This document shows positions 1-64,000 of a stretch of 64,000 bases of DNA, one piece after another; positions within the stretch are counted from its first letter, which is position 1, and each line of letters starts with the position of its first letter. The position numbers and the translations under genes were made by a program. The stretch covers positions 495 to 64,494 of the forward strand of contig JBBRQL010000001.1 of the NCBI GenBank assembly GCA_038226425.1, given 5' to 3'. This stretch comes from Verrucomicrobiota bacterium (lineage in GTDB: Bacteria > Verrucomicrobiota > Verrucomicrobiia > Limisphaerales > UBA9464). The notes under the pieces were generated by a model. It made no database searches and was not told the DNA's origin. It was given only the letters and a program-made list of their open reading frames with translations.

Positions 1-2140
1 ACAGGCTCGGCTCGGTGGCGGCGCGGGCGATCATCTTGTCCAACGCGTCGCCGGCCGGGATGCGGTGGCGGGCGAGCTCGCGGCCGATGTGCGCGGCTTC
101 CTTGCTGTCGGCCTTGTCGAGCGCGGTCTTGAGCGCGGCGGCGATCTTGGGCGTCTCGCTCCAGGCCTCGGGCTGGTAGTAAGGCCCGCGGGTGTCGGGA
201 CGCGTGCCCCACGAATCGCCTTTCCACTGACCATCGACGAAGTGCAGCCGGCACAGCGCGGTGAGCAGGCCGGCGCGGCGTTCGGGGTCGGTCTCGCGGT
301 CGAGGCGCGCGAGCAACCCGGCCACCGCCGCGGGCTCATGCAAGTTCTGGAGCACGCGCAGCGCACCGGCCCGGAGAGCCTGCGACGCATCGGTGTCGTC
401 CACCGTCTTGAGGCAGACGTCGACCGCTTTGAGCCGGATGAGCGACTGGACGGCGGTGTGGGCGACGATGGGATCCGCGTCGGCCAGGAGCGGCACGATG
501 GCGGCCGCGGACATGGCATCGCCGCCGCGGGCCAAGGCGACGGCCGCTTCCTTGCGCGTGCGCGGATCGGACGACTTGAGCGCCGGGAGGATTGCGCGGA
601 CGGGTTCCGCCCCGAGCGGCCGAGCGTTGTCGGCCAGCGCGCGGATCGCCCACGGCGCGATGGTGGGATCGCCGGCCAAGCGGACCAGTTCTGTCTCCGC
701 TTCGGACCTCGGACGCTGGGCCAATGCGAAGACCGCCGCGACGCGGGTGGCGAGCGGCTTCGCGGTGTCCGCGGCCAAGGCGGTGAGCGGCCGGAGAAGA
801 CCAGCGCCGGCCGGCGTCGTCCCGCGTCGGACTGCCGTGCGCTGCGCTTCGAGGCGGCGCCGATGGCTGGGCGATTCCAGCTGCTTCACCAAAGCCGCGT
901 CGCCGAGTTTGTCGAAGACCGGCATCGGCTCGGGCTTGAAGCCCTTCGGCGTCGCGCGCACGAGGAAGCCGGCCTCGGGTCCGACCCATGTGAAGGTCGC
1001 GCCTTTCCAGCTCGCGGCGTAGATGGCGCTGTCGCCGTCCACATCGAGGTCGGTCACGCGCGGCAGGCGCATGAACTCCTCCTGCGTGGCGGCGAAGGTC
1101 GCGCCCTTGGCCGTGAGGCCGTGGTGGTAGATCCAGTCGCGTCCCCAATCGCAGGTGAACGGCGCGTTGTTCCAGCGCGCCGGGATGCCCGGCTCGTCGA
1201 TCCAGGCGGCGCCGCAGCCGGAGCCTCCGCCGTAGTCGGCGAGTGGTTCGACGAACTCGCCGGCGAAGTTCTTGAACAGGCGCGGATACCCGTGCTCGGT
1301 CGCGCCGCTGAAATGATGGAAGCGCACGTCCCAGCCGCCGCCGTCGTTGGTGTTGTCGCGCGCGAAGACATCGAGCAGCGGGCTGACCGCGGCCTCGAGG
1401 ATGTTGCGGGTGCCGTTGGCGAAGAGCTCGAGGCCGGAGCCGTCGGGACGGAAGCGCACCACGCCTCCGCCGCGCAGCTGCAGCTTCCGCCCGTCCGTGC
1501 CGGTCGCCTCCATGAAGCCGAAATCCCCGATGGCCGCGTAGAGCCAGCCGTCGATGCCGAGCTCGAGGCCGTTGGAGGAATGGTCGGCCGGACGGTCCTT
1601 GAAGCCGAAGGCGATGCCTTTCACGAGGGTCTTCTCCTCGTCCACCACACCGTCGCCGTCCTTGTCGATGTAGACGCTGATGTCGGGCGGATGGAGCAGA
1701 TAGAGGCGGTCGTGGTCCCAGACGAGGCCGCGGGGCGAATCGACGTCGGGCACGAAGGCCTTCACCTCGTCGGCCTTGCCGTCGCCGTCGGTGTCGCGCA
1801 CGCGGAGCACGCGGCCGAGATGCGGTTTGCGGTCGAGTGATCCGTTGCCGTCGCTCGACACGTAGACCGTGCCGCTGGTCGAGGCGGAGACGAAGACGGG
1901 ATAATTCACCGCGGGCGGCGTGGCGAAGATGGTCACGTCGAACTCCGGCGGGAACTTCACGTCCTTGATGAGCTCGGCGGCCTTCTCCGGGACGACCGCG
2001 GGGAGCTTGGCGAGCTCTTCGGGCGTGGGTTGGCGGTCCTTCGCGGTGAAGGTCTGCGCCGTCACCGTCGCGGCGGCGCTGAGCGCCAAGGCGAGCTGGC
2101 AGACGGTCCGGCGGGAGAGGAAGCGCGGGAACGGGGACAT
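1..2140 (-). CDS. PVC-type membrane-bound-dehydrogenase-like domain protein with HEAT repeats (N-terminal 713 codons; 3' end outside window)
   Basis: Absent from the ORF track because it has no stop inside the window. Hand translation of the minus strand from ATG at 2140..2138 gives MSPFPRFLSRRTVCQLALALSAAATVTAQ (signal peptide), then FATPPAVNYPVFVSASTSGTVYVSSDGNG, DTDGDGKADE, DKDGDGVVDE and NGLELGIDGWLYAAIGDFG. The later part has HEAT-like repeats (DPRTRKEAAVALARGGD, DADPIVAHTAVQSLIRL). I checked the frame as open at both ends of the segment; it runs off at position 2. Confidence 0.8.
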   Translation of the reverse strand, partial: MSPFPRFLSRRTVCQLALALSAAATVTAQTFTAKDRQPTPEELAKLPAVVPEKAAELIKDVKFPPEFDVTIFATPPAVNYPVFVSASTSGTVYVSSDGNGSLDRKPHLGRVLRVRDTDGDGKADEVKAFVPDVDSPRGLVWDHDRLYLLHPPDISVYIDKDGDGVVDEEKTLVKGIAFGFKDRPADHSSNGLELGIDGWLYAAIGDFGFMEATGTDGRKLQLRGGGVVRFRPDGSGLELFANGTRNILEAAVSPLLDVFARDNTNDGGGWDVRFHHFSGATEHGYPRLFKNFAGEFVEPLADYGGGSGCGAAWIDEPGIPARWNNAPFTCDWGRDWIYHHGLTAKGATFAATQEEFMRLPRVTDLDVDGDSAIYAASWKGATFTWVGPEAGFLVRATPKGFKPEPMPVFDKLGDAALVKQLESPSHRRRLEAQRTAVRRGTTPAGAGLLRPLTALAADTAKPLATRVAAVFALAQRPRSEAETELVRLAGDPTIAPWAIRALADNARPLGAEPVRAILPALKSSDPRTRKEAAVALARGGDAMSAAAIVPLLADADPIVAHTAVQSLIRLKAVDVCLKTVDDTDASQALRAGALRVLQNLHEPAAVAGLLARLDRETDPERRAGLLTALCRLHFVDGQWKGDSWGTRPDTRGPYYQPEAWSETPKIAAALKTALDKADSKEAAHIGRELARHRIPAGDALDKMIARAATEPSL

Positions 2141-2254
2141 GGGGGCGGCTTTCTCTCAGTTGCCGGAGGAAAACTCAAACAGGACTTCCGGCCCGACCCT
2201 CCGCGCGATCGTCCGGTCCTTCCATTCCCGTGAGGTCCCTGAGAGGCTCGGCGC

Positions 2255-3223
2255 ATGGATGACGGTTGGGAATCGGTCGGATGCGCCGCGTGCGGTCGGC
2301 GGGAATCGACGCCGGTGGTGGTCGTGCCGATGGCTGACGCGCCGGGCGGACGTTCGGCGGTCGTCCAGTGCTCCGGCTGCGGGTTGCGCCGGCTCGATCC
2401 GCGCCCGGGCGGGGCGATCATCGGACGCTACTACGCCGCGGCCGGCGGACAGGGCTACAACGCCTACGCCGGACGCCGGCGCAGCCCCTTGAAGCAGGCC
2501 GTCTGGGACGCTCTTCGTGACGGCTATTCGCGTCCTGCCGGACAAGCGTGGTGGAGCCGCCTGCTCAGCCCGCTGACCGGGGCCGTCGCCTCCTGGGCAT
2601 TCGACATCAACGTGCGCCTGGACCGGGCCGAAGGGCTTCGCGTGCTCGAGGTCGGCGCCGGGTTCGGCGACCTGCTGATCTATCTCCGGCAACGCGGTTG
2701 CGAGGTGCTCGGCACCGACCTGAGCGAATCGGGCGCGGCGATGGCGAAGGCTTCCGGCATCGAGGTCCGGCTCGGGCATCTGGCCGAGCTGAACTTGCCG
2801 GCCGGCGGCTTCGATATCGCGGTGATGTGCCACAGCCTGGAGCACGTCGCCGATCCCGGCGTCGAACTCGCCGAACTGGCGCGGCTGCTCCGGCCCGGCG
2901 GACGGTTGCACATCGCCGTGCCCAACGGCCGCGCGGTGCGCCTGGAGCACGACGGCACGCAGTGGATCCATCTGTCGGCGCCGCTACACCTTTGGTTCTA
3001 CGATGCGGCCACGCTCACGCGGCTGTTGGAGCTCCATGGCTTCCGCACGGTGGTCGGTCCGCGGACCACGACCATGCACCACGCGATGAACGCCTGGAGG
3101 TTCTACTTCTTCCGGCAGGGTCCGGTGGCGGCCACGCGGACGCTCCTCCGGTTCTTCCGCGGATCGATGCGCCGTCCCGACGGCGGCGATATCCTCCGCG
3201 TCGTGGCGGAGAAGGTCGGTTGA
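2255..3223 (+). CDS. class I SAM-dependent methyltransferase with N-terminal Cys4 zinc-ribbon-like motif
   Basis: 322-aa track ORF. It has CAACG...CSGCG, then VLEVGAGFGDL (SAM motif I) and DIAVMCHSLEHVADP...LLRPGGRL (Methyltransf_11/23-like). Confidence 0.85.
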   Translation: MDDGWESVGCAACGRRESTPVVVVPMADAPGGRSAVVQCSGCGLRRLDPRPGGAIIGRYYAAAGGQGYNAYAGRRRSPLKQAVWDALRDGYSRPAGQAWWSRLLSPLTGAVASWAFDINVRLDRAEGLRVLEVGAGFGDLLIYLRQRGCEVLGTDLSESGAAMAKASGIEVRLGHLAELNLPAGGFDIAVMCHSLEHVADPGVELAELARLLRPGGRLHIAVPNGRAVRLEHDGTQWIHLSAPLHLWFYDAATLTRLLELHGFRTVVGPRTTTMHHAMNAWRFYFFRQGPVAATRTLLRFFRGSMRRPDGGDILRVVAEKVG

Positions 3224-3360
3224 GCGCCCGAGGTCAATCGACACCGAAGTCTTGGACGAACCTCCCATCCTCTCGGTAATCCTCCGGCCTCAAACCCAAG
3301 TGTCCTATAGTGGGCCTCCGGACATGCTCGGCGATTTCGGCGCGTCCGTGGTGTCTCCGC

Positions 3361-3591
3361 TCAATCCTGAGCGATCGCCGCTGATCCCCCGGGCACGAAC
3401 GAGCCGGACACTTGTGCGGTCAGGGGGGCTCGAAGTTGGTCCTCTGAGAAGAACAGGTCGGCGTCCTGTGCTTCCATGAGCCATTCGATGATGTCTCGCG
3501 GGCGCCGCCACGTTCCCGCGGTCGGATCGGAGGCCTCCACTCCGAAGGTCTCTTCGATAGCCATCACGAGTTCGATCGCGTCGAGTCCCAT
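3361..3591 (-). CDS. small hypothetical protein resembling helices II-IV of an acyl carrier protein (Ala at the Ser attachment position)
   Basis: These are the last 76 codons of the 696-aa minus-strand track ORF, starting at ATG 3591. The sequence is MGLDAIELVMAIEETFGVEASDPTAG...PRDIIEWL, which follows the ACP pattern GxDS-LxxVELVMxxEExFGIEIPD....VGDLxxYI. It occupies an otherwise empty intergenic gap. The upstream remainder of the track ORF is antisense to the peptidase gene. Confidence 0.3.
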   Translation of the reverse strand: MGLDAIELVMAIEETFGVEASDPTAGTWRRPRDIIEWLMEAQDADLFFSEDQLRAPLTAQVSGSFVPGGSAAIAQD

Positions 3592-3594
3592 GGA

Positions 3595-5565
3595 ATGTTC
3601 CTGCCTTCGGCCGGCGTTTGGGTCAACTTTTCCGCCGTGAGAATCCTGCTGCTGCTCTGCCTCACCGTCCTTCCGACCGCCTTCGCCGCCGATTGGCGAC
3701 CGTTGTTCGACGGCAAGTCCTTGGCCGGTTGGACCCCGACGAAGTTCGCCGGTGCCGGCGACATCGAGGTGGTCGACGGCACGATGGTGCTCAACCAAGG
3801 CCTGCTCACCGGCGTGAGCTACACCAACGCGACGCCGACCGTGGATTACGAGGTCGAGCTCGAGGCGCGGCGGACGCAGGGCATCGACTTCTTCTGCGGG
3901 CTCACCTTCCCGGTGAAGGATTCCTTCGCGACCCTCGTGGTCGGCGGTTGGGGCGGCGCGGTCGTGGGCATCTCCAGCCTCGACGGCGACGACGCGGCGC
4001 ACAACTCGACGACCAGCTACCACCGCTTCAAGAACGGCCAATGGTACCGCATCCGCCTCGCGGTCACGGCGACGAACCTGAGCGCTTGGCTCGACGGCGA
4101 GCAGGTCGTGAACGCCGACATCCGCGGCAAGACCGTGGCGCTGCGGGCCGGCGAGATCGAGGAGAGCAAGCCCTTCGGCATCGCCAGCTGGAGCACCACC
4201 TCGGAACTGCGCGGCATCCGGCTGAGGAGACTCGGGGCGGCCGCCGAAGCTCCCGCCAAGACCGTCGCGTTGCCGGCGACATTGGTGGCATCGCTCGACC
4301 GCTTGGTCGCTGCGGCCACCAACTCGGACTTCGCCCATCGGCGTCTCGCGGAGATGTGCGACACCTTCGGGGCCCGCTTCACCGGCTCGACCCAGCTCGA
4401 AGCGGCGATCGACTGGGTGCTGGGCCAGATGAAGGCGGATGGACTGGACCAAGTGCGCGGCGAGCCGGTCATGGTCCCGCGCTGGATCCGCGGCGAGGAG
4501 TCCGCGGAGTTGCTGGAGCCGCGCCGCGAAGCGCTGCCGATGCTCGGGCTGGGCGGGAGCATCGCGACGCCGCGCGGCGGGCTGACGGCGCGCGTGCTGG
4601 TGGTGACGAACTTCACGGAGCTGAGCAACCGCGTCGCCGAGGCGAAGGGCCGGATCGTGGTGTTCGACGCCCCGTTCACCGACTACGGCGAGACCGTGCG
4701 GTTCCGCTGGGCCGGGGCGAGCGAGGCGGCAAAAGCGGGCGCGGTGGCCAGCATCGTCCGCAGCGTGACACCGTTCTCGCTGCGCACGCCGCACACCGGC
4801 GCGATGTCCTATGCCACGAACGCCCCGAAGATCCCGCACGCCGCGTTGGCCTCGGAGGACGTCGCCCGGCTCTCTCGTTGGCAGGCGCGCGGGATCGCGC
4901 CGGTCGTCCGCCTCCGCATGGCGGCGAAGACGCTGGCGGCGGGACCGTCGCGCAACGTGGTCGCCGAGCTGCGCGGACGCGAGAAGCCGGACGAGGTCGT
5001 GGTCATCGGCGGGCACATCGATTCGTGGGACGTGGGGCAGGGCGCCCAGGATGACGGCGGCGGATGCTTGGCGGCGTGGGAGGCCTTGCGCCTGATGAAG
5101 GAGCTCGGGCTCCGGCCGCGGCGGACCGTGCGCGTGGTGCTGTGGACGAACGAGGAGACCGGCGGCGCGGGCGCGAAGGCCTACCGGACCGCCCACCTCG
5201 GCGAGCTCAAGGACCACATCGCGGCCATCGAGGCCGACAGCGGCACGTTCGCGCCGGAAGGATTCGCCTTCACCGGCAGCACCAAGGCCGGCGAGGTCAT
5301 CCGGTCGATCGGCGGGTTCCTCGGTTCGCGGCTCGGCGCCGGAAAAGTGACGAACGGAGCGGGCGAGGCGGACATCGCGCCGTTGCTGGAGCACGGCGTG
5401 CCGAACCTCGGCCTGCGCGTCGATCGGGAGCGGTACTTCTGGTACCACCACACGGCGGCCGACACGGTGGACAAGGTGGCGCCGCGCGACCTGGCCCGCT
5501 GCACCGCCGCGATGGCGGTGATGGCCTACGCCTTGGCCGAGATGGAGGAGCCGCTCCCGCGGTGA
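3595..5565 (+). CDS. secreted DUF1080 (3-keto-disaccharide hydrolase-like) domain fused to M28 peptidase (carboxypeptidase Q-like)
   Basis: Signal-like VRILLLLCLTVLPTAFAADW. DUF1080 pattern WRPLFDGKSLAGWTP...VVDGTMVL. M28/CPQ motifs GGHIDSWDVGQGAQDDGGG, VLWTNEETGG, YFWYHHTAADTVDKV. The start may be slightly downstream, for example the GTG at VRILLL. Confidence 0.85.
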   Translation: MFLPSAGVWVNFSAVRILLLLCLTVLPTAFAADWRPLFDGKSLAGWTPTKFAGAGDIEVVDGTMVLNQGLLTGVSYTNATPTVDYEVELEARRTQGIDFFCGLTFPVKDSFATLVVGGWGGAVVGISSLDGDDAAHNSTTSYHRFKNGQWYRIRLAVTATNLSAWLDGEQVVNADIRGKTVALRAGEIEESKPFGIASWSTTSELRGIRLRRLGAAAEAPAKTVALPATLVASLDRLVAAATNSDFAHRRLAEMCDTFGARFTGSTQLEAAIDWVLGQMKADGLDQVRGEPVMVPRWIRGEESAELLEPRREALPMLGLGGSIATPRGGLTARVLVVTNFTELSNRVAEAKGRIVVFDAPFTDYGETVRFRWAGASEAAKAGAVASIVRSVTPFSLRTPHTGAMSYATNAPKIPHAALASEDVARLSRWQARGIAPVVRLRMAAKTLAAGPSRNVVAELRGREKPDEVVVIGGHIDSWDVGQGAQDDGGGCLAAWEALRLMKELGLRPRRTVRVVLWTNEETGGAGAKAYRTAHLGELKDHIAAIEADSGTFAPEGFAFTGSTKAGEVIRSIGGFLGSRLGAGKVTNGAGEADIAPLLEHGVPNLGLRVDRERYFWYHHTAADTVDKVAPRDLARCTAAMAVMAYALAEMEEPLPR

Positions 5566-5735
5566 AGCGGCCGGTCGCTAATCCTACCCGGGCTTCACTT
5601 AAGCTACTTTGATCGGCCCGGTCGCTTGACGCCCCCTAACCCCCCGGTAAGCTGCTTGACGAACGAACCGCCGCGTGTCCCGCCGATGTCATCGGTGTCG
5701 GCACGCGGCAAATTTTCGCAGCAAAGGCACATTTA

Positions 5736-7547
5736 ATGAGCGCAGTAGCAGACGCCCCGGCACCGGCCGGTGGCCAATCCAGATTCACCAAGATCAACGA
5801 GGCGGTCATCCGCATCGCAGGCAACTCGCAGGACGGCATCCAGGCCATCGGCGGTTTCTTGGCCCGGCTCGCGGGCCGGAGCGAGCAGGAGGTCATGACC
5901 TTCATGACCATCCCGTCCACGATCTCGGGCGGGCCGTCGATCTTCCAGGTCCGCATCGGATCCGGCGAGGTGCTCTCGGCCGGCGACGAGGCCGACCTGC
6001 TCCTGTGCTTCTACCAGCACAGCTACGAGGACCACATCAAGTCGCTCAAGCTCGGCGGCATCGTGCTCTACGACGCGGACCACGTGACGCCCAAGGCCGA
6101 GTGGCAGGAAAGCTACCGCCATGTCGGCGTGAACATCTCCGGCCTCACCGTCGAGGCCATCGGTGGAACCGGCCGCGACAAGGGCAAGAACATCTACGCC
6201 CTCGGCCTTCTGGCCAAGATCTACGACCTCGACATCACCAAGCTGAAGCGCCTTTTCAGCGAGCGCTTCGGCGGCAAGGACGCGTCGATCCTCGACAACG
6301 CCAACGCCTGCTTCGATTCCGGCTACAACCACAGCCTCGAGAACCTGCTCAAGAGCTACCAGTTCTATCCCGGCGCGGACAAAGGCGGCCAGCAGGTGGT
6401 GATGAACGGCAACGAGGCCCTTGCCTACGGCCTCATCGCCGCGGGCGTGCGGTTCGGCGCCGGCTATCCGATCACCCCGTGGTCCGACATCATGGAGCTG
6501 CTCCGCAAGGAGCTCCCGAAGTACGGCGGCAGCTTCATCCAGTGCGAGGACGAGATCGCCTCCGTCTCCATGGCGCTCGGCGCCAGCTGGGGCGGACGCG
6601 TGGCGGTGACCGGATCGTCCGGCCCGGGCATCTCGCTGAAGACCGAGGCGATCGGCTGGGCGTCGATGGCGGAGATGCCGTTGATCGTCGTGGACGTGCA
6701 GCGCGGCGGCCCGTCCACGGGCATGCCGACCAACGTCGAGCAATCCGACCTCAACATCGCGACCTTCGGCGGCCACGGCGACAGCCCGCGCGTCGTGCTC
6801 GCGCCGAGCGGCGTCGAGGACTGCTTCTACACCGCGATCGAGGCGGTGAACATCGCGCGCAAGTACAGCACGCCGGTCTTCATCCTCACCGACCAGGGCA
6901 TCGCCACGCGCATCGAGGCGTTCCCCGAGCCGAAGCTCGAGCAGGTCTGCCAGGACATCTCCCCCGATCTGACGCCGGTCGCCGACCACAAGCCCTACGA
7001 CCTGAGCGCTCCGGACGGCCTCACCCGCCATCTTGCGCCCGGCACCCGCGTCGCGAGCGGCAAGTATCCGGTCGTGACCGGTCTCGAGCACGACGAGCTC
7101 GGGCATCCGACCGGTTCGCCCAAGGTGCATCTCGCGATGATCGCCAAGCGCCGCAACAAGCTGCGCAAGCTCGCTTGGGAACTCCCGTTGCCCAAGGTCT
7201 ACGGGCCCGATGAGGGCCAGATCCTGCTTGTCGGATGGGGCAGCTCCGAGGGCCCGATGCGTGAGGCCGTGGACCGCGCCCGTGCGGTCGGCGACGCCAT
7301 CTCGGCGATCAACCTCAAGCACATCAACCCGCTGCCGAACGGCTTGGAGAAGATCTTCAAGGGCTTCAACCACGTGTTCGTGGTCGAGCTGAACGACGAG
7401 GGCCTCTATGGCTACGGTCAGCTCGGGGCCGTGCTCCGTGCCCGCTATGCGGACCCGAAGATCCAAGGCATCAACAAGGTCGACGGCCTCACCTGGAAGG
7501 TGAAGGAGATCCTCGACCGCGCCCGCTCGCTCGCCAGCCCCAAGTGA
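5736..7547 (+). CDS. korA: 2-oxoglutarate:ferredoxin oxidoreductase subunit alpha (fused gamma-alpha type)
   Basis: 603-aa ORF with MNGNEALAYGLIAAGVRFGAGYPITPWSDI, CEDEIASVSMALGASWGGRVAVTGSSGPGISL and VDVQRGGPSTGMPT. The adjacent gene encodes the beta subunit. Confidence 0.92.
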   Translation: MSAVADAPAPAGGQSRFTKINEAVIRIAGNSQDGIQAIGGFLARLAGRSEQEVMTFMTIPSTISGGPSIFQVRIGSGEVLSAGDEADLLLCFYQHSYEDHIKSLKLGGIVLYDADHVTPKAEWQESYRHVGVNISGLTVEAIGGTGRDKGKNIYALGLLAKIYDLDITKLKRLFSERFGGKDASILDNANACFDSGYNHSLENLLKSYQFYPGADKGGQQVVMNGNEALAYGLIAAGVRFGAGYPITPWSDIMELLRKELPKYGGSFIQCEDEIASVSMALGASWGGRVAVTGSSGPGISLKTEAIGWASMAEMPLIVVDVQRGGPSTGMPTNVEQSDLNIATFGGHGDSPRVVLAPSGVEDCFYTAIEAVNIARKYSTPVFILTDQGIATRIEAFPEPKLEQVCQDISPDLTPVADHKPYDLSAPDGLTRHLAPGTRVASGKYPVVTGLEHDELGHPTGSPKVHLAMIAKRRNKLRKLAWELPLPKVYGPDEGQILLVGWGSSEGPMREAVDRARAVGDAISAINLKHINPLPNGLEKIFKGFNHVFVVELNDEGLYGYGQLGAVLRARYADPKIQGINKVDGLTWKVKEILDRARSLASPK

Positions 7548-7581
7548 ACCGGGACCGAACCTGACCGCGTTTTATCCAGAC

Positions 7582-8538
7582 ATGAGCACGCTCGCTTTCC
7601 CTCTCGTCTCCCTGCCCCGCACGGGCAGCCTCGACCTCACGCCGGTCGCGCCGCTCCTCGACGCCGACCGCAAGCCGCTGACCAAGAAAGAGATCTCCGC
7701 CGACCATCCGACATGGTGTCCCGGCTGCGGCGATTTCTCGGTCCTCGCGCTCTACTTCAAGCTCATCGAACGCCGCAAGCTGTGGCACGAGAAGGTGACC
7801 ACCGTCGCCGGCATCGGCTGCTCCAGCCGGTTCCCGTATTTCGTGCAGGGCCACGGCGCCCACTTCATCCACGGCCGTGCGCTGCCGTATGCCAGCGGCG
7901 TGAGCATCAGCCGGCCCGACCTGCATGTGTTCGTGTTCGGCGGCGACGGCGACGCCTTCTCGATCGGTGGCAACCACTTCACCCACACCGCCCGCAAGAA
8001 CATCAAGCTCACCTACGTGGTGATGGACAACCAGGTCTACGGCCTCACCAAGAACCAGACCTCGCCCACCTCGCCGCTCGGCTACAAGTCGAAGACCGAC
8101 ATCTGGGGCAGCTCGGACCGGCCGGTCAACCCCGTGAAGCAGGCGATCTGCGCCGGCGCGACCTTCGTGGCCCGTGCCTCGGCGATGAACCCCAACCATC
8201 TGCTCGCCACCATGGAGGCGGCGATGGACCACGACGGGTTCAGCTTCATCCAGTGCCTCAGCGAGTGCGTCGAGTTCTTCCCCGGTGCCTTCGACAAGGC
8301 CATCCCGCGCAAGGGCGGCGTGTTCAACGAGGTCCCGAAAGAGCACGACGTCACCGACGAGTACGCGGCCTACAAGCTCGCGGACGAGGCGTGGCCTGGT
8401 AATTTCGGCATCTTCTATAAAGCCGATCGCCCGACCAAGAACGCCAACGAGGCCAAGATCATCGCCGACCACAAGGCGAAGGTCCAAGGCATGGCCGACT
8501 GGCAGATCCTCCAGAAGAACTTCGACCGCATGAAGTGA
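7582..8538 (+). CDS. korB: 2-oxoglutarate:ferredoxin oxidoreductase subunit beta (TPP-binding)
   Basis: HPTWCPGCGDFSVL, GIGCSSRFPYF and FGGDGDAFSIGGNHFTHTARKNIKLTYVVMDNQVYGLTKNQTSPTS (TPP-binding motif). Confidence 0.92.
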   Translation: MSTLAFPLVSLPRTGSLDLTPVAPLLDADRKPLTKKEISADHPTWCPGCGDFSVLALYFKLIERRKLWHEKVTTVAGIGCSSRFPYFVQGHGAHFIHGRALPYASGVSISRPDLHVFVFGGDGDAFSIGGNHFTHTARKNIKLTYVVMDNQVYGLTKNQTSPTSPLGYKSKTDIWGSSDRPVNPVKQAICAGATFVARASAMNPNHLLATMEAAMDHDGFSFIQCLSECVEFFPGAFDKAIPRKGGVFNEVPKEHDVTDEYAAYKLADEAWPGNFGIFYKADRPTKNANEAKIIADHKAKVQGMADWQILQKNFDRMK

Positions 8539-8558
8539 TCCGATATCGGATCCGACCG

Positions 8559-8593
8559 GGCCCCGGCGATTCCTGCCGGGGCCTTTTTGTTTT
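8559..8593 (+). terminator. rho-independent terminator after korB
   Basis: Perfect 9-bp stem ggccccggc (8559-8567) / gccggggcc (8575-8583) with a 7-nt loop, followed by tttttgtttt (8584-8593). It lies 21 nt after the korB stop. Confidence 0.7.
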
Positions 8594-8603
8594 CGCGGAC
8601 GAC

Positions 8604-8716
8604 GAAAGATCCCACGCAAAGCCGCAAAGGCGCGGAGAGGAGATCGGGGCCGGTAAGGCCTGCGCGCGGGCGACTTGCCGTGTTCTTTGCGGCTTCGCGC
8701 CCTTGCGTGGGATCTT
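8604..8716. repeat. long imperfect inverted repeat (REP-like) between convergent korB and symporter genes
   Basis: The left arm aagatcccacgcaaagccgcaaag (8604-8627) pairs with the right arm ctttgcggctt[cgcgccc]ttgcgtgggatctt (8685-8716). The right arm carries a 7-nt insertion and the spacer is about 57 nt. Confidence 0.5.
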
Positions 8717-8736
8717 GTCCGAGCCGCGCCTCACGT

Positions 8737-9975
8737 TCACTTCGCGTCGACCATAGGACCGTCGTGCGCGAGCTTCACGCCTTCCCATCGCGCCATCACC
8801 GCGGTCGCGAGGCAGTTGCCCAACAGGTTCACCGTCGTGCGGGCCATGTCCATGAGCTCGTCCACGCCGATGATGAGGGCGACGCCTTCGAGCGGCAGGC
8901 CGAACGTCACCAGTGTGCCGGCGAGGATGACTTGCGACGCGCGCGGGATGCCCGCCATGCCCTTGCTCGTGAGCATGAGCGTGATGAGCATCGTCACCTG
9001 TTGCGCGACGGTGAGCTCCACCTTGGCCGCCTGTGCCACGAAGACCGATGCGACGGCGAGATAGAGGGTGGAGCCGTCGAGGTTGAAGGAATAGCCCAGC
9101 GGCATCACGAACGAGACGATCCGCTTGGGCACGCCGAGGCCGATGAGACGCTTCATCGCGTCGGGCATCGCGGCATCCGAAGAAGTGGTGGTGAACGCCA
9201 GCAGCATCGGCTCGCGCAGCGTCGTCAGGAAACGGCGCACCGGGATTCCCGCCCACAGCGCGACCGGTAACAGAACGACGAGGCAGAACACCGCCAGTGC
9301 CGCGTAGAGCGTGAGGATGAGCTTCGCGAGGTTCAGCAGCACGCCGAGCCCGCTGTGGCCGACGGTGTACGCCATCGCCGCGCCGATGCCGATCGGCGCG
9401 AACATCATCACCAGCCCGGTGAACTTGAACATCACCTCGGTGAGCCCCTCGCAGAAATGGAGCATGTGCTCGCGCGGCTTGCCCTCGGTCTGCGCCAGCG
9501 CCACGCCGAACACGATGGCGAAGAACACCACCTGCAGCACGTCGTTCGCGGCCGCCGCCTCGAAGAAGCTCCTGGGCACGATATGCTCGATGATCCCCGA
9601 GAGCGTGACCTTGCTGGCGGTGACGCCCTCGGCGGTGCTGTGGGCCGGCAAGGTCATCCCGTCGCCGGGCCGGGTGAGGTTCACGGCGACGAGGCCGATG
9701 AGCAGCGCGAGCGTGGTCACCACCTCGAAGTAGAAGATGGATTTGAGCGCCAGTCGGCCGACCGCCTTGAGGTCGTCGCTATGGCTGGCGATGCCGACCA
9801 CCAAGGTGCCGAACACCAGCGGCACCAGGATGCACTTGATCGCCTTGAGGAAGATGTTCGAGAACAGCTTGAGGTGCTGCGCTTCCGCCGGGAACAACCA
9901 GCCGACGAGCCCGCCGACGAGCATCGAGATGAGGATCCAATGGGTCAGCGAGATCCGGCGCAGGAACTGCCACAT
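8737..9975 (-). CDS. dicarboxylate/amino acid:cation symporter (DAACS family, GltP/DctA-like)
   Basis: 412 aa, polytopic, with FTTTSSDAAMP, MPLGYSFNLDGSTLY, LTSKGMAGIPRAS and DELMDMARTTVNLLGN. Confidence 0.9.
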   Translation of the reverse strand: MWQFLRRISLTHWILISMLVGGLVGWLFPAEAQHLKLFSNIFLKAIKCILVPLVFGTLVVGIASHSDDLKAVGRLALKSIFYFEVVTTLALLIGLVAVNLTRPGDGMTLPAHSTAEGVTASKVTLSGIIEHIVPRSFFEAAAANDVLQVVFFAIVFGVALAQTEGKPREHMLHFCEGLTEVMFKFTGLVMMFAPIGIGAAMAYTVGHSGLGVLLNLAKLILTLYAALAVFCLVVLLPVALWAGIPVRRFLTTLREPMLLAFTTTSSDAAMPDAMKRLIGLGVPKRIVSFVMPLGYSFNLDGSTLYLAVASVFVAQAAKVELTVAQQVTMLITLMLTSKGMAGIPRASQVILAGTLVTFGLPLEGVALIIGVDELMDMARTTVNLLGNCLATAVMARWEGVKLAHDGPMVDAK

Positions 9976-10071
9976 GCGTGGTAGCGTGCCGTGCGGGCGA
10001 CGGGTCGCACAACCCTTAGGTGCCGGGGAAGTCGGGAAAGTCGCCGATGGCCCGTGGCTGGCGGTCTGCCG

Positions 10072-10302
10072 TCAGTCTCTGCGGAACCACCAATCCACGA
10101 CACCGCGCCAGAAGTCGTCGCCAAACCGGACGGCCAGCCAACCGCAGACGACGGCCGTGAGGCCGACTGCTGCCCAGCTCCAGCCGCCGAAAGTGGTCAC
10201 CCTCATGCCGATCTGGCCGAAAGCGATGATTGCGCCGCCGACAAGGCCGCAGACGAAGCGGAGACGTTTCTCGAAGAGATCATGCTTCGGGGCGGGAAAC
10301 AT
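10072..10302 (-). CDS. small hypothetical membrane protein (two predicted TM helices)
   Basis: 76-aa ORF lying between two co-oriented genes. It has hydrophobic stretches FVCGLVGGAIIAFGQIG and WSWAAVGLTAVVCGWLAV. No family was recognised. Confidence 0.45.
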   Translation of the reverse strand: MFPAPKHDLFEKRLRFVCGLVGGAIIAFGQIGMRVTTFGGWSWAAVGLTAVVCGWLAVRFGDDFWRGVVDWWFRRD

Positions 10303-10379
10303 GGCTCGCGGAGCGGATGAAGCGTCGACCGGTCGGCGGACGCCCGATGCTCAGACGTCCGGCAGGGGCCCTGCCTCGC

Positions 10380-12233
10380 TCACTTCGCGTTCGGGCCGAA
10401 AGCCCGGATGTTGAACCCTTGCGTGTCCCATGAGCCGGCGTAGACGGTCATGCCGAAGTGCCCGGCGATCTGTTCGAAGGGCGGCAGCAGCGTGGCATCG
10501 AACCACTCGTCCATCGCCTTCGTGGATTTCGGGTTGCTGCCCGGGACCATCTTGCCGAGCCCGCCGCCTTGGCGGAGCGCTTCCCACATCGCGCGTGTGG
10601 TCTCGCGCTGGTCCTGGTAGCCGAAAAGCCCCGTGCCCATGCCGCCGACCTTCTGCGCCGCCTCGGCGAGGCCCGGAGCATCCTTGAGCGGCTTGCCGCC
10701 GCCTTCGGCGCTGCGGAGATATTCTTCCAGCACCGCCGGGCTGCTGCCCATCGCGACGAACCCGCCGCTGGCCGCGACCTCGAGCAGCTTGCTGTCGGGC
10801 TGGCCGGGCGTGCCCATCTTGAGGCCGAAGATCTTCTTCCCGTTGAACTCGCGTTCCTTCGGGTCCTCGCCGCCGGTCGGCAACAGGCCGGCGGCCGCCT
10901 TGAAGCCCGAGGCGAGCTGGTCGGCGTTGCCGGAGCCGAGCAGCGTGAGGCCGGGCGGTTCGGAGAGCTCGGCCATCGTCTTGCCCTTCGGCGCCTTCTC
11001 GAAGGTCACGAAGTCGTCGCCGAGATTCCCGACGAAGGCTTTCTTGAAATCGAAGTTCGGGTCCTTGTCTTTGCCCAGCGCGCTGATCGACATCTGGAGG
11101 AACCCGCCGAGCTGCGGCGAGACCTCCGACAACATCGATTCGAGCGCGGCCCAGGTCTTCTGCCCGTTGAGCCGCCAACGTTGGAACTTCACCGCGTCCG
11201 CCGGCACGAAGGCGGGCGGCGCGGCGTCCTTCGGCTCGAAGGCGAACAGCTTGAAGAGGCCGGTCCGCTTGGCCTCGGGGATGCCGGCGGCGAAGATACC
11301 GAAGCTGCCCTCGGGCGTCTGCTGGGCGGAGAAGGCGAGGCTGCGCAGGCCGTCGATGCCGAACGCCGCGAGCGCCTTCCTCGGGTCGATGCCCAACGCG
11401 GCCGCCTGCGGTCGCAGCATGTCGGCGCCGGCCCCGAGCACGCCGGAGACGGCGGCGATGTTCACCCAGCCGAACGCGTACGAGCCGCGGAAGGAAGCGG
11501 CCTTCTCGCTGCCCTGGAACTCCGCGGTGTCGGCGACCGACGGCACCGATCCGCCGGTGAGCTTGGCGACGACCTTCTCGATCGCCTTGATCGAATCACC
11601 GACCACCAGCGCGGAATCGACCTGTCCGAAGGTCAGCTCCGTCTTCTTCGGCGTCTTGCCGTCCTTGTCGTCGTCATCGTCCTCGTTCTCCTTGGACTTG
11701 GGAGCATCCGCCTTCGGCTTCGGCGGATCGATCACGACGGTGGTGAACTCCACGTCGCGGATCTTCTCGGTCTTCAGCGGGCGCTTGGCCTCGGTCAGCT
11801 TCTGGCGCGCCTCCGCGAGCTTGGCCTTGAGCTGTTCCGACTTGTCCTTGGCGTCGAGCACGAGCACGACGGCCGGCTCGGTCTTGTCGTCGGCCAGGTT
11901 CCATCCGTTCTGGAGCAGCGCGACAGAGAGCTGGCCCTGGAGCAACGGGAGATAATCGGCCGTCTTGATGCCGAGCTCTTTCTCGAGGTCGCCGAGCACC
12001 TTCTCCGTGAACTTCGCCTCCAGCTTGTCGCGGAACGGCTTCATCGCCGGATCGGCCCACAGCTTGCCGTAGTTGCCGCCGTCGAACGCGGCCTTGGCTT
12101 CGGTCCATGCCGGGACGGTGACGAGCACCAAGGTGTCCTGCGGAAAGAGCTGGGCCGGCGGCGGAACAGCGGCGAAGGACCATGACAACGAAGCGGCTGC
12201 GACGATCGCGAGGAGAGGAAAGCGGAGTTTCAT
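10380..12233 (-). CDS. secreted hypothetical protein with acidic/lysine-rich linker
   Basis: 617 aa. Signal peptide MKLRFPLLAIVAAASLSWSFAA. The composition looks coding, and there is a central KSKENEDDDDDKDGKTPKK tract. No family was recognised by eye. Confidence 0.8.
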   Translation of the reverse strand: MKLRFPLLAIVAAASLSWSFAAVPPPAQLFPQDTLVLVTVPAWTEAKAAFDGGNYGKLWADPAMKPFRDKLEAKFTEKVLGDLEKELGIKTADYLPLLQGQLSVALLQNGWNLADDKTEPAVVLVLDAKDKSEQLKAKLAEARQKLTEAKRPLKTEKIRDVEFTTVVIDPPKPKADAPKSKENEDDDDDKDGKTPKKTELTFGQVDSALVVGDSIKAIEKVVAKLTGGSVPSVADTAEFQGSEKAASFRGSYAFGWVNIAAVSGVLGAGADMLRPQAAALGIDPRKALAAFGIDGLRSLAFSAQQTPEGSFGIFAAGIPEAKRTGLFKLFAFEPKDAAPPAFVPADAVKFQRWRLNGQKTWAALESMLSEVSPQLGGFLQMSISALGKDKDPNFDFKKAFVGNLGDDFVTFEKAPKGKTMAELSEPPGLTLLGSGNADQLASGFKAAAGLLPTGGEDPKEREFNGKKIFGLKMGTPGQPDSKLLEVAASGGFVAMGSSPAVLEEYLRSAEGGGKPLKDAPGLAEAAQKVGGMGTGLFGYQDQRETTRAMWEALRQGGGLGKMVPGSNPKSTKAMDEWFDATLLPPFEQIAGHFGMTVYAGSWDTQGFNIRAFGPNAK

Positions 12234-12285
12234 TCAGGAAAGGACCGGCCGGGTCGGGCGTCGTGGGAAGGTCGCGACGAAGCCG

Positions 12286-15200
12286 ATGTTGGCAAGCGGG
12301 AACTCGCGGCGGGGACCCGGTGCGCCGCCGCGCTTCGTTTGGTTCGTGCCGGCTTGCGCTCCGTGGCATGCTCCGCGGGTGCCTCCGGCCCATGGACCCG
12401 TCACACCGCCCGCTCCGGCCGTCGCCCGGGATGCCGTGCGGTCGTTGGCGTCGCCGGTGATGGTGTTGCGCGGGGTCGGACCCGAACGCGTCTTCCAGCT
12501 CGGCCGGCTCGGTATCCACACCGTCGGCGACCTGTTGCTGCACGCGCCGCGGCGATACGAGGACCGCCGGAAGTTCATCACCATCCGCGAGCTCGAGCTG
12601 GGCAAGAGCGCGACGGTCTTCGGCAAGATCATCGCCGCCGGGGTGAAGCGTTACCGCGGCGGCGCGAGGTCGGTGTACGAGTTCGTGATCGAGGACGGTT
12701 CGGCACGGCTGCATTGCCGATGGTGGAACCTGCCGTTCCTGGAACGCATCTTCGCGGTGGGCGACGAGGTCATGGTCTTCGGGAAACCGAACCTCCTGAA
12801 GCCTCGCACCATGGACCATCCCGAGACCGAGAAGGTCGAGGGCGGCGACGACGTCACGGTCCACATCAACCGCGTGGTGCCCGTCTATCCGCTCACGGAA
12901 GGACTGCCCCAGCGATCGGTGCGCAGCTTCCTATGGCGCGCGGTCGAGGAGTTCGCGGGCCAGGTGGGTGAGCCTGAACCTAGGCTGGTGCCGGTCGGAG
13001 CAGGGGGGCAGGGGAGCAGGGGGGCAGGGGAGAGCGTCCCCGTTTCTCCCCTGCCCCCTTTCTCCCCTGCTTTCTTCCCGACCCGTGCCGACGCCGTCCG
13101 CGTGCTGCATTTCCCGGCCGAGATCGCGGATGCCGAACGTGCGCGCCGTCGCTTGGCGCTCGACGAGTTCGTGGCGCTGCAGCTGGAGATCCAGCGGCGT
13201 CGGCAGAACCTGGAGCGCAACGCGCGGGCATTCCCGTGCGGCGGCGACAACCGGTTGATGAAACCGTTCCTCGCCGCGCTCGGGTTCAAGCTGACGGGAG
13301 CCCAGGTGCGGGTCCTGCGTGAGCTGCGGGCCGACCTCGCCGGCCCGGTGCCGATGCGGCGGCTGCTCCAGGGCGATGTCGGATCGGGCAAGACCGTGGT
13401 CGCCGCCGGCGCGGCGCTGATGGCGCTGGAGAGCGGATGCGACGTGGCGCTGATGGCCCCGACCGAGATCCTCGCGGCGCAGCTCCACCGCAACCTTGCC
13501 GGGTGGCTCGGACCGCTCGGCATCGCGGTCGACCTGCGCACGGGCTCCCACAGACAACGTGCTGCCAGCGTCCCGCTGGCAGCGACGAAACCGGGGCCTT
13601 CCCGGATGTCCACGACGGAATTCGCGTCGACGATGGCAGGCGAACCCTGCCGGCAAGATGCCGGCAGCACATTGTGTGATCCGTTCTTCGATCGTGGTTC
13701 CGACATCGAACGGTACCTCGGCTGGCTACCGCATTGGCGGCAGGCGGAGAAACTCTACTTCGTCACCTTCCGGCTCGAGGATTCGGTGGACCAACAGACC
13801 CTGAAGCTTTGGCAGCAGGAACGCGAGGTGTGGGAGCGCCATCATCCCAAGCCGTGGGATGACGCGGTCTGGCGGGAGCGCCAGGAACGGTTCACCCGCC
13901 GCAGCGAGGAACAGCTCGACGCCGGGCATGGTTCTTGTGCGTTGAGGCGGCCTGATGTCGGAGAGATCGTCGTGTCCGCATTGCGGCAGTTCGATGGCGA
14001 CAGGTACCAGCTGGGGGATTTCGTCGTGATGCCGAACCACGTCCATGTGCTGGTGCGGCCCGCGCCCGGACACGGGCTCGACCAGATCCTTCACTCATGG
14101 AAATCGTTCACCTCGAAAGCAGCCAACCGGAGCCTTGGACGGACCGGTGCGTTTTGGCGCGAGGAATCGTTCGACTATCTGGTGCGCAGCGAGGCGCAAT
14201 ATCAACGCTTCCGGGACTACATCTCGGAGAATCCGCGCAAAGCCTGCCTGCCCGGAGATGCCTATCGGCTTGGTGCCGGGAGTTTCACGCTTCCGTGGCC
14301 GGAACAACGTGCTGCCAGCGTCCCGCTGGCAGCGACGAAACAAGGGACTTCCCGTATGTCCATGACGGACCTCGCGTTGATGGTGCCAGGCGAGCCCTGC
14401 CGGCAAGATGCCGGCAGCACATTGGTGGTCGGGACCCATGCGTTGCTGGAGGACTCGGTCGGTCTCGGGAAGCTCGGGCTGGTCATCATCGACGAGCAGC
14501 ACAAGTTCGGCGTCGCCCAGCGCGAGACGTTGCTGCGGAAAGGCCGCGACGGCGGACGGTTCCCGCATCTGCTCGTGATGACCGCCACGCCCATCCCGCG
14601 GACGCTCGGGCTCACGCTCTACGGCGACCTGGACGTCACCTTGCTCGACGAGGTGCCGGCCGGACGCGGACGCATCCGCACGCACGTGCGCGATGCGGCG
14701 GCGCTGCCGAAGGTCTGGCAGTTCGTCCGCGCGGAGCTGGAGAAAGGTCGCCAAGCGTATGTCGTCTATCCTCGCGTGAGCGAATCCGACCGCGACGAGG
14801 TCAAGGCGGTCACGAAGGAGTTCGCCCGGGTCCAGCAAGAGCTCGCGCCGCACGGCGTGGGTCTGCTGCACGGACAGCTCCGCGCCGAGGAGAAGGACCG
14901 TGTCATGGCCGCGTTCCGGGCAGGGACGACGAAGGTCCTGGTCGCGACCAGCGTGATCGAGGTGGGCGTGGACGTGCCGAACGCCACGGTGATGCTCATC
15001 GAGGACGCCGAGCAGTTCGGGCTCGCGCAGCTCCACCAGTTGCGCGGCCGCATCGGCCGCGGCGCGCACGAATCGCACTGCATCCTCGTGGCGGAACAGA
15101 AGACCGATGCCGCGAAGGCGCGCCTGAAGGTGCTCGCGGAGACGACCGACGGGTTCGCGTTGGCCGAGGCGGACCTGCGCCTGCGCGGACCGGGCGAACT

Positions 15201-15315
15201 CATCGGCCGCCAGCAGAGCGGCGTCCCGGAGTTCCGCTTCGGCGACCTGCGCGGCGACCGCGACCTGGTCGAGCTGGCGCGCTCGCTGGTCCGGACGCAT
15301 CTGCGCGGGAAGTAG
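12286..15315 (+). CDS. recG: ATP-dependent DNA helicase RecG carrying two in-frame insertions (palindromic element; REPIN-RAYT-REPIN unit); functional status uncertain
   Basis: RecG N-terminus LRGVGPERVFQLGRLGIHTVGDLLLHAPRRYEDRR. Wedge region is present, followed by FKLTGAQVRVLREL, GDVGSGKT (motif I) and MAPTEILAAQ (Ia). After the insert come VVGTHALL, IIDEQHKFG (II), MTATPIPRT, VATSVIEVGVDVPNA and HQLRGRIGRG. The track start at 12073 overlaps the upstream gene. ATG 12286 is the first plausible start, and the true start could be as late as about 12379. Confidence 0.85.
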   Translation: MLASGNSRRGPGAPPRFVWFVPACAPWHAPRVPPAHGPVTPPAPAVARDAVRSLASPVMVLRGVGPERVFQLGRLGIHTVGDLLLHAPRRYEDRRKFITIRELELGKSATVFGKIIAAGVKRYRGGARSVYEFVIEDGSARLHCRWWNLPFLERIFAVGDEVMVFGKPNLLKPRTMDHPETEKVEGGDDVTVHINRVVPVYPLTEGLPQRSVRSFLWRAVEEFAGQVGEPEPRLVPVGAGGQGSRGAGESVPVSPLPPFSPAFFPTRADAVRVLHFPAEIADAERARRRLALDEFVALQLEIQRRRQNLERNARAFPCGGDNRLMKPFLAALGFKLTGAQVRVLRELRADLAGPVPMRRLLQGDVGSGKTVVAAGAALMALESGCDVALMAPTEILAAQLHRNLAGWLGPLGIAVDLRTGSHRQRAASVPLAATKPGPSRMSTTEFASTMAGEPCRQDAGSTLCDPFFDRGSDIERYLGWLPHWRQAEKLYFVTFRLEDSVDQQTLKLWQQEREVWERHHPKPWDDAVWRERQERFTRRSEEQLDAGHGSCALRRPDVGEIVVSALRQFDGDRYQLGDFVVMPNHVHVLVRPAPGHGLDQILHSWKSFTSKAANRSLGRTGAFWREESFDYLVRSEAQYQRFRDYISENPRKACLPGDAYRLGAGSFTLPWPEQRAASVPLAATKQGTSRMSMTDLALMVPGEPCRQDAGSTLVVGTHALLEDSVGLGKLGLVIIDEQHKFGVAQRETLLRKGRDGGRFPHLLVMTATPIPRTLGLTLYGDLDVTLLDEVPAGRGRIRTHVRDAAALPKVWQFVRAELEKGRQAYVVYPRVSESDRDEVKAVTKEFARVQQELAPHGVGLLHGQLRAEEKDRVMAAFRAGTTKVLVATSVIEVGVDVPNATVMLIEDAEQFGLAQLHQLRGRIGRGAHESHCILVAEQKTDAAKARLKVLAETTDGFALAEADLRLRGPGELIGRQQSGVPEFRFGDLRGDRDLVELARSLVRTHLRGK
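12999..13071. repeat. G-rich/C-rich palindromic element inside recG (tandem 16-mer x2 plus inverted copy)
   Basis: agcaggggggcagggg occurs at 12999-13014 and again at 13015-13030. A perfect 13-bp stem ggggcaggggaga (13021-13033) / tctcccctgcccc (13045-13057) has an 11-nt loop. The element is translated in frame as GAGGQGSRGAGESVPVSPLPPFSPAF. Confidence 0.75.
13554..13674 (+). repeat. REPIN-like repeat copy 1 (two hairpins in inverted orientation)
   Basis: Hairpin A is gctgccagcg-tcc-cgctggcagc (13561-13583, 10-bp stem). Hairpin B is ctgccggca-aga-tgccggcag (13647-13667, 9-bp stem). The termini gtgctgcc.../...ggcagcac are inverted relative to each other. Confidence 0.8.
14304..14424 (+). repeat. 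REPIN-like repeat copy 2
   Basis: Same length as copy 1 with no indels. By hand alignment there are 12 mismatches, all in the central spacer. The first 37 nt and last 36 nt, which include both hairpins, are identical. Confidence 0.8.
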
Positions 15316-15345
15316 CGGACGGCGGCGACTTCGGCACCGGATCGG

Positions 15346-15882
15346 TCACAAGGCGCGGCGCATCCGGACGAACGGGATGGTGAGGCCGTCCGGCAACGGA
15401 GCGTCGATCCGTTCGACCGCGACGAACCCGTGCGCGGCGTAGAGGCGCTCGCCGGGCAAGGTCGCGACCAGTTGGGCGTCTCGGAAACCGGCGACCGCGG
15501 CGGCGTACATGCTCGCCCGGAGCACCATCGAGCCGATGCCTTGGCGCGCTCGCTCCGGCGCGACGAAGAAGGCGCGGATCCGGGCCGGCTCGGTCGCTGG
15601 ATCGAGCAACGGGTCTTCGGCGGACTTCATCTGGTCGCCCCCGTAGAGAGTGCGCCGCCGGCTCCAGCCGCCGCATCCGACGAGGCCCGGAGCGTCGGTG
15701 ACCACGAAGTAGGTGCCGTCGTCGATCAGCCGGGTGTCCGGTCCGAAGACATGACGGATGGCGCTCTCGATCTGGGCCGGAGAATAGCACGTCCGGCCCA
15801 AGGCGCGGACCGAGCGCGGGATCAGCTCCCGGATCGCTGGAAGATCCGCTGCGGTCGCGAGACGGAGGGCCGGGCCTGACAT
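15346..15882 (-). CDS. GNAT family N-acetyltransferase
   Basis: 178 aa with the acetyl-CoA motif region FFVAPERARQGIGSMVL and YAAHGFVAVE. Confidence 0.85.
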   Translation of the reverse strand: MSGPALRLATAADLPAIRELIPRSVRALGRTCYSPAQIESAIRHVFGPDTRLIDDGTYFVVTDAPGLVGCGGWSRRRTLYGGDQMKSAEDPLLDPATEPARIRAFFVAPERARQGIGSMVLRASMYAAAVAGFRDAQLVATLPGERLYAAHGFVAVERIDAPLPDGLTIPFVRMRRAL

Positions 15883-15898
15883 CGGGTCGTGGGATGTT

Positions 15899-17011
15899 TC
15901 ACGCGCGCCGGGTCATCCGGCGTTTCATCCATCCGGCGTTCAGCTGGTCGAGCAGCACCGCGAGGATGACCACGGCGCCGATGATGATCTGCGAATAGCT
16001 CTGGTCGATGCCGACGATGACGATGCCGCTGTTGATCATCTGGATCACGAGCGCGCCGAGCAGCGCGCCGAGGGCCGAGCCCTTGCCGCCGTTCAGGCTC
16101 GCACCGCCGACGACCGCGGCGGCGATGACGTTGAGCTCGTAGCCTTGGCCGTCACCGCTCGTGGCGGCTCCGTAGTAGCCGAGCGAGAGGAGCGCCGCGA
16201 GGCCCGCGGCCAAGCCCGCGAAGAGGAACACGCCCAGCTTCACCCGTGCGACGCGGATGCCGCTGAACCGGCTGGCGAGCTCGTTGCCGCCGACCGCGTA
16301 GATGCGCCGTCCGGCGGACGCCCGTGCCAAGTAAATCCCTCCGGCGACCGCGACCAGCAGCATCACGACCAGCGGGACCAAGGTGAGCCCGCCGGCCGTC
16401 TCCCATTTCACCAGGTCGCGGAACGGCGCCGGGAACCCGCCGATGCTCTGGCCCTTCGTCACCACGAACGCGACGCCGCGGAACATCGCCATCGTCCCGA
16501 GCGTGATGATGAACGGGTGGACGCCGAGGCCCACGATCATTCCCCCGTTGAGCAGGCCGCACACCGCGCCGACGCCGAGGCAGGAGAGCGCACCGAGCCA
16601 GGTCCCGGCGATGGGCCAATCCGCGTGCCCGCCTTCGGGTCCGGCCATGCGGAACACGAGCGCGCCGAGCACGCTGGCCAACGCGTAGGTCGCGCCGACC
16701 GAAAGATCGATCTGGCCGGCGATGACCACGAACGTCATGCCCACGGCCATGATGGCGATGAAACTCGTGTCCTTGGCCAACTGGGCGAGGTTCTGGGCGT
16801 TGAGGAATTTGTTGCGGTCGTCGAAGACCGGCGTCTTGTCGCCGTTCGCGTCGGTGGTGAAGACCCGTTGCCGGGTGCCGTCCGCCTGGAGCTCGAGCCG
16901 GGGCAGGCGGACGGATCCGCCGAAGACCGAGAGCAGTGCCCCGAGCAGGAGGATGACGAGCACGAGCCCTCCTTCCTGGAGCCGGAACGCTGGACGGAAC
17001 GGACGGGACAT
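15899..17011 (-). CDS. ABC transporter permease (ribose/xylose-type, BPD_transp_2-like)
   Basis: The real start is ATG 17011 (MSRPFRPAFRLQEGGLVLVILLLGALL), inside the 454-aa track ORF. Motifs include AIMAVGMTFVVIAGQIDLSVGA, ITLGTMAMFRG and VVGGASLNGGKGS. No ATPase or binding-protein gene is adjacent. Confidence 0.85.
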   Translation of the reverse strand: MSRPFRPAFRLQEGGLVLVILLLGALLSVFGGSVRLPRLELQADGTRQRVFTTDANGDKTPVFDDRNKFLNAQNLAQLAKDTSFIAIMAVGMTFVVIAGQIDLSVGATYALASVLGALVFRMAGPEGGHADWPIAGTWLGALSCLGVGAVCGLLNGGMIVGLGVHPFIITLGTMAMFRGVAFVVTKGQSIGGFPAPFRDLVKWETAGGLTLVPLVVMLLVAVAGGIYLARASAGRRIYAVGGNELASRFSGIRVARVKLGVFLFAGLAAGLAALLSLGYYGAATSGDGQGYELNVIAAAVVGGASLNGGKGSALGALLGALVIQMINSGIVIVGIDQSYSQIIIGAVVILAVLLDQLNAGWMKRRMTRRA

Positions 17012-17063
17012 GCCCGACGCTAACGGCGCGGAGGGCGGAGCGACAACGGCCAATCGGTCCAGG

Positions 17064-17906
17064 TCAGAAGCCTTGCCGCTCCGAGACGGTCTTGAGCGAC
17101 GGGATGGTCTTCTGGAGCTTGCGCATATCGGTCCGGTGGTCGGGTTCCGTCGCCAAGTCCGAGATCCCGACGCCTTTTTTTGGAGCCCGCCATCGATAAC
17201 GTTCCACGTGACCGTCCAAGAACGAGAGTGTTCCGCCTTGGTTGTGCCGGTCGGCGGGCACATCGAGCCAGTGGTCGCCGAAGAATCGATAGCCCTCGGG
17301 ATACAGCCCGAACGTGGCGTCGGCGATGGTGTCCTCGTGGACGTCGACGAAGGCCTGGCAATCGGAGATGCCGGGGTCGTTGACCTCGGTGAGCTTCGCG
17401 TAGGCGCCGCTACCGTCGGCGATCTGCGCGTTGAGCCAGATGCTGAGGTTGTAGCTGCGCGTCCTCGGCGCGAAGCCGCCGTTCTTCAGGGGGACCTTCC
17501 CGGGATCGGCGGGGCACCGGTAGATGCCTACCGTGCGGTTGTACGGGAAGAGCACCCCGTTCTGGATGTTGGTGGTCGTCGGGTCTCGCCGGACATCGCC
17601 GGGGCACCATGAGACCCCGGGGCTGAAGGTGCCGTCGCCGTTGTTGTCCACCTCGAGCACGGAATCGTTCTGCGGCAGCTCGTCGCGGTGGTCGCCGATG
17701 TAGAGCATGTAGGCGAGCTGGAGCTGCCGGAGGTTGTTCAGGCACGCGGTCGTCCTGGCCTGTTGGCGGGCCTTGGACAGCGCCGGCAGGAGCATCGCGG
17801 CCAGCACCGCGATGATGGCGATGACGACCAGGAGCTCGATCAACGTGAACGCGACGGGGTCCTTCCGCGGACCCCGGGACAATCGCGATGGACAGAAGAT
17901 GCCCAT
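17064..17906 (-). CDS. prepilin-type N-terminal cleavage/methylation domain protein, H-X9-DG (DUF1559-like) family
   Basis: [44 protein letters not shown] is a class III signal plus pseudopilin helix. The C-terminal [13 protein letters not shown] matches H-X9-DG. The start was taken at ATG 17906 (MGIFCPS...). Confidence 0.85.
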
Positions 17907-18022
17907 GTCATTCGACCCGGTAGGACACGAGGTCATCTACACCGGACCGGGACCCTCCGCCACAGCGAAGAACGGCGAAAAATCTCGGCCACCTCGCCGG
18001 TGCCGCGCACACTTCCGCGGAC

Positions 18023-19321
18023 ATGACACGGTTGGTCCTGTTCGACATCGATGGAACGCTGATCCGCACGGGCGGCGCCGGCGTGCGCGCGTTCGCCCGG
18101 ACGGCGGCGATGGTGTTCGGCAAGGCGGGCGGCACCGATGCGCTGCGTTTCCACGGCCGCACCGACACTTCCCTGGTCCGGGAATTCCTCCGTCTCAACG
18201 AGATCCCGGACACGCCGTGGAACCTGCGGCACTTCCTCGATGCCTACGTCTTCTTCCTCGAGGCGGAGCTGCGGGCCGGCGCGGGCGAGCTGTGCCCCGG
18301 TGTCCGCGGGCTGATCACCGGCCTGCGCGCTCTCCCCGAGCCGCCGGTGCTCGCGCTGCTCACGGGGAACATCCGGCTCGGAGCGGCCTTGAAGCTCGCC
18401 GCCCACGGATTGGCCGACGAGTTCGTGCTGGGGGTGTTCGGCGACGACCACGAGGACCGGAACCAGCTCGCCGTCATCGCGCGCGACCGGGTGAGCCGCC
18501 GCCTCGGGCGCCGTCTTGACGGCGAGGAGATCCTGGTGGTCGGGGACACCCCGGCGGACGTCGCGTGCGCCCATCATGTCGGGGCGCGTTGCGTCGCGGT
18601 GGCGACCGGCGGCATCGCGTTGGCCGAGCTGCTGGAGCATTCGCCCGCTCTCGCCGTGGAGTCGCTCGACCAGGTCTCGGCCCAGAGGGTCGCGGCGGCA
18701 GGCATCCACTGGGAACGCCCGACCGACTGGGAAGCGCTCTACCGGACCGGCGAGACGCATTGGGACAAAGGCGAGGCCTCGCCCGCGTTGGCCGATTTCT
18801 TGGCGGCGAACCCGGACCTGCCGCGCGGCACCGTGGCCGTGCCCGGATGCGGTCGCGGCCACGACGTGCGCGAATGGGCCCGCGCCGGCTTCCACGCCGC
18901 GGGCTTCGACCTTGCGCCCACCGCCGTCGCCGAGGCGCGGGCCGCTTCACCCGTCGGATCGACCGCGGAGTTCGCCGCCTCCGACTTCTTGGCGGATGCG
19001 CCGCCGCGCGGCTTCGACTGGCTCTTCGAGCACACGCTTTTCTGCGCCATCCCGCCGTCGAGGCGTGACGACTACGTCGCCGCGGCGGCCCGTTGGGTCC
19101 GGCCCGGCGGCCATTATCTCGCGGTCAACTATCTGCAGCCGCGCGACGAGTGCGGGCCGCCGTTCGGCGTCACGCCGGCGGAGCTCCGCCGGCGTTTCGC
19201 GCCTTGGTTCGAGCTCGTCCGGGACTGGTCGCCGCGTTCGTTCCCGGGACGGGACGGTCGCGAACGCGTCTTCTGGTGGCGCCGGACGGCATCGCCGGCG
19301 CCGGACGGCCGTTCATCGTGA
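18023..19321 (+). CDS. fusion protein: HAD-family phosphatase (PGP-like) + thiopurine S-methyltransferase-like SAM methyltransferase
   Basis: N-terminal LVLFDIDGTLIRT (HAD motif I), LTGN and VVGDTPADV. C-terminal WEALYRTGETHWDKGEASPAL, AVPGCGRGHDV and FEHTLFCAIPP (TPMT-like). Confidence 0.85.
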   Translation: MTRLVLFDIDGTLIRTGGAGVRAFARTAAMVFGKAGGTDALRFHGRTDTSLVREFLRLNEIPDTPWNLRHFLDAYVFFLEAELRAGAGELCPGVRGLITGLRALPEPPVLALLTGNIRLGAALKLAAHGLADEFVLGVFGDDHEDRNQLAVIARDRVSRRLGRRLDGEEILVVGDTPADVACAHHVGARCVAVATGGIALAELLEHSPALAVESLDQVSAQRVAAAGIHWERPTDWEALYRTGETHWDKGEASPALADFLAANPDLPRGTVAVPGCGRGHDVREWARAGFHAAGFDLAPTAVAEARAASPVGSTAEFAASDFLADAPPRGFDWLFEHTLFCAIPPSRRDDYVAAAARWVRPGGHYLAVNYLQPRDECGPPFGVTPAELRRRFAPWFELVRDWSPRSFPGRDGRERVFWWRRTASPAPDGRSS

Positions 19322-19337
19322 ACAATTGTGAACAAAT
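19318..19337. repeat. tandem 10-mer gtgaacaatt/gtgaacaaat upstream of the pilus-like operon
   Basis: Two adjacent 10-bp units with 9/10 identity. The first overlaps the TGA stop of the upstream gene. The repeat lies about 145 bp upstream of the pilM start. Confidence 0.4.
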
Positions 19338-19480
19338 TTCCGTCACCTACGGGTTTTTCTGTTTGACCCGACCCCGGCACTTCTTTACGTAGGCCGCAGA
19401 CCAAGCCGTGATCGCCTGCATCGGGGCACTCCCTTGCGGGCTATTTTTTTCGGCCAAGCCGGTCAGAACGCCGAGTCGCC

Positions 19481-21385
19481 ATGTTGAAGTCGAAGACATT
19501 CCTGGGTGTGGATTTTGGGGCCGGGAGCCTCAAGATCGCCGAGTTCGCGGTGACGCCGCAGAACGGGCTGCGCCTGCTCCGCTTCGGCGTGAAGCCGCTC
19601 GGTCTGGCCGGTTCGCAGGACGCCGCCCGCGAGAGCGCGCTGAAGAAGGCGCTGCCGGAGCTGCTCGCCGAGGGCGGCTTCCTCGCGAAGGAGGGCAACC
19701 TCTGCGCGCCCGGCTTCCAGGTCTTCTCCAAGTTCGTCAAGCTGCCGCCCGTCGATACCTCGAAGGTCACCCAGATCATCCAGTACGAGGCGCAGCAGAA
19801 CGTGCCTTTCCCGTTGGCCGAGACCGCGTGGGATTACCAGATCCTCGGATCCGCCCCGAGCGGCGAGCTCGAGGTCCTGCTCGTCGCGATCAAGTCGGAC
19901 GTCGTCGAGAAGCTCTCCGCCATCGGCGAGGCCGGCGGCCTCAAGATGTCGATCGTCGATTCGACCGTCGGCGCCTTGGCGAACGCCTTCCGGTACAACT
20001 ACGCCGACCAGGAGGGCTGCAGCCTGCTGCTCGACATCGGCGCGAAGACCAGCAACGTGCTCATCTTCGAGGCGAACAAGTACTACGCCCGCAGCGTGAA
20101 CGTCGGCGCGAACGCCATCACCCAGGAGTTCGCCGCCGAAGCGAAGCTGCGGTTCGACGACGCCGAGAAGTTCAAGATCTCCGATGGTTTCGTCAGTTTG
20201 GGCGGCGCCTATGAGGAACCGGACGATCCCAAGCAGGCCGCGGTCTCCAAGGTCGCCCGCAACGTCCTCACCCGGCTGCACCTGCAGGTCACGCAGACGA
20301 TCCAGTTCTACCGGACCCAGCAGGGCGGCAGCGCGCCGGTACGTGTCTTCCTGTGCGGTGGCGGTTCGATCATGCCGTACGCTTCCCAGTTCTTCCAAGA
20401 GAAGCTCAACCTGCCGGTCGATTTCCTGAACCCGTTCCGCAACGTGGAGATCGACCCCGGCGTCGACGTCGCGAGCCTCGAGAAATACGCGCAGTGCTTC
20501 GGCGAGGTCGTCGGCCTCGGGTTGCGCAACGTCGCGCAGTGCCCGATCGAGCTGAACCTGATCCCGAAGGCGTCGCTCACCCGCCAACAGTTCAATTCCA
20601 AGAAGCCGTACCTGCTCGCCGCGGCGTTCGTGCTGGCCGCCGGTGTGTTCGCTGTCGGCTGGTTCTACGCCAAGGTCGCCGATGCCCGACGCGACGGCTT
20701 GGCCAAGGTCGCGGCCCAAGCCGAACCGCTGGAGCAGAAGAAGACCAAGCTCGAGGCCGAGGAAGGCAAGCTCAAGAAAGCCGCTGAAGAAGCCGTCCTG
20801 CTGGGCAATTGGCTCCAAGAGCGGACTTACTGGGCGGACATCTTCACCGAGGTCCGCCGCGTCCTGAAACAGACCGAAGACCTCCAGCGGCAAGCGCTAG
20901 GGGTCCCGGTCGGTGTCTGGGTCGACACGTTCCTCTCGACGGAGCCTTCGGTCGCTGCCGGCCAGAGCGCCGAGGAAGAGAAGCCGATGACCGCGATGGA
21001 CCGGTACCGCATGGACCCGATCCTTGCCCGGCGCTACGGACTCGTCCCGAAAGGACCCGCGGGCGGCGAAGGTGGGGCCGAAGGTGGGGCCGGTGCTGCC
21101 GACGCAGGAGCCGGAGCGACGGGTGAAGCGAAGTCCGCCACCCCGAAAGCGGCGGCGGTCAACACCAACGAACTCGCGACGATCAAGGTGACCTTCCGCG
21201 CGGTGAGCATCAACGAATCGGCCAACAACCAGCTGATCTACGCTTTGGAGCGCGAGCTCAAGGCCAGCCCTCTGTTCGATGCCAAGGACACGCAGTTGTC
21301 CGGATCGATGGAGAAGGCGGAAGCGAACGCTCCGACGTTCTCGTTCCCGCTCAGCCTGAAATTGAAGCGTCCCATCAAGCTCTGA
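19481..21385 (+). CDS. pilM: PilM-like actin-fold ATPase fused to a PilN-like bitopic segment (Amuc_1101-like)
   Basis: FLGVDFGAGSLKIAEF, LLLDIGAKTSNV and VFLCGGGSIMP are PilM/FtsA-like. A TM helix YLLAAAFVLAAGVFAVGWFYA follows, then a coiled coil, a low-complexity G/A/E linker and a C-terminal alpha/beta domain. Confidence 0.9.
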   Translation: MLKSKTFLGVDFGAGSLKIAEFAVTPQNGLRLLRFGVKPLGLAGSQDAARESALKKALPELLAEGGFLAKEGNLCAPGFQVFSKFVKLPPVDTSKVTQIIQYEAQQNVPFPLAETAWDYQILGSAPSGELEVLLVAIKSDVVEKLSAIGEAGGLKMSIVDSTVGALANAFRYNYADQEGCSLLLDIGAKTSNVLIFEANKYYARSVNVGANAITQEFAAEAKLRFDDAEKFKISDGFVSLGGAYEEPDDPKQAAVSKVARNVLTRLHLQVTQTIQFYRTQQGGSAPVRVFLCGGGSIMPYASQFFQEKLNLPVDFLNPFRNVEIDPGVDVASLEKYAQCFGEVVGLGLRNVAQCPIELNLIPKASLTRQQFNSKKPYLLAAAFVLAAGVFAVGWFYAKVADARRDGLAKVAAQAEPLEQKKTKLEAEEGKLKKAAEEAVLLGNWLQERTYWADIFTEVRRVLKQTEDLQRQALGVPVGVWVDTFLSTEPSVAAGQSAEEEKPMTAMDRYRMDPILARRYGLVPKGPAGGEGGAEGGAGAADAGAGATGEAKSATPKAAAVNTNELATIKVTFRAVSINESANNQLIYALERELKASPLFDAKDTQLSGSMEKAEANAPTFSFPLSLKLKRPIKL

Positions 21386-21386
21386 T

Positions 21387-22409
21387 ATGGCCTGGATCAA
21401 GCGGAATCTTTTGTTCGTGGTCGGCTTGGCGGTCTCCGTCGCGTTGCTCGGTGCCGGGGTGTTCTACCTCTTCACCACGATGGACGAGGCCGACCGCGTC
21501 AGCGCCGAGCTCGACGCCAAGAACCAACAGCTCGACGGCTTGGTGAAGCGCGAGCCGTATCCGAACTCCGAGAACATCGAGAAGGTCAAGGAGGAGCAGA
21601 AACGGGTCGAGGCCTTCAAAAAAGATGCCCGCACCCGCTTCGGCCAGCTCGTGAGGCCCGGCTCGCTGGACAACGCATCGTTCAAGTCCCTGCTCGAATC
21701 GACGATCGCCGGGTTGACGCGCCAGTCCGAACGCATGGGGGTCAAGCTGCCGGAGAAGTACGACTTCACCTTCGCCGAGCAGCGGAAGCAACTCCAGTTG
21801 GCGACCAACACGCTGGTACCGCTGGCCACACAACTGGACGATCTGGACAACATCTGCCGCGTGCTCTTCGATGCCAAGATCCATTCCTTGGTGGCGTTGA
21901 AGCGGTCGGGGATGGCTTCGGGTGAAGCGATCGGCAGCGCGGATCTGTTGACCAAGAAGGTCGGCACCAATGCTTTGGCCGGTGGCTCGATCCACCCGTA
22001 CGAGATATCGTTCCAGTGTTTCAGCACCGAGCTGGGCAATGTCCTGGCCGGGTTCCTGAACTCTCCTCAGGCCTATGTGCTCAAGACGATCAATGTCGAG
22101 CGGGGTTCGACTTCCACGACAGCGGATCCGAACGCGGCTGCGGTAGGGTCGGGCCCCGTCCCGGGCCGGCCGGGAATGGATATGGCGATGGCTCGTCGCT
22201 ACGGGCTCGTGGGCGGCGGGAACCGCTACGGCCAACCCCAGCCTCAGGCCCCGGTCGCCGCCCCTGCGCCGACGCGCGCCGGAGAGACCGTCCTCGAAGA
22301 GAAACCGCTCCGGGTGACCATCGGCCTCGAAGTGGTCAAGCTCGCGGTCGCTCCGGTCGCACCCGTCGTCGACGCACCGGCCAAACCGACCACTCCCTCC
22401 GCTCGCTGA
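21387..22409 (+). CDS. Amuc_1100-like pilus-associated protein (PilO-like topology)
   Basis: N-terminal TM LLFVVGLAVSVALLGAGVFYLF, then a coiled coil. The block PYEISFQCFSTELGNVLAGFLNSPQAYVLKTINVERG and the C-terminal EEKPLRVTIGLEVVKL parallel what I recall of Akkermansia Amuc_1100 (PLEIAFQGDRESVLKAMNAI...FTVNSIRIRNE; KEQVFVQVSLNLVHF). Confidence 0.75.
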   Translation: MAWIKRNLLFVVGLAVSVALLGAGVFYLFTTMDEADRVSAELDAKNQQLDGLVKREPYPNSENIEKVKEEQKRVEAFKKDARTRFGQLVRPGSLDNASFKSLLESTIAGLTRQSERMGVKLPEKYDFTFAEQRKQLQLATNTLVPLATQLDDLDNICRVLFDAKIHSLVALKRSGMASGEAIGSADLLTKKVGTNALAGGSIHPYEISFQCFSTELGNVLAGFLNSPQAYVLKTINVERGSTSTTADPNAAAVGSGPVPGRPGMDMAMARRYGLVGGGNRYGQPQPQAPVAAPAPTRAGETVLEEKPLRVTIGLEVVKLAVAPVAPVVDAPAKPTTPSAR

Positions 22410-22412
22410 CCC

Positions 22413-23207
22413 ATGCAATTCCTCAAAAAGCATTACGAGAAGATCGTCCTCGGCGTGGTCTTGCTCTGCGTCGCCGCGACGTCGCTGGTTCTCACGATGC
22501 GTGCCGGCGATGAGCGGCAGAAACTCGCGGAGCAGCTCCAACAGAAAGTCGGCGGGAAACAAAAGCCTCTGAAGCCGGTCGAACTTGCCGGCAGCATGGC
22601 TTCGTTGGAACGGTTGTCGAAGCCTTCGGTGGTCACTCTTGCCGGCGAGCACAAGACCTTCAATCCGGGCACGTGGATCCGCAAGGCCGACTCCAGCATC
22701 GCACCGGTCGGTGACAAGGGCGGCCGGGGCGCCGAAGGCCTCACGCTGGTCGCCGTCCGCCCTCTCAATCTTTCGGTGACCTATGCGTCGGTCGCCGGCA
22801 CCGGTGAACCGTACCGTTACCAGTTCATCGTCGCACGCGACCATGAGAAACAGGCACCGAAGCGCCGCCCGACGACGATCTCGCTGACCGAGGGGACCAA
22901 GAACGATCTTTTCGTCCTCCGCGAGGTCCACGGTCCCAAGGACAATCCGACCGACGTCGTGATCGAGGTCCTGTCCGGCAACGAGCGCGTCACCTTGTCC
23001 AAGGACAAGACCTACACCAAGGGGATGGATTTCGCGGCAGACCTCCGCTACGAGGCCGAGAACAAGAACTTCACCGCGAAACGTCCCGACGAATCCTTGG
23101 TGTTGTCCGGTGCGACGTACAAGATTGTTGCCATCCAAAAAGACGAGCTTGTAGTCTCAGCGCCTAATCAAGTCCGCACCACGATCAAGCTCTCCCCCGC
23201 GCCCTGA
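22413..23207 (+). CDS. Amuc_1099-like pilus-system protein (bitopic, PilP position)
   Basis: 264 aa with the N-terminal TM IVLGVVLLCVAATSLVLT. It sits between the Amuc_1100-like gene and the secretin, with 3-nt and 48-nt gaps. Confidence 0.65.
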   Translation: MQFLKKHYEKIVLGVVLLCVAATSLVLTMRAGDERQKLAEQLQQKVGGKQKPLKPVELAGSMASLERLSKPSVVTLAGEHKTFNPGTWIRKADSSIAPVGDKGGRGAEGLTLVAVRPLNLSVTYASVAGTGEPYRYQFIVARDHEKQAPKRRPTTISLTEGTKNDLFVLREVHGPKDNPTDVVIEVLSGNERVTLSKDKTYTKGMDFAADLRYEAENKNFTAKRPDESLVLSGATYKIVAIQKDELVVSAPNQVRTTIKLSPAP

Positions 23208-23255
23208 CCCGAGTCCGATCCTTTACGCTTTCGAGTTCCAACCGAGAAGAACCCC

Positions 23256-26012
23256 ATGACCAAAGTGTCCAAACTCCTCCGCGTGTTCCTGCTGTGCGCC
23301 TGCGTCCAAGGCGCGTCGGGGCAGGCCCCGAGCCAGATCGCTGAAGAAGAAGCCATCCGGCGCCAGGAAAAGTCGATCCTGTTGCGCAGCACGCTTGAGG
23401 CAGCTCAGACGGCGCAGAAACAGAACGATCTCAAGACCGCTGCCAAGCTCTATGAAGATGCGTGGTCGTTGACCGAGGTGCTCGGGGCGAACGTGGAGGC
23501 CGAACGCCGCCAGACCGTGGCCGGTCTTTCCGGATCGCGCCTTCAGCTGGCCATCGCCGCGCAACGCGCCGGCGATGCGCGTGAAGCGGACACCCAGGTC
23601 ACCCGCGCGCTGAAGGTCGATCCGAACAACACGGTCGCCAAGAGCTTCAAGAAGGACAACGACCGCCGTCTGGCCGACCTTCAGGGCAGATTGCCGAGCG
23701 AAGCCGTCTTGGCCCGTGCAGCGGACCACAGCACCAACATGGTCAAGGTCGCGTCCTCGGTCCAGGACGGCGTGGTGCTGTACCAGATGAACAAACTGGA
23801 CGAGGCCGAGGAGGTCTTCCAGAAGGCGATCAAACAACAACCTGAAAACCAGGCCGCCTATTACTACTTGAACCTGATCCGCGAGGCGAAGTTCACCCGT
23901 GCGGCCAAGAACAAGTCGCTCACCACCAAGGACCGGCTGGTCGAGGTCGAACAAGCTTGGGAAACGCCCAAGTCGAACCTCCCCATCGCCAACCCGTGGG
24001 CCAAGACCAATCTGATCCACACCGGCAACGGACGCCAGATCATTGCGAGCAAGCTCGACCGGATCATCCTCAACGAGGTCAAGTTCGACGGTCTTCCATT
24101 GACCGAGGTCGTCAAGTACCTCGAAGAACAGGCCAAAGCCCGCGACCCCGAGAAGCGTGGTGTCAATTTCCTCATCAGCTCCAGCATCGACGTCCCGACC
24201 CCGCAGGCGACCCAGCAGTTCGACGCGACCGGCCAACCGGTAGCTTCGGCTCCGGTCGAACCGCTTGACCTCGGCAATGTGGTCATCCGCCTCAACCCCG
24301 GTCTGCACAACGTCCGGTTGGCCGATGCATTGGACGCCGTGACCAAGGTCGCTGAAAAACCGCTCAAGATATCGATCGAGGACTACGCGGTCATCTTCAC
24401 GCAGCGCCTGCCGGAGCCCGTCCAGTTGCACGCACGGCAATTCCGTGTCGATCCGAACACGTTCATGCAAGGGCTCCAGAGCGTTTCAGGCATCGACCTT
24501 GGTACGACCTTCCAGAGCACCGGTGGCGGCGGCGGCGGTGGTGGCGGCGGCGGCGGTGGTGGCGCCCAAGGCGGCCAAGGTGGTGGCATCTTCAATGTTC
24601 CCCGCGTCGATGTGAGTTCCAGCAGCAGCCAAGGTGGCGGTGGCGGAGCGGGTGGGCAGGGTGGACAAGGGATCACCGGTGTCACACGCACCAACTTGAT
24701 GGCCAATGTCCAAGTGATGGTTCGCCAATTTTTTGCGGCGGCCGGCGTCAACTTCCCGCAGACAGCCGTCCCCGGCCAAGGCGGGGCCGGTGGTGGCGGC
24801 GGTTTCGGAGGCGGCGCGCAGCAACAGCAGTTCGGTCTCAACGGCCAGGCCCAAGAAGTCGATGCGAAGGCGCTGTTCTTCAATGACCGGACCGGCATCT
24901 TGTTTGTGAGGGCGACTTTGTCCGACCTCGATATCATCGAGAAGGCCATCCAGGCGTTGAACATCGCTCCGGCCAACATCGAGATCGAGGCACGTTTCGC
25001 GGAGGTCAGCCAGACTGACAGCAAGGCGCTCGGGTTCCAATGGTTCTTGGGAAATTTCCTGATGGGCGGTGGCAAAGTAGGTCTTAGCGGTGGAACCGCT
25101 CCTTCGTATCAAGGGCAAGCGTCTGCGGCCAACCCCGACGGGGTGTTCCCGCAGTACGGGAACATCTTGCCTTCGGGCAGTGACCAGAACGTCACCGCCG
25201 GCCTTCGGAACATCGATGGAAATCAAAGTGCCATCCCGACCGTGGCGACGCTGAGCGGCATCCTTACCGACCCGCAGTTCCGCGCGGTGATCCAAGCACT
25301 CGACCAGCGTGATGGCGTCGAGTTCCTCATCGCACCGAAACTGGTCACCCAGAGCGGGCGTCAAGCCCATATCGCGGTGAACGATGCCCGCACGGTCGTC
25401 GTGGGTGTCGGTCAGAACCAACAAGGTTCTGGCGGCGGTACCGGAAACACTGCCAACGGTGTCAACGGCAACACGGGCGGCGGCGGCGCCGTCGCAACCG
25501 CGATCCAATACCAGACCACGGTGTTCCCGTTCGGTCCGACCTTGGATGTCGTCCCGTACGTCTCTTCCGATGAGTCGTCCATCCAGATGACCATCATCCC
25601 GAGCCTCACGGAATTCGTCGGCTACGATGATCCGGGCGGTTTCGTGCCGCAGGCCCAGTCCGTCGCCGGGAACACGGTCGGTACCTCGTTGAAGGCGGTC
25701 TTGCCGCTCCCTCGTATCCGGGTTCGCCAAGTCGTGACCAGTGCCACGGTCTGGGACGGCCAGACGGTCGTCTTGGGCGGCCTCATCTCCGAAGATGTGA
25801 AAAAATCGCGGGACAAGGTGCCGGTCCTGGGTGACATCCCGGTGCTGGGACGCCTCTTCCGCAGCGAGAACTCGCTGAACATCAAGAAGAACCTCATCAT
25901 CTTCGTGACGCCGACGATCCTCGATCCGTCCGGCCATCGCGTGAACGATCCGCGTAGCCTCCCGTTCGATCCGAACTCCTTCCCGGCCTTGGCTCCGACC
26001 GCGATCAAATGA
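23256..26012 (+). CDS. pilQ: outer-membrane secretin (PilQ/GspD family, Amuc_1098-like) with N-terminal TPR region and Gly-rich linkers
   Basis: Signal LLRVFLLCACVQGASGQA and a TPR-like N-terminus. STN-like LDRIILNEVKFDGLPLTEVVKYLEEQ. Secretin core ...VTSATVWDGQTVVLGGLISEDVKKSRDKVPVLGDIPVLGRLFRSENSLNIKKNLIIFVTPTIL. Confidence 0.9.
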   Translation: MTKVSKLLRVFLLCACVQGASGQAPSQIAEEEAIRRQEKSILLRSTLEAAQTAQKQNDLKTAAKLYEDAWSLTEVLGANVEAERRQTVAGLSGSRLQLAIAAQRAGDAREADTQVTRALKVDPNNTVAKSFKKDNDRRLADLQGRLPSEAVLARAADHSTNMVKVASSVQDGVVLYQMNKLDEAEEVFQKAIKQQPENQAAYYYLNLIREAKFTRAAKNKSLTTKDRLVEVEQAWETPKSNLPIANPWAKTNLIHTGNGRQIIASKLDRIILNEVKFDGLPLTEVVKYLEEQAKARDPEKRGVNFLISSSIDVPTPQATQQFDATGQPVASAPVEPLDLGNVVIRLNPGLHNVRLADALDAVTKVAEKPLKISIEDYAVIFTQRLPEPVQLHARQFRVDPNTFMQGLQSVSGIDLGTTFQSTGGGGGGGGGGGGGGAQGGQGGGIFNVPRVDVSSSSSQGGGGGAGGQGGQGITGVTRTNLMANVQVMVRQFFAAAGVNFPQTAVPGQGGAGGGGGFGGGAQQQQFGLNGQAQEVDAKALFFNDRTGILFVRATLSDLDIIEKAIQALNIAPANIEIEARFAEVSQTDSKALGFQWFLGNFLMGGGKVGLSGGTAPSYQGQASAANPDGVFPQYGNILPSGSDQNVTAGLRNIDGNQSAIPTVATLSGILTDPQFRAVIQALDQRDGVEFLIAPKLVTQSGRQAHIAVNDARTVVVGVGQNQQGSGGGTGNTANGVNGNTGGGGAVATAIQYQTTVFPFGPTLDVVPYVSSDESSIQMTIIPSLTEFVGYDDPGGFVPQAQSVAGNTVGTSLKAVLPLPRIRVRQVVTSATVWDGQTVVLGGLISEDVKKSRDKVPVLGDIPVLGRLFRSENSLNIKKNLIIFVTPTILDPSGHRVNDPRSLPFDPNSFPALAPTAIK

Positions 26013-26099
26013 ACGGATGCGCCACGGAATTGGAAGTCCGCGGCGCGTGCAGGGAACCAATGTTGACAACTGTGAACGGACAGTCAAATTGACAAGCTT

Positions 26100-27605
26100 A
26101 TGCCGAGTCTGAGTTTCAAAACGCAGAGACCTTGCCTAGGTCGGGCCGGATGGGTCGCCGCTCTCGCGGTGATGTCCGCGTGGGCTGGGTTGGGATCCAC
26201 CGGCTTCGTCGACGATGGCGGTGAGTTCCTGCCCTTGGGCGTCCCTGCCGGGGACCAGACGAATCCTGCCTTGGCCATCAACGCCGAGGGCGGTTACGTG
26301 GTCTGGCAGGAGAACAGCGGGGCTGCCGGCACCTACACGATCCGGGCGCGTCGCCTGAACCGGGCGTTGACCGGATGGTACCGTTCGTTCGTCGTGAATT
26401 CCGCCGTTGAAGGCAGCCACGAAGAACCGCAAGTCGTCCAATTGGCCGACGGTGGAGCCGCCTTTTTCTGGCGCGGTGGACCACTCGGCAAACAAGGGAT
26501 CTACGCGCGTTTTCTGAAGCCCGGTGGCGGCAATGCAGCCAACTTCGTCGGCGATGATCTCGAGATCAGCGCCGCGGGTCGCGGGCAGAACCAGAATGTC
26601 AGCGCCACGGCTCTCAAGGACGGCAGCATTCTCGTGACCTGGGCCAACTACGGCGACGACGGAAGCGGTTTCGGCGTCTTCGCTCAACGTATTTCGGCCA
26701 CCGGTGAGAAGATCGGCGGCAAGTTCCAGGTCAACTCCACCACCGCTTCCAACCAGCGCTCGCCGTCGGTGACTGCGATGCCCGACGGAGGTTTTACCAT
26801 CGCATGGGTCTCGGAAGGCCAGCGGACCGACCCGTCCCGCGACATCCTTTGCGACGTCTACTCGCGTGTCTTCGGACCCTCCGCCAAGGCGACCACCGGC
26901 GAGATGCGCCTGAACCAAGGCCTCAACTTGGCTGCCACCCCTTCGCTGGCCGCCAACGCGGACGGTGGGTTCGTTGCCGCCTGGGCTGAGCGTGATCAAG
27001 CTGTGGCCGCGAACGGCTGGGACATCATGGCCGGTTCGTTCAACCGTGACGGGGTGGCCATCAAGCCGAACGTCCGGCTCAACACCTTTCTCAAGTCGGA
27101 CCAGCTCGCGCCCAAGCTGGCCGCTGTCAACGGTTCCGTGATGGCGACGTGGACCAGCATGGGCCAGGACGGCTCACGGGAGGGCGTGTTCGCACGCAGC
27201 TTCGCCCCGACATTGGAACTGCTGGACGAGGAGTTCGGGGTGAACCAGACGACCGTCAGCCAGCAGATGGATCCAGTGGTCGCCGCGGACTCGACCGGCC
27301 GGGTCTTGTCCGTGTGGACCTCCTTCAATTCCATCGAGAGCGGTTTCGATCTGGTCGCCCGCAAGTTCGCCGCTCCGGCGTCCATCACCAAGCTGGCCTG
27401 TGACATCGTCAAGACCGCCGAAGGTGCCCGGTTGACTTGGCAGACCGAACCGGGCCGCACCTACCAAGTTCAACGCTCGCTCGACCCGATGGCTTGGGAC
27501 GCCGCTGAAAAAAGCGACCGCACGGCTGTCGGCTCATCGGATTCCATGGCGTTCCCGCTCGGCGCGTCCGGTGGGACCTTCTTCCGCGTCGTACGGCTTC
27601 CTTGA
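26100..27605 (+). CDS. secreted seven-repeat (beta-propeller-like) protein with shared C-terminal module
   Basis: Signal WVAALAVMSAWAG. It has seven repeats of the type Q..P.v..l.DGGF.v.W.s...DGS..GVFA.rf. The C-terminus is TYQVQRSLDPMAWDA...FFRVVRLP. Confidence 0.8.
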   Translation: MPSLSFKTQRPCLGRAGWVAALAVMSAWAGLGSTGFVDDGGEFLPLGVPAGDQTNPALAINAEGGYVVWQENSGAAGTYTIRARRLNRALTGWYRSFVVNSAVEGSHEEPQVVQLADGGAAFFWRGGPLGKQGIYARFLKPGGGNAANFVGDDLEISAAGRGQNQNVSATALKDGSILVTWANYGDDGSGFGVFAQRISATGEKIGGKFQVNSTTASNQRSPSVTAMPDGGFTIAWVSEGQRTDPSRDILCDVYSRVFGPSAKATTGEMRLNQGLNLAATPSLAANADGGFVAAWAERDQAVAANGWDIMAGSFNRDGVAIKPNVRLNTFLKSDQLAPKLAAVNGSVMATWTSMGQDGSREGVFARSFAPTLELLDEEFGVNQTTVSQQMDPVVAADSTGRVLSVWTSFNSIESGFDLVARKFAAPASITKLACDIVKTAEGARLTWQTEPGRTYQVQRSLDPMAWDAAEKSDRTAVGSSDSMAFPLGASGGTFFRVVRLP

Positions 27606-27612
27606 TCAAGTT

Positions 27613-29160
27613 ATGTCGCGTCATTTTCTAGCGTTGTTCATCGCTTCGTTGGTGTTCATCGCACCAAGGCAAGTTCATGGTTTTTCTCTCCTAGGAGCAC
27701 GGCCAAGCTGGCAGACGCCCGAAGTCGGGCTCGCGCCACCGTACCCGTCCGGAGTTGGGGGGGTCATGTATCTTGGCGAAGGATATCGCTTCAACATGCC
27801 GGTGTTGACCTACGCCTACGATGCCTCGTTTCTCCGTTATTTCGGGGCGAACGGAGTCGCAGCCATCGAATCCGCGATGAAGGTATTGAACGACCTTCCA
27901 GCGGCCGATAGCATGAGTGCCACGTTGGAGGAGTTTCCAACGACCACATTGCGCCACAACGCCACAGCAAGCGCTCTGTCGATCATCGATCTCAAGACGA
28001 CGACACTGTCGTTCATGCTAGAGCAACTCGCTGTCGCGGCTCCGGAAAACTATGTCTGGTCCATCCGCGCACATTTCACGGACCCGGCCGGTATCGACCA
28101 CTTTTCCGTCATCAATCCGAATTATGATCCGGTCACGTTGACTCAGTCATCCTTCATCAACGGATATCAGTATACCTACCAGATCCGCCAGACTGATACA
28201 GCGGAGTGGAAAACCGCCAATTTCCCGGTCGACCCCTTGGCGCCTAGTTTCACTACGGTGGCGAATTATGGACAAGCGTTCTTCGCGAGGGGCCGAGGTG
28301 GTTCGTTGGCGTTCGGTCCTGGTTCCTATTTCCCAGCATTGACCCGTGAGGACGTGGCAGCATTCCGATACATGCTGAGCACGACAAATTACGCAGTGGA
28401 ATCCCTCCTGCCTGATGTGATCGCTTCGACAGGTGGTGCTCTTGGAGTGAGCGGTGGAACTTCGGTCGGCAGCGGTGGTCTTGGCGGCGGTGGAGGTGGT
28501 GGCTTTTCGGGAGGGTTTGGAGCACCGTGGAGTCCTGCCTTCTCGGTTGCAGTCGGTGGAGCTGGGACTTCGAATCCTCCTTGGTCGATCGTGGCCGCCA
28601 GCACCAATGTCGCGACCAATGCGGTGGTGGTCACGGTGACCGGTGGTTTGCCTTCGGTCGTGAACGCCCTTCGGCCCGGTGTCGGCAAATATAGTTTTGT
28701 CCAGATCGGTTACGATTCGATTCTTGGTGCGGCGACCCGTCCCTACTTGGTGACTTGGCTTGATCGATATGTGACCAACAGTGTGACCCGGGTACAAGCG
28801 CTTGCCCGACAGATCACGACCCCCGACATCCTCTTTTCGGCCGCCGATCTTGGGGTGATCGATCATCTTCCGATTCTCAGTTCAATTACGGCTGATGGGT
28901 TTGTGAACGATTCCGCGCTGAACAGGGTCAACGGGGGCGGATTCGGAGAACTGGCCGGTCCCGGCATCATCACCTCCGGCAAGGAGATCACCTTCAGCAA
29001 GATCGGGCGCTACTACATCAACACCGAGGAGACCACCGAAGCCGACGGCTTTCTTTTCGGTGGATGGGGCTCGTTCGACGGCTCTACCAACGCGCCTGTG
29101 TTGTATCCCAGTGGAACCTCGATCAAGGCGATCGAGAAGCTGGTGCTCGGCGGACGGTGA
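27613..29160 (+). CDS. secreted hypothetical protein with internal poly-Gly tract
   Basis: Start ATG 27613 (MSRHFLALFIASLVFIAPRQVHG, signal peptide) lies 8 nt after the upstream stop. It contains GSGGLGGGGGGGFSGGFG. No family was recognised. GC is clearly lower than the flanks. Confidence 0.75.
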   Translation: MSRHFLALFIASLVFIAPRQVHGFSLLGARPSWQTPEVGLAPPYPSGVGGVMYLGEGYRFNMPVLTYAYDASFLRYFGANGVAAIESAMKVLNDLPAADSMSATLEEFPTTTLRHNATASALSIIDLKTTTLSFMLEQLAVAAPENYVWSIRAHFTDPAGIDHFSVINPNYDPVTLTQSSFINGYQYTYQIRQTDTAEWKTANFPVDPLAPSFTTVANYGQAFFARGRGGSLAFGPGSYFPALTREDVAAFRYMLSTTNYAVESLLPDVIASTGGALGVSGGTSVGSGGLGGGGGGGFSGGFGAPWSPAFSVAVGGAGTSNPPWSIVAASTNVATNAVVVTVTGGLPSVVNALRPGVGKYSFVQIGYDSILGAATRPYLVTWLDRYVTNSVTRVQALARQITTPDILFSAADLGVIDHLPILSSITADGFVNDSALNRVNGGGFGELAGPGIITSGKEITFSKIGRYYINTEETTEADGFLFGGWGSFDGSTNAPVLYPSGTSIKAIEKLVLGGR

Positions 29161-29188
29161 CACCCACCAGCCCTTAAAGTCCTAAGAC

Positions 29189-32074
29189 ATGAAACGTTTT
29201 CCATTCCGGTCGGTGCTCGCTGCGCTGGTTGTCTGGTGCTTTGTTCCATCGGCTCAAGCCTATGTGAACAACGGTGCCGTGACCATCGTGCCGGTCATCG
29301 ACGATGTGTCCTTTGTCAACAACGGCCTGATCCAGATCGCCACTGAACTTCCGTTCGAGACCCAGAACACGCTGTATTTCACCAATTCCGGGACCATCCT
29401 CGCCGGCAGCTTCTTCGGAGGATCTTTTGCGAACGGAGGCGTCCGCTTCGAGTACATCAACGGAGCGACCGGATATCGCAGCCCGGCCTCTGTCATCGAG
29501 AACGAACAGGGAGCCGCCATCACTGGTCGCCCTTACGTGCTGTTGAACGCGACCAACATCGTCAACCGAGGGACGTTCACGGTGCCGGCGGATGGGCTCA
29601 TCCGTTTGACCGGACAGAACGTCGACCTCTCCCGCGGAAAACTTGATCTCGGTGCCTTGGACGGGAACAGCCTCAGCGATGGATACGTCACCGACACGAA
29701 CCTGTTTGTCGGGGCCTCCGGTGTGACGGATCTTCATTGGGGGACCGACACGGTCGATCTTCCCCTTGCGTCCTTTTTCAAACTGTTGCCGAGCGGGGCG
29801 CAGGTCACGACACCGGGATATCGCGTATTTCCCGACGGCCGCATCGTGATGTCGTTGAAATCGCCGTCCACGTATCTGTACCAGCAGTTCGACGGCCCGC
29901 CCAAGACGCCCACCAACCAGATCATCCAGGCCGTGTTCGTGCTCAACGGGAACACGAACATCAACGTGGATGTGTCCTTTCTCGATAGCGATGAACGGAC
30001 GAACAGGTTCAAGATCCCGACGGTCCAGTTCAGCGGCTTCGAGACCAACGTGATCACGAGACAGAAGCAGCTCAGGTCGATCTGGTTGTCGGATTCCTTG
30101 ACCGCGAATTCGCTGCTCTTCGCGGACACGAATGTGTTCCTGAACACCAACGGGATTGCCGGAAGTTTCCGCCCCGAGAATTTCGATATCTATCGCAACG
30201 GGGTCGGCGGGGCACGCCCGAACGGGACGCTGACGAACGACACGTTCCTGAAGTTCCTGTCCCCCGAGTTCACCAACGGGATGGCGTACACCAACGCGAC
30301 CGTTCCTGCGTTCTATTCGGCCTACAAAGCCTATATCAACGGTCAGTTGACCTTCGGTGCGAATCTTCCGGATGCCGACATCACCAACTACGGCGGCCGG
30401 CTCGAGATCAACGCGGACAACCTGAATCTTCAGGACGCGCGCATCCGCGGTGTGGGTGTCGTCAACGCCAAGACCAAGAACTTGGTGAGCTCTGCTGGAG
30501 CGGTCATCGACGTGCCCTATCTCTATTATGATCTGGATTCCGCGGATGGGAACTTGGTCTTGCGCAATCTTATCGCACCTTCGGTGAGCCGGTTCGCGTC
30601 CGGGACCATCCAAGCATGGAGCGCACTTTGGACCAATGGCTTCTCGGTGAACGTCACCAACACGACGGTCGGGACGGACGGGACCACGAACTCCGAGGTG
30701 ACCGCGCAGGATTACCAGACCGTCTTCCACGTGCTGCTGGTCGCGAGCGCTTTGGACACTATCGGGTCGGTGGACATCACGGGGTTGAACACCCGTGCGA
30801 CGAATACGACAGTCGCCGACAAGGTGTCCATCTCGCGGAGGTTCCAGACCAGTTCGGACACCTTGTCCATCGATGGCGAATTCAAGCTTGGTACCTTGAC
30901 CGCCAGCACCCTGTTCGACTTCGGCGCCACCAATGCGCCGAACCTCCGGTACCTTACCAACCGGGGAATCATGAACATCGCCGGCTACGCTAATTTCGGG
31001 AGCGATCGCGCGACACCCTACGAGGTCTTCAACAACTCGCGGACGAATCTTGCGACCGGTTTCTCGATAACCTCGAAAGTCTTCCAAAACTCGGGCTCGT
31101 TGCAGTCCTCCTTCGGCCCCATCTCGATCGTCGCCGGTTCCGCTGCGCTCGATGGGAACGATAGTTTGGTGCGTTCTCCGAAGGATATCTCTCTGACGGC
31201 GACGACCCTCAAGGTCCGTGGCGGGAGCGTACGGAGCAGCAGAGGCATCCAGCTCGCCGTGACGGATTCGCTCACGGATGCAGGTATCAGCACGCCCACC
31301 ACATTTGTGAGCAGCTATGGATTCTCGCTCGCAACGCTTCCGAAGGTGAGCAGTCTGCTTGGCGCCAACTTCGAGGTCAACACCACCGAGGGCGGCACGG
31401 CCGACATCTCTTGGCCGGGCAATGATCTCGGTGCCGGTCCATCCGGCTACGTGAACAATGCGGTCATCGGCCATCTGGTGCTCAACTTGGCTCCGGACAG
31501 CCTGTTGACCCTCACCGAGACCGGCTCGAAGAACGCGCTCTACGTCGACTACTTGGAGATGAACTCCGCCATCGCTGATGACTTGGCTTCCTATGTCGAC
31601 ATCGGGGCAGGCATGACGCTCTACTTTGCCGACTCCAACATCCCGATCGAGAAGCTCGACGGGGCTCTTGGCGGCCATATCAAGTGGGTTTCGACCTATG
31701 CCGGACCGCGCAGCGGTGTGGATGTCGCGCTGGGCAACGGCAAGACCATCCGCATCAACCGCGCGCTGTTCGATAGCAAGTCGATCGACTCGGACAGCGA
31801 CGGTATCGCCAACGGATTCGACACGACGCCGTTCGGTGGCGTCCCGGTGACCGTCAAGGTCATCAACCTGCCGCCGTTGACGACCGAGATCTCTTGGATC
31901 GGCGCCCCGAAGACGGCTTACCGTGTCGAGGCCGCGGCCTCGTTGTCCCCGACGCTATGGGACTTGGTGTCCCGCGTGACCAACAATGCCGCTGTGTCCG
32001 TGCCGCTCAGCGTCCGTGAACCGGTGCCCGCCGACAATGCGGTGCGCTACTTCCGTGTGACCTACGAGCCCTGA
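29189..32074 (+). CDS. large secreted repeat protein (possible beta-helix/adhesin-like) with TSP3-like Asp motif and shared C-terminal module
   Basis: Signal MKRFPFRSVLAALVVWCFVPSAQA. It has N/T/G-rich repetitive strands (NATNIVNRGTFTVPADGLIRLTGQNVDLS...) and DSDSDGIANGFD. The C-terminus is TAYRVEAAASLSPTLWDL...RYFRVTYEP. Confidence 0.8.
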   Translation: MKRFPFRSVLAALVVWCFVPSAQAYVNNGAVTIVPVIDDVSFVNNGLIQIATELPFETQNTLYFTNSGTILAGSFFGGSFANGGVRFEYINGATGYRSPASVIENEQGAAITGRPYVLLNATNIVNRGTFTVPADGLIRLTGQNVDLSRGKLDLGALDGNSLSDGYVTDTNLFVGASGVTDLHWGTDTVDLPLASFFKLLPSGAQVTTPGYRVFPDGRIVMSLKSPSTYLYQQFDGPPKTPTNQIIQAVFVLNGNTNINVDVSFLDSDERTNRFKIPTVQFSGFETNVITRQKQLRSIWLSDSLTANSLLFADTNVFLNTNGIAGSFRPENFDIYRNGVGGARPNGTLTNDTFLKFLSPEFTNGMAYTNATVPAFYSAYKAYINGQLTFGANLPDADITNYGGRLEINADNLNLQDARIRGVGVVNAKTKNLVSSAGAVIDVPYLYYDLDSADGNLVLRNLIAPSVSRFASGTIQAWSALWTNGFSVNVTNTTVGTDGTTNSEVTAQDYQTVFHVLLVASALDTIGSVDITGLNTRATNTTVADKVSISRRFQTSSDTLSIDGEFKLGTLTASTLFDFGATNAPNLRYLTNRGIMNIAGYANFGSDRATPYEVFNNSRTNLATGFSITSKVFQNSGSLQSSFGPISIVAGSAALDGNDSLVRSPKDISLTATTLKVRGGSVRSSRGIQLAVTDSLTDAGISTPTTFVSSYGFSLATLPKVSSLLGANFEVNTTEGGTADISWPGNDLGAGPSGYVNNAVIGHLVLNLAPDSLLTLTETGSKNALYVDYLEMNSAIADDLASYVDIGAGMTLYFADSNIPIEKLDGALGGHIKWVSTYAGPRSGVDVALGNGKTIRINRALFDSKSIDSDSDGIANGFDTTPFGGVPVTVKVINLPPLTTEISWIGAPKTAYRVEAAASLSPTLWDLVSRVTNNAAVSVPLSVREPVPADNAVRYFRVTYEP

Positions 32075-32104
32075 GTTAGCTCCATCTTTCGACGTCATCT
32101 GATT

Positions 32105-35100
32105 ATGCTTCGCCAGCGACTTTGGGTTCTTGCCGTAGGTCTCCTGTTATCCGGGGCCGTCCTGCGTGCCGAGGAAAGCTCCGACACCATAGTGATCGCG
32201 GGCCACAAGGCCCATGCCACGCGGATCTTCGCCAAGCACAAGCAAGGCGGTATCGGGATCGGTTCCCAGGTCCGCCCGGCTGCTTTCGCGAAGATCGCGT
32301 CGGTCGGTCTGAACGTGCGGAAAGAGTACTCCCTCGTTCCGGGATTGTTGAGCTTGGACGAGCCGAAGGGAGGACTCAGCACCTCGGCGATCCTGACGAC
32401 GGACATGCGCATCCGTCGCATGGCCGAGCGGATCGAGACTTTGAAGGCCACGGGACTCTTCGAGTATGTGGAGCCCGATTTCGTGGTGACGGCGAACGCG
32501 GTTCCCGATGATCTCCGCTTCCGCGATGGAACGCTCTGGGGACTACAGAACACGGGCCAAGACGGCGGCACCGCCGGTGCCGACATCGATGTGGTCAGAG
32601 CTTGGGACATCACGACGGGGACCAACTCCGTTGTGGTCGCGGTCATCGACACCGGTATCCGCTACACGCATCGTGACCTCGCCGCGAACGTCTGGACCAA
32701 TCCTGGAGAAATCCCGGGCAACGGGATCGACGACGACAAGAACGGGTATGTCGACGATGTCCATGGCATCAACTCGCTGAACGGTTCCGGTGATCCGTAC
32801 GACGACAATTTCCACGGCACCCACGTTTCCGGGACGATCGGCGCCGCGGCGAACAACGGTGAGCCCCATGTCGGCGTGGCATGGAAGGTATCGTTGATGG
32901 GTCTGAAGTTTTTGGATTCGAACGGGAGCGGCTTCCTCTCGGATGCCATCGAGTGCATCCAATACGCGGTCAAGATGAAGGTGCCCATCTCCAACAACAG
33001 TTGGGGCGGTGGCGGCGCGGACCAGGCGTTGGCGGATGCCATCCTTGCGGCCGGAAACGCCGGGCACCTGTTCGTCGCGGCGGCCGGGAACGCGGCGTCC
33101 AACAACGACATCGAGTTCGACACGCCTGCCAGTTATGCGTTCGACAACATGATCTCGGTCGCGGCGATCAATCGTAAGGACCAGCTCGCCGACTTCTCCA
33201 ACTTCGGCAACCGTACCGTCCACATCGGTGCTCCCGGCGTCGACATCTATTCGACATGGACCTCGTCCGACAGTTCATATGATGTGATCAGTGGAACGAG
33301 CATGGCATGTCCTCATGTCGTCGGTGTCGCGGCGTTGGTCTTGGCCGCGAATCCGAAGGCGAACCTTTTCGAGCTCCGGCAGCGCATCTTGAACTCCGCG
33401 GTACCGACCACCGACCTTGCCGGCAAGACCGTCACGGGGGGGCGCGTGAGCGCGTATCGTGCGGTGAGCGGGGTCGTCGACGGGAAGCTCGAGCTTTCTC
33501 TCACGCCTCCGAGCGGGTCCGCGCTCCTGGAAGGGAACGCCACGCCGATCTATCTCCGTGTGACCGACTTGGTGGCCGTCACGAATGCCGTCATCGTCGC
33601 TACCCTCAACGGCCCCGGATTGACCGATGTCCCGTTGGTGTTCACCAACAACGGCGTCCTTCCGGATGTCATCGCTCTCGACGCGACCTATTCCGCAACG
33701 TTCCCGGCGGCAGCCAAAGGGTTCTACATCTTGGATGTGATCGCCACCGCCAAAGGCAAGGAAGGAGTGACGAATTCGTTCAGCTACTCGGTCCAACCTC
33801 GCCCCGACAACGACCAGTTCAAGAAACCCAAGAAGATCGCGTTGGCCGGCGAACAACTCCGGGGCGAAGACACCCGGTTGTCATCTTTCGAGCCTGGTGA
33901 GTCCTCCACGTTTGCCGGTCCGGATGGTGTCGGATCGCTTTGGTATGCTTGGACGCCTACCAAGTCCGGAACGGCCTTGATCGACACGTTCGGGACCGGT
34001 GTGCCCGTGGCGGTCGGGGTCTTCACCGGCGACAACCTCAACACATTGGCTTTGGTGGCGTCCGGTGTGCCGGTGGCTCCTAAGACGGCCACGACCTTCT
34101 CGTTCAATACGGTGGGCGGGACGACCTATCGGATCGTGGTGATCGGTAAGGGTGAGGCAGGTCGCGGCATCTTCCGGTTGCGGTTGACCCCAGATGCGGT
34201 CGTCGACCGGACCGCGCCACAGGTCGCGTTCACAAGCCCCGAGAACGGGTTCATCGCGACGACGAACCAGGTCATCGTCAGAGGGATCGCGATCGACCCA
34301 AATCCCGGAGCCTCCGGGGTCCGCCAAGTGTTGGTGAACGGTCAGAGCGCCGGGATCACCAATGGCGTCTGGTCCGCTAAAGTGGCGTTGAAGACCGGTA
34401 TCAACACCGTCACTGCCGTGGCCCAAGATTTCGCGGAGAACGTCTCCGCATCGGTGAGCATCAACATCAATCTACGGGCCGCGAGCATCGCGAACGACGG
34501 ATTCATCGGTGCGGCGGAGTTCGCCGACCTGATCGGCACGGAGAAAGGGAGCAACATCAACGCGAGCCGTGAGTTCGGGGAACCGCAGCACGGAGGGAGC
34601 GAGGGCGGACATTCTGTCTGGTGGCGATTCACCGCCCCGTCGGACGGCGTGCTCGGCCTGAGCACCGCGTCATCCAGCTTCGACACGTTGCTCGGCGTGT
34701 ATCTCGGCGACACGGTCGACAACCTGACCACCTTGGCGTCGAACGATGACGAGAAAGCGGGCACCAGCCAGAGCGCAGTCGCTGTCGCCCTGCGCGCCGG
34801 TCAGACGGCCCGCATCGCGGTGGACGGGTTCTCCGGCGCGACGGGAGCGATCAGCCTATCGCATACATTTCTGAAAGGCACTGTGCGCCCGGTAACGGTG
34901 CTGGCTGGTGCTGGCGGCAGCGTCTCGGCGTCGATCAGCAATCTTCCGGTCGTGCTCAAAGGAGTCTATGCCGACGGCACGACCTTGAATCTGACCGCTA
35001 CCGCTGATCCGCGGTACGAGTTCATCGGCTGGACGGGGACGACCAAGTCGTCGGACAACCCACTGAAGGTCGTGGTCGGGAGCGAAGTCAGCTTGATCGC

Positions 35101-35761
35101 CAATTTCCAGGTCGTGGCGTTCAGCGACGACTTCGAATCCGGCGACTTGAAGCATCTTGCTTGGGTGACCGGCGGGTCGACCCCTTGGGGAGTCCAGACC
35201 AACACTGTCTCGCTGGGCCGCTTTGCAGCGAAAGCGGGCACGATCACCGACAACCAATGGAGTTCGTTGGTGGTCGATGCGAATTCTTTCACCGGTGAAG
35301 GCGCTTTCGATGTCAAGGTCAGCTCCGAAGCGGGATGGGACCAGTTGGAGTTCTACGTGAACGGCACGGTGGTCCAACGCTGGTCCGGTGATGTAGCATG
35401 GACGACCTTCACTTTCCCGGTCGCGTCCGGAGCCAATCGTTTCGAATGGCGTTACACCAAGGACGCAGTGAACAGCGTCGGCGAGGACACCGCTTGGTTG
35501 GACAACGTCCAGCTCCGCATCCGTCCTGAAGTGGACCCGACAATCCCGGTCGTCTTGACGTTCTCGGGCTATAGCGACGCAGGGGCTGAGATCGAGGTCC
35601 GCGGACAGATCGGTCAGGCTTACCAAGTCCAAGCGTCCAACGACTTCGTCCAATGGACGACGATCAGCACCAAGGTGAACAGCACCGGCACGTTCACCGT
35701 GAGCGATTCCGCGACCTTCGGTCGTTCGGAACGCTTCTATCGCGTCATCCTTGCTCCCTGA
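32105..35761 (+). CDS. secreted subtilisin-like serine peptidase (S8 family) with roughly 800-aa C-terminal extension and shared C-terminal module
   Basis: Catalytic triad contexts VAVIDTGI (Asp), HGTHVSGTIGA (His) and SGTSMACPHVVGVAAL (Ser). Signal LWVLAVGLLLSGAVLRA. The C-terminus is QAYQVQASNDFVQWTT...RFYRVILAP. Confidence 0.9.
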   Translation: MLRQRLWVLAVGLLLSGAVLRAEESSDTIVIAGHKAHATRIFAKHKQGGIGIGSQVRPAAFAKIASVGLNVRKEYSLVPGLLSLDEPKGGLSTSAILTTDMRIRRMAERIETLKATGLFEYVEPDFVVTANAVPDDLRFRDGTLWGLQNTGQDGGTAGADIDVVRAWDITTGTNSVVVAVIDTGIRYTHRDLAANVWTNPGEIPGNGIDDDKNGYVDDVHGINSLNGSGDPYDDNFHGTHVSGTIGAAANNGEPHVGVAWKVSLMGLKFLDSNGSGFLSDAIECIQYAVKMKVPISNNSWGGGGADQALADAILAAGNAGHLFVAAAGNAASNNDIEFDTPASYAFDNMISVAAINRKDQLADFSNFGNRTVHIGAPGVDIYSTWTSSDSSYDVISGTSMACPHVVGVAALVLAANPKANLFELRQRILNSAVPTTDLAGKTVTGGRVSAYRAVSGVVDGKLELSLTPPSGSALLEGNATPIYLRVTDLVAVTNAVIVATLNGPGLTDVPLVFTNNGVLPDVIALDATYSATFPAAAKGFYILDVIATAKGKEGVTNSFSYSVQPRPDNDQFKKPKKIALAGEQLRGEDTRLSSFEPGESSTFAGPDGVGSLWYAWTPTKSGTALIDTFGTGVPVAVGVFTGDNLNTLALVASGVPVAPKTATTFSFNTVGGTTYRIVVIGKGEAGRGIFRLRLTPDAVVDRTAPQVAFTSPENGFIATTNQVIVRGIAIDPNPGASGVRQVLVNGQSAGITNGVWSAKVALKTGINTVTAVAQDFAENVSASVSININLRAASIANDGFIGAAEFADLIGTEKGSNINASREFGEPQHGGSEGGHSVWWRFTAPSDGVLGLSTASSSFDTLLGVYLGDTVDNLTTLASNDDEKAGTSQSAVAVALRAGQTARIAVDGFSGATGAISLSHTFLKGTVRPVTVLAGAGGSVSASISNLPVVLKGVYADGTTLNLTATADPRYEFIGWTGTTKSSDNPLKVVVGSEVSLIANFQVVAFSDDFESGDLKHLAWVTGGSTPWGVQTNTVSLGRFAAKAGTITDNQWSSLVVDANSFTGEGAFDVKVSSEAGWDQLEFYVNGTVVQRWSGDVAWTTFTFPVASGANRFEWRYTKDAVNSVGEDTAWLDNVQLRIRPEVDPTIPVVLTFSGYSDAGAEIEVRGQIGQAYQVQASNDFVQWTTISTKVNSTGTFTVSDSATFGRSERFYRVILAP

Positions 35762-35789
35762 GGCGGGGGCGGACGCCTTGGCTTGAGCG

Positions 35790-36374
35790 ATGAGATTGCT
35801 CGGCGTCACGGGCGGTATCGGGATGGGCAAATCGGCATCTGCCGCGCTGCTCGCGGCCCGAGGTATCCCGGTCGTGGACACGGATGATCTCGCCCGGCAG
35901 TTGGTGATACCAGGGTCGGCTGCGCTCGCGGAGATCCGCATCGCGTTCGGTCCGGATTGCATCGGTGCCGATGGAGCCTTGGACCGCCGATGGCTAGCCC
36001 AGCGCATCTTCTCTGATCCGGCGGCCCGTGGCCGGTTGGAGCAGATTCTCCATCCCCGCATCGCCGCGTCGTGGCGCGCCGAGGTGGAACAGTGGCGGCG
36101 AGATGGCACTGCGACCGGAGCCGTGGTCATCCCGTTGTTGTTCGAGAAAGGCTACGGTCCCGATTTCGACGCCGTGGTCTGTGTCGCCTGCAGCAGTGGG
36201 ACCCAGCGGAGCCGCCTACGGGACCGAGGTTGGTCCGAGGAGCAGATCGATGCGCGGAACTCGACCCAACTCGGCGTCCCGGAAAAGATGTCGCGCAGCC
36301 AGTTCGTCGTCTGGACGGAAGGCAGCTTGGAAGCCCACGCCGGTCAGTGGCGGCGTGTCCTCGGCCGGCTTTGA
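35790..36374 (+). CDS. coaE: dephospho-CoA kinase
   Basis: LLGVTGGIGMGKSA (P-loop), VDTDDLAR, ILHPRI and IPLLFE. Confidence 0.9.
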   Translation: MRLLGVTGGIGMGKSASAALLAARGIPVVDTDDLARQLVIPGSAALAEIRIAFGPDCIGADGALDRRWLAQRIFSDPAARGRLEQILHPRIAASWRAEVEQWRRDGTATGAVVIPLLFEKGYGPDFDAVVCVACSSGTQRSRLRDRGWSEEQIDARNSTQLGVPEKMSRSQFVVWTEGSLEAHAGQWRRVLGRL

Positions 36375-36941
36375 CTATTTGCTGCCGGGCTTGGTCGCGG
36401 GAGTGGCCGCCAGATCGGGCGGGAGCTGGTCGGCCGGGAATGCCTCGACGACCAGCTTGATCAAGCTGACGGTCGGGACGCCGAGATCGACGGTCCCGCC
36501 GGAACGGTCCACGACCATCGCGACGCCCGCGACGTTGCCGCCGATCCCGCGGACGATGTCGATGGTCTCTTGGACGCGACCGCCTTTGGTCACGACATCT
36601 TCGACCACGAGGCATCGTTCTCCGGGAGCGATCTTGAAGCCCCGACGGAGCACCAGCTTTCCCTCCTCCTTCTCGGCGAAGATGAATCGCAGACCGAGCT
36701 GGCGGGCGACCTCTTGGCCGATGACCAATCCCCCCATCGCCGGCGCTATCACCGTGACGGCTCCGAGGCCGCGGGTCTTCTCGGCCAACGCGGCACCGAA
36801 CCGCTCGACGATGGGCATCTGCTGCAGCGCCAGCGCGCACTGGAAGAACTGCCGGCTGTGAAGCCCGCTGCGGAGGACGAAATGTCCCTCCAAGAGGGCG
36901 CCGGTGGAGCGGAACAGGCCGAGAGCTTCCTGGGTCGTCAT
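36375..36941 (-). CDS. pyrE: orotate phosphoribosyltransferase
   Basis: GHFVLRSGLHS and the PRPP motif CLVVEDVVTKGGRV. Confidence 0.92.
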   Translation of the reverse strand: MTTQEALGLFRSTGALLEGHFVLRSGLHSRQFFQCALALQQMPIVERFGAALAEKTRGLGAVTVIAPAMGGLVIGQEVARQLGLRFIFAEKEEGKLVLRRGFKIAPGERCLVVEDVVTKGGRVQETIDIVRGIGGNVAGVAMVVDRSGGTVDLGVPTVSLIKLVVEAFPADQLPPDLAATPATKPGSK

Positions 36942-37002
36942 GCGTGCGCGAGGCTAAGAACCCCTGCGCACGCGACAAGCGCGGATTCGCGCCCCGAGCG
37001 TC

Positions 37003-37887
37003 TCACCAGCGGACGCCTTCGAGGAACTTCAGCGTCCCGGGGATCTGGTTCACCGAATCCGCCGATTCGTCCTCGATGAAGTAGTGCTTCACGCCGCTCT
37101 TCTTCGCGGCGGCGAGGATCTTCGGCCAGTCCATCTGTCCGGTGCCGAGGACGACGTCGTTGTTCGGATCGGTGCCGCCGTTGTGGAAGCCGGTCGCCAC
37201 GCCCTTCTTGAGGTCCTTCAGATGGAGCAACTCCCAACGACCAGGATATTTGGCCAGCCAAGCCGCGGCATCTTCGCCGGGGAAGGTGATCCAGAGGATG
37301 TCCATCTCGAAGGTCATCCAGCGCGGGTCGGTCTCCTTCATCAGGATGTCCATCGCCTTGATGCCGGCTCCTGCGGCGCCCGGCTCGAACTCGAAGCCGT
37401 GGCAATGGTAGAAGCAGCGGATGCCGTGCTTGGCGAGGATCTCGCCGGCTTTGTTGAAGACGGCGGCGGCATCGCGGGCTTGCTGGGCGTCGAACGATCC
37501 TTTGTGGTCGATCCAGGCGCAGCCGGCGTACTTGAGGCCGAGCGCCTTGGCCTCCTTGGCGATCCCTTCGGGGTCGGTCTGGAAACGCTTGTACGGGAAG
37601 TGCCCGCTGACGGGGACCAGGCCGCGGCGGGTCAGCTCCTCGCGGAACTTCTCAGGGGTCTGGCCGTAGGTGCCGGCGAGCTCCACCTCTTGGATCCCAT
37701 AGCCCTTCACGATGTCCAAGGTGGACGGCACGTTCTTGGTGAAGTGGCCGCGGAGGCTGTAGAGCTGGAGGCCGACCGGTCCGCGGAACGAAGCGCCGGT
37801 GCCGGTCGACGACGAGGTCGTGCATCCGGACAGGACCAACGTGGCGGCGCTCAAGGCGGCGAGGAACAGACGACGAGATGCTTTCAT
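37003..37887 (-). CDS. sugar phosphate isomerase/epimerase (xylose isomerase-like TIM barrel), lipoprotein-type signal
   Basis: The real start is ATG 37887 (MKASRRLFLAALSAATLVLSGC) inside the 484-aa track ORF. Motifs include LQLYSLR, EVELAG, FYHCHGFEF and HLKDL. Confidence 0.85.
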   Translation of the reverse strand: MKASRRLFLAALSAATLVLSGCTTSSSTGTGASFRGPVGLQLYSLRGHFTKNVPSTLDIVKGYGIQEVELAGTYGQTPEKFREELTRRGLVPVSGHFPYKRFQTDPEGIAKEAKALGLKYAGCAWIDHKGSFDAQQARDAAAVFNKAGEILAKHGIRCFYHCHGFEFEPGAAGAGIKAMDILMKETDPRWMTFEMDILWITFPGEDAAAWLAKYPGRWELLHLKDLKKGVATGFHNGGTDPNNDVVLGTGQMDWPKILAAAKKSGVKHYFIEDESADSVNQIPGTLKFLEGVRW

Positions 37888-37940
37888 GGGATAAGGAAAG
37901 TCACGCAGGGCGGGACCTCGGGAAGCAACGGAAAAATCGT

Positions 37941-39254
37941 TCAGACCGACCAACCTTTGCGGTAGCTGCCGCGGATGAACCGGTCGGCGGCAGGGGAGTG
38001 GGTCGCTCGCATCGCCTTGGCATCCCAATCGATCGCCTGCCGCGCGCGGATGGCGACGTTTCCCAGCAGCACGACCTCGGTCATCGGTCCGGCCTGGTCG
38101 AAGCCGGAGAGCGTCTTCGGCCCGCCCTTGCAGGCTGTGATCCATTCGGCGTAGTGGCCAGGCTCCCAGGCTGCCTCGTGGCGCGGCATCGTCTCCGTGA
38201 TGTGCCGGAAGTCGGCCGCGGTGCGCCCGGACCGGAACGTGCCGCCGCCCTCGTAGTTCGTGTGCATGACATCTTGGTCGCCGACGATGAGCACGCCGTT
38301 GCCGTCGAACTTGGCCTTGGGGAACAGGTCTTGCGGCGGCACCTGGCCTCCGTCGTACCACCATAGCGTGAAGGCCGGTCGCGATCCGCGAGCGGCGATG
38401 TTCCAGCGGACCTTGCACGACCGAGGTCCGGATTCCTCGGTCAAGCCTTCGCTCCACGCTTCGGCGCGGGTCGCTTCGCGGATCTCGAGCGCCATGTCCG
38501 GGACGTTGAGCAGGTGGCAGCCCATGTCACCGAGGGCGCCGGTGCCGAAATCCCAGAAGCCGCGCCAATTGAACGGGACGTACGACGGTGAATAGGGCCT
38601 CTCGGGAGCACCGCCGAGCCACAAATCCCAATCCAGGTCCTTGGGGATCGCCGGTGTCGCCGACGGCCGGTCGACGCCTTGCGGCCACCAACGGCCGGGT
38701 CGGTCCGTCCAGCAGTGGACCTCGTGGATGCGGCCGAGCACGCCGGCGCGGACGAGTTCGGCATCGCGGCGGACCGCGGGATGGGAGCGCCCTTGGTTGC
38801 CCATCTGTGTGGCGACGCCTTTTCGGGCGGCCGCTTGGGTGAGCCGGCGAGCTTCCTCGATCGTGTGGGTGAGCGGTTTCTGGCAGTAGACGTGTTTGCC
38901 GAGCCCGATCGCCCGCATGGCGGGCAGGAAGTGCATGTGGTCCGGCGTCGAGACCGTCACCGCGTCGATGTCGCGGCCGACCGCGTCGAACATCCGCCGG
39001 AAATCGCGGAAGCGTTTCGCGGCCGGGAACCGCTTGCGGGCCTCGGCGGCGCGGGCGTCGTCCACGTCGCAGAGCGCGACGATGTCCTCGGTCGCGCACA
39101 TCGTGATATCGGTCCAGCCCTTGCCGCCGACGCCGATGCCGGCGATGGCCAAGCGGCCGTTCGCGCCCAGCACGCGGGCGGACGACACGAACGGGAAGGC
39201 GAGCGCGCTTGCCGCGAGGGCGGAGCGCTGGAGGAACGAGCGGCGTGTCTGCAT
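37941..39254 (-). CDS. Gfo/Idh/MocA family oxidoreductase with Tat-type signal
   Basis: Start ATG 39254 (MQTRRSFLQRSALAASALAF, twin-Arg). Rossmann motif LAIAGIGVGGKG and CDVD...VSTPDHMH. Confidence 0.88.
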   Translation of the reverse strand: MQTRRSFLQRSALAASALAFPFVSSARVLGANGRLAIAGIGVGGKGWTDITMCATEDIVALCDVDDARAAEARKRFPAAKRFRDFRRMFDAVGRDIDAVTVSTPDHMHFLPAMRAIGLGKHVYCQKPLTHTIEEARRLTQAAARKGVATQMGNQGRSHPAVRRDAELVRAGVLGRIHEVHCWTDRPGRWWPQGVDRPSATPAIPKDLDWDLWLGGAPERPYSPSYVPFNWRGFWDFGTGALGDMGCHLLNVPDMALEIREATRAEAWSEGLTEESGPRSCKVRWNIAARGSRPAFTLWWYDGGQVPPQDLFPKAKFDGNGVLIVGDQDVMHTNYEGGGTFRSGRTAADFRHITETMPRHEAAWEPGHYAEWITACKGGPKTLSGFDQAGPMTEVVLLGNVAIRARQAIDWDAKAMRATHSPAADRFIRGSYRKGWSV

Positions 39255-39416
39255 GGCGATGAAGTGGTGGGTTCCCGGGGATCGCCGGTCGGACTGCGGC
39301 GCGGGGAGATTTCTTCGGATCCTTTCCTGCCGGAGCTTCCCGGGCAAGGCCGCCGCGGGTGCGGAAAAGACTTCTCGTCCTAGCGGGCCCTTCTGGTACA
39401 AATCACCCCCTCGCGC

Positions 39417-41546
39417 ATGACGCCCAAACTTTTTTCTGAACTCGGCCTTTCACCGGAGATCCTGAAGGCGATCGAACGCCTCGGTTTCGAGCAGGCCTCG
39501 CCCATCCAAGCGGAAGCCATCCCGGTGATCCAGTCCGGCCGCGACGTCGTCGGCCAATCGCAGACCGGCTCGGGCAAGACCGCCGCGTTCGCCATCCCGG
39601 CCATCGAGAAGGTGGACATCAAGAACCGCGCGGTGCAGGTGCTGATCCTGTGCCCGACGCGCGAGCTCGCGGTGCAGGTGAGCGAAGAGGTCCACAAGCT
39701 GGCGTGCTTCAAGCCCGGGATCCGCGCGCTGCCGGTCTACGGCGGCCAGAGCTACGAGCGCCAGTTCGCGGGCCTGAAGGCCGGCGCCAACATCGTCATC
39801 GGCACGCCAGGCCGCGTGATGGACCACATGCAGCGCGGCACGCTGCGGCTCGACCAGATCCACACCATCATCCTCGACGAGGCCGACGAGATGCTGGACA
39901 TGGGCTTCCGCGACGACATCGAGGTCATCCTCAAGGCGATGCCGGTCGAACGGCAGACCGTGCTGTTCTCGGCCACCGTGCCGCCGCCCATCCAAAACCT
40001 CATCCGCAACTACACGCGCGACGCGGTCCGCGTGCAGATCGAGGCCAAGGCGCTCACGGTGCCGACCGTCGAGCAGGTCTACTACGAGGTGGACCGCCGT
40101 TGGAAGCTGGAGGCGCTGACGCGGCTCATCGAGCTGCACGACGTCACGCTCGGCATCATCTTCTGCAACACGCAGCGTATGGTGGACGAGCTCTCGGAGC
40201 ATCTCCACGCCGCCGGCTACAGCGCGGACGCCCTCCACGGCGGCATGGCGCAGGCCGCGCGCGACCGCGTGATGAAGAAGTTCCGCTCCGGCGGGCTCGA
40301 GTTCCTCGTCGCCACCGACGTCGCGGCGCGCGGCATCGACGTGGACGACATCCAGGTCGTCTTCAACTACGACCTCCCCTACGATGTGGAGGATTACGTC
40401 CACCGCATCGGCCGCACCGGCCGCGCCGGTCGCAGCGGCCTAGCCATCACGTTCGTGAGCGGGCGCGAGTTCTTCCTCGTCCGGCACATCGAGAACTTCA
40501 CCCGCCAACGGCTCCGCCGGGGCGAGATCCCGAGCGAAGGCGAGATCGAGCGCGCGAAGGAGAACCAGCTTCTCCAGCGCGTGCGCACGACGCTGCAGAG
40601 CGGGGAGTTCCCGCGCCGCGACCATTTCATCGAGACGCTGCTCGAGGAAGGCTTCGACTCCGTGGCGATCGCCAGCGCTTCGCTGCACCTGCTCACCGGC
40701 GGCGCCGAACCCGAACCCGCCAAGAGCGAACCGAAGTCGATGTCGGCGAAGCCTGCTCTCCCGGCCGGCCCGGCGCCGGCGCCGGCGCTCGCCGCTCCGC
40801 GCCCTGCGGTCTCGACGACCGCGCGGCCTCCGGCTTCTGCCGCGCCCAAGGCTCCGGCAACCCCGCGGCCCGTCGCGGCCGCGATCCAGGCCCCGAAGGT
40901 GGTCGATGAATCCGGTTTCCAGGACGGCGAAAGTGCCTCCGCCATCGGTGCCTTGCCGGCGGTCGACAGGATTGCCGCATCCGCGCCGGCCCCGGAACCC
41001 AAGGTGGCGAAACCCGCTGTCGTGAAGGCCCCGGTCAAGAGGGCGTTGGCCGCGCCCGCTGCGATGTCCGCGCCGCCGAAGCCGGCGTTGCGGTCCTCCA
41101 CTTGGGACCGTCCGGCGTTCTCCGAGAACCGTCCGCCCTCCGTTGGACGTCCGGCTCCGGCCGCCCGGCCCGAGCCCTTCCGGCCGGGTGCGGACCGCCC
41201 GGCGCAACGTCCGATGCAGGACCAGCGCCCCCCGGTCGATCGTCAACGTGAGCGGGAGCCGATGCGTCCCACGCCGGAGCCGGTACCCGAGCCTCGCCCG
41301 GTGGCCATGACCATGATGCCCGTCTGGCTGGGCGTCGGCCAACGCGAGAAGATCACACCGGAAGAGGTCATCACTTGCGTCCAAGGCCACACCGGGTTGC
41401 CGGCGTCGGTGATCGGCGGGATCGAGATCCACGAGGAGCACACCTTGGTCGACGTGACCGGTGAGCATGCCCGCGGGGTCGTGCTGAAGCTCAAGCACGG
41501 GCTGTTCCGCGGGAAACCGCTCCGGGCAAAGCTCGCCAACCGTTGA
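39417..41546 (+). CDS. deaD: DEAD-box ATP-dependent RNA helicase (DeaD/CsdA-like) with Pro/Ala-rich linker and DbpA-like C-terminal RNA-binding domain
   Basis: F..LGL Q-motif region, SQTGSGKTAAF, PTRELA, DEADEMLDMGF, SAT and HRIGRTGRAG. The C-terminus is WLGVGQREKITPEEVITCV. Confidence 0.92.
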   Translation: MTPKLFSELGLSPEILKAIERLGFEQASPIQAEAIPVIQSGRDVVGQSQTGSGKTAAFAIPAIEKVDIKNRAVQVLILCPTRELAVQVSEEVHKLACFKPGIRALPVYGGQSYERQFAGLKAGANIVIGTPGRVMDHMQRGTLRLDQIHTIILDEADEMLDMGFRDDIEVILKAMPVERQTVLFSATVPPPIQNLIRNYTRDAVRVQIEAKALTVPTVEQVYYEVDRRWKLEALTRLIELHDVTLGIIFCNTQRMVDELSEHLHAAGYSADALHGGMAQAARDRVMKKFRSGGLEFLVATDVAARGIDVDDIQVVFNYDLPYDVEDYVHRIGRTGRAGRSGLAITFVSGREFFLVRHIENFTRQRLRRGEIPSEGEIERAKENQLLQRVRTTLQSGEFPRRDHFIETLLEEGFDSVAIASASLHLLTGGAEPEPAKSEPKSMSAKPALPAGPAPAPALAAPRPAVSTTARPPASAAPKAPATPRPVAAAIQAPKVVDESGFQDGESASAIGALPAVDRIAASAPAPEPKVAKPAVVKAPVKRALAAPAAMSAPPKPALRSSTWDRPAFSENRPPSVGRPAPAARPEPFRPGADRPAQRPMQDQRPPVDRQREREPMRPTPEPVPEPRPVAMTMMPVWLGVGQREKITPEEVITCVQGHTGLPASVIGGIEIHEEHTLVDVTGEHARGVVLKLKHGLFRGKPLRAKLANR

Positions 41547-41756
41547 TACCAGCCGTCGCGGCCCCTCGGCTTCAGCCCGGGGTCGCGATCGCCGCGTTGT
41601 CTTGGTGCAGGGACATCAGAAGCTCGATGTGTCGGGTCGCGACGAGCGCGGCATGGCAGTTTTCATCGGGTGCATTTCTCGGCCCACCGGACCGTGCGCA
41701 CGCTCCGGTCGGCGGGCAGGCAGGCGAGAGGCCTACCCTACGTTGTCGACCACCGC

Positions 41757-42434
41757 CTACTTGATGGCGCGCTGGGTCGAGCCCGCGTCGCTCTTCGACG
41801 GGCAGAGGTCGCGGATCTCGCAACCGGCGCAGTCCGGGTTCCGGGCCGCGCATCGGCGGCGCCCATGCCAGATGAGCTGATGGCTGAACGAGGTCCACCG
41901 GCCTTTCGGCACCCACTTCATCAAGGCCGTCTCGATCTTCACCGGATCGGTCTCGCGGGTGAGGCCGAGACGGCCAGAGAGGCGCGCGACATGGGTGTCG
42001 ACGACGATCCCGACCTCGATCCCGAAAGCAGTTCCGAGCACGACGTTCGCCGTCTTGCGTCCGACCCCGGCGAGGGCGATCAGCTCTTCCATCGTGCGCG
42101 GGACTGCGCCGTCGTGCCGTTCGAGCAACGTCCGGCAAGCCGACTGGATGTTCTTCGCCTTGTTCCGGAACAGTCCGATGCGGCGGATGGCCTGGGCGAA
42201 CTCGTCGGCGGGCGCGTCGGCGTAATCGCGGGCGGTGCGGTGGCGCTTGAACAGCTCCTTGGTCACGAGGTTGACCTGCCGATCGGTGCACTGCGCCGAG
42301 AGGATGGTCGCGACCAGGAGTTCGAGCGGGTCGCTGAAGTTCAGCTCGCAGTGGGCGCCGGGGTAGGCGGCCTCGAGACCGGCGATGATCCGGGCGGTCC
42401 GTCCGGCTTTGGCGGCATGAGATTCGCGCGGCAC
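41757..42434 (-). CDS. nth: endonuclease III (DNA glycosylase/AP lyase)
   Basis: LVATILSAQCTD, HhH LAGVGRKTANVVL, VDTHV and the [4Fe-4S] cluster motif CAARNPDCAGCEIRDLC. Confidence 0.92.
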   Translation of the reverse strand: MPRESHAAKAGRTARIIAGLEAAYPGAHCELNFSDPLELLVATILSAQCTDRQVNLVTKELFKRHRTARDYADAPADEFAQAIRRIGLFRNKAKNIQSACRTLLERHDGAVPRTMEELIALAGVGRKTANVVLGTAFGIEVGIVVDTHVARLSGRLGLTRETDPVKIETALMKWVPKGRWTSFSHQLIWHGRRRCAARNPDCAGCEIRDLCPSKSDAGSTQRAIK

Positions 42435-42542
42435 GGGCAGGGGATAGCCGGGATATCCCGTCGTCGCAACCGGCGCGCTTCCTGGACTGTCGACGAGAAG
42501 TCCCGGTTGTCATCCGGTGCCGCTTCTGGGAGTCTCACCGAC

Positions 42543-43550
42543 ATGGATTCCCCGTTGCTCTGCACAGATTGCGGCCCCTCGTCGATCGATCGCCGCGGTT
42601 TCCTCAAGACCGCCGCGCTCGCCGCGGCGACGACCGTCGCCGGCGGCATCCCGCTCCTGGGAGAAGTGGCCCGCAAGCCGACGTCCGAGACGCTCGTGGC
42701 GACCTTCCACAAGAGCCTTTCCGCCGAGCAACGCGCGCTGTTCTGCCTTCCGTTCGACCATCCGCTCCGGCTCCAGGTGGACAACAACTGGTTCATCACC
42801 AAGGGGCGCATCGGCAAGGACCTGTCGAAGGACCAGCAGCAGATGGTGCGGGAGATCTTCCTCGGGCTGCACAGCCCCGAGTACGCGGATCGCGTGCTCA
42901 AGGCCACCGAGCATGATTCGGAGGAAGGCGGCCTCGGGGGTTGTTCGGTCGCCGTCTTCGGCGAACCGGGCACCGGCAAGTCCGAGTTCGTGCTGACCGG
43001 TCGCCACGTGACACGGCGTTGCGACGGCGATTCGGTCGAGGGCGTGGCGTTCGGCGGACCGATCTTCTACGGGCACCAGGCCGGGCCCGACGACGAGGAG
43101 CGGCCGGACCATCCGGACAACGTCTATTGGTACCAGGCCAAGCGGGCGAACGAGGTCTTCCAGATGCTGGACGGCAAGCAGCGCTCGGTCGCGCTGGTGG
43201 ACCGGCTCCGCCGCGAGCACGCGACCGAGACGGTGAAGCTGACCGGGCTGAAGACCGGGCAACCCGGCATCCCGCTCCGCGACCTCAGCCGCGACCAGCG
43301 CGGCCATGTGCGGAAGGTGATGGCCGATCTGCTCGCGCCGTTCCGCAAGGCGGATGCGGACGAGGCGATGAAGCTGGTCGAAGCGAACGGTTTCGACGAC
43401 CTCCATCTCGCCTTCAGCAAGAGCGGCGACCTCGGCAGCGACGGTGTGTGGGATGTCTGGCAGATCGAGGGGCCGGCGATGCTCTGGTATTTCCGCGGAA
43501 GCCCGCACGTCCACAGCTGGGTGAACATCCGCCGGGATGCCGGCGCTTAG
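42543..43550 (+). CDS. DUF3500-like protein with Tat-type signal
   Basis: The real start is ATG 42543 (MDSPLL...SIDRRGFLKTAALAAATTVAGG) inside the 626-aa track ORF, whose upstream part is antisense to nth. The C-terminal WQIEGPAMLWYFRGSPHVHSWVNIR resembles the DUF3500 pattern as I recall it. Confidence 0.7.
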   Translation: MDSPLLCTDCGPSSIDRRGFLKTAALAAATTVAGGIPLLGEVARKPTSETLVATFHKSLSAEQRALFCLPFDHPLRLQVDNNWFITKGRIGKDLSKDQQQMVREIFLGLHSPEYADRVLKATEHDSEEGGLGGCSVAVFGEPGTGKSEFVLTGRHVTRRCDGDSVEGVAFGGPIFYGHQAGPDDEERPDHPDNVYWYQAKRANEVFQMLDGKQRSVALVDRLRREHATETVKLTGLKTGQPGIPLRDLSRDQRGHVRKVMADLLAPFRKADADEAMKLVEANGFDDLHLAFSKSGDLGSDGVWDVWQIEGPAMLWYFRGSPHVHSWVNIRRDAGA

Positions 43551-43628
43551 CGTCGGCGGCGTCGCGTCGCGGATCCGTTGGGCGACAGCCTTGCAACCTC
43601 GGACCCTGTCTGGCACTTGTCCGACCTG

Positions 43629-44168
43629 ATGCCTTCCAAGCCATTGGCAAGCCTGACCAAGCTCAACTTGGGATGCGGGAAGAAACAGTTCCCCGACCAT
43701 GTCAACGTCGACCTGGCGGCGGCGGTCGGGCCCGATGTGGTCCATGACCTCGATCAGTACCCGTATCCGTTCGAGGATTCGCGCTTCGGCGAGGTCTGCG
43801 TCTACGACGTGGTCGAGCACGTCGCGGACATGCCGGCGTTCATGCGCGAGATCTGGCGCGTGTGCAGGCCGGGAGCGGTGGTCCGGATCACCACCCCGCA
43901 TTTCTCCAACCGCAACTCTTACACCGACCCGACCCACCGCCGGCACCTCGCGTTGTTCTCGTGGGACTACTTCACGGCCGGTCATCCGTTCAACTTCTAC
44001 GGGTCCGAAGGCTTCGAGATACGCAAAAGGATGCTCATCTTCGAGACGACCTTGGCGAACAAGCTCGTGCACCGGCTGGCGAACCGGTGGCCGGTCGGAT
44101 ACGAGGCCCGGTGGGCCTGGATCTTCCCGGCTTGGTACATGTCCGTGGAGCTCGTGGTCCGCAAATGA
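43629..44168 (+). CDS. class I SAM-dependent methyltransferase
   Basis: LNLGCGKKQFPDHVNVD, DLDQYPYPFEDSRFGEV.VYDVVEHV and CRPGAVVRITTP. ATG 43629 is preferred over the TTG at 43578 used by the track. Confidence 0.8.
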   Translation: MPSKPLASLTKLNLGCGKKQFPDHVNVDLAAAVGPDVVHDLDQYPYPFEDSRFGEVCVYDVVEHVADMPAFMREIWRVCRPGAVVRITTPHFSNRNSYTDPTHRRHLALFSWDYFTAGHPFNFYGSEGFEIRKRMLIFETTLANKLVHRLANRWPVGYEARWAWIFPAWYMSVELVVRK

Positions 44169-44201
44169 AGCAGCCTGCTCCGAGGCGCGGCCTGCCCGGC
44201 C

Positions 44202-45233
44202 TCACCTGGAGAACCGGTCCGAGATCCGCTTGGCGATGGTGAAGGCCTGGGGCACTGCCAGCTTGAAGGCGAGGCGGAGGACCGGTCTTGGTCCGATGGG
44301 ACGGTGCTGGAGGTAACCTCCTAGGAACCGCCGGAACGCGCCGCGCGCCTTCCGCAGGTCACCTTCCTCGTCGTGGCCGATGCAGAGGTAGAACTCCCGG
44401 AGGCTGAGCTCTCGGTCGATGAGGTCCGCGTGCCTTTCGCCGAGGAACCTCCGGAACGCGGAGTACGCCTTGATCTCTTCGAGCGTCCGGCGGACGAGAG
44501 GCTGGGAATTCCAATAGCTCGCGTCGTGGAGACGGTAGGTGCTCGAGGGTTCTCCACGGAGATACGCGAACGGAGCGACCTCCATGCAGAGCACCGCGAG
44601 AGGCCAGTCGCCCATCTGCATCTCGTAGAACCAGTCCGGAAAATCGCCGAAGACGGTGCGCCGGTACATCATCGACGACGTGAGCGGGAAGCCGTGGGCA
44701 AAGATGTCGCCCAGATCCAACCGGACCTCCGCGGGGTAGTGGCGTGCGTACCGGTAGGTCCCCCCGTTTGGTTTCAGGGCCCAGACTTCATGAGCGGACC
44801 CGGAGTACTCCGGATGGCCGTCAAGGTAGTCCACCTGACGTTGGAGCTTCTTGGGATCGTTCCAGAAATCATCCCCCTCCAGCAGCGCCACGTACTCGCC
44901 GTCGCAGCTGCGGAGGGTCGCGACCAGGTTCAACTTGCCGCAATGACCGAGGTTCTTCTCGTGGAGCAGCAGGCGGATGCGCCCGGGATGCTTCGCCGCC
45001 AGCTCCTTGACCAGCTCACGGGTCCCGTCGGTGGAGAGGTCGTCGCCGAGCACGATCTCGAACGGAAAATCCGTCGACTGGGCCAGGACGCTCTCGACCG
45101 CCTGGACGATGTAGCGGGCGTGGTTGTAGGTGATCATCGCCACGCTCACCTTCGGTGTCGCGGCGGGTATCCCGGCGAGGACCGACGGAGCGCGCCGCGA
45201 GGTTGGGTGAGCGTCGGGCATCATGTTCGGCAC
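44202..45233 (-). CDS. family 2 glycosyltransferase
   Basis: VSVAMITYNHARYI, EIVLGDDLSTDGT and YVALLEGDDFW (DxD-like). Confidence 0.88.
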   Translation of the reverse strand: MPNMMPDAHPTSRRAPSVLAGIPAATPKVSVAMITYNHARYIVQAVESVLAQSTDFPFEIVLGDDLSTDGTRELVKELAAKHPGRIRLLLHEKNLGHCGKLNLVATLRSCDGEYVALLEGDDFWNDPKKLQRQVDYLDGHPEYSGSAHEVWALKPNGGTYRYARHYPAEVRLDLGDIFAHGFPLTSSMMYRRTVFGDFPDWFYEMQMGDWPLAVLCMEVAPFAYLRGEPSSTYRLHDASYWNSQPLVRRTLEEIKAYSAFRRFLGERHADLIDRELSLREFYLCIGHDEEGDLRKARGAFRRFLGGYLQHRPIGPRPVLRLAFKLAVPQAFTIAKRISDRFSR

Positions 45234-45416
45234 CGTGCTTCCGTCCGAAGGGACCGAGGACCTGCCTGCCCGCTGGTTGCGCGGAGCGAGGGATCCTCCA
45301 AGAGCCGGAGACCAACTCCCACCATATAGCCCCGGCCTCTGCGAGACAACCCCGCCTTGAGGACGCCGAGGGTCCCCTTGCCTCGTCGTGTCCGCGGAGG
45401 TTACGGTCCTCCGGTC

Positions 45417-46430
45417 ATGGCCACGCTCGCCCTATCGCGACTCCGCGCCCTTCTCGCCCGCGCCTCCGGGACGCGGATCCTGGTCGTCGGCGACGTGATG
45501 CTCGACCACTTCGTCTGGGGCCGGGTGACGCGCGTCTCGCCCGAGGCCCCGGTCCCCGTGGTCGAGTTCGAGCGGGAGAGCTTCATGCCGGGCGGAGCCG
45601 CGAACGTCGCCCGCAACCTCACGGACCTCGGCGCCGCCGCCGAGTTGTCCGGCGTCGTCGGCAAGGACCCGGACGCCGCCCGGCTCAAGCAGCTGCTGAC
45701 GGACCATCGGGTCGGGGCCTCCGGTCTGATCGCCTCGTCCGACCGGCTCACCGCCACCAAGACACGGATCGTCGCGCACCAACAGCAGGTCGTGCGCGTG
45801 GACCGCGAGACCCGCGGCGGGCTCGACGCGAAGACGACCCGCGCGCTGCTGCGTCGCATCGATGCCCTGTTGCCGCAGGCGGATGCCGTGAGCGTGGGCG
45901 ATTACGGCAAAGGCGTCGTTACCCAACCGCTGCTCGACGCGCTCAAGGAACGGTGCCGCGCCCAGGGCAAGTGGCTGAGCCTCGACCCCAAGCCGGTCCA
46001 CCAGCTCGACCTGCGCGGTCTCTCGCTGCTCACGCCGAACCGCAAGGAAGCGTTCGAGCTCGCCGGTCTCGGCGACACGACGCGCAACACGGACCCGTTG
46101 GCCGACGCCCAGTTGATGAAGGTCGCGGAACGGCTCCTCGCCGATCTGTCGCCGGCGCTGTTGCTCATCACCCTAGGCGAGCTCGGGATGCTCCTCTGCC
46201 GGCGTGGCGCGGGGCCGTACCACATCCCGACGGTCGCGCAGGAGGTCTTCGACGTCTCGGGCGCGGGCGACACCGTGATCGCCTCGTTCACGCTCGCGAT
46301 CGCGGCCGGCGCTTCTCCGGTCGAGGCGGCCATCTTCTCGAACCACGCCGCCGGCGTCGTCGTGGGCAAGGTCGGCACGGCGACGGTCACCCCGGAGGAA
46401 CTCGTCGCGAGTTTCGGAGGTGCCCGATGA
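45417..46430 (+). CDS. hldA: D-glycero-beta-D-manno-heptose-7-phosphate kinase (RfaE domain I type)
   Basis: ILVVGDVMLDHFVWG.V.R.SPEAPVPVV, GGAANVARN, LTPNRKE and DVSGAGDTVIA. ATG 45417 is preferred over the TTG at 45357. Confidence 0.88.
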   Translation: MATLALSRLRALLARASGTRILVVGDVMLDHFVWGRVTRVSPEAPVPVVEFERESFMPGGAANVARNLTDLGAAAELSGVVGKDPDAARLKQLLTDHRVGASGLIASSDRLTATKTRIVAHQQQVVRVDRETRGGLDAKTTRALLRRIDALLPQADAVSVGDYGKGVVTQPLLDALKERCRAQGKWLSLDPKPVHQLDLRGLSLLTPNRKEAFELAGLGDTTRNTDPLADAQLMKVAERLLADLSPALLLITLGELGMLLCRRGAGPYHIPTVAQEVFDVSGAGDTVIASFTLAIAAGASPVEAAIFSNHAAGVVVGKVGTATVTPEELVASFGGAR

Positions 46431-46978
46431 GCGCCCCGAGGCCGGCCGTCTTCCTCGACCGCGACGGGACCATCAACGTCGACCGCCATTACCTGAGCGA
46501 TCCGGCGAAGCTCGAGTTCTATCCTGGCGTCGGCCCTGCGCTGCGGCGGCTGATGGACGCGGGCTTCCTGCTCTTCGTCGTCACCAACCAGTCCGGGATC
46601 GGCCGCGGCTACTACACCGAGGCCGACATGCACGCCGTCAACGCCCGCATGTGCGCGCTGCTCGCGGCCGACGGCGTGGCCTTCGAGAAGATTTATTTCT
46701 CGCCCGAGGCGCCCGAGCAGCCGAGCCCCAACCGCAAGCCGTCGCCCCGGTCGCTGCTCGACGCGCGCGACGAGTTCGGCGTGGACCTGGCGCGCAGCTT
46801 CATGGTGGGCGACAAGCTCATCGACGTGGACACCGGCCGCAACGCCGGCTGCGCCGCGAGCCTGCTCGTCCGGACCGGCTACGGCGCGGAGACCGAGCGG
46901 AAGGAGGCGGCGAAACTCGTCGGTGCCGTGGTCGTGGACGACCTGCCCGGCGCGGTCGACTGGATCCTTGCGCGCTAA
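46427..46978 (+). CDS. gmhB: D-glycero-D-manno-heptose 1,7-bisphosphate phosphatase
   Basis: AVFLDRDGTIN, VVTNQSGIGRGYY, RKPSP and MVGDKLIDV. The start overlaps the hldA stop (ATGA). It is the last 183 codons of the 607-aa track ORF. Confidence 0.88.
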   Translation: MSAPRPAVFLDRDGTINVDRHYLSDPAKLEFYPGVGPALRRLMDAGFLLFVVTNQSGIGRGYYTEADMHAVNARMCALLAADGVAFEKIYFSPEAPEQPSPNRKPSPRSLLDARDEFGVDLARSFMVGDKLIDVDTGRNAGCAASLLVRTGYGAETERKEAAKLVGAVVVDDLPGAVDWILAR

Positions 46979-47709
46979 CGGGCCGCCGGACGGCGACCGT
47001 AGTTGATGCCCATCACGCCTCCGAGCAGGTCGGACACCTCGGTTTCTTCGTAGCCGAGTCCACGGAGCTTCGCGTCCACGCCGCGTTGGGCGGGATACTT
47101 CTGCAACGAATCGAGGATGTAGCCGTGGGTGTCCGCGTCGCCGCAGAAGAGTCGGCCGAACACCGGCACGCACCAGCGCAGGTAGGCGAAGTAGAGCCTT
47201 CGCCACGCCGCGAGCTCCGGCTTCCCGAAATCGAGCACCAGCAGACGCCCGCCCGGGCGAAGCACGCGCGTCAGCTCGCGCAGGCCGCGGTCGATGTCCG
47301 CCAGATTCCTCAACCCGTAGCTGATGGTCACGACGTCGAAGCACGCGTCCGCGAACGGCAGGCAGAGCGCGTCGCCCTGGATGAAGCGCGGCGCTGCGCG
47401 CGAGGAGCTTGGACGTGCCGCGGCACGGCGTCGGGCGACATCGAGCATCGGGGCGCTGAAGTCGAAGCCGGTGGCCTCGGCGCCGGCGCGGGCGAGGGCG
47501 AAGGTCACGTCGCCCGTGCCGCAGCAGACATCGAGCGCGTGTTCACCGGGGCGGACGGAAGCGAGCCGGACGAGGCGCCGCTTCCACACGCGGTGCAGGC
47601 CGAAGCTCTGGAGGTCGTTGATGAGGTCGTAGCGCGGCGCGACCGCGGCGAACAGGTCCTCGACCCTCGCCGCCCGCGTCTCGCCCTCGGCGTAGAACTT
47701 GCCAGCCAT
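46975..47709 (-). CDS. ubiE: demethylmenaquinone/ubiquinone C-methyltransferase
   Basis: YDLINDLQSFGLHRVWKR, LDVCCGTGD, YGLRN and PGGRLLVLDF. Its stop overlaps the gmhB stop by 4 bp (convergent genes). Confidence 0.9.
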   Translation of the reverse strand: MAGKFYAEGETRAARVEDLFAAVAPRYDLINDLQSFGLHRVWKRRLVRLASVRPGEHALDVCCGTGDVTFALARAGAEATGFDFSAPMLDVARRRAAARPSSSRAAPRFIQGDALCLPFADACFDVVTISYGLRNLADIDRGLRELTRVLRPGGRLLVLDFGKPELAAWRRLYFAYLRWCVPVFGRLFCGDADTHGYILDSLQKYPAQRGVDAKLRGLGYEETEVSDLLGGVMGINYGRRPAAR

Positions 47710-47833
47710 GGCTGCACGCTACGGGCAAACCGCCGGACACAAAAGCTCGGGCCGTCTCGCGTCCTGGATCTTCGCGAGTTTTCGCGACGCCTTTTGCCTT
47801 TTGCCGGCGGCGTTCGCTACCGTCGGCCCGCCG

Positions 47834-49045
47834 ATGAGCCGGGAACGACCTCGCATCTTATTCGTGGACCACGTCAGCAAGGTGCTGGGCGGGGCGGAGG
47901 TCAACCTGCTGGAGCTGCTCGCCTTCCCGGCGGCACGCGAGGGATGGGACGTCCATGTCGCCTGCGCGCCCGGCAGCCCGTTGGAAGCGGCGCTCGCGAA
48001 GCTCGGCGTGCCGCGCCACCCTTACGGTTTCGCACCGGCGTTGAACGAGCTCCGCGTGGTCGGGCGCGGCTTCAGCCCGATGGCCAAGTTCCGCGGCTGG
48101 CGGGAACTCCAGAACGCGACCGGTCGTCTTCGCGGGATCGCGGCCGCGGTGCGGCCCGACGTCCTGCTGTCGTGCACCAACAAGGACCACTTCGTCGCCG
48201 GGGCCGTGGCCGCGGGAAAGCCCAGCATCTGGTGGGTCAACGACATCGTGTCCGCCGATTTCTTCTCGTGGCCGGTGCGGCGGATGTTCTCCGCGAAGGC
48301 GAAGCAGCTCGCGACCCGTCTCGCGCCCGTCTCCGATTTCGGCCGGGCAGCCCTGCTCGCGGAAGGCATCCCGGAGGAACGGACCACGACCGTCCACAAC
48401 GGCATCCCGCTCGACCGCTACCGCCGGTCGAGCTCGACGCTGCTGCGCGACCAGCTCCGGCTCGGAGCGCGCGAACCGCTGTTCGGGCTCGTCGGCCGGG
48501 TGACGCCGTGGAAAGGGCAGGACCTGTTCATCCGCATCGCCGCCGGATGGGCGCGCCAAGGCCGGCCGGGGCGGTTCGCGATCATCGGCCGCGCGTTCAA
48601 CGAGGACGGGCCGTTCGAGGCGTCGCTCCACGATGCCGTGCGCCACCATGGCCTCGAGGGGCGCGTCCATTTCGTGGCGTTCCAGGCGGATATCGCGGCG
48701 ACGTTGTCGCAGCTCGACGTGCTGCTCCATTGCTCGACCAAGCCGGAGCCGTTCGGCCGCGTGGTCATCGAGGCGATGGCGGTCGGCGTGCCCGTGATCG
48801 GCGCGCGCGCCGGCGGCGTGCCGGAGATCCTGACCGACGGCGTCGACGGCCTGCTCGCCGCCCCGGGCAACGTCGGTGATTATCTCCGCCGGCTGACGGC
48901 GCTGATGGATGCCCCGGCGCTCCGCGCGTCGTTGGCCGTGGCCGGTCGGCGGACGGTCGAGCAGCGCTTCACGTTGGATCGCGTCCACGCCGATTTCTCT
49001 CGCATGGTCGGAGCCGTGTTGCCGCCGGCCGGGACCGCTTGCTAG
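47834..49045 (+). CDS. family 4 glycosyltransferase (GT-B)
   Basis: Start ATG 47834 (MSRERPRILFVDH). C-terminal EPFGRVVIEAMAVGVPVIGARAGGVPEIL (E-x7-E region). Confidence 0.88.
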   Translation: MSRERPRILFVDHVSKVLGGAEVNLLELLAFPAAREGWDVHVACAPGSPLEAALAKLGVPRHPYGFAPALNELRVVGRGFSPMAKFRGWRELQNATGRLRGIAAAVRPDVLLSCTNKDHFVAGAVAAGKPSIWWVNDIVSADFFSWPVRRMFSAKAKQLATRLAPVSDFGRAALLAEGIPEERTTTVHNGIPLDRYRRSSSTLLRDQLRLGAREPLFGLVGRVTPWKGQDLFIRIAAGWARQGRPGRFAIIGRAFNEDGPFEASLHDAVRHHGLEGRVHFVAFQADIAATLSQLDVLLHCSTKPEPFGRVVIEAMAVGVPVIGARAGGVPEILTDGVDGLLAAPGNVGDYLRRLTALMDAPALRASLAVAGRRTVEQRFTLDRVHADFSRMVGAVLPPAGTAC

Positions 49046-49061
49046 CACTGCTCCGCCCGCG

Positions 49062-50270
49062 ATGCGCTTCATCTTCCTCACCCTCGGCTACACGCCGGAC
49101 ATCGATGGCGGCGGGTACCGTTACGCGACCGAGGTGGCAGAGATGTTGGCGGCGCGCGGCCACGAGGTCCACGCGGTGTTCCCGAACCCCGGCAACCGCT
49201 TCCCGGAGCAGGAGACCCGGCGCGGGGTCGCCCTGCACCGTGTGCCGAAGGTCGGCGGCGGATTCCTCTCGAACTTCCGCGCCGCGAACCGGGCCGCCCG
49301 CGGCGTCGTGCGGGGGCTTCTTTCGACGTCCGCCGAGCCGACGCTGCTGTTCTCGCACCAAGCGTATCTTTCGCCGGCGTTGCGCCGGCTGCCGTTCGTG
49401 ATGGTTCTGCAGGGGCCGTGGGGCTTGGAGCACCGGTTCGCGCGGCAGGCGGTCGCCCGGACCTGGCCGAGGCGGATGCTGGACGAGTTGGTCTGCGCGG
49501 CGATGACGCGGATCGAGCGGCGTTCGGTGGCGACCGCGCGGAGGGTCTTCGTCGCGAGCGAGTACTCGCGGTCGAAGCTGCCCGAGTGGCATCCGGGCCT
49601 GGACCCTGCGACCGAGGTCATCGGCGGCGGCGCGGATTTCAGCCGCTTCCATCCGCCGGCCGACCGGGCTGCGATCCGGCGCGAGCGCGGTCTGGGCGAA
49701 GACGACCTCCTCTTCCTGGCGGTGCGGCGTCTGGATCCACGCATGGGCCTGGGGCAGCTCGTGGACGGCTTCGCGCAGGTCTCGGCGGCGGCGCCTCGGG
49801 CGCGGTTGTGGATCGCTGGCAAAGGCGCGCAACGCGACGAGCTTCAGCGGCGCATCGATGCGGCGGGGCTGCGCGGTCGGGCGGAGCTGCGCGGCTTCGT
49901 CGCGGAGGAGGAGCTGCCGCGGCTCTACGGCGCGGCCGACTGCGTGATCATGCCGTCGCTCGACCTGGAAGGCTTCGGCCTGGCGACCGCGGAGTCGCTC
50001 GCGTGCGGCACACCGGTCGTCGCGTCGCGCGCCGGCGCGAACCCCGAGCTGGTGCGGCCGCTCGGCGACGGTCTCCTCTTCGAGCCGGGCGACGTGGCAT
50101 CGTTGGCGACGGCGTTGCGGGACGTCCTCTCGGGCCGGCTCGCGTTGCCGTCGAGGGTTCGTTGCCTAGAGTACGCGCGGGCGGAGTTCCGGTGGGACCG
50201 GCCGTGCGACGCCATCGAGTGCGCGCACGCCGCGTCCGCGCTGCGCGGTTGGCCGGAGGGCCTGCGATGA
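49062..50270 (+). CDS. family 4 glycosyltransferase (GT-B)
   Basis: Start ATG 49062 (MRFIFLTLGYTPDIDGGGY). PSLDLEGFGLATAESLACGTPVVASRAGANPELV. Confidence 0.88.
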   Translation: MRFIFLTLGYTPDIDGGGYRYATEVAEMLAARGHEVHAVFPNPGNRFPEQETRRGVALHRVPKVGGGFLSNFRAANRAARGVVRGLLSTSAEPTLLFSHQAYLSPALRRLPFVMVLQGPWGLEHRFARQAVARTWPRRMLDELVCAAMTRIERRSVATARRVFVASEYSRSKLPEWHPGLDPATEVIGGGADFSRFHPPADRAAIRRERGLGEDDLLFLAVRRLDPRMGLGQLVDGFAQVSAAAPRARLWIAGKGAQRDELQRRIDAAGLRGRAELRGFVAEEELPRLYGAADCVIMPSLDLEGFGLATAESLACGTPVVASRAGANPELVRPLGDGLLFEPGDVASLATALRDVLSGRLALPSRVRCLEYARAEFRWDRPCDAIECAHAASALRGWPEGLR

Positions 50271-51397
50271 AGGTCCTGGAGCTCGGAAAATTCTACCCGC
50301 CCGAGCGCGGCGGGATCGAGACCTTGCTCAAGCTCTGGTGCGAGGGCTTCGTCGCGGCGGGCGACGAGGTGGATTGCGTCGTCGCGAACACGACGGCCCG
50401 CACCGTGACCGAGACGCTGGGCGGCGTACGCGTCCACCGCTTGGCGAGCCATGGCATGGCGCTGGGCACCTCGCTCTGCCCGTCGTACCTCTCGGCCCCG
50501 CGGCGGATCGCGGCGGACATCGTCCATGCCCATTTTCCGAACCCGTTGGCCGACCTCGCGTGCCTGCGGACGCCGAAGGGCACGCCGGTGGTCCTGAGCT
50601 GGCACAGCGACATCGTGCGGCAGCGGGCGGTGATGGGCCTGTACAAGCCGCTCCAGACCGCGCTGCTGCGGCGCGCGGACCGCATCGTGGTGGCGACGCC
50701 GAACCATCTCGAGTTCTCGCCATGGCTTCCGGCGTTCCGCGAGAAGGTGGAGGTGATCCCCTTCGGCCTGGACCTCGCACGCTTCGCGCCGGGGGCGTTC
50801 GACCCGGCCAAGGTGGCCGCCTTGCGGGCGCGGGCGGGCGGGCGGGCGATCTTGCTGAATGTCGGCCGCCTCGTCGGCTACAAGGGCCAGCGGCACGCCA
50901 TCGAGGCGTTGGCGGAGCTGCCGGGCGCGGAGCTCTGGCTCGTGGGCACCGGGCCGCTGGAGACGGCTTTGCGCACGGCCGCCGCGGCGTGCGGCGTGGC
51001 GGACCGCGTCGTCTTCCACGGCGACGTGGCCGACGCGGACCTGCCGTGCTTCTTCCAGGCGTGCGACATCTTCGTGTTCCCGTCGGTGACGCCGAACGAG
51101 GCGTTCGGGCTCGTGCAGGTCGAGGCGATGGCGTGCGGGAAACCGGTGGTGGCCTGCACGCTGCGGTCGGGCGTGCCCTGGGTCTGCGCGGACGGCGTGA
51201 CCGGCCTGACCGTGCCGCCCGGTGATAGCTCCGCGCTGGCGCTTGCGCTCCGGCGGCTTCTGGGCGAGGAATCCCTCCGTCTTCGGTTGGGTGAAGCAGG
51301 ACGGCAGCGTGCCCGGGAGGAGTTCGCCTCCGCGGTGATGGTGGAACGCTATCGCTCGCTCTTCGCCCGGCTCCGCGGACCAACCCGGCTCGGATGA
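50267..51397 (+). CDS. family 4 glycosyltransferase (GT-B)
   Basis: Start ATG 50267 overlaps the previous stop (ATGA). MKVLELGKFYPPERGGIE. PSVTPNEAFGLVQVEAMACGKPVVACTL. Confidence 0.88.
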   Translation: MKVLELGKFYPPERGGIETLLKLWCEGFVAAGDEVDCVVANTTARTVTETLGGVRVHRLASHGMALGTSLCPSYLSAPRRIAADIVHAHFPNPLADLACLRTPKGTPVVLSWHSDIVRQRAVMGLYKPLQTALLRRADRIVVATPNHLEFSPWLPAFREKVEVIPFGLDLARFAPGAFDPAKVAALRARAGGRAILLNVGRLVGYKGQRHAIEALAELPGAELWLVGTGPLETALRTAAAACGVADRVVFHGDVADADLPCFFQACDIFVFPSVTPNEAFGLVQVEAMACGKPVVACTLRSGVPWVCADGVTGLTVPPGDSSALALALRRLLGEESLRLRLGEAGRQRAREEFASAVMVERYRSLFARLRGPTRLG

Positions 51398-52482
51398 GCT
51401 ACAAGACCTATCTCGTCATGCTGTCCGTGTCGGCCTTCGGGGCGTTCTGGCTCACGCCGTTCGCCGCTTGGCTGGCCCGGAGATGCGGAGCCATGGACCT
51501 GCCGGACAAGCGCAAGGTCCACTCGCGTCCGATGCCCCGCATGGGCGGCGTCGCGGTGTACCTCGGCTTCCTGTTGCCGTGGGCCGGCCTCTATCTGCTC
51601 CACAATCCGGTGGCCGATGAGTTCAAGAACTACGAGACGGCCTTCTTCACGCTGATCATCGGGGCGACGGCCATGTTCGCGCTGGGTGTCTACGACGACA
51701 TCAAGGGGGCCGACGCGACGAAGAAATTCCTGGTCCAGACCGGCATCGCCATCGGCCTGTGGGTCGGCGGGTACCGGATCGAGACCTTCCAGAACCCCCT
51801 CGGCGACGTCATCCGGCTCGGCTGGTTCAGCCTGCCGGTCACCCTGCTCTGGATCGTCGGGGTCACCAACGCCATCAACCTGCTCGACGGCATCGACGGC
51901 CTCGTCTCCGGCGTCACCGTGTGCATGGCGATCGCGTTGGCCGTCATCAGCGCCATCACCGGCCATGTCGTCGTGGCGCTGCTGACGGTGGCCCTGGCCG
52001 GGGCCTGCCTCGGGTTCTTGCCGCACAACCATTCCCCGGCGCGGATCTTCCTCGGCGATTCGGGCAGCCTGACGATCGGGCTGGTGCTCTCGTGCGTCGG
52101 CATCATCTCGCTGTTCAAGGAGCACGACCACGCGGCCAGCCCGCTGGTCTCGGTGCCGCTGATCCTCTTCGGCCTGCCGCTCTTCGACACGTTGCGCGTC
52201 ATGTTCAAGCGTTGGCGCCGCGGCGTCTCGGTGTTCCACGCGGACAAGAGCCACGTGCACCACCGCCTGCTCTCGCTCGGGTTCAACCATCGGCAAGCGT
52301 CCTGGCTGCTCTACGGGGTGGCCTTCGCGACCGGGACGTTCGCGGTGCTGCTGACCGCGGTGGGGATCGACCGCCAGCTCCAGCTCACCGTGCTGTTCGC
52401 ACTGCTCGCTGCCGGCGTCGTGGCGCTCTGGAAGCTTCGTTTCCGCGCCGCCTTCGCGAAGACGGAAGAGTCCGTCGACTGA
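51394..52482 (+). CDS. polyprenyl-phosphate HexNAc-1-phosphate transferase (MraY/WecA family)
   Basis: MDLPDKRKVHSRPMPRMGG, YDDIKG, NAINLLDGIDGL and FLGDSGSL. The start overlaps the previous stop (ATGA). Confidence 0.9.
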   Translation: MSYKTYLVMLSVSAFGAFWLTPFAAWLARRCGAMDLPDKRKVHSRPMPRMGGVAVYLGFLLPWAGLYLLHNPVADEFKNYETAFFTLIIGATAMFALGVYDDIKGADATKKFLVQTGIAIGLWVGGYRIETFQNPLGDVIRLGWFSLPVTLLWIVGVTNAINLLDGIDGLVSGVTVCMAIALAVISAITGHVVVALLTVALAGACLGFLPHNHSPARIFLGDSGSLTIGLVLSCVGIISLFKEHDHAASPLVSVPLILFGLPLFDTLRVMFKRWRRGVSVFHADKSHVHHRLLSLGFNHRQASWLLYGVAFATGTFAVLLTAVGIDRQLQLTVLFALLAAGVVALWKLRFRAAFAKTEESVD

Positions 52483-52492
52483 AGGAGCCGGG

Positions 52493-53683
52493 ATGCTCGC
52501 CCTCGAGACCGCCCGCGAGCGCCTGCTTTCCGCCCTCGTCGCGCTCCCAGCCGAGTCCGTGCTCGTCGCGGCTGCCGATGGCCGCGTCGCTGCGTCCGAC
52601 TTAGCCACCCCCAGCGACCTGCCGCCCTTCGACAACTCCGCGATGGACGGCTACGCCGTGCGCGCCGCGGACACCGCGACCGTCCCAGTGCCGCTCCAGG
52701 TGGTCGGTCGGTCGGCCGCGGGCGACGGTTTCGCCGGCACCGTCGGCCCGGGCGGATGCGTCCGCGTCTTCACCGGCGCGCCGATGCCCGCGGGCACTGA
52801 TGCCGTGGTGATGCAAGAAGACGTCGACGTCGACCCTGCCGACCCGACGCGTGTGGTCGTCCGCGAAGGCGTGAAGCCGTGGGAGGACGTCCGGTTCCGG
52901 GGCGAGGACGTCCGGAGAGGCGCGCGGATCGTCGCCGCCGGCACAGTGCTCGGGCCGCAGCAGATCGCTCTGCTCGGCGCAGCCGGGTTTGCCGAGGTGA
53001 CGGTCCATCGCGCTCCGCGGGTGGTGGTCCTGGCGAACGGGTCCGAGCTCCGTCCGCCCGGCGCGCCGCTCGGGCCGGGCGAGATCCACGAGAGCAACAC
53101 CGCCATGCTCGCCGCGCTGGTCCGCCGCGCCGGCGGCGTCCCGGTGGCGGTGCGGTGCGTGCCGGACGATGCGGCCATGCTCCGGTCGGCTTTGGCCGAG
53201 GCCTTCGCGGTGGCGGACGTGGTGGTCACCGTGGGCGGCGCATCGGTGGGCGAGCACGACCTCGTGAAGGCGGAGTTCACCGCGCTCGGCGGCGAGCTCG
53301 AGTTCTGGAGATTGGCGCTCAAGCCCGGGAAACCGTTCTTCTTCGGTCGCCACGAGGGAAAGTTCCTCTTCGGGCTGCCGGGCAACCCGGTTTCGGCATT
53401 CGTCACCTCGGTGCTGCTCGTGCTGCCGGCGTTGCGCCGGCTGCAAGGGATCGCCGACCACGGTCCGCCCTCGACTCCGGGCACGTTGGACGGCCCGCTC
53501 TCAAACCCCGATGGACGCCGGCATTTTGTCCGCGTCGCGACCGATGCGGACGGCAGGGTCCGCCCCAGCGGAGCGCAGGCGTCGCATCTGCTCGGATCGC
53601 TCGCGGCGGCCGACGGGTTGGTCGACGTGCCGCCGCGCACGACGTGGGCGACCGGGACGGCGGTCCGCGTGATCCGTTGGTGA
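52493..53683 (+). CDS. moeA: molybdopterin molybdenumtransferase
   Basis: PPFDNSAMDGYAVR, GAPMPAGTDAVVMQE, EIHESN, GGASVGEHD and KPGKPFFFG...LPGNPVSA. AAGGAG lies 5 nt upstream of the ATG. Confidence 0.9.
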   Translation: MLALETARERLLSALVALPAESVLVAAADGRVAASDLATPSDLPPFDNSAMDGYAVRAADTATVPVPLQVVGRSAAGDGFAGTVGPGGCVRVFTGAPMPAGTDAVVMQEDVDVDPADPTRVVVREGVKPWEDVRFRGEDVRRGARIVAAGTVLGPQQIALLGAAGFAEVTVHRAPRVVVLANGSELRPPGAPLGPGEIHESNTAMLAALVRRAGGVPVAVRCVPDDAAMLRSALAEAFAVADVVVTVGGASVGEHDLVKAEFTALGGELEFWRLALKPGKPFFFGRHEGKFLFGLPGNPVSAFVTSVLLVLPALRRLQGIADHGPPSTPGTLDGPLSNPDGRRHFVRVATDADGRVRPSGAQASHLLGSLAAADGLVDVPPRTTWATGTAVRVIRW

Positions 53684-53768
53684 GACCACCGCGAGACCTG
53701 GCATCGCCGGGATCCGCCGCAGTTCCGTCTTCCGCCCGGGAGGTGCCGCTTGGCAAGGTGGTCTGACC

Positions 53769-54962
53769 GTGCGCGAGTCGTGGCGAGAATTCTCCGAGCA
53801 GGCCGAGACGTGGCTGCTCGATGTCATCTTCCAGCAACGGCCCGGCAAGAAGGCCGCGGCCGTCCGCTTCGTGCTGCTCCTGCTCAGCCGTGTGTTCGGT
53901 GTCGCGGTGAAGCTCCGGCGCGTGCTCTACAACGCGCGCATCCTCCGCGATTCCACGCTCGGCGTGCAGGTCATCGCCATCGGCAACCTCACCGTCGGCG
54001 GCACCGGCAAGACGCCCGTCGTCGAGAAGTTCGCCCGCGCGCTGCAGGACGCCGGCCGCAAGGTCGCCATCCTCTCCCGCGGCTACCGCTCTCGTCCGAA
54101 GCCCCTCCGCGAGCGCCTGCTCGACAAGCTCCTGCTGCGCGAGGACACCACGCCGCCCCGCGTCGTGAGCGACGGCACTTCTCTGCTGCTCGATTCCGAG
54201 ACCTCCGGCGACGAGCCCTACATGCTTGCGTCGAACCTCCGCGACGTCGTCGTCCTCGTGGACAAGGACCGAGTGAAGGCCGGTCGCTACGCGGTCGAGC
54301 GCTTCGGTTGCGACACGCTGCTGCTCGACGACGGCTTCCAGTACTGGAAGCTCCGCGGCCGCCGCACCGATGTCGTCTTGGTGGATGCCCAGCAACCGTT
54401 CGGCAACGAGTATCTGCTCCCGCGCGGCACGCTCCGCGAACCACCGTCGCACCTCTCCCGAGCCAACGTCGTCTTCCTGACCAAGGTCGACCGCGGCACA
54501 CCTGAGCGCAGCCGCCGGACGGACGACCTGCGCGTCCGTCTCGCGCGGCTCAATCCGCGCGCCGAGATCGTGGAGTGCGTCCATCATCCGCTCTATTTCG
54601 AGGACGTCTTCACCGGCGAGCGCGCCGGGCTCGAGCTGCTCCAAGGGAAGCGCGTCGCCAGCTTCAGCGGCATCGCGCAGCCGGAGAGCTTCGAGCAGAA
54701 GCTCGTGGAGCTCGGCGCCGAGGTCGTGCTCGCGCGGCGCTTCGCCGACCACCACCGCTTCAGCCAGCAGGAGGTCCTCGACGCCATCAACCGCGCCAAG
54801 AAACGCCGCGCCGACATGGTGGTGACCACGCAGAAGGACGCCGTGCGCTTCCCCAAGCTCGACCGCCGCGACGTGCCCATCTGGTTCATGCGCGTCGAGA
54901 TCAAGATCACTGCCGGTGCAGGTGGATTCGACGAGGCCGTCCGCCGCATCTGCTTCAAGTGA
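53769..54962 (+). CDS. lpxK: tetraacyldisaccharide 4'-kinase
   Basis: VIAIGNLTVGGTGKTPVVE (P-loop), ILSRGY, LLDDGFQ and a GTG start. Confidence 0.9.
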   Translation: MRESWREFSEQAETWLLDVIFQQRPGKKAAAVRFVLLLLSRVFGVAVKLRRVLYNARILRDSTLGVQVIAIGNLTVGGTGKTPVVEKFARALQDAGRKVAILSRGYRSRPKPLRERLLDKLLLREDTTPPRVVSDGTSLLLDSETSGDEPYMLASNLRDVVVLVDKDRVKAGRYAVERFGCDTLLLDDGFQYWKLRGRRTDVVLVDAQQPFGNEYLLPRGTLREPPSHLSRANVVFLTKVDRGTPERSRRTDDLRVRLARLNPRAEIVECVHHPLYFEDVFTGERAGLELLQGKRVASFSGIAQPESFEQKLVELGAEVVLARRFADHHRFSQQEVLDAINRAKKRRADMVVTTQKDAVRFPKLDRRDVPIWFMRVEIKITAGAGGFDEAVRRICFK

Positions 54963-55882
54963 ACGCGCTCATCGTCCTCCTCGCCCGCGCGTTCATCGCG
55001 CTGGTCCAGGCGCTGCCGCTGGACCTCGTGGCGCGCATCGGCCGCGCGGGCGGCGCGGTCGCCTTCGTCCTCGACGCGCGCCACCGCAAGGTCGCGCTCG
55101 CGAACCTCGACCTCGTGTTCGCCGCCGAGAAGTCCGCGGACGAGCGCCGCGCCGTCGCGAAGGAGAACTTCCGACGGCTCGGCGAGAACTACCTCTGCGC
55201 GCTCAAGACCGCGTCGATGTCGTCCGCCGCCATCGCCGAGCGGCTCGAATGGGTCGGGTTGCACGAGGCCGTCCCGGCAGGCGGCCAAAGCGTGGTCGCG
55301 GCGGTCGGGCACTTCGGCAACTTCGAGCTCTACGCTCGTTCGTCGGAACAGCTTCCCGGCTGGACCATCGCGACCACCTACCGCGCGCTGCGCCAACCGG
55401 CATTGAACCAGATCTTCCTCGGGCTGCGTGAACGGAGCGGCACCCGCTTCTTCGAGCGGCGGACCGAGGCGGACCAGATCCGCAAGGCGATGAACGCCGG
55501 CCATACCATGCTCGCGCTCTTGACCGACCAGCACGGCGGCGACCGCGGGCTTTGGCTGCCCTTCCTCGGCCACGATTGCTCGTGCAACCCGGCCTGCGCC
55601 GTCTTCGCGCTGCGCTACGACGCCCCGATCTTCACCGCCGTCTGCTACCGCACCGGGCTCGCGCGCTGGCGGATCGAGGCCGGTCCGGTGATCCCGGTCC
55701 GCGATGCCGCCGGGGCGCCCAGGACCGTCGAGGCGCTCATGCGCGACATCAACGCCGCGCTCGAGGCCGGTGTCCGGCGGGACCCGGCCAACTGGTTCTG
55801 GGTCCACCGCCGCTGGAAACCCCCGAGCCGCCGGCAGCAGCCCGGGGCACAGGCTCCGGCGCAGCCCGACGAGGAAGGATGA
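54959..55882 (+). CDS. lipid A biosynthesis (LpxL/HtrB-like) lysophospholipid acyltransferase family protein
   Basis: GTG 54959 overlaps the lpxK stop (GTGA). GHFGNFEL is the H(X)4-type acyltransferase motif region. DQHGGDRGLWLPFLG and DPANWFWVHRRWK are also present. It is the last 307 codons of the 435-aa track ORF. Confidence 0.82.
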   Translation: MNALIVLLARAFIALVQALPLDLVARIGRAGGAVAFVLDARHRKVALANLDLVFAAEKSADERRAVAKENFRRLGENYLCALKTASMSSAAIAERLEWVGLHEAVPAGGQSVVAAVGHFGNFELYARSSEQLPGWTIATTYRALRQPALNQIFLGLRERSGTRFFERRTEADQIRKAMNAGHTMLALLTDQHGGDRGLWLPFLGHDCSCNPACAVFALRYDAPIFTAVCYRTGLARWRIEAGPVIPVRDAAGAPRTVEALMRDINAALEAGVRRDPANWFWVHRRWKPPSRRQQPGAQAPAQPDEEG

Positions 55883-57033
55883 CGGTGCCGACGACGCGAC
55901 CGCATCCGCCTGACGACGACCCGCGACGCATCGTCGTCCGCGGCGTGAACTGGCTCGGCGACGCGGTGATGACCACGCCGGCGCTGCACCGCCTGCGCGG
56001 GCGGTTTCCGGACGCCGAGATCGTGCTGCTCACGCACGACAAGCTCGCCGGGCTCTGGCCGGGCCATCCGTCCGTCGACCGCGTGCTGACCTTTGGCAGG
56101 CAGGAAGGCGTGTGGTCGGTCGCGCGTCGGTTGCGCGCCGAACGGGCCGGCCTCGCGCTGTTGCTGCCGAACTCGCCGCGGTCCGGTTTGGAGGCGTGGC
56201 TCGCGCGCATCCCGCGCCGCGTCGGCGGGACATGGCGGTGGCGCGACCGGATGCTGACCGATGTCGTCCCGGCCGCCCCGGGCATCGTGGTGATGCGGAA
56301 GCGCAGCGAGGCCGAGATCGCCCGGCTCGTAGTAGGATCCGCCGAAGCCGCCTCGCCACCACCGTCGTCGTCGCACCAGATCCATCACTATCTGCGCCTC
56401 GTCGGGTCTCTCGGCGGCGACGTCGCGCCGGTCGCGCCGCATCTCCATGTGACATCGGCTGAACTGGGCACGATGCGCGCGAAGTTCGGTCTGGATCCGG
56501 ACACGAGGTGGATCGGCCTCAACGCGGGCGCGGAATACGGTCCGGCGAAACGTTGGCCGAAGGAGCGCTTCATCATCGCCGCGCGGCAGGCGCACGAGCG
56601 GCTCGGCTGCGGCTTCGCGGTCTTCGGCGGCAAAGCCGACACGGCGCTCGCCGACGAGATCGCCGTCGGGCTCGGAACCCTCGGCGTCCCCCGTTCTGCG
56701 CTCCGCGTCCTGGCGGGCCGGACCTCGTTGCGCGAGCTGTGCGCCGCGCTCGCCGCGTGCCGCGTCGTGCTCACCAACGACACCGGTCCGATGCACGTCG
56801 CCGCCGCGGTGGGGACACCGGTGGTCGTGCCGTTCGGCAGCACCTCGCCCGAGCTCACCGGCCCCGGCATCCCCGGCGACCCGCGGCATCTTCTGCTGCG
56901 GTCCGGGGCGCCATGCGCACCGTGCTTCTTGCGCGAGTGCCCGATCGACCTCCGTTGCATGACCGGGATCACGACGGAACGCGTGGTCGACGCCGTCGTG
57001 CGCGCCGTTCAGGGCGCAGGCACGATGCGGTAG
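55879..57033 (+). CDS. waaF: ADP-heptose:LPS heptosyltransferase II (GT9)
   Basis: VNWLGDAVMTTPAL. IGLNAGAEYGPAKRWP matches the E. coli WaaF GAEFGPAKRWP as I recall it. VLTNDTGPMHVAAAVGTPVV is also present. The start overlaps the previous stop (ATGA). Confidence 0.88.
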   Translation: MTVPTTRPHPPDDDPRRIVVRGVNWLGDAVMTTPALHRLRGRFPDAEIVLLTHDKLAGLWPGHPSVDRVLTFGRQEGVWSVARRLRAERAGLALLLPNSPRSGLEAWLARIPRRVGGTWRWRDRMLTDVVPAAPGIVVMRKRSEAEIARLVVGSAEAASPPPSSSHQIHHYLRLVGSLGGDVAPVAPHLHVTSAELGTMRAKFGLDPDTRWIGLNAGAEYGPAKRWPKERFIIAARQAHERLGCGFAVFGGKADTALADEIAVGLGTLGVPRSALRVLAGRTSLRELCAALAACRVVLTNDTGPMHVAAAVGTPVVVPFGSTSPELTGPGIPGDPRHLLLRSGAPCAPCFLRECPIDLRCMTGITTERVVDAVVRAVQGAGTMR

Positions 57034-60000
57034 TAACCTTCGCCCGCCAGTGGCAACGCGACGTCGACGAACCCTTCGGGCCCGACGGTGATCGTCTGCA
57101 CGGTCTGCCAACCGTCGGCCAACGTCGCGTTGGACTGGAGCAGGAACGCGCGGCCTGTCGGCGCGGCGAAGCGTGTCCGCGGCCCGTCCAGGTCACCGAG
57201 CTGGACCGCGATCCGCATCACGTCGGCCGCGTCACGAGGATCGGTGTGGTTCAGGAACTCCTGCCGGTTGCTCAGACCGTCGCCGTCCGGATCGGCATCG
57301 CCGCCGTCGTTCCCGGTCGCGCGCCGTGGGTCGAGGCCGTTGGCGGATTCCCACGCATCGGGCAGGCCGTCGAAATCGGAGTCGTCGGCTCCCGGCGTCG
57401 GCCACGCGCTCGTCCATGCTCCGGGCAGGGCGCCGAGAAGATCACGCGCGCTCCGGACCAAAGAACGACCGGTCCCGGAAGTGTCGGTCGGCCACGGTGC
57501 GAAGGCGGAGTAGCCGACCTCTTCCACGAGGACGTAAGGCGTGTTCCCGAGGTCGGGCACGCCGGGTTTCAGCAGGCGGAGGTCTTCCCCGTCGTTCTTC
57601 AGCGCGCCGTGCCACGGACCGGCCACGACGGCATCCGCGGGGAGCCCGTAGCGGGCGCGGAAGCGGCCGAGCGCCGCGATGTCGTCGCGCGGATCGAACG
57701 CCACCAGCACCACGTGCCCGCCGGACGGCACCACGATCTTCGCCGGGAGATCCAGGTCGATCCCGCCGCGCACGCGCCAGGTGTCCTGCGGTCGCGCCGG
57801 ATCGCCGAGCAGCAGCGGGACCGGCCCGATGTTCCGCAGGTCGATGAACTCGCCGGTGGTGTCGTCGGCGCCCGCGGCGGTCGGCGGCGGCCGGAAGTGG
57901 ATCTCGTCGAACACCAACGGGCCGACGATCGGCGAGGAGTCCGGACGTCCGGGCGTCGCCGAGACGCGGGCGAGGAAGCGTTCGTCATCCGGCCCGAGCA
58001 CCTCGCGGCCGAAGCTCACACCGTTGTCCGAGGCACCGAACTCCGTGCCGTGGTGCCAGCCGGTGAGGTCGCCTTCCGCGCTCGCCGAGAAGACCCAGAT
58101 CGCGCCGCCGGTGCGGGGCAACGCGAACGACGCGCCGAGCTGTTCTTTGCGCAGCGCGATGGCGCCGCCGGCCGGGATCTTCGTGCCAGAGGGCACGCGC
58201 CAACGCTTGGGTTGGCGGAGGTCGTCGCTCAACCACCAGCCGCCGATGTCCGCAGGGGCCGCGGAAGGATTCGAGAGTTCGACGAAATCGCTGTCGCCGG
58301 CGCGCGGGTTGGCGAGCAGTTCGCCGATGCGGACGGCGGGCACGACCGCGGCCGAGGGATCGGCGAGACCGGGGGATCCGCCCGGAGCCGCGCTGAGACG
58401 CCACGCAGCGCCCGGTGTCCCGGACGACGCGACGAGCGAGAAGCCGGCCCCGTCCGCCAGCGGATCGCGGGAAGGATGGTAGGTGAAGTCCACCCACGTC
58501 TCGCCGACCGGGCCGAGCATCGTGAGGCGTTCCCCGTCGCCGGCGAGGTCGCCGGCGTACGTGCCTGCGACCCCGGTCACGCCGGGATAGCGGCTGGCGA
58601 ACGCCGCGGCATCGCGGACCAGCAGCACGTGGCCGCCGGGCGCGATCTGGGTGCTGGCGCCTCCCGGCTCGAAGACGAACTGCACGCCATGGACGAACCG
58701 GCTCCCGACGAGGTCGACGACGCGGTCGGAGACGTTCTCGAGCTCGATGAACTCGAAGCTTCCCGAGGGATACGGGCTACCGGCGGGAGGCGGGGCAGGA
58801 TGATACATCAGCTCGCTCACCACGATCGGCGAAGGCCGGAGCGTGAAACTCGCGGAGACGGCCCGCGACCACGGCGAGCTCATGCGCGGCCCGCCGCTCG
58901 CGACCTGGCGCTTGGTCCCGTCGAACGACCGGACGGTCAGCCGCGTGTCGGCACCGATCGTGACCGGGCCGGCATAGAGCTTGGCGGATGGGCTCGGGAC
59001 GTTCGTGAGACCCGCGCGTCGCGGATCGCTGCCGTCGAGCGTGTAGTAGAGCTGCGCGCCGGCGGGCCCGTTGAGCACGACTGTCGAACCGGCCGCGACC
59101 ACGCCGCCGGCCGGTAAGACCGCGGGCGGTTGGGCGAGCTGGCGGTCGATGAAGTCCACGCGGTTCGAGAGCCAGTTCTTCATCCGGACGACCTCGGCCT
59201 GGTAGGTGCCGCCGCGGGGACGGTTCTCCGGCCAACGTTTCCCTTCTCGGACCTCGGCCGGCCGCACCTCGTCGGCGAAGCGGTCCACGAGCGCGAGCAG
59301 GTTGGCGGTCGAGAACGGCCCGCCGGCGCGCAGCTCCTGGTAGCGGTCGAGATAGAGCTGGTAGAAATCGGGGTCCTGGAAGAGACGTCCCCACCAGGTG
59401 TAGGTGAAGAAGAAGTCCGAACCGCCGCCGCCCCATGCGCGCGGGTTCGCGTCGCGCCCATCGGTCGAGCCGAGGGTCCGGTCGAAATCCCAGATCGGCC
59501 CGAAGGTGATCTTGCCCTCGCGCGGCTTGTGGAGATACGTGCTGAGTCGGAGGCAATCCGGGTTCGCGGAAAGGACGTTGAGCAGGTGGTGGTCGACCCA
59601 GGAGCTGGTGTCGATGTACGCGGCGTAGCCGGTCAGCGGGTTGCGCCAGTTCGCGCCGGTGAGCGCGCGGTTGAAGGCGAGGAAATAGTTCCGGATGTAC
59701 TGCTCCTGCGGGTCGCGCTGCGCGGTCTCGATCGCCGGCTCCTTGGGGTCGACGTACGCGAGCGTGTCCCCTCCGGTGCTGAAGCCGCTGTCGCCGGGGT
59801 CGAGCCGGTCCACCTTCAGCAAGTATCCGCCGGTGACCTCCGGTGCGGTGCGGTTCTCCGGCTGGAGCTTGTCGATGTCGACGCGGTGCTTGCCGATGCC
59901 GATCTTCTCCTCCAGCACGTAGGTGCCGAACCACTGCGCCGAGGTGAGCGTGCCGCCGCGGTTCAGGTACACCTCCACGAAACGCGTCCGCGGCGCGTAG

Positions 60001-61955
60001 CGGCCGACCTGGCGGCTCAGCTCGTACATGAAGGGGTTGTGGATCTGGACGAGGTCGAAGTTGTTCGGCGCGTAGAGCACCCATTCGGATTCCGCCGGCA
60101 TGCCGAGCACGCCCTTGTCCACGTCCTGGTCGAACTCGTCCCACCACTCCACCGCCCAGCTCGCCTTGGTGATGCCCGCGGTGCTCGAACCGCGCACCTT
60201 CGCGCCGCCGCGCGTGGCGAACGTGGGCGGGCGCGCGAGCGACGTCAGGCCATCCACCGGTTCGAAAAGCTCGAACGTCACCGGCGTGTTGATGGATTGC
60301 GAGATCTGCTTGCCGAAGGTCGAGATCACCAGCACCGGCAATGCCGAGGTGAACGTCGGTGTCTGGAACGGGCTCTCGCTCAGCCTCAGATAGGTCTCGC
60401 TGCGGGGCGGCCCGGGCAGCAGCCCTGGGGCGAAGGAGCGCGCTCGGACCTGGATGGTGGCATCCAGATGGAGCGGGCCTTCGTACAAAGGCGACGACGC
60501 GTTGGGCAGCGTGCCATCGAGCGTGTAGCGGACCGATGTCCCCGCGCCTTCCGCGGAAAGCCGCACCGTCGCCAGCGTGGTGTACGGTCCGGAGGTCCGC
60601 GAGAAGGCGACCGCGGACGCGAAGCCCTGGCCGGAGGCGCTGTTCGGAGCACCCGGCGTCGGCGTGGTGAAGAAGCCGGTGCGGTCCTCCGACCCGGGCA
60701 CGCGGCCGTAGCTCACGTCGCGCGTCTGCGACGGATAGCTGGGACCGAAGTCCGACACGACCTGTCCGTCCGGCGCCACGAGGGCGAGGTAGCCGCCCTT
60801 GGCGGAGAGCTTGAAGTTGGTGTGCAGCCTGCCGGCGATGTTCGTCTTGTCCTTCTGCGAGGCGAAGACGACCAGGCGCGCAGCCGACGCCAGCGCGACG
60901 TCGGGGAAGCGCCACTTGCCGGGCACCTTCGCGTCGTCGGTCAGGGACCAGCCGAGCAGCTTCACCGTCGAGGCACCGCCGTTGTGGACCTCGATCCAGT
61001 CCGATCTGTCCTTGTCCTCGTCGACCAGGGTCTTGTCGTCGTCGGCCATGAACTCGGAGATCGTCACCGCCGCGCGCGATGCCTTCGGGTCGAGCGTGAT
61101 CCGCCACGCATCCCCGGCGAAGGCGTTGGCCCGGCCCGTGTCGTCGGTGATGCCGTGGCCGTCCCGCCAGGCGAAGGTCACCGGTCCCGGCGACGGTTGC
61201 GCGAAGCGGAACAAAAAATGGTCGGGCGCGACGGTCTCCATCGCGGTGGCCGGGACGCCGTTCACCAAGAAGTCCGCGGCCTCGATCCCCACGACGGGCT
61301 CGCTGAAGACCACCTCGGCGGTGTCGATGGCATCGATGGTCGCGCGGGCCACCGGCAAGCGAGACACGACGACCGGTGGTTCCAGGTCGCGCTCGGCGAC
61401 GAGCGTCGCGGCGAAGGCGAAGTCGTCGCTGGCCAGCGACGCGTTGGACGCCAGCACCGCCAGCACGTTGGCGCCGTCGACCAGGACGGTCCAAGGGCGC
61501 GCGACCGGAAAATCCTCCGCGGTCGGCGGTTCGTCGAGCGGGCTGCTCGCGAGGGAAGCGTGGTCCGGCTCGCCGTCGGGCATGTTGTGGCGCGCGACCT
61601 CGCGGCCGTTGATCCAGGCCACGAAACCGTCGTCCGCCAGAGCGCGCAGCGTGAGCTTGCCGATGTCCGCGACGGAGCCGGCCGCGAACGTCCGCCGCAG
61701 GTACACGGTCGGATAGCCGCCGCGCATGTCCTTGAGCTCCGTGCCCGCGAGCGGCAACCCGTAGAAGAACGGCGCCGGGCCGGCGCTCCACGTGGAATCG
61801 TCGAAGCCCGGCGAGCGCCAATCCGCCGGCGCGTCGGCGCGGCCCGGGAGCCGCCTCCAATCGCCGGACGGCCCGAGGATCTCCTCGGCCCGCGCGCCGG
61901 TCCCGGTGAGGAGCAGCGCAGCGGAGAGGCACAAGAGGAGAAGGCGATGGTGCAT
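57009..61955 (-). CDS. giant secreted CotH-kinase-family protein with multiple lamin-tail (LTD) domains, chitobiase-C/Fn3-associated-like domains, TSP3-like Asp repeats and the shared C-terminal module
   Basis: Start ATG 61955 (MHHRLLLLCLSAALLLTGTGARA). LTD ISEFMADDDKTLVDEDKDRSDWIEVHN...LLGWSLTDD. CotH core WVLYAPNNFDLVQIHNPFMYELSRQVGRY...YVLEEKIGIGKHRVDI...GGYLLKVDR...FGPIWDFDRTLG. DSDFDGLPDAWE...DADPDGDGLSNRQEF. The C-terminus is ...GEGYYRIVPAP. The 3' end overlaps the waaF 3' end by 25 bp. Confidence 0.88.
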   Translation of the reverse strand: MHHRLLLLCLSAALLLTGTGARAEEILGPSGDWRRLPGRADAPADWRSPGFDDSTWSAGPAPFFYGLPLAGTELKDMRGGYPTVYLRRTFAAGSVADIGKLTLRALADDGFVAWINGREVARHNMPDGEPDHASLASSPLDEPPTAEDFPVARPWTVLVDGANVLAVLASNASLASDDFAFAATLVAERDLEPPVVVSRLPVARATIDAIDTAEVVFSEPVVGIEAADFLVNGVPATAMETVAPDHFLFRFAQPSPGPVTFAWRDGHGITDDTGRANAFAGDAWRITLDPKASRAAVTISEFMADDDKTLVDEDKDRSDWIEVHNGGASTVKLLGWSLTDDAKVPGKWRFPDVALASAARLVVFASQKDKTNIAGRLHTNFKLSAKGGYLALVAPDGQVVSDFGPSYPSQTRDVSYGRVPGSEDRTGFFTTPTPGAPNSASGQGFASAVAFSRTSGPYTTLATVRLSAEGAGTSVRYTLDGTLPNASSPLYEGPLHLDATIQVRARSFAPGLLPGPPRSETYLRLSESPFQTPTFTSALPVLVISTFGKQISQSINTPVTFELFEPVDGLTSLARPPTFATRGGAKVRGSSTAGITKASWAVEWWDEFDQDVDKGVLGMPAESEWVLYAPNNFDLVQIHNPFMYELSRQVGRYAPRTRFVEVYLNRGGTLTSAQWFGTYVLEEKIGIGKHRVDIDKLQPENRTAPEVTGGYLLKVDRLDPGDSGFSTGGDTLAYVDPKEPAIETAQRDPQEQYIRNYFLAFNRALTGANWRNPLTGYAAYIDTSSWVDHHLLNVLSANPDCLRLSTYLHKPREGKITFGPIWDFDRTLGSTDGRDANPRAWGGGGSDFFFTYTWWGRLFQDPDFYQLYLDRYQELRAGGPFSTANLLALVDRFADEVRPAEVREGKRWPENRPRGGTYQAEVVRMKNWLSNRVDFIDRQLAQPPAVLPAGGVVAAGSTVVLNGPAGAQLYYTLDGSDPRRAGLTNVPSPSAKLYAGPVTIGADTRLTVRSFDGTKRQVASGGPRMSSPWSRAVSASFTLRPSPIVVSELMYHPAPPPAGSPYPSGSFEFIELENVSDRVVDLVGSRFVHGVQFVFEPGGASTQIAPGGHVLLVRDAAAFASRYPGVTGVAGTYAGDLAGDGERLTMLGPVGETWVDFTYHPSRDPLADGAGFSLVASSGTPGAAWRLSAAPGGSPGLADPSAAVVPAVRIGELLANPRAGDSDFVELSNPSAAPADIGGWWLSDDLRQPKRWRVPSGTKIPAGGAIALRKEQLGASFALPRTGGAIWVFSASAEGDLTGWHHGTEFGASDNGVSFGREVLGPDDERFLARVSATPGRPDSSPIVGPLVFDEIHFRPPPTAAGADDTTGEFIDLRNIGPVPLLLGDPARPQDTWRVRGGIDLDLPAKIVVPSGGHVVLVAFDPRDDIAALGRFRARYGLPADAVVAGPWHGALKNDGEDLRLLKPGVPDLGNTPYVLVEEVGYSAFAPWPTDTSGTGRSLVRSARDLLGALPGAWTSAWPTPGADDSDFDGLPDAWESANGLDPRRATGNDGGDADPDGDGLSNRQEFLNHTDPRDAADVMRIAVQLGDLDGPRTRFAAPTGRAFLLQSNATLADGWQTVQTITVGPEGFVDVALPLAGEGYYRIVPAP

Positions 61956-62113
61956 GACGGCTTCCCTCGACCCTAGCCGGCCACGCGGCAAATAGCTATC
62001 TGTCGCATCGGGCCGGGTGCGGTCCGAAGGGGCGGTCAGTTGAGGTGAGAAAGCGGGTGCGGGAACGGGGGATGCAGCGGTGAAGCCGGTCGCGGACCTC
62101 CTTGGTGTCGCGT

Positions 62114-62195
62114 GGTAGGGCGAAGCTCCTGCTGAGCCCCTGCGAGTTCACGGGCCGCCCTTTGCTCAGCGGCTCGGCAGGAGCCTCGCCCTACC
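62114..62195. repeat. 82-bp imperfect palindromic (REP-like) element in the divergent intergenic region
   Basis: The left arm ggtagggcgaagctcctgctgagc pairs with the right arm gctcagc[ggctcg]gcaggagcctcgccctacc. The right arm has a 6-nt bulge and one mismatch, and the central spacer is 26 nt. Confidence 0.6.
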
Positions 62196-62342
62196 GCCGG
62201 TCTCGTTCCTCCTCGCTCCCAACCCACTGCCATGCCTCTCCTTCACTGCTTCCTGACCGCCACTTCGGATCGCCCGTCTGCATGGATGCCGGCTTGCGGC
62301 CGGTATCGGGTGCATCCTAGAGTCCCTAAGTAATCCCAAGAT

Positions 62343-63017
62343 ATGCGTTTGCTGTTGATCGACGACGACTTGCTGCTGCTGGGTTTCCTCGCCAAGGAGC
62401 TTCGCGCGAACGGCCATGCGGTGGATACCGCCGGGTCCGGCGCGGAGGGGTTGTCGAAGGCCCTGGACTGCGGCTACGACGCCATCGTACTGGACGTCGT
62501 CATGCCCGGGATGGACGGCTGGCAGGTGTTGGCAGCGGTGCGCCGGGCCAAGAAGACGCCGGTGCTGATGCTGACATGCCGCAATTCGGTCGCGGACAAG
62601 GTGACCGGCCTGGACGGCGGCGCGGACGACCATCTCGCGAAGCCGTTCGAGCTCCCGGAACTGCTGGCACGGATCCGGGCGGTGACGCGTCGTTCGACCC
62701 GGCACACCCGGTCGTTCGTCGAGGCCGGCGACATCCGGATCGATCTGGCCGCGCGGACCGTCACCCGAGGGGGCGAGCGCGTCGCGCTCAGCCAGCGCGA
62801 GTACGCGATCATCGAGCATCTGTCCTTGCACCTTGGCGATATCGTGACCCGCAGCGCCCTCTACGAAGGCGTCTTCGACGAGAACGACGATTCCCTCTCG
62901 AACGTCATCGACGTCCACGTGGCCAAGCTCCGCAAGAAGCTGGGTCGGGACCTCATCGTGACCCACCACGGGCGCGGATATTCCATGGAGATCGGGACCG
63001 GTGCCGCGAGGTCTTGA
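62343..63017 (+). CDS. OmpR/PhoB-family two-component response regulator
   Basis: Receiver domain LLIDDD...DAIVLDVMMPGMDG...LTCR...GADDHLAKPF. Winged-helix domain LSQREYAIIEHL...VDVHVAKLRKKL...HHGRGYSM. Confidence 0.92.
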   Translation: MRLLLIDDDLLLLGFLAKELRANGHAVDTAGSGAEGLSKALDCGYDAIVLDVVMPGMDGWQVLAAVRRAKKTPVLMLTCRNSVADKVTGLDGGADDHLAKPFELPELLARIRAVTRRSTRHTRSFVEAGDIRIDLAARTVTRGGERVALSQREYAIIEHLSLHLGDIVTRSALYEGVFDENDDSLSNVIDVHVAKLRKKLGRDLIVTHHGRGYSMEIGTGAARS

Positions 63018-63027
63018 AGAAGGAACT

Positions 63028-63295
63028 ATCTGGAAAACAGGAAAGCAGGAACGGAGGCGACCCACTGCCGGGACGATGCAACGGGTTCTGGGTGGAACGG
63101 CCAACCTGGCCGTTCTCGGCGGCAACTTGCCGCCGAGCTTCGGCACGAGGACGCACCCACCGGAGGGTGCGTGCCCGGCGCATCCGACGCGGCGAGCTGG
63201 TAGCCCGCCCCAACGGGCCGATGGCCCGTTCCACCCAGCCTTTGACTGCATCGTGCCGGAACAGGTGGCCCTTCCTGTTTTCCTGCTTTCCAGAT
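63028..63295. repeat. roughly 270-bp nested palindromic element (MITE-like or structured RNA) immediately downstream of the response regulator
   Basis: Outer arms atctggaaaacaggaaagcaggaa (63028-63051) / ttcctgttttcctgctttccagat (63272-63295) match 22/24. Next pair ccgggacgatgca (63068-80) / tgcatcgtgccgg (63247-59) match 12/13. Next pair ctgggtggaacgg (63088-100) / ccgttccacccag (63226-38) match 13/13. The interior has local hairpins: acggcca-acc-tggccgt, ctcggcggcaa-c-ttgccgccgag, acgcaccc-accgga-gggtgcgt and acgggcc-gat-ggcccgt. Confidence 0.7.
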
Positions 63296-63466
63296 TCCAA
63301 GCAGGACAAAACCGCCGCCTCACCGCCGCGAACGCTTTCCCGGCCTGACCGAGGGCCTCACCGCCTGTCTCCGCAACCTTCTCCTCCTGAACCACCTCCC
63401 CCAACTTCACCATTGCCGGCCAACTACGTTGCTCCACGACGCTTTCGCGCAGAAGGGATGCGCGGC

Positions 63467-63496
63467 AACGAAAACAGCCCGGCGCTCAGGCCGGGC
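63467..63496 (-). terminator. putative rho-independent terminator of the PEP-CTERM gene
   Basis: Read on the minus strand: gcccggc-ctgagc-gccgggc (7-bp stem, 63477-63496) followed by tgttttcgtt. It lies about 25 nt after the stop at 63521. Confidence 0.5.
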
Positions 63497-63520
63497 GGTC
63501 GAGGGAAGACTGGGCGAGGC

Positions 63521-64000
63521 TCAGGCGCGGGCGGCGCGGCGACGCCAGAGGGCGAAGCCGACGAGGCCCAGACCCGCGACGGCCGCGTATTCGGAAGGCT
63601 CGGGGACGGCGGATACGCTCACCGTCACGTTGTCGAGCCCCCAGGACTCGTCGGTGAGCCCTTGATTTAGGGTACCCAGAAACACCGCGTTGAACGAGGT
63701 GTCGCTGTGCGGCAACGTGAAAGAGAAGTGATAGACAGTGTCGATGATAGGAATCGCGTTAAATGAGTAGCCGAGCGTGTCGCTCTCGGCAGCTCCCGTT
63801 CGCGGGGCGTGAGTAAGCCCGGAGGCCAAGGAATCCGGATAGGCTTGAAGCTGACTGGTGTGGTTCGAAAAGGTCGTGTTCAACACCTCGCTTTGGGTCA
63901 CACCGTTCCCCAGCGACACTCGGAAACGGTCCTCGTCACCGGGGCCAACGCCGTTTCCGTCCCATGTCCGGATTGCAAACAGGTCGAACGCGAATGTCAC
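63521..64000 (-). CDS. PEP-CTERM sorting-domain protein (C-terminal part; 5' end outside window)
   Basis: The C-terminus VPEPSEYAAVAGLGLVGFALWRRRAARA has the PEP motif, a TM helix and a basic tail. The apparent GTG start at the window edge is probably an artefact of truncation. Confidence 0.8.
   Translation of the reverse strand: MTFAFDLFAIRTWDGNGVGPGDEDRFRVSLGNGVTQSEVLNTTFSNHTSQLQAYPDSLASGLTHAPRTGAAESDTLGYSFNAIPIIDTVYHFSFTLPHSDTSFNAVFLGTLNQGLTDESWGLDNVTVSVSAVPEPSEYAAVAGLGLVGFALWRRRAARA

Follow-up and report, generated by a model that had tools for sequence, protein, structure and literature searches.

A REPIN-RAYT-REPIN insert nested in frame within a verrucomicrobial recG gene

REPIN-RAYT systems, known from E. 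coli (TnpA_REP/RayT, 4ER8) and Pseudomonas, consist of a transposase-like gene with a Y1 HUH fold and HUH and YIxxNP motifs, flanked by REP hairpins in inverted doublets (REPINs); descriptions of known RAYTs place them among intergenic REP clusters, as free-standing genes. From the work of Bertels and Rainey, they are reportedly single-copy as a rule and vertically inherited. IS200/IS605 elements share the Y1 HUH TnpA fold and are bounded by subterminal hairpins. Inteins are selfish coding elements which lie in frame in conserved genes, often those of DNA metabolism, and are translated with their host. Palindromic repeats are also found in frame within genes that remain functional, as described for intragenic REPs (PMC3733652) and for Rickettsia palindromic elements (Ogata et al. 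2000, cited there); Di Nocera et al. [quoted passage not shown] The locus described here is an insert within recG that resembles each of these systems in part. No published description of in-frame RAYT cassettes at fixed sites in recG or housekeeping genes was found.

The recG frame and the anatomy of its insert

In the window, the whole 64,000-nt stretch of DNA that was analysed, a plus-strand frame runs without a stop from 12073 to the stop codon at 15313-15315 (ORF list), and the claim of the first-pass annotation that recG reads uninterrupted through a REPIN-RAYT-REPIN unit was borne out. The gene (12286..15315, + strand; 1009 aa from the ATG at 12286) was assigned from the ORF list, Pfam, NCBIfam and synteny. 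Its start may be 12286 or 12460, and P0001 is called from the ATG at 12460 (951 aa); because ...RSLASPV, encoded 5' of 12460, is conserved in relatives, sequence comparison favours a start upstream of 12460.

The N-terminal part of RecG (12286..13553, +) comprises the wedge, then helicase lobe 1 with motif I (GDVGSGKT), motif Ia (MAPTEILA) and the ...AVDLRTGSH strand; the C-terminal part (14425..15315, +) takes up with the VVGTHALL strand and continues from motif II (DEQH) to motif VI, domain 3 and the stop. The wedge domain, SF2 motifs I-VI and the RecG C-terminal domain are all present in the product. HMM searches matched both expected families: Pfam reported RecG_wedge, DEAD, Helicase_C and RecG_dom3_C on the 1009-aa product, along with Y1_Tnp (PF01797) at aa 574-648, and the NCBIfam RecG equivalog NF008168 scored 741 bits, passing its 718-bit cut-off despite the insert. 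RecG similarity on either side of the insert likewise held when T. maritima RecG (1GM5) was matched to the product (E 2e-133): the N-terminal part aligned to residues 120-453 (within it, query 211-362 to chain 303-453), and query 654-944, in the C-terminal part, to chain 473-760. AlphaFold pLDDT was mostly 80-95 over the N-terminal part. Against relatives, at dS ~0.23, dN/dS was 0.10-0.15 in the N half and 0.03-0.04 in the C half of recG, these between-lineage values being a mix of time before and after insertion. Judged from such comparisons, recG is under strong purifying selection on either side of the insert, with all motifs intact.

The repeat-bounded insert lies at 13554-14424, between motif Ia and VVGTHALL, with junctions that read GSH/RQRAAS and GSTL/VVGTH. 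It had been annotated as an in-frame Y1/HUH insert of 871 bp with 121-bp repeats; this anatomy stands, but 871 is not divisible by 3, and the exact ends are ambiguous by 1-2 nt. Counted as 13552-14424, it amounts to ~291 codons, whose residues stand in place of 19 in 1GM5 (454-472). These 19 form a short helical segment before the (I/V)(V/I)GTHA strand, the K/R-rich segment previously noted as missing from the window RecG; the insert replaces it, and RAYT-free close relatives lack it too.

The left REPIN (13554..13674, +, 121 nt; direct-repeat family D1), translated as ...RQRAASVPLAATKPGPSRMSTTEFASTMAGEPCRQDAGSTL, contains REP hairpin 1 at 13558..13587 (+; CGTGCTGCCAGCG tcc CGCTGGCAGCGACG) and, inverted relative to it, hairpin 2 at 13647..13667 (- strand; CTGCCGGCA aga TGCCGGCAG, then the foot CACATTG). 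The right REPIN (14304..14424, +, 121 nt) has its hairpins at 14308-14337 and 14397-14417 and is translated as ...QRAASVPLAATKQGTSRMSMTDLALMVPGEPCRQDAGSTL. The two are direct repeats, 90% identical and 750 nt apart; their 12 differences are all central, the REP hairpins being 100% identical, and exact identity is confined to ~30-38 nt at their ends. Each REPIN consists of two inverted REP hairpins with a DNA fold z of ~-5.3 (left REPIN, -39.7 kcal/mol, z -5.4). The window holds only these two flanking REPINs (four hairpins) and one degenerate REP-like hairpin (53423-53443); many Verrucomicrobiota MAGs contain the REP pattern several times each.

Between the REPINs lies a RAYT coding segment (13675..14303, +, 209 codons), recognised by Pfam, NCBIfam, AlphaFold and Foldseek. 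The insert alone scored 27.5 bits with Y1_Tnp (cut-off 23), and its best NCBIfam family was REP-associated tyrosine transposase (NF047646, REP_Tyr_transpos) at 63 bits, below the 80-bit cut-off; the core was predicted with pLDDT >90, and the top Foldseek match was 4ER8, the E. coli RAYT-REP complex (E 6e-6). The sequence and alignment A3 place the HUH motif at 14038..14046 (+; His-Val-His in VVMPNHVHVLV, of which PNHVHVLV covers 14032-14055) and the predicted catalytic Tyr, the Y in FRDYISENP, at 14218..14220 (+); H163, H165 and Y223 are invariant among the 89 homologues of A3, and FRDYISENP agrees with the YIxxNP Y-motif tabulated for RAYT subclasses (PMC6006769). Homologues numbered 2014, mostly of 200-300 aa, and when N- and C-termini were compared the insert RAYT spanned the full length of free-standing family members. 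Its ~209 aa, NHVH and YIxxNP fit the table row for TnpA_Y1 class 2, subclass 2.7 (Quentin et al. 2018, PMC6006769). On its sequence, then, the insert domain is a RAYT of full length whose HUH and Tyr motifs are intact, and it shares with described RAYTs the Y1_Tnp/TnpA_REP sequence and fold, the HUH plus single Tyr and the flanking REPINs; unlike them, it is an internal segment of RecG and not a separate gene that has a start and a stop of its own. As had been noticed, no stop precedes that of recG; no start occurs where free-standing members begin (M and a few residues, then PF(F/L)xP), and no promoter-like site for the RAYT was found. The supposition that ATGs are confined to the left repeat failed, in-frame ATGs also occurring at 14029-14031 (VVMPNH) and as three codons in the right repeat.

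In the structural models, pLDDT fell below 50 over the left REPIN-encoded part (both AlphaFold models) and, in the full-length model, at residues 368-429 and 613-649, with the flanking strands 357-360 and 655-658 retained and no RAYT-RecG interface predicted. Each REPIN is thus predicted to encode a ~40-residue disordered stretch, and the structure check proposed with the first-pass annotation places the insert on predicted disordered linkers.

Alleles of the recG site and nested copies in other genes

All sequences compared were metagenome-derived assemblies. RecG relatives at least 91% identical to that of the window carry 0, 1, 2 or 3 REPINs in frame at the same site: a linker only in P0007-12, one REPIN in P0005/6, two in P0003/4 and three in P0002, the window allele being REPIN-RAYT-REPIN and the whole series in frame. 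The RAYT is absent from relatives with 91-94% RecG identity. The search for an empty site thereby succeeded; RAYT-free Verrucomicrobiota RecGs also lack the canonical helix and have a Pro/Gly-rich linker of 24-58 residues there. The window REPINs and the recG alleles with 1-3 REPINs, side by side with empty alleles in relatives, together with REPINs of the window REP family in pheT, represent the same phenomenon as intragenic REPs; recG is absent from the table of decorated ORFs in PMC3733652. The elements described there are short repeats only (8-82 residues) with a GTAG or CGTC foot, whereas the foot is CAAYGTG in the window REPs and the insert adds a transposase gene of ~209 codons.

More distant Verrucomicrobiota RecGs contain other RAYT cassettes with exactly equal boundaries, related ones in P0013, P0014 and P0016 and a second RAYT subfamily in P0244, P0247 and P0249, and the RecG::RAYT architecture was found in at least seven other RecG lineages. 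The right junction is nucleotide-identical across cassettes, the REP foot ...YTG being followed by the xVGTHA codons; this precise recurrence suggests target specificity, as in IS200/IS605. Unlike in those elements, the flanks are direct-orientation REPIN doublets instead of distinct left and right ends, tnpB is absent, and the gene is non-autonomous and nested in frame, neither disrupting its target nor intergenic. Different cassettes also occupy the same site in near-identical hosts, which sets the insert further apart from known RAYTs: the RecGs of P0014 and P0016 are 97% and 96% identical up to both junctions, yet their RAYTs are 61% identical and their REPINs unrelated.

A common cassette links five RecG::RAYT sequences recovered from different samples; variable sites among them make up 6% of RecG, 14% of the RAYT and 22-35% of the REPIN-coded parts. 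The recG loci of the close relatives L002, L003 and L004 show synteny identical to that of the window. The earlier alternative of "a very recent insertion or a tolerated or selected fusion" leans towards a tolerated fusion, which is supported over a very recent insertion by the recurrence in distant RecGs, the persistence of the allele over ~6% RecG divergence and purifying selection on both sides.

Nesting is not peculiar to recG. The same RAYT family lies in frame inside PriA, DinG, CarB, LeuRS, ValRS, AlaRS, ClpB and XseA, and further in DnaE, the CCA-adding enzyme, Cad1, MqnA, methyltransferases and restriction-modification enzymes; the repeat-flanked, start-less and stop-less design is common to the copies in tRNA synthetases, CarB, ClpB, XseA, the CCA-adding enzyme and restriction-modification enzymes. 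When metagenome RAYT loci were sampled as DNA (GC 0.35-0.66), the open frame extended 100 aa or more to either side in 32 of 80. Direct repeat peptides that end in ...(R/K)(Q/R)DA(G/A)(S/A)T(L) flank the majority of nested copies.

Like inteins, the insert recurs at a fixed site, with empty and occupied alleles side by side in related genomes; unlike them, it carries an HUH single-stranded DNA nuclease and not a homing endonuclease, and Pfam found no Hint/intein domain on the product. Its junctions are not those of an intein, the N-junction lacking Cys/Ser and the C-junction His-Asn plus Cys/Ser/Thr, and Rfam identified no ribozyme or intron. As there is no hint of protein splicing, the mature protein presumably retains the insert.

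A probable translated passenger and its alternatives

We consider it probable that the insert is a mobile REPIN-RAYT-REPIN cassette (a "REPtron") that RecG lobe 1 carries, within a variable surface linker, as a translated, in-frame passenger; the best reading of the nested copies is that such cassettes occupy tolerant surface linkers of conserved genes. Ribosomes starting at recG would read through the cassette, yielding a functional RecG to which a RAYT domain is attached by two flexible REPIN-encoded linkers, and this read-through appears to be the only evident route to RAYT production. The 1009-aa protein would be stable and active as a RecG. By analogy with E. coli RAYT, the domain may act on REP hairpins as single-stranded DNA, which would explain both the graded REPIN copy number and the turnover of cassettes at the site. 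Nesting would shield the element by the logic of intein persistence, minus protein splicing, because a frameshift, nonsense mutation or imprecise deletion would ruin a useful host gene.

Selection may instead have favoured a functional fusion in which HUH nuclease and RecG cooperate as in TraI relaxases, rolling-circle Rep and Helitron RepHel, RecG for example bringing the RAYT to stalled forks, at which the REP hairpins are in single-stranded form; we regard this as rather unlikely. RecG-nested RAYTs are closest to one another (58-66%) and then to PriA-nested P0121 and free-standing P0122 (56-60%), the latter located between glcD- and glcF-like genes, and the closest metagenome relatives of the window RAYT, L125-L128 (49-62%), all lie in frame inside full-length PriA, another fork-restart helicase. 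DinG is a further host, and IS200/IS605-type enzymes act on lagging-strand single-stranded DNA, both of which also speak for cooperation. The same family and design nevertheless recur in the three synthetases, CarB, ClpB, XseA, the CCA-adding enzyme, MqnA and methyltransferases, no RAYT is present in relatives with 91-94% RecG identity, and the models predict disordered linkers and no interface. In relaxases, Rep and RepHel, an SF1 or SF3 helicase follows the HUH domain in the chain, and both act together; here, although nuclease and helicase again share one polypeptide, HUH splits lobe 1 of an SF2 helicase. Co-inheritance as one unit was not what we found: presence is patchy, hosts include non-helicases, and cassettes are swapped between 97% identical hosts, which is the behaviour of a mobile element and not of a fixed domain. 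The relaxase and Rep-helicase analogy drawn in the first-pass annotation found no support.

Alternatively, the RAYT is inactive and kept only through selection on the recG frame, the cassette being a long tolerated linker. The host frame alone would guard it from nonsense and frameshift mutations, the flanking repeats of P0013 have decayed, the window holds few REPINs, and the RAYT evolves at about twice the rate of RecG. Decay of function is nonetheless unlikely in view of the retention of HUH, Tyr and LPHW in nearly all nested copies (HUH in 28/29 and 30/32, the Y motif in 25/29 and 30/32), a rate close to that of free-standing copies, and of a pN between cassettes far below pS (0.21 vs 0.74). 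The RAYT is also 2-2.5 times less variable than the adjoining REPIN-coded peptides, the hairpins of both REPINs have stayed identical in spite of the central differences, and REPIN number (0-3) is polymorphic in near-identical genomes, all of which argues against an inert passenger.

A recent, disruptive insertion, which would make recG in effect a pseudogene whose frame is open as a consequence of high GC, is very unlikely. Open frames are cheaper at a GC of 0.63-0.70, and since the REPINs are nearly stop-free in all six frames, their openness alone is uninformative; the RAYT (GC 0.68/0.45/0.75 by codon position) is below recG in GC and GC3, suggesting a foreign origin, and the closest relatives are without it. 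The insert, however, is stop-free only in the recG frame, with 2-7 stops in each of the other five, and 6 of 2000 dinucleotide shuffles (0.3%) were open in that frame. Frame agreement at both junctions, a RAYT without a stop, the low dN/dS of the C-terminal half of recG, the retention of RecG::RAYT by one lineage across samples, and the same architecture elsewhere, in further lineages of RecG and in many genes of GC 0.35-0.66, also argue against disruption.

An assembly artefact, with a RAYT locus wrongly placed by a short-read assembler between two REPINs already present in recG, is conceivable with repetitive REPINs and metagenome data but scarcely credible, as the REPINs share only their short exact ends, a chimeric join would be unlikely to preserve the frame and to be free of stops, and RecG::RAYT was recovered from independent NCBI, JGI, ENA and Logan assemblies, with one allele on several contigs.

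The recG reading frame and its insert

The forward-strand frame that carries recG was free of stop codons from 12073 to its stop codon at 15313-15315 in the ORF list of the window, and Pfam found in its product the RecG_wedge, DEAD, Helicase_C and RecG_dom3_C domains along with Y1_Tnp (IS200-like HUH transposase) at residues 574-648; the first-pass annotation of an uninterrupted frame through a REPIN-RAYT-REPIN unit (13554-14424) is thereby upheld. HMM searches agreed on both components: the insert alone matched Y1_Tnp at 27.5 bits (cut-off 23), and the whole protein exceeded the NCBIfam equivalog cut-off for RecG. The top NCBIfam family for the insert was 'REP-associated tyrosine transposase' (63 bits, under the 80-bit cut-off), and the IS200 transposase family scored 23 bits. 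The two 121-bp repeats proposed to flank the HUH domain were found as direct repeats at 13554-13674 and 14304-14424, 90% identical and 750 nt apart; each forms two terminal hairpins in inverted orientation (DNA fold z about -5.3), the typical structure of a REPIN. The hairpins are identical in the left and right copies, all 12 differences being central.

The recG frame is the sole stop-free frame of the 871-nt insert, and only 6 of 2000 dinucleotide (composition-matched) shuffles of the insert were open in it. The REPINs contribute nothing to this argument, being nearly without stops whichever of the six frames is read. The insert was thus correctly described as stop-free; the exact 871-bp extent did not stand, as this length is not a multiple of three and the boundaries are therefore ambiguous by a base or two. 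Nor are internal ATGs confined to the left repeat, since the RAYT (VVMPNH) and the right repeat also contain in-frame ATGs. Within the RAYT (13675-14303), GC at the three codon positions was 0.68/0.45/0.75, which identifies the recG frame as its coding frame. In an alignment of the 951-aa product (called from the ATG at 12460) with the Thermotoga maritima RecG chain (1GM5), residues 211-362 matched chain residues 303-453 and residues 654-944 matched 473-760, so that some 291 residues stand in place of 19, in line with the reported loss of the short stretch between motif Ia and the VGTHA strand. The fusion frame predicts the junction-spanning peptides ...DLRTGSHRQRAASVPLAATK and ...QDAGSTLVVGTHALLEDSVGLGK.

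The RAYT has about 2000 homologues, spread over Verrucomicrobiota, Planctomycetota, Hydrogenedentes and others. Most are free-standing and 200-300 aa long; the free-standing members begin with Met and a few residues before PF(F/L)xP..LPHW and end soon after ...GxY.LG. The RAYT in the window (CDPFFDR...LGAGSF) spans their full length, with start and stop both absent. All 89 aligned family members have the two HUH histidines and the YIxxNP tyrosine; the RAYT is complete and looks functional. An alignment combining fusions, RecG-only and RAYT-only proteins (MAFFT) was dropped because the RAYT-only ends were scattered onto the RecG termini; two separate AlphaFold predictions took two other protein alignments as input (A4, and A3, the 89 family members). 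The core of the insert was modelled with pLDDT >90, and its best PDB match was 4ER8, the E. coli RAYT with a REP hairpin, followed by the ISDra2 and IS608 transposases. In the full-length model the RecG domains and the RAYT core were confident, the strands flanking the insert (357-360 and 655-658) were kept, and the REPIN-coded residues 368-429 and 613-649 had pLDDT <50. The helicase core is predicted to be preserved, and the RAYT would hang from lobe 1 on two flexible REPIN-coded tethers. GC and GC3 of the RAYT (0.62 and 0.75) were lower than those of the recG flanks (0.69-0.70 and 0.87-0.91), which suggests that the cassette came from a foreign, lower-GC source or is not fully ameliorated.

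Alleles and recurrence at the RecG site

The genes neighbouring recG are alike in the window and in the loci of three close relatives (L002, L003 and L004); the window locus is an ordinary recG. The expectation that relatives would reveal an empty site was borne out when RecG proteins at least 91% identical to that of the window were compared over the segment from LRT(G/A)(S/N)H to (L/V)VGTHAL: six (P0007-P0012) carry a Pro/Gly-rich linker of 26-28 residues, two (P0005, P0006) one REPIN, two (P0003, P0004) two REPINs, one (P0002) three REPINs, and the window REPIN-RAYT-REPIN, in every case in frame. In the REPIN and RAYT alleles the 26-residue ancestral linker (PGAEPGPPSGELRLGARPPESGAVGR) is missing, so that the insert takes its place rather than adding to it (L003 10994-11197, L002 10994-11359, window 13453-14445); by eye, the linker DNA bears a weak similarity to the REPIN centre. 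The recG of L002 (two REPINs) and that of L003 (linker only) are 97-98% identical in DNA, and each shares 92-94% identity with the window. Comparison of the window with these relatives gave dN/dS values of 0.10-0.15 upstream of the insert and 0.03-0.04 downstream, indicating strong purifying selection on recG on both sides.

Related RAYTs occupy the same RecG position in three further proteins (P0013, P0014 and P0016; 61-66% overall identity), one of them named 'RecG-like helicase/REP element-mobilizing transposase RayT' by JGI, and a second RAYT subfamily (RRLPHFERPWAKY...MPDHVHVL...) occupies it in P0244 (Terrimicrobiaceae), P0247 and P0249. Independent cassettes share the same two boundaries in RecG. 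The right junction, a REP foot (...CAC-N-YTG) followed immediately by the xVGTHA codons, is nucleotide-identical in four cassettes with three different hairpin sequences. P0014 and P0016 are 97% and 96% identical in their RecG parts up to both junctions, whereas the RAYTs share only 61% identity and the REPIN-coded flanks are unrelated; different cassettes thus occupy one site in near-identical hosts, as judged by this protein-level comparison, for which the DNA-level equivalent is a pair of CarB loci (L137/L139). Five fusion proteins from different samples share one common cassette and vary at 6% of sites within RecG, at 14% within the RAYT and at 22-35% across the REPIN-coded flanks, from which we conclude that the nested state is stably inherited and the RAYT constrained relative to its flanks. 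A RecG of 825 aa from NCBI (P0339) departs from this pattern: its linker between motifs Ia and II is canonical, and its RAYT cassette, with repeated VEHPPSVA... peptides on either side, lies in helicase lobe 2.

Other host genes and REP copies

An exhaustive phmmer search with the junction region as query returned dozens of proteins of 500-1400 aa with an internal copy of the window-type RAYT. By Pfam, the hosts act in replication and repair (RecG, DinG, the exonuclease VII large subunit, the C-terminal part of DnaE, an SF1 helicase), in other housekeeping functions (LeuRS, CarB, CCA-adding enzyme, MqnA) and in defence (CARF-adenosine deaminase, HsdS, HsdR and many Eco57I/MmeI-type restriction-modification enzymes). 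A short RAYT-only query recovered none of the known fusions, the window protein included, and is unfit for counting nested copies, which were assessed by phmmer and by a DNA-level scan of metagenome contigs independent of gene calls. In 32 of the 80 RAYT loci sampled by the scan, at least 100 residues were open on both sides (GC 0.35-0.66). Four JGI contigs (L125-L128), the nearest metagenome relatives of the window RAYT, encode full-length PriA (3'BD, DEAD, Cys-rich region, Helicase_C, PriA_C) with the cassette in frame directly before motif I (...DAGSTF|LLHGVTGSGKTE). CarB was the host at seven of the 80 loci, at one common position, and DinG and LeuRS at three each; Cad1 and methyltransferases were further hosts, and in-frame cassettes were also found in ClpB (between the two AAA modules), AlaRS and ValRS (L168, L200 and L204).

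On either side of most nested copies lies a direct peptide repeat that ends ...(R/K)(Q/R)DA(G/A)(S/A)T(L); these repeats are translated REPINs of related families. Nested copies retain the catalytic motifs about as often as free-standing copies do. In the CarB pair, pS was 0.09 between the host flanks and 0.74 between the nested RAYTs, where synonymous sites are saturated; the cassettes are therefore not orthologous by descent in place, and a pN of 0.21 against this pS indicates purifying selection on the nested RAYT. Out-of-frame nested copies were sought by blastx of 46 free-standing metagenome loci against the known hosts only, which returned just RAYTs downstream of complete genes.

Several single loci showed other arrangements. 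At L149 3696-6641 (P0333) a complete Zn-dependent alcohol dehydrogenase, the cassette and a complete GFO/IDH/MocA oxidoreductase form one open frame, so the cassette can also bridge two genes. In a MAG from ENA/NCBI (L006 5850-7000), priA is interrupted by a REPIN-RAYT-REPIN of the window REP family and split into separate ORFs. A REP hairpin-loop ATG (CAGGATGCC) provides the start of the RAYT ORF (P0121) and likewise of the helicase ORF that follows; the remaining priA is fragmented, either through decay or through indel errors in long reads. P0122 (L007 6001-6771), a free-standing RAYT with 60% identity to the window copy, is placed between a glcD-like and a glcF-like gene, the stop and start codons overlapping, and its C-terminus (...QRAASVPLA) matches the window's REP translation.

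Within the 64-kb window, the sole further candidate copy of the REP family was a lone hairpin at 53420-53443 (+) (GTGCTGCCGGC gttgc GCCGGCTG), which differs from the REP pattern by a single mismatch. The pattern occurs in several copies per genome in many Verrucomicrobiota MAGs (at least 117 stretches), where the lengths of open frames around the matches are uninterpretable alone in GC-rich DNA. In one Verrucomicrobiia MAG (L052 3103-5727), two in-frame REP/REPIN inserts of the window family (QRAAGVPPA...CQQDAGST) lie in what we take, from reading the translation rather than from a domain search, to be pheT, the phenylalanyl-tRNA synthetase beta subunit. GGC/GGT-rich triplet repeats at 24510-24820 and 28465-28505 of the window probably code for glycine-rich stretches.

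Interpretation of the nested cassette

All sequences compared here derive from metagenomes. That the feature is real and recurrent is nearly certain, and we consider it probable that the cassette as a whole is a translated, in-frame passenger of a working recG. Translation from the recG start would read through the cassette, likely with RecG function retained, leaving the RAYT suspended from lobe 1 by two flexible REPIN-coded tethers; no promoter-like site, intein signature or Rfam element points to any other way in which the RAYT might be expressed or removed. By analogy with its E. coli relative, it is plausible that the RAYT is active in the fusion, presumably on single-stranded REP hairpins, and such action could give rise to the REPIN copy-number series and to cassette turnover. 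Nesting would also make the element hard to lose or inactivate, as a frameshift, nonsense mutation or imprecise deletion would kill a useful host gene.

A dedicated partnership of nuclease and helicase, for which the clustering of RecG- and PriA-nested RAYTs might speak, is improbable given the many non-helicase hosts and the patchy presence of the cassette among close relatives; the earlier analogy with relaxases and Rep-helicases is unsupported on the same grounds. Slightly less probable again is an inert passenger whose frame is kept open solely by selection on the host, as the catalytic motifs are conserved, pN is far below pS and the REP hairpins are perfectly conserved. We regard a recent disruptive insertion as very unlikely, since the architecture recurs in independent assemblies, the frames agree and the REPIN centres have diverged; these same observations leave an assembly artefact scarcely credible.

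Three further candidates were rejected. Intein-like splicing was discarded because Pfam gave no Hint domain and the junction residues were absent, and an RNA-level element because Rfam matches were sub-threshold and at chance level only. Reinitiation at the REP hairpin-loop ATG (CAAGATGCC) was dismissed as in the window this codon belongs to neither the RAYT frame nor that of recG; it serves as a start in the split priA of L006.

RAYTs with flanking REPs or REPINs are already known and are usually viewed, as are REPINs, as extragenic, single-copy and vertically inherited; we know of no account of how RAYT genes move. In-frame intragenic REPs have been described, the majority in Opitutus terrae and in excess among replication and repair genes (Di Nocera et al. 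2013, PMC3733652), and the RPEs of Rickettsia are the classic in-frame palindromic case (PMC3733652); long proteins were excluded from the RAYT survey of Quentin et al. (PMC6006769). In the full-text literature searched, which mostly excludes subscription journals, no paper turned up that describes a RAYT inserted in frame into host genes with neither start nor stop codon, or that reports such inserts recurring at fixed sites. Because only short-repeat and free-standing cases were found described, the feature is filed as a RAYT/REPIN system with a new lifestyle.

We would give an even chance to a broader proposal, that window-type REPIN-RAYT cassettes are a mobile-element class in their own right, whose members live within the open frames of conserved genes. 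Such elements would have no translation signals of their own, would be expressed as internal domains of host proteins, would supply their own disordered linkers as translated REPINs, and would home to, or repeatedly replace one another at, nucleotide-precise sites (LRTGS|xVGTHAL in RecG, just before motif I in PriA, one position in CarB). The cassette is itself no intein but shares the persistence logic of inteins; if the proposal is true, an HUH transposase of single-stranded DNA would persist in the manner of an intein with no splicing involved.

A RAYT translated only within a host protein, at fixed sites in essential genes, would revise the extragenic picture. The 290-residue insert in a RecA-like helicase lobe offers a natural experiment on tolerance of large domain insertions, and the mobility of REPINs and RAYTs can be tested directly, as near-identical genomes have alleles that are empty, hold one to three REPINs or hold a RAYT. 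HUH domains serve as DNA-tagging modules, and an insertion-tolerant HUH cassette with built-in linkers may help protein engineering. Annotation is also affected, as such proteins are now labelled odd fusions or discarded. Several short free-standing RAYTs (e.g. P0130, P0135, P0147 and P0192) bear the JGI label 'type I restriction enzyme R subunit', likely propagated from reference restriction-modification proteins that hold a nested RAYT domain.

Follow-up and report, generated by a model that had tools for sequence, protein, structure and literature searches.

The closest described counterparts of the locus reported here are the REPIN–RAYT systems of P. fluorescens SBW25 and of E. coli (the REPtron with TnpA_REP, PDB 4ER8), in which doublets of REP sequences flank a Y1 HUH nuclease (PMC3337134, PMC3479197). 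A REPIN is defined as an inverted pair of REPs with a short spacer and with ends that are more conserved than the spacer, and REPINs are typically extragenic. RAYTs are typically free-standing genes of about 150–330 aa, and the structure closest to the present case, TnpA_REP, is a monomer (PMC3479197). REPs of the GTAG superfamily carry GTAG 5' of the hairpin foot, and GTGG variants of this tail are known from O. terrae (PMC3733652) and also from some subclass 2.2 REPs (PMC6006769). The route by which REPINs are copied and the cellular role of RAYTs are open questions (PMC3337134, PMC3479197). Palindromic repeats lying in frame within coding genes, namely the intragenic REPs of Opitutus terrae and others and the Rickettsia palindromic elements (RPEs), are often located in replication and repair genes, presumably where a loop of the protein tolerates them (Di Nocera 2013, PMC3733652).

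The 64-kb window (the whole stretch of DNA that was analysed) contains a REPIN–RAYT–REPIN cassette within recG. The cassette shares with the SBW25 and E. coli systems the inverted REP doublets, the conserved hairpins with a conserved 5' tail beside them, the free spacer and a Y1 HUH nuclease flanked by REPINs. Unlike in those systems, the RAYT is not free-standing but lies in frame within RecG as an internal domain, the REPINs would be translated, the tail is AAYGTG (GTGC) instead of GTAG, and hosts that are nearly identical have exchanged one RAYT variant for another at a single site. The in-frame position of palindromic repeats in a coding gene is shared with the intragenic REPs and RPEs; however, the intragenic REPs of PMC3733652 are short REP units only, whereas the recG insert also includes the gene of the transposase. 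Neither recG nor priA, the other host discussed below, occurs in the main text of that paper.

The recG coding sequence as called extends from 12460 to 15315 on the plus strand (951 aa) and reads through the insert. Pfam domains RecG_wedge, DEAD, Helicase_C and RecG_dom3_C were detected in its product, and the host is a RecG helicase, complete with wedge domain, SF2 helicase core and the C-terminal domain typical of RecG. The product matched P0001 at 100% and was 91–94% identical to insert-free RecGs. The open frame reaches upstream to 12073 (12073–15315) and an upstream in-frame SLASPV matches N-terminal extensions of homologs; the true start probably lies upstream of 12460. The insertion point is a hypervariable linker, probably disordered, between helicase motifs Ia and II. 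The upstream edge (13381–13554, plus strand) runs from motif I GSGKT (13381–13395) to the strand LRTGSHR (13534–13554; strand 356–360 of the structural model), and the downstream edge (14425–14502, plus strand) from the RecG restart VVGTHALL (14425–14448; model strand 654–658) to motif II DEQH (14491–14502). The cassette between them comprises 870 nt (290 codons) in the strand and frame of recG and is stop-free.

The cassette is bounded by two direct repeats of 121 nt, located at 13554–13674 and 14304–14424 on the plus strand, on which a repeat search and MAFFT alignment agreed. They start 750 nt (250 codons) apart and share one frame of one ORF. The equal length, direct order and spacing of the flanks were features of the original prediction, made from the letters of the window, and were borne out. 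The copies are identical at 109 of 121 positions (90%) without any indel, and the 12 mismatches (repeat positions 39, 40, 44, 52, 60, 67, 68, 75, 78, 80, 83 and 91) all fall in the centre, as had been predicted. The identical ends exist too, but with computed lengths of 38 nt and 30 nt in place of the 37 and 36 nt counted earlier, so that the figure of 36 was wrong. This pair is the sole repeat of such size in the window.

Folded as single-stranded DNA, both copies formed two terminal hairpins on either strand (z relative to shuffled sequences −5.1 to −5.9), confirming the expected stems of 10 and 9 bp. Hairpin 1 is GCTGCCAGCG/CGCTGGCAGC, with 10 bp and three further pairs past a bulge, and hairpin 2 is CTGCCGGCA/TGCCGGCAG, with 9 bp; neither hairpin was assigned a strand. 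In the left copy, hairpin 1 (13561–13583) reads GCTGCCAGCG-TCC-CGCTGGCAGC and is preceded by the conserved 5' tail CAACGTG, and hairpin 2 (13647–13667), the same REP inverted, reads CTGCCGGCA-AGA-TGCCGGCAG and is followed by CACATTG. In the right copy the two hairpins, identified by inverted repeat, pattern match and folding, lie at 14311–14333 and 14397–14417. The inverted termini GTGCTGCC.../...GGCAGCAC are present in both copies. The hairpin pattern matched four times in the window, with no match expected. REP hits lie at 13559(+)/13647(−) and 14309(+)/14397(−), in inverted orientation and at an offset of 88 nt within each doublet; no further copy of the hairpin motif was found elsewhere in the 64 kb.

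Each flank is a REPIN: two REP hairpins in inverted orientation, with the short spacer and the more conserved ends by which REPINs are defined. Both copies depart from the usual extragenic location, since they lie inside the recG frame and would be translated with it, and from the GTAG superfamily, as the hairpin foot is preceded by CAAYGTG with the GTG abutting the stem (GTGC). The direct orientation of the flanks had been seen as a departure from the inverted flanks of RAYTs. This view was not upheld: the REPs within either flank are already inverted relative to each other, so that inverted REPs do surround the RAYT and the direct orientation is not really unusual. The left REPIN encodes QRAASVPLAATKPGPSRMSTTEFASTMAGEPCRQDAGSTL within RecG and the right one QRAASVPLAATKQGTSRMSMTDLALMVPGEPCRQDAGSTL. 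The REPINs lack stop codons in almost all six frames, the left one in all six, and the peptide encoded by the left REPIN was modelled with pLDDT below 35 and without secondary structure.

A scan of GTDB genomes showed that the REP family motif, GTGCTGCCRGC-N5-GCYGGCAG, is abundant in other Verrucomicrobiota genomes. Among the matches listed, none of which was a recG locus, about 77 of 117 matching stretches carried Verrucomicrobiota-type labels, with many contigs per MAG; convergent doublets made up 30 of the 36 close REP pairs, the 88-nt spacing of the recG REPINs recurred among these doublets, and the dominant REP loops were ATCTT and GTCCC. A 24-mer identical to hairpin 2 of the left REPIN was present in many other Verrucomicrobiota MAGs. 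No REP copy was located outside recG in the 22-kb syntenic loci of relatives. The family is dispersed across Verrucomicrobiota, at the family level. A lack of other copies of the hairpin motif anywhere in the genome had been named beforehand as the result that would speak against the REPIN layout; such a lack was seen within the window and not at the level of the family. Peptide motifs encoded by REPs gave few matches among other RAYT proteins, as would follow from lineage-specific REP variants, and no conclusion was drawn from them.

The domain enclosed by the REPINs (13675–14303, plus strand, 209 codons in the recG frame) belongs to PF01797 and is an intact RAYT, a Y1 HUH tyrosine transposase with the TnpA_REP fold. 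Its HUH motif HVH (within 14038–14052, plus strand) aligns with HMH of E. coli TnpA_REP (4ER8) and its catalytic-tyrosine motif DYISENP (14215–14235, plus strand) with DYIYINP (Y115) of the same structure. Both motifs were conserved in 4/4 RecG-nested RAYT proteins aligned and fit the subclass 2.7 pattern [ND]HVH / YI[LR][NQ]NP (PMC6006769). The model of the RAYT core had pLDDT mostly above 90 (means of 10-residue blocks 87–98) and its top Foldseek match was 4er8_A (E 2.9e-6, probability 1.00), followed by the TnpA proteins of ISDra2, IS200 and IS608. The HUH motif, the catalytic tyrosine and the fold are thus shared with TnpA_REP. Together with the inverted doublets and the scatter of the same REP in Verrucomicrobiota, PF01797 and the 4ER8 match agree with the suggestion that the flanks form a REPIN layout of the kind associated with RAYTs.

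Unlike a typical RAYT gene, the domain has no stop codon after it and no start codon of its own, so it can be produced only as an internal domain of RecG. The in-frame ATGs nearest to it lie inside the left REPIN, and neither a sigma-70-like promoter inside the gene nor a terminator that convinced was picked up by a scan that is weak for Verrucomicrobiota. Among the best 150 representatives of the RAYT family, 75 were free-standing and 37 internal to larger proteins. The AlphaFold model of RecG-RAYT, predicted from two separate alignments for RecG and RAYT, was of moderate confidence (pTM 0.51); the RecG and RAYT domains were folded and both bordering strands were kept, with residues 367–429 and 614–651 at pLDDT below 50. 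The core has a G+C content of 0.60–0.655 against 0.675–0.75 in the flanking recG.

A long open frame may arise as a by-product of high G+C content, and recG could then be a pseudogene broken by the insert. Indeed, the window is rich in G+C, and 17% of the 290-codon stretches that can be taken from it are stop-free. However, the RAYT core is open in the +1 (recG) frame only and the other five frames of the insert contain 21 stops. The RAYT lies in the strand and frame of recG, which has a chance of 1 in 6, and lacks an end stop, and the same holds for RAYTs in 5 RecG proteins, at least 7 PriA proteins and dozens of other hosts. The dN/dS of RecG downstream of the insert relative to its relatives is 0.03–0.05 (dS about 0.25), and the flanks differ at 12 of the 53 spacer positions (39–91), which means that the cassette is not brand new. 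A broken recG is therefore hardly credible. Purifying selection acts on downstream RecG and, as described below, on the RAYT. The low dN/dS and the moderate AlphaFold model suggest that RecG is translated straight through the cassette and that an active protein is made.

The syntenic loci of relatives revealed a series of alleles at the same site. RecG genes 94–98% identical carry 0, 1, 2 or 3 REPINs there, all in frame, and REPIN–RAYT–REPIN alleles at this site are in frame as well. One of these 94–98% identical RecG genes, that of L002, has exactly one 120-nt REPIN, and other strains have two or three tandem copies or none. This solo-REPIN allele is a natural instance of the product that had been foreseen for recombination between the repeats, a single REPIN-encoded linker of 40 aa with recG left in frame, and solo-REPIN alleles were found for two further cassette types. 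RAYT-less recG alleles are common. The "empty" allele L004 contains an unrelated 78-nt linker and is not a clean empty site, so simple insertion and excision cannot account for all alleles. In the RecGs and PriA with the same architecture the spacings between flanks were 702, 711, 714, 717, 741, 744 and 750 nt, all multiples of three.

These alleles bear on the possibility that an element jumped into recG, the flanks then being either the two ends, left and right, of an autonomous insertion sequence of the IS200/IS605 type or a duplication of the target site. Y1 transposases require that both ends have a hairpin on the same strand, a condition that direct repeats satisfy, the fold matches include the TnpA proteins of IS608, ISDra2 and IS200, and the window holds no other copy of the flanks. 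In relatives, however, the flank occurs at the same site alone and in tandem arrays without a transposase, REP doublets without a nearby transposase are found on many contigs of other genomes, and the best match in both sequence and fold is TnpA_REP rather than an IS transposase. Elements of the IS200/IS605 family, moreover, have two unlike ends and do not duplicate their target, and the repeat does not resemble RecG. An autonomous element that jumped into recG is thus very unlikely. A target-site duplication was rejected, the repeat being unlike RecG and present as a solo copy in relatives. Membership in IS200/IS605 was rejected as well: the same REPIN stands at either end in place of a left end distinct from the right one, flanks occur singly or in tandem without the transposase, and the window has no second copy. 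What the cassette shares with IS608 and ISDra2 is the Y1 HUH fold and same-strand hairpins at both ends, which would permit single-strand excision of the 750-nt unit from one equivalent point to the other.

Comparison of eight REPIN copies from four genomes showed that variable columns were concentrated in the spacer (27/58 compared with 6/62 in hairpins and tails; Fisher p about 1e-5). Between genomes, hairpins and tails were 93–94% identical and the spacer 64–66%. The conservation of the hairpins and 5' tails is probably explained by their being constrained as DNA structures. The identical ends of the repeats could instead result from gene conversion between nearby copies, and the spacers of the two flanks in the window, 79% identical to each other and 64–66% to the REPINs of relatives, are compatible with some concerted evolution. 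Gene conversion cannot act between genomes, yet the contrast between hairpins with tails and spacer is seen there; in addition, identical hairpin 24-mers occur in many species and diverged cassettes retain the hairpins through compensatory changes. One such stem pair is CTGCCAGC here and CCGCCGGC in the related locus L124, with the 88-nt geometry kept. Gene conversion in place of hairpin constraint is accordingly regarded as improbable.

The cassettes themselves differ more than their hosts. Three RecGs 96–97% identical hold RAYTs that are merely 61–72% identical. At the DNA level, cassettes in near-identical RecGs were compared for one pair, L124 and L137, in which the N-terminal part of RecG gave a dS of 0.36 and ω of 0.06, and the RAYT a pS of 0.73, a dN of 0.19 and ω of about 0.07; the RAYT dS is saturated and reliable only as an inequality relative to the host dS. 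The low ω and the synonymous divergence of the RAYT above that of the host indicate that the cassette is functional and was exchanged at the site. Diverged cassette variants are exchanged at one recG site, and the RAYT is under purifying selection.

In all, a REPIN–RAYT–REPIN cassette resides in frame in recG and is exchanged there, and the data make it likely that its hairpins are constrained and that its units turn over. The RAYT would be an internal domain of RecG, attached on either side by a floppy linker of about 40 aa that a REPIN encodes. The hairpins and 5' tails would be constrained as DNA structures, most likely as single-stranded sites for binding and cleavage by the RAYT, and the spacer would be free to drift. 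The site probably gains and loses units that are multiples of three, either one REPIN (120–123 nt) or a REPIN with the RAYT (750 nt here), through events at equivalent points of the direct REPINs, by single-strand cleavage and rejoining of the Y1 type or by ordinary recombination or slippage. Resident REPINs could serve as landing pads at which different RAYT cassettes replace each other. That the RAYT acts on the hairpins, and by which molecular route units come and go, is inferred here.

A cassette of this kind resembles inteins as a selfish nuclease-bearing in-frame insert in housekeeping genes, including helicases, which is present or absent among close relatives and has diverged variants at one insertion point. 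It differs from them in lacking a Hint domain and splice-junction residues (R/Q and L/V at the junctions), and its nuclease is, by its motifs, of the HUH Y1 type for single-stranded DNA hairpins. Unlike an intein, it presumably stays in RecG once the protein is mature. A transposase that persists inside a housekeeping protein without splicing would be intein-like, minus the intein chemistry. An intein as such was rejected, as no Hint or intein family was found by Pfam and the junctions HR|QR and TL|VV do not have splice residues. A self-splicing intron or IStron was rejected as well, since positions 12000–15500 gave no Rfam match at the gathering score and no match to an intron family. The Rfam matches in this region were nearly all miRNA-like and fell on an unrelated hairpin.

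In-frame nesting is common across the RAYT family. The closest relatives of the RAYT, with 57–66% identity, are without exception nested, five of them in recG and the others in priA. At 11 of the 11 nearest non-RecG metagenomic loci the RAYT is located inside a long open frame; complete PriA domains were identified by Pfam at the seven of these loci that were scanned, and L122 is one further case. In a neighbour-joining tree the RecG-nested and PriA-nested RAYTs formed sister clades. Bootstrap support out of 100 was moderate, at 59 for the RecG clade, 84 for the PriA clade and 60 for the two combined. More distant relatives lie in frame in LeuRS, ValRS, MetH, PdxA, HypF, a Mur ligase, CarB and adenosine deaminase, and also in many restriction-modification enzymes.

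The two nearest hosts raise the question of whether fusion to RecG or PriA was selected because it brings the HUH nuclease of the RAYT to the stalled forks or D-loops at which REP hairpins are single-stranded. Such adaptive tethering would add to the explanation preferred above and does not exclude it. Besides the confinement of the nearest relatives to recG and priA and their sister clades, the strong purifying selection on the nested RAYT would fit, as would the action of the Y1 transposases of IS608 and ISDra2 on lagging-strand single-stranded DNA at forks (PMC6006769). Against it, the distant RAYTs reside in proteins unrelated to forks, which favours any permissive loop as the site; the RAYT enters RecG between motifs Ia and II but PriA before Walker A, positions that are not equivalent; RAYT-less alleles are common; and the bootstrap values are moderate. 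On balance, selection for tethering is possible but rather doubtful.

Conjugative relaxases such as TraI and TrwC, rolling-circle Rep proteins and Helitrons also combine an HUH single-stranded DNA nuclease and a helicase in one polypeptide, with the domains in series and a helicase of SF1 or SF3. Here, unlike in these proteins, the helicase belongs to SF2 and remodels forks, the HUH domain interrupts its RecA-like domain 1, and alleles with and without the insertion exist. A still more tentative extension, and one we would not presently favour, is that RecG-RAYT and PriA-RAYT are two-function enzymes. A REP nuclease lineage would have resided for long as a non-splicing in-frame insert in two fork-restart helicases of Verrucomicrobiota and would move between alleles by homing on resident REPINs, and at stalled forks the tethered nuclease would receive single-stranded REP hairpins from the helicase. 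If this were true, the cellular role of RAYTs and REPINs would be tied to replication restart. RAYTs expressed only within RecG (PriA in sister lineages), under purifying selection and swapped between near-identical hosts, would offer natural constructs for testing the coupling of REP processing to stalled forks.

A literature search that covered a minority of subscription journals found no account of RAYTs residing within host genes. Within the same scope, papers that mention both RAYT and RecG described no fusion, and no paper pairing RAYT with PriA was found. The main RAYT survey excluded such proteins as "gene fusions or annotation errors" (PMC6006769). The locus is also relevant to annotation. 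Fusions of RAYTs to their hosts appear, moreover, to have seeded the misnaming of plain RAYTs, for example as "type I restriction enzyme R subunit".

Translation of the + strand revealed one open reading frame at 12073-15315 running through two direct repeats, located at 13554-13674 and 14304-14424 (121 nt each, + strand), and through the 629 nt between them. Pfam identified the wedge, DEAD, Helicase_C and C-terminal domains of RecG in this frame, together with a centrally placed IS200-like Y1 transposase domain. The HVH and DYISENP tyrosine motifs of the central domain aligned with their counterparts in E. coli TnpA_REP (PDB 4ER8), the HUH motif and Y115, and were compatible with subclass 2.7 in the published classification of Y1 transposases. 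The core of its AlphaFold model had pLDDT mostly above 90, and Foldseek returned 4er8_A as the best match, followed by IS200/IS605 transposases. The domain between the repeats is a RAYT, a REP-type Y1 HUH tyrosine transposase.

Repeat search and pairwise alignment showed 109 of 121 positions identical between the two flanks, no indels and a start-to-start distance of 750 nt. All 12 mismatches fell into repeat positions 39-91, in agreement with the original observation that they are central; the identical ends, previously given as 37 and 36 nt, were corrected to the first 38 and the last 30 nt. With 12 differences over the 53 positions of the central spacer, the cassette is not newly inserted. 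Each copy started with CAACGTG and a hairpin with a 10-bp stem (GCTGCCAGCG/CGCTGGCAGC) and ended with a hairpin with a 9-bp stem (CTGCCGGCA/TGCCGGCAG) and CACATTG, so that one palindromic REP unit was present in inverted orientation at the two repeat ends (REPIN). Folding as single-stranded DNA, proposed earlier as a check, gave two hairpins per copy on either strand (z from -5.1 to -5.9 relative to shuffled sequences). The direct flanks had been considered unlike those of described RAYT systems, in which inverted REPs bracket the RAYT. The direct orientation was upheld, but as either flank is an inverted doublet in its own right, inverted REPs bracket the RAYT here as well. The hairpin pattern matched four times in the 64-kb window (0 expected), which contained no second repeat of the 121-nt size class. 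Of the remaining repeat families in the window, a GGC/GGT triplet run at 24510-24820, probably a glycine-rich coding stretch, was the largest.

Both REPINs were free of stop codons in almost all six frames and the RAYT core was open in the recG frame only, with 21 stops across the insert's remaining five frames. The RAYT lacked its own stop codon and the closest in-frame ATGs were located inside the left REPIN; hence, it can be made only joined to RecG. No internal promoter-like site was found in the insert. The part of recG downstream of the insert had a dN/dS of 0.03-0.05 at dS of ~0.25 relative to its relatives. In a full-length model of the 951-aa protein (pTM 0.51, moderate quality), the RecG domains and the two strands bordering the insert were kept and the RAYT domain was folded, with the REPIN-encoded residues 367-429 and 614-651 being unstructured (pLDDT below 50). 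Judging from the sequence, the REPIN-RAYT-REPIN cassette is read through as part of RecG, and its expression is predicted. An intron was rejected, as Rfam gave no match at the gathering score and none to an intron family, and so was an intein, since Pfam detected no Hint domain.

The insert sits downstream of the strand ...VDLRTGSHR and upstream of the strand VVGTHALL, in the interval that separates helicase motifs Ia and II. The segment bounded by motif Ia and VGTHA varied from 38 to 333 residues in 115 verrucomicrobial RecGs and was nearly devoid of conserved sequence, which by alignment characterizes it as a hypervariable linker. The G+C content of the insert was 0.60-0.655 versus 0.675-0.75 in recG on either side. 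The linkers of four other RecGs (P0085, P0093, P0107 and P0119) contained differing repeat-like peptides ('SNIQ...', 'STLNPQPSTLF', 'HPASSIQPPASS'), which may represent other palindromic repeat families at the same spot. A G/C-rich quasi-palindrome of ~80 nt (GGAGCAGGGGGGCAGGGGAG...CTCCCCTGCCCCC) was also noticed in the wedge-to-helicase linker of recG (12997-13077); its Rfam matches were miRNA-like and sub-threshold only, and loci L001-L004 of close relatives carried a shorter, less perfect version in the same place. The recG call starts at 12460; the in-frame translation upstream (12073-12460) includes 'RSLASPV', matching N-terminal extensions of RecG homologs, so the true start is probably upstream, e.g., the ATG at 12286.

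The four syntenic loci L001-L004, whose RecGs share 94% identity in the N part and 98% in the C part with that of the window, had different in-frame alleles at the recG site: an unrelated 78-nt linker in L004, one 120-nt REPIN in L002, two tandem REPINs with a 123-nt period in L001 and three tandem REPINs in L003. The two-REPIN allele equals the window cassette minus the 627-nt RAYT core. A 750-bp deletion leaving recG in frame with a single REPIN linker had been predicted, and this product occurs naturally in L002, at exactly the same site. Solo-REPIN alleles were also found for two other cassette types (P0029 of the L137 type and P0040 of the P0016 type). Natural gain and loss take place at the recG site, in steps of multiples-of-three units. 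The G/C-rich linker of L004 (PGAEPGPPSGELRLGARPPESGAVGR, approximately 11094-11171) is not a clean empty site; being unrelated, it indicates that REPIN-bearing and REPIN-free alleles differ by replacement and not by simple insertion.

A RAYT was present in frame at the same site in RecGs just 62-68% identical (P0013, P0014, P0016 and the L137 locus). All RAYT-bearing recG loci read as DNA (P0016 left out) had direct REP/REPIN flanks. Only the outer hairpins remained in L125, and L124 had 119-nt flanks 744 nt apart, with stems altered on both arms (CCGCCGGC/GCCGGCGG) and the 88-nt geometry unchanged. Three RecGs mutually 96-97% identical carried RAYTs 61-72% identical and differing flank peptides. 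Between L124 and L137, the N part of RecG showed dS of 0.36, dN of 0.023 and ω of 0.06, and the RAYT showed pS of 0.73 (saturated), dN of 0.19 and ω of about 0.07. The latter ω indicates that the RAYT is kept by purifying selection, and its saturated synonymous divergence versus the host dS of 0.36 makes it far older than its hosts' divergence. These comparisons show that cassettes, functional as read from selection, are exchanged or replaced at one recG site. Across eight REPIN copies, 6 of 62 columns were variable in hairpins and tails versus 27 of 58 in the spacer (p ~1e-5). The 12 nucleotide differences between the window flanks caused 9 amino-acid changes, and ω of the left flank was 0.63 for L124 versus L137. 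The constraint on the REPIN ends is, on these sequence data, at the level of DNA and not of protein.

The hairpins and CAAYGTG tails are putative RAYT binding and cleavage sites, by analogy with TnpA_REP, which recognizes GTAG plus a hairpin (PMC3479197). If one strand were cut and rejoined at corresponding positions in two direct REPINs, the site would lose or gain precisely one REPIN, or a REPIN together with the RAYT. Ordinary recombination or slippage involving the direct REPINs may also be the turnover route, as the products would be the same. A resident REPIN could serve as a landing pad for cassettes. Y1 enzymes require hairpins on one strand at both ends; the direct orientation of the flanks supplies this geometry, each cassette end having the same hairpins on that strand.

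A scan with the pattern GTGCTGCCRGC-N5-GCYGGCAG in one genome per species detected at least 117 stretches, and ~77 of the matches listed came from Verrucomicrobiota MAGs, often from several contigs per MAG. Among the matches listed, 30 of 36 close pairs were convergent doublets, the doublet spacings clustered at 40-51 and 80-92 nt (88 in the window) and the two dominant loops were those of the window hairpins. The window flanks are members of a Verrucomicrobiota REP family. None of the loci listed was in recG or adjoined a close RAYT; therefore, the family is dispersed. No REP copy outside recG was found in the window or in 22 kb of syntenic sequence of the relatives. The MAG containing L124 (assembly JAYUSF01) also has a 116-nt REPIN away from the nested cassette (L065, 2204-2320), with stems of the CTGCCGGC type versus CCGCCGGC around the nested RAYT.

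All 12 nearest metagenomic relatives of the window RAYT (57-63% identical) were located in long open frames, one of them recG. Pfam scanning of seven of the 11 non-recG loci identified complete priA genes of 1002-1144 codons in all seven. In the priA loci (L122, L126-L136), the RAYT occupied an in-frame position after the 3' DNA-binding region and ahead of Walker A; P0121, the nearest of the 'solo' proteins, was likewise located in priA. Direct REP/REPIN flanks were again present, with spacings of 702-750 nt in multiples of three. In L122, tandem arrays of a 122-nt REPIN flanked the RAYT on either side and also followed priA. Downstream of the RAYT, priA of this locus was split over three frames (6887-8483), with no repeats at the breaks; as the PriA-RAYT gene is intact in seven other cases, these are most likely long-read assembly indel errors rather than signs of a pseudogene.

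In a neighbor-joining tree, RecG-nested and PriA-nested RAYTs formed sister clades with moderate bootstrap values out of 100 (59 for the RecG clade, 84 for the PriA clade and 60 for the two joined). Being tethered to one of these helicases may itself be useful, as this clade pattern would suggest, but the wide host range of more distant relatives favours mere tolerance. Among the best 150 cluster representatives of the RAYT family, 75 were free-standing and 37 had at least 150 host residues on both sides. The other in-frame hosts included many type IIG and type I restriction-modification enzymes, LeuRS, ValRS, XseA, a DinG-like helicase, a CCA-adding enzyme, CarB, MetH, PdxA, HypF and a Mur ligase (examples are L160, L163, P0296, P0333, P0338 and P0245-P0376).

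Both REPINs and RAYTs, and the link between them, are well documented (PMC3116915, PMC3337134). Intragenic REPs are known, often in repair genes and most in the verrucomicrobium O. terrae, as are the in-gene palindromic RPEs of Rickettsia (PMC3733652). In a large survey of Y1 proteins, long sequences were excluded as being fusions or errors (PMC6006769). In a literature search, with most subscription journals outside its scope, no account was found of a RAYT lying in frame within recG, priA or another host gene.

The free-standing close relative P0122 (L123, 6001-6771) was located between glcD-like and glcF-like genes with overlapping stop and start codons, and its ORF had REP hairpins within both ends. 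Several plain RAYTs of 180-345 aa (P0130, P0135, P0147, P0192 and others) are named 'type I restriction enzyme R subunit' by JGI; restriction enzymes with a nested RAYT are the probable source of this name.

Follow-up and report, generated by a model that had tools for sequence, protein, structure and literature searches.

We analysed a locus within a 64-kb stretch of DNA (64,000 nucleotides in total, called the window below). It contains a pilus-like core of four genes, four large genes (A to D) that follow it and coaE, in this order:

19481..21385, + strand: PilM-like protein, Amuc_1101-type, 634 aa, first gene of the locus (Pfam PilM_2, NCBIfam Amuc_1101_fam)
21387..22409, + strand: Amuc_1100-like protein, 340 aa (NCBIfam Amuc_1100_fam)
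22413..23207, + strand: Amuc_1099-like protein, 264 aa, weak match (NCBIfam Amuc_1099_fam)
23256..26012, + strand: secretin, Amuc_1098/PilQ-type, 918 aa, with a TPR N-terminal region and Gly-rich tracts (Pfam Secretin and TPR)
26100..27605, + strand: protein A, 501 aa (ORF with seven repeats and a predicted signal peptide)
27613..29160, + strand: protein B, 515 aa from the ATG (ORF with a predicted signal peptide)
29189..32074, + strand: protein C, 961 aa (ORF with a predicted signal peptide)
32105..35761, + strand: protein D, S8 subtilase, 1218 aa (Pfam Peptidase_S8)
35790..36374, + strand: coaE, dephospho-CoA kinase (Pfam CoaE, E 2e-42)

Organisation of the locus

The original prediction had described A to D as a tight same-strand series directly 3' of the secretin, each with a Sec-type signal peptide and none with a pilin-type N-terminus. 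The ORF coordinates agree with this arrangement, and the spacings gave the same values when re-measured (A-B 7 nt, B-C 28 nt, C-D 30 nt). The gap between the secretin and A was 87 nt and that between D and coaE was 28 nt. By inspection of the N-termini, all four proteins have predicted Sec-type signal peptides. In each, one to three K/R residues precede a hydrophobic core, whose 10-aa hydropathy peaks at 2.0-2.9, and a cleavage motif of small residues follows. The prepilin motif G[FYMW][TS][LIVM][LIVMP]E was absent from all frames of the 64-kb window, and A to D accordingly lack a pilin-type N-terminus. Each of the four has well over 90 homologues, indicating that these are real genes, and their GC3 (0.78-0.80) was the same as that of the neighbouring genes. 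A dip in GC had prompted the idea of a horizontal-transfer island; this was not supported, the locus being syntenic and vertically conserved.

The shared strand, the gaps of 7-87 nt and the lack of terminator-like intergenic sites are operon signals for A to D. No terminators or promoters beyond shuffle expectation were found in the intergenic gaps of the locus. The 87-nt gap 5' of A contains two TTGACA hexamers, from which A may have a separate promoter. A terminator-like site lies at 19339-19353, just 5' of the PilM-like gene, whose upstream neighbour is a HAD/TPMT fusion gene ending at 19321. No Rfam or tRNA features were found.

The core genes were compared with Pfam and NCBIfam models. 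The PilM-like protein matched Pfam PilM_2 (E 1.5e-34, 119.9 bits against a cut-off of 27), and its best NCBIfam match was Amuc_1101_fam (E 1.7e-139); since the 466 bits fall below the equivalog cut-off of 650, we regard it as an Amuc_1101 homologue and not an equivalog. The Amuc_1100-like protein matched Amuc_1100_fam over its full length (E 2.1e-23, 83 bits against a cut-off of 180), and its orthologues in related loci have precomputed matches to Pfam PF28028 (Amuc_1100). The match of the Amuc_1099-like protein to Amuc_1099_fam was limited to the N-terminus (residues 4-72, E 8.8e-4); the gene has the same position in all related loci. The secretin matched Pfam Secretin (E 4.1e-31, 108 bits) plus TPR. 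Its best NCBIfam match, Amuc_1098_fam (E 1.6e-105), was below the equivalog cut-off, and type_II_gspD (E 4.5e-44) was also below its cut-off. In the 64-kb window, no annotated ORF encodes a T2SS/T4P ATPase, platform protein, pilin or pseudopilin.

The same core of PilM-like, Amuc_1100-like, putative Amuc_1099-like and secretin genes, in the same order, is found in MUL2 (Amuc_1098-1102) of Akkermansia muciniphila and the Akkermansiaceae. CoaE is a neighbour in both, but here a 9.7-kb A-B-C-D block lies between the secretin and coaE. In addition, the locus has no Amuc_1102-like pilin gene beside PilM, where the HAD/TPMT fusion is found instead, and all of its Amuc_109x NCBIfam scores are below the equivalog cut-offs. 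It had been stated earlier that the Akkermansia locus is not known to be followed by genes such as A to D. This agrees with the published Akkermansiaceae synteny, in which the secretin lies with dephospho-CoA kinase and rho and no large secreted-protein genes are named (PMC13174399). In the Akkermansia/MUL2 literature that we searched, no such genes are mentioned downstream of the secretin. Amuc_1082-1096 is described as an iron-uptake region (PMC12552655).

Features of proteins A to D

We found seven repeats of ~55 aa in the 501-aa protein A, as first proposed, with the form 'DGGFvvxW...Gvfaqrf'; they fit a putative seven-blade beta-propeller. Protein A matched no Pfam or NCBIfam family at E<=0.01, and a PilY1-type beta-propeller domain was likewise not matched in these libraries at that threshold. 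A profile search against the PDB gave FN3-like matches only. All 165 homologues of A are unannotated and come from Verrucomicrobia.

For protein B, a longer GTG ORF starts at 27571, and the public gene call (P0001, 464 aa) starts 51 codons later than ours and lacks the signal peptide. In 77 homologues the sequence is already conserved from F24/G28, which supports the 515-aa form, and the mature N-terminus FSLLG, directly after the predicted cleavage site, is conserved. The AF2 model (pLDDT 81, pTM 0.83) predicts an alpha/beta domain (24-270), a disordered Gly-rich linker (273-342), which corresponds to the Gly tract noted before, and a beta domain (350-500). B has no sequence relative in the PDB and no Pfam or NCBIfam family, and the best Foldseek match of its model to the PDB had an E value of 0.93. 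The N-terminal motif of B aligns to strand 1 and helix A of MMP-1. A degenerate metzincin, which was a lead only, was rejected (hhalign probability 1.9%, no HExxH).

Protein C is predicted to have a long, all-beta, solenoid-like body (AF2 model, pLDDT 88.8, pTM 0.72) and contains a TSP3-like Asp-rich motif. It belongs to no Pfam or NCBIfam family, and a Foldseek comparison with known beta-helix adhesin folds gave nothing significant (HMW1 2odl, E 0.6). Structure prediction had been suggested for all four proteins; the AF2 models used here cover B and C, and both are confident and without a PDB neighbour.

The assignment of D as an S8 protease held: residues 174-438, the catalytic domain encoded at about nt 32624-33418, match Pfam Peptidase_S8 (PF00082) at E 2.4e-52. 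Its catalytic motifs are intact (Asp182, His237, Asn297, Ser399) and are located in VAVIDTG (178), HGTHVSG (237), NNSWG (297) and GTSMA (397). D also contains beta-sandwich domains, and Pfam additionally gives Glucodextran_B and Flg_new_2.

An FN3-like domain, a beta-sandwich of ~75 aa, is found at the extreme C-terminus of A (nt 27363-27605), C (nt 31826-32074) and D (nt 35519-35761) and is absent from B. In the model of C it resembles FN3 with a TM score of 0.4-0.5 (Foldseek). In one lineage a second type (ALT) replaces the FYRV type on A and C together: the A/C pairing was FYRV/FYRV in 46 loci, ALT/ALT in 5 loci and mixed in 0. As all loci come from one order, very few evolutionary events may lie behind this switch. 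The FYRV-type profile matched 22,556 protein clusters, often as internal tandem repeats, which rules out a locus-specific tag; in 79 of its 133 top matches a copy was at the extreme C-terminus. The domain may be an ordinary FN3-like module. A Pfam scan of 22 C-terminal domains gave sub-threshold noise only and no family, and NCBIfam, T9SS sorting-domain models included, gave nothing at E<=0.01 over the domain of A, C and D. Profile matches in the PDB were weak and were to FN3 and discoidin-like modules. The taxonomy of proteins with this domain was uninformative, almost none being named.

Linkage to the secretin and the variable fourth slot

To assess the neighbourhood in relatives, we used two sets of loci. 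The forward set comprised 80 listed species-level genomes found via the secretin (identity 96% down to 45%), and the reverse set comprised 80 metagenome contigs found via B. Every locus in these sets comes from a single order-level clade, Pedosphaerales/Limisphaerales-type Verrucomicrobia. In the 80 listed species-representative loci, the order PilM-1100-1099-secretin-A-B-C was kept where the contig reaches. Among the informative genomes of those listed, A was present 3' of the secretin in 67/68, B in 64/64 and C in 61/61. The three genes were ordered A<B<C in 64/64. On the B-seeded contigs, A was upstream in 58/58, C was downstream in 61/61 and the secretin was upstream in 18/19. Homologues of B and C down to 25% identity were in the same locus in six of six context look-ups. 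Control neighbours fared differently: the HAD/TPMT upstream neighbour was kept in 19/52 loci and RecG in 7/52. As these upstream neighbours are mostly lost, the secretin-A-B-C linkage exceeds general synteny.

Across about 140 independent loci there were two exceptions. One contig (L121) has A-B without the secretin, and in one locus (L069) coaE directly follows secretin-exonuclease, with no A-B-C. In about 14 loci, the secretin and A are separated by a housekeeping gene for a 5'-3' exonuclease.

The fourth gene behaved differently. A D-like gene was found 3' of C in 12 of the 58 loci with a readable next gene. The slot was occupied by S8 proteases (12), DUF5122/Calx-beta giants (17), M36 (2) or S53 (2), and in other loci it was empty, with housekeeping genes directly 3' of C; CoaE came directly after C in 13 loci. 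Judging by these occupants, the fourth slot is a site of non-homologous replacement by other, predicted secreted proteins, and D is the occupant of a variable slot and not a fixed cassette member. From gene order, coaE is the conserved downstream boundary of the cassette. Conservation of this neighbourhood in relatives, which the original prediction had proposed as a check, is seen for A-B-C, kept in nearly all of them, and not for D. The functional link had been drawn from adjacency alone; it has gained much from the colinearity of A, B and C with the secretin where flanks are lost, and it does not extend to D as a fixed partner.

We also compared divergence with that of the secretin. PilM, 1100 and 1099 diverged in step with it (rho 0.68-0.79), whereas the relation was much weaker for A (rho -0.07), B (0.48) and C (0.29), as expected for exposed and not core parts. 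TSP3-like, FN3 and He_PIG modules occur in homologues.

Proposed role and related systems

The A-B-C trio probably works with the adjacent secretin machine, and from the gene arrangement we infer export through the secretin. In our preferred reading, to which we give a probability of roughly 55%, A-B-C is a lineage-specific surface/exoprotein module belonging to a MUL2-type secretin system, with an effector slot that is open to exchange. This is supported by the forward and reverse linkage, the neighbour control, the operon signals, the fourth-slot swaps, the C-terminal pairing and the divergence data, and Dichelobacter nodosus (below) offers a precedent. Speaking against it are the lack of T2SS/T4P ATPase, platform and (pseudo)pilin genes in the window, the exonuclease gene that can precede A, the A-B pair of L121 and the wide spread of the C-terminal domain. 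In this lineage, the three genes would extend the PilM/Amuc_1100/Amuc_1099/secretin operon, being inherited together and probably also transcribed with it. As read from sequence, Sec would carry their products to the periplasm. From there, a T4P/T2SS-like machine with the adjacent secretin as its outer-membrane channel would most likely help to bring them to the cell surface or to keep them there. An extracellular placing is suggested by the signal peptides, the TSP3-like, FN3 and He_PIG modules in homologues and the all-beta, elongated C. Once there, A (propeller), B (two domains) and C (beta-solenoid) may together make up a module that binds substrates or mediates adhesion. A swappable effector would be encoded 3' of C, S8 here and M36, S53 or a giant DUF5122/Calx-beta protein elsewhere, and the FN3-like C-terminal domain of A, C and D could serve all three for docking or retention. 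As to direction, the process may be secretion/display or polymer capture for uptake; the latter has been proposed for MUL2 in Akkermansia.

Several other explanations were weighed against this module. A, B and C could be structural accessories of the machine, as a pilus-tip/priming complex of the kind formed by PilY1 and minor pilins or as a secretin-docked assembly in the periplasm or outer membrane, with only the fourth gene encoding cargo. Beside the secretin, the trio is found almost universally, as single copies in an unchanging order, which is typical of machine parts, and with no Amuc_1102-like pilin gene beside PilM another protein might fill that role. The conserved mature N-terminus FSLLG of B would also fit. 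A resembles PilY1 in being a Sec-exported non-pilin with a putative seven-blade propeller (in PilY1, the C-terminal domain) encoded with pilus genes, but it lacks a vWA-type N-domain and a Pfam PilY1 match, and no minor pilin genes are nearby. Pilin-type N-termini and Pfam PilY1 or pilotin matches were not found for these proteins. Moreover, Akkermansiaceae and L069 have the core locus without A-B-C, so the trio is not essential; the divergence of A and C does not track the secretin, and the FN3, TSP3 and He_PIG modules of homologues are adhesin-like. We consider an accessory role rather unlikely. Slightly less credible to us is that the cassette shares location and expression with the pil genes but leaves the cell by another route (e.g. 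a separate T2SS elsewhere in the genome) and acts independently, for instance as a set for polymer degradation or adhesion under joint regulation with the pilus-like system. This would fit the lack of export ATPase and pseudopilin genes in the window, the housekeeping gene that can separate the secretin and A, the A-B pair away from the secretin in L121, the widespread occurrence of the C-terminal domain in other proteins and the ordinary exoenzymes in the fourth slot. The linkage, however, is still seen at 25-45% identity, where other neighbours have disappeared, which co-regulation alone would hardly explain.

A further and clearly improbable reading is that A-B-C and the variable fourth gene represent a new display or secretion branch of PilMNOPQ-type secretin systems in Verrucomicrobiota. 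The C-terminal beta-sandwich would there be a sorting/attachment tag, by analogy with the T9SS, and the tag-less B, whose fold has no known neighbour, an adaptor that reads it. Such a tag would come in two exchangeable types, A and C always switching type together. T9SS cargo likewise consists of unrelated exoproteins sharing a C-terminal beta-sandwich of two alternative types, but the translocon there is SprA and not a secretin, and the internal tandem repeats of the FYRV type are unlike a dedicated signal. That the adjacency is functionally meaningless, a product of chance or phylogenetic inertia, we regard as very improbable: all loci do come from one order-level clade, but two exceptions in about 140 independent loci, the loss of flanking housekeeping genes and the constant presence of the same C-terminal domain type on A and C argue against it.

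The Amuc_1100/MUL2 locus is among the most studied gene clusters of Verrucomicrobia, for its probiotic effects, and the role of its machine is debated, with pilus, secretion and glycan capture/uptake all proposed. In a large environmental sister clade, three secreted proteins are fixed to the same secretin as Amuc_1100/MUL2. Under the module reading, A-B-C and the swappable protease/adhesin gene would be concrete candidate substrates or partners of the secretin machine. As some loci have the cassette and others lack it, a natural comparison is at hand. Complete genomes with the cassette include Limisphaera sp. VF-2, L. ngatamarikiensis and Pedosphaera parvula, and Limisphaera is a cultured host. 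A, B and C also represent three sizeable families without a family assignment, B and C with confident models that have no PDB neighbour, and the widespread FN3-like terminal domain is missing from Pfam.

The locus shares features with other systems. As in the classical T2SS (Gsp), a secretin channel is accompanied by Sec-exported exoproteins such as proteases; GspE, GspF, GspC and pseudopilins are absent from the window, however, and the inner-membrane parts are of PilM/N/O type. To our knowledge, T2SS substrates are usually not encoded as a fixed trio behind gspD. Type-IV-pilus-dependent exoprotein secretion is exemplified by TcpF of Vibrio cholerae. Caldicellulosiruptor belongs to the Firmicutes and has no outer membrane or secretin. 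Its tapirins are large, beta-helical substrate-binding proteins encoded beside a type IV pilus locus (bioRxiv 10.1101/359786). The likeness of C to them consists of weak, non-significant Foldseek matches to tapirin C-domains (6n2c E 0.63, 4wa0 E 2.1), with no sequence similarity. In Dichelobacter nodosus, the protease genes lie outside the pil operon and no A-B-C-like trio is known. In that species, a T4P-type machine with a secretin is linked to the export of Sec-dependent proteins, among them subtilisin-like proteases with C-terminal extensions, and optimal subtilase secretion requires type IV fimbriae (PMC3480457).

Gene layout behind the secretin

The four genes for secreted proteins (A to D, together the cassette) lie within a continuous gene run on the forward strand.

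Genes of the run (window coordinates, strand, product)
19481-21385, +, PilM-like protein, first gene of the run
21387-22409, +, Amuc_1100-like protein
22413-23207, +, Amuc_1099-like protein (weak)
23256-26012, +, secretin, 918 aa, TPR N-terminus
26100-27605, +, A, 501 aa
27613-29160, +, B, 515 aa
29189-32074, +, C, 961 aa
32105-35761, +, D, 1218 aa
35790-36374, +, coaE

From the secretin through A, B, C and D to coaE the gaps are 87, 7, 28, 30 and 28 nt. GC3 of A-D (0.78-0.80) is the same as in adjacent genes, well over 90 database homologues were found for each, and all four N-termini have a basic n-region, a hydrophobic core and a small-residue cleavage motif. A-D are real genes with signal peptides, tightly linked on one strand. 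The original prediction of four same-strand genes spaced by 7, 28 and 30 nt, all with Sec-type signal peptides, was thus confirmed. It also held that none has a pilin-type N-terminus, and a prepilin motif was absent from all frames of the window. Among the window genes no pilin, ATPase or platform gene was found, and the window held no tRNA or Rfam features.

No terminator-like site was found within the intergenic gaps of the run, while one lies just 5' of the PilM gene. The 87-nt secretin-A gap (26013-26099) contains two TTGACA hexamers and may hold an internal promoter, though a consensus scan called none. Flanking genes are of housekeeping type (RecG, a pyruvate:ferredoxin oxidoreductase (POR)-family enzyme, a HAD/TPMT fusion, a phosphoribosyltransferase and DeaD). 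GC is 0.58-0.63 at 20000-36000 (pil genes and cassette) versus 0.65-0.72 in the flanks; relatives nevertheless keep the locus vertically. The RecG-like helicase (12073-15315, +) is unusually long (1080 aa); its DEAD and Helicase_C domains are separated by a stretch that resembles an IS200/Y1 transposase (residues 645-719, 24.7 bits). A coding-like 1660-aa ORF of GC3 0.90 lies at 57009-61991 (-).

Linkage of A-B-C to the secretin

One genome per species was scanned by secretin alignment and the best 80 of 472 relatives were kept, with secretin identity from 96% down to 45%. Within these best 80, the order PilM, Amuc_1100-like, Amuc_1099-like, secretin, A, B, C was kept wherever the contig was long enough; in informative loci A was found in 67/68, B in 64/64 and C in 61/61, with the order correct in 64/64. 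The reverse test used 80 metagenome contigs retrieved by a B profile. Where informative, these had A upstream (58/58), C downstream (61/61) and the secretin upstream (18/19). The genomic contexts looked up for B and C homologues (identity as low as 25%) were in every case this same locus. As a control, the upstream neighbour HAD/TPMT was kept in 19/52 loci and RecG in 7/52, so the linkage of A-B-C outlasts ordinary synteny. A-B-C are co-inherited with the secretin.

Two exceptions were found. In one genome (L069) the secretin is followed by a 5'-3' exonuclease and CoaE, and the cassette is absent; this may be the ancestral order. In one contig (L121, 1-7602), the sole unlinked case of the 19 informative contigs, A-B lie directly behind two ABC-2 permease genes without a secretin, which could reflect a rearrangement or an assembly chimera. 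About 14 loci have a ~1-kb 5'-3' exonuclease gene between secretin and A (L004/L066, L033, L058, L064, L068, L070, L073, L077, L080-L083). L069 also has, ~1.7 kb past coaE, a 119-aa ORF (16132-16491) in which a LamG-like tail precedes a C-terminal domain of the FYRV type described below; this ORF may be what is left of a longer gene, or a gene with a frameshift. Many B-bearing metagenome contigs (L089-L168) start at the secretin gene or within it; assembly breaks at its long Gly tracts (residues ~421-470 and ~505-525) are the probable cause.

The core genes match the Akkermansia Amuc_1098-1102 cluster, now named MUL2 (Ottman 2016, 2017). Synteny of MUL2 across Akkermansiaceae has been reported (2026 ISME J, PMC13174399); as the other genes of the synteny map, the figure legend gives the secretin, dephospho-CoA kinase, rho and 3-dehydroquinate dehydratase, and it names no large secreted-protein genes. 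As far as that legend goes, it agrees with the original prediction that the Akkermansia locus is not followed by such genes. Amuc_1082-1096 of A. muciniphila are described as an iron-uptake region (PMC12552655). Named A, B and C homologues come from Pedosphaera, Limisphaera/Limisphaerales and 'subdivision 3', none from Akkermansia. From that synteny and these names, the cassette appears to be a block between secretin and coaE specific to a Pedosphaerales/Limisphaerales-type clade. No published description of it was found in the literature searched.

The four proteins and their C-terminal domain

A has seven ~55-aa repeats, as predicted, which fits a putative seven-blade propeller; most of its homologues also bear an FN3 domain and TSP3-like motifs. 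B matched no Pfam or NCBIfam family. Its AF2 model is confident (pLDDT 81, pTM 0.83) and shows an alpha/beta domain joined through a disordered Gly-rich linker to a beta domain; B has neither sequence relatives nor structural neighbours in the PDB (best Foldseek E 0.93). In longer B homologues the last domain is Ig-like (He_PIG). The C model (pLDDT 88.8) is long and all-beta with a small beta-sandwich at the end, and gave weak, non-significant matches to beta-helical adhesins (HMW1, tapirins) and phage fibre-like proteins. A, B and C are three protein families without family assignment; for B and C the models are confident yet have no neighbour in the PDB. D, by sequence, is the bona fide S8 subtilase that had been proposed; its triad is intact, and several beta-sandwich domains come after the catalytic part.

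B residues 57-96, with the motif 'YRFNMPVLTYAYD...AAIESAMKVLNDLP', can be aligned with strand 1 and helix A in the catalytic domain of MMP-1, a weak lead (no HExxH, hhalign probability only 1.9%, Foldseek probability 0.13). The public B gene call (P0001, 464 aa) starts 51 codons 3' of the ATG at 27613 (window 27571-27765), so that neither the signal peptide nor the conserved FSLLG N-terminus is included. Conservation among B homologues starts at F24/G28 of the 515-aa form, and judged from these alignments the public start is placed too late.

A, C and D share a C-terminal domain of ~75 aa, recognised by the motif '...W....G..Y.V..S......W......(R)FYRV...P' (FYRV type), which is found in no other window ORF and has no Pfam entry. 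In the C model it is an FN3-like beta-sandwich. In most loci the homologues of A and C have it at their very C-terminal end, and a locus-trained model found 1 copy in 340 kb upstream of the loci versus 111 from PilM onward. That the domain is locus-specific was ruled out: its profile matches 22,556 protein clusters, often in many tandem copies, and 79/133 top matches also end in it. In one sub-lineage A and C both end in another domain instead (ALT type, '...GLFxGxV...QGxxxEK...GFFL...'; L044, L045, L048, L054, L086, L087). The type is identical in A and C of a locus (FYRV/FYRV in 46 loci, ALT/ALT in 5, mixed in 0). That the two tails switch together suggests that they share a partner; the switch may stem from few evolutionary events.

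Possible role and the fourth slot

The best explanation, to which we give a probability of roughly 0.55, is that the cassette serves the MUL2-type system as a surface or exoprotein module, with an effector that can be swapped. A-D would be co-transcribed, and their products would use the neighbouring secretin machine as a passage or a docking site. The TSP3, FN3 and He_PIG modules suggest that the proteins are extracellular or at the surface, as do the beta-solenoid shape and a divergence that does not follow that of the core genes. Correlation with the secretin (Spearman rho) was 0.68-0.79 for PilM and the Amuc_1100-like and Amuc_1099-like proteins, versus 0.48 for B, 0.29 for C and -0.07 for A (tblastn similarity to the window copy, L006-L085). 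A is 27-31% identical where the secretin is 54-58%, and 37-43% where it is 45-48%, suggesting that A evolved episodically or was exchanged.

The proteins might instead form an accessory or tip complex of the machine itself, a tentative alternative; somewhat less likely still, the genes are co-regulated with it and their products leave by another export route. The original prediction tied all four genes to the secretin through adjacency. For A-B-C the link is now much firmer than that, and adjacency by chance is very improbable. For the favoured surface or exoprotein reading there are precedents in the T4P-dependent subtilase secretion of Dichelobacter nodosus (PMC3480457) and in tapirins, encoded beside T4P loci (bioRxiv 10.1101/359786).

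The gene after C (the fourth slot) could be read in 58 loci.

Gene after C, number of loci
DUF5122/Calx-beta giant protein, 17
CoaE directly, 13
S8 protease like D, 12
small unclassified ORF, 9
PIG-L, 3
M36 fungalysin, 2
S53 sedolisin, 2

The fourth slot is variable behind a fixed trio. Since its occupants alternate, D is an accessory and no core member, and the neighbourhood is conserved for A-B-C and not for D (12/58 loci). That proteases of three unrelated families and giant adhesin-like proteins take turns after the trio is the strongest hint that the locus handles extracellular proteins. One distant locus carries several fourth-slot-type proteins in a row.
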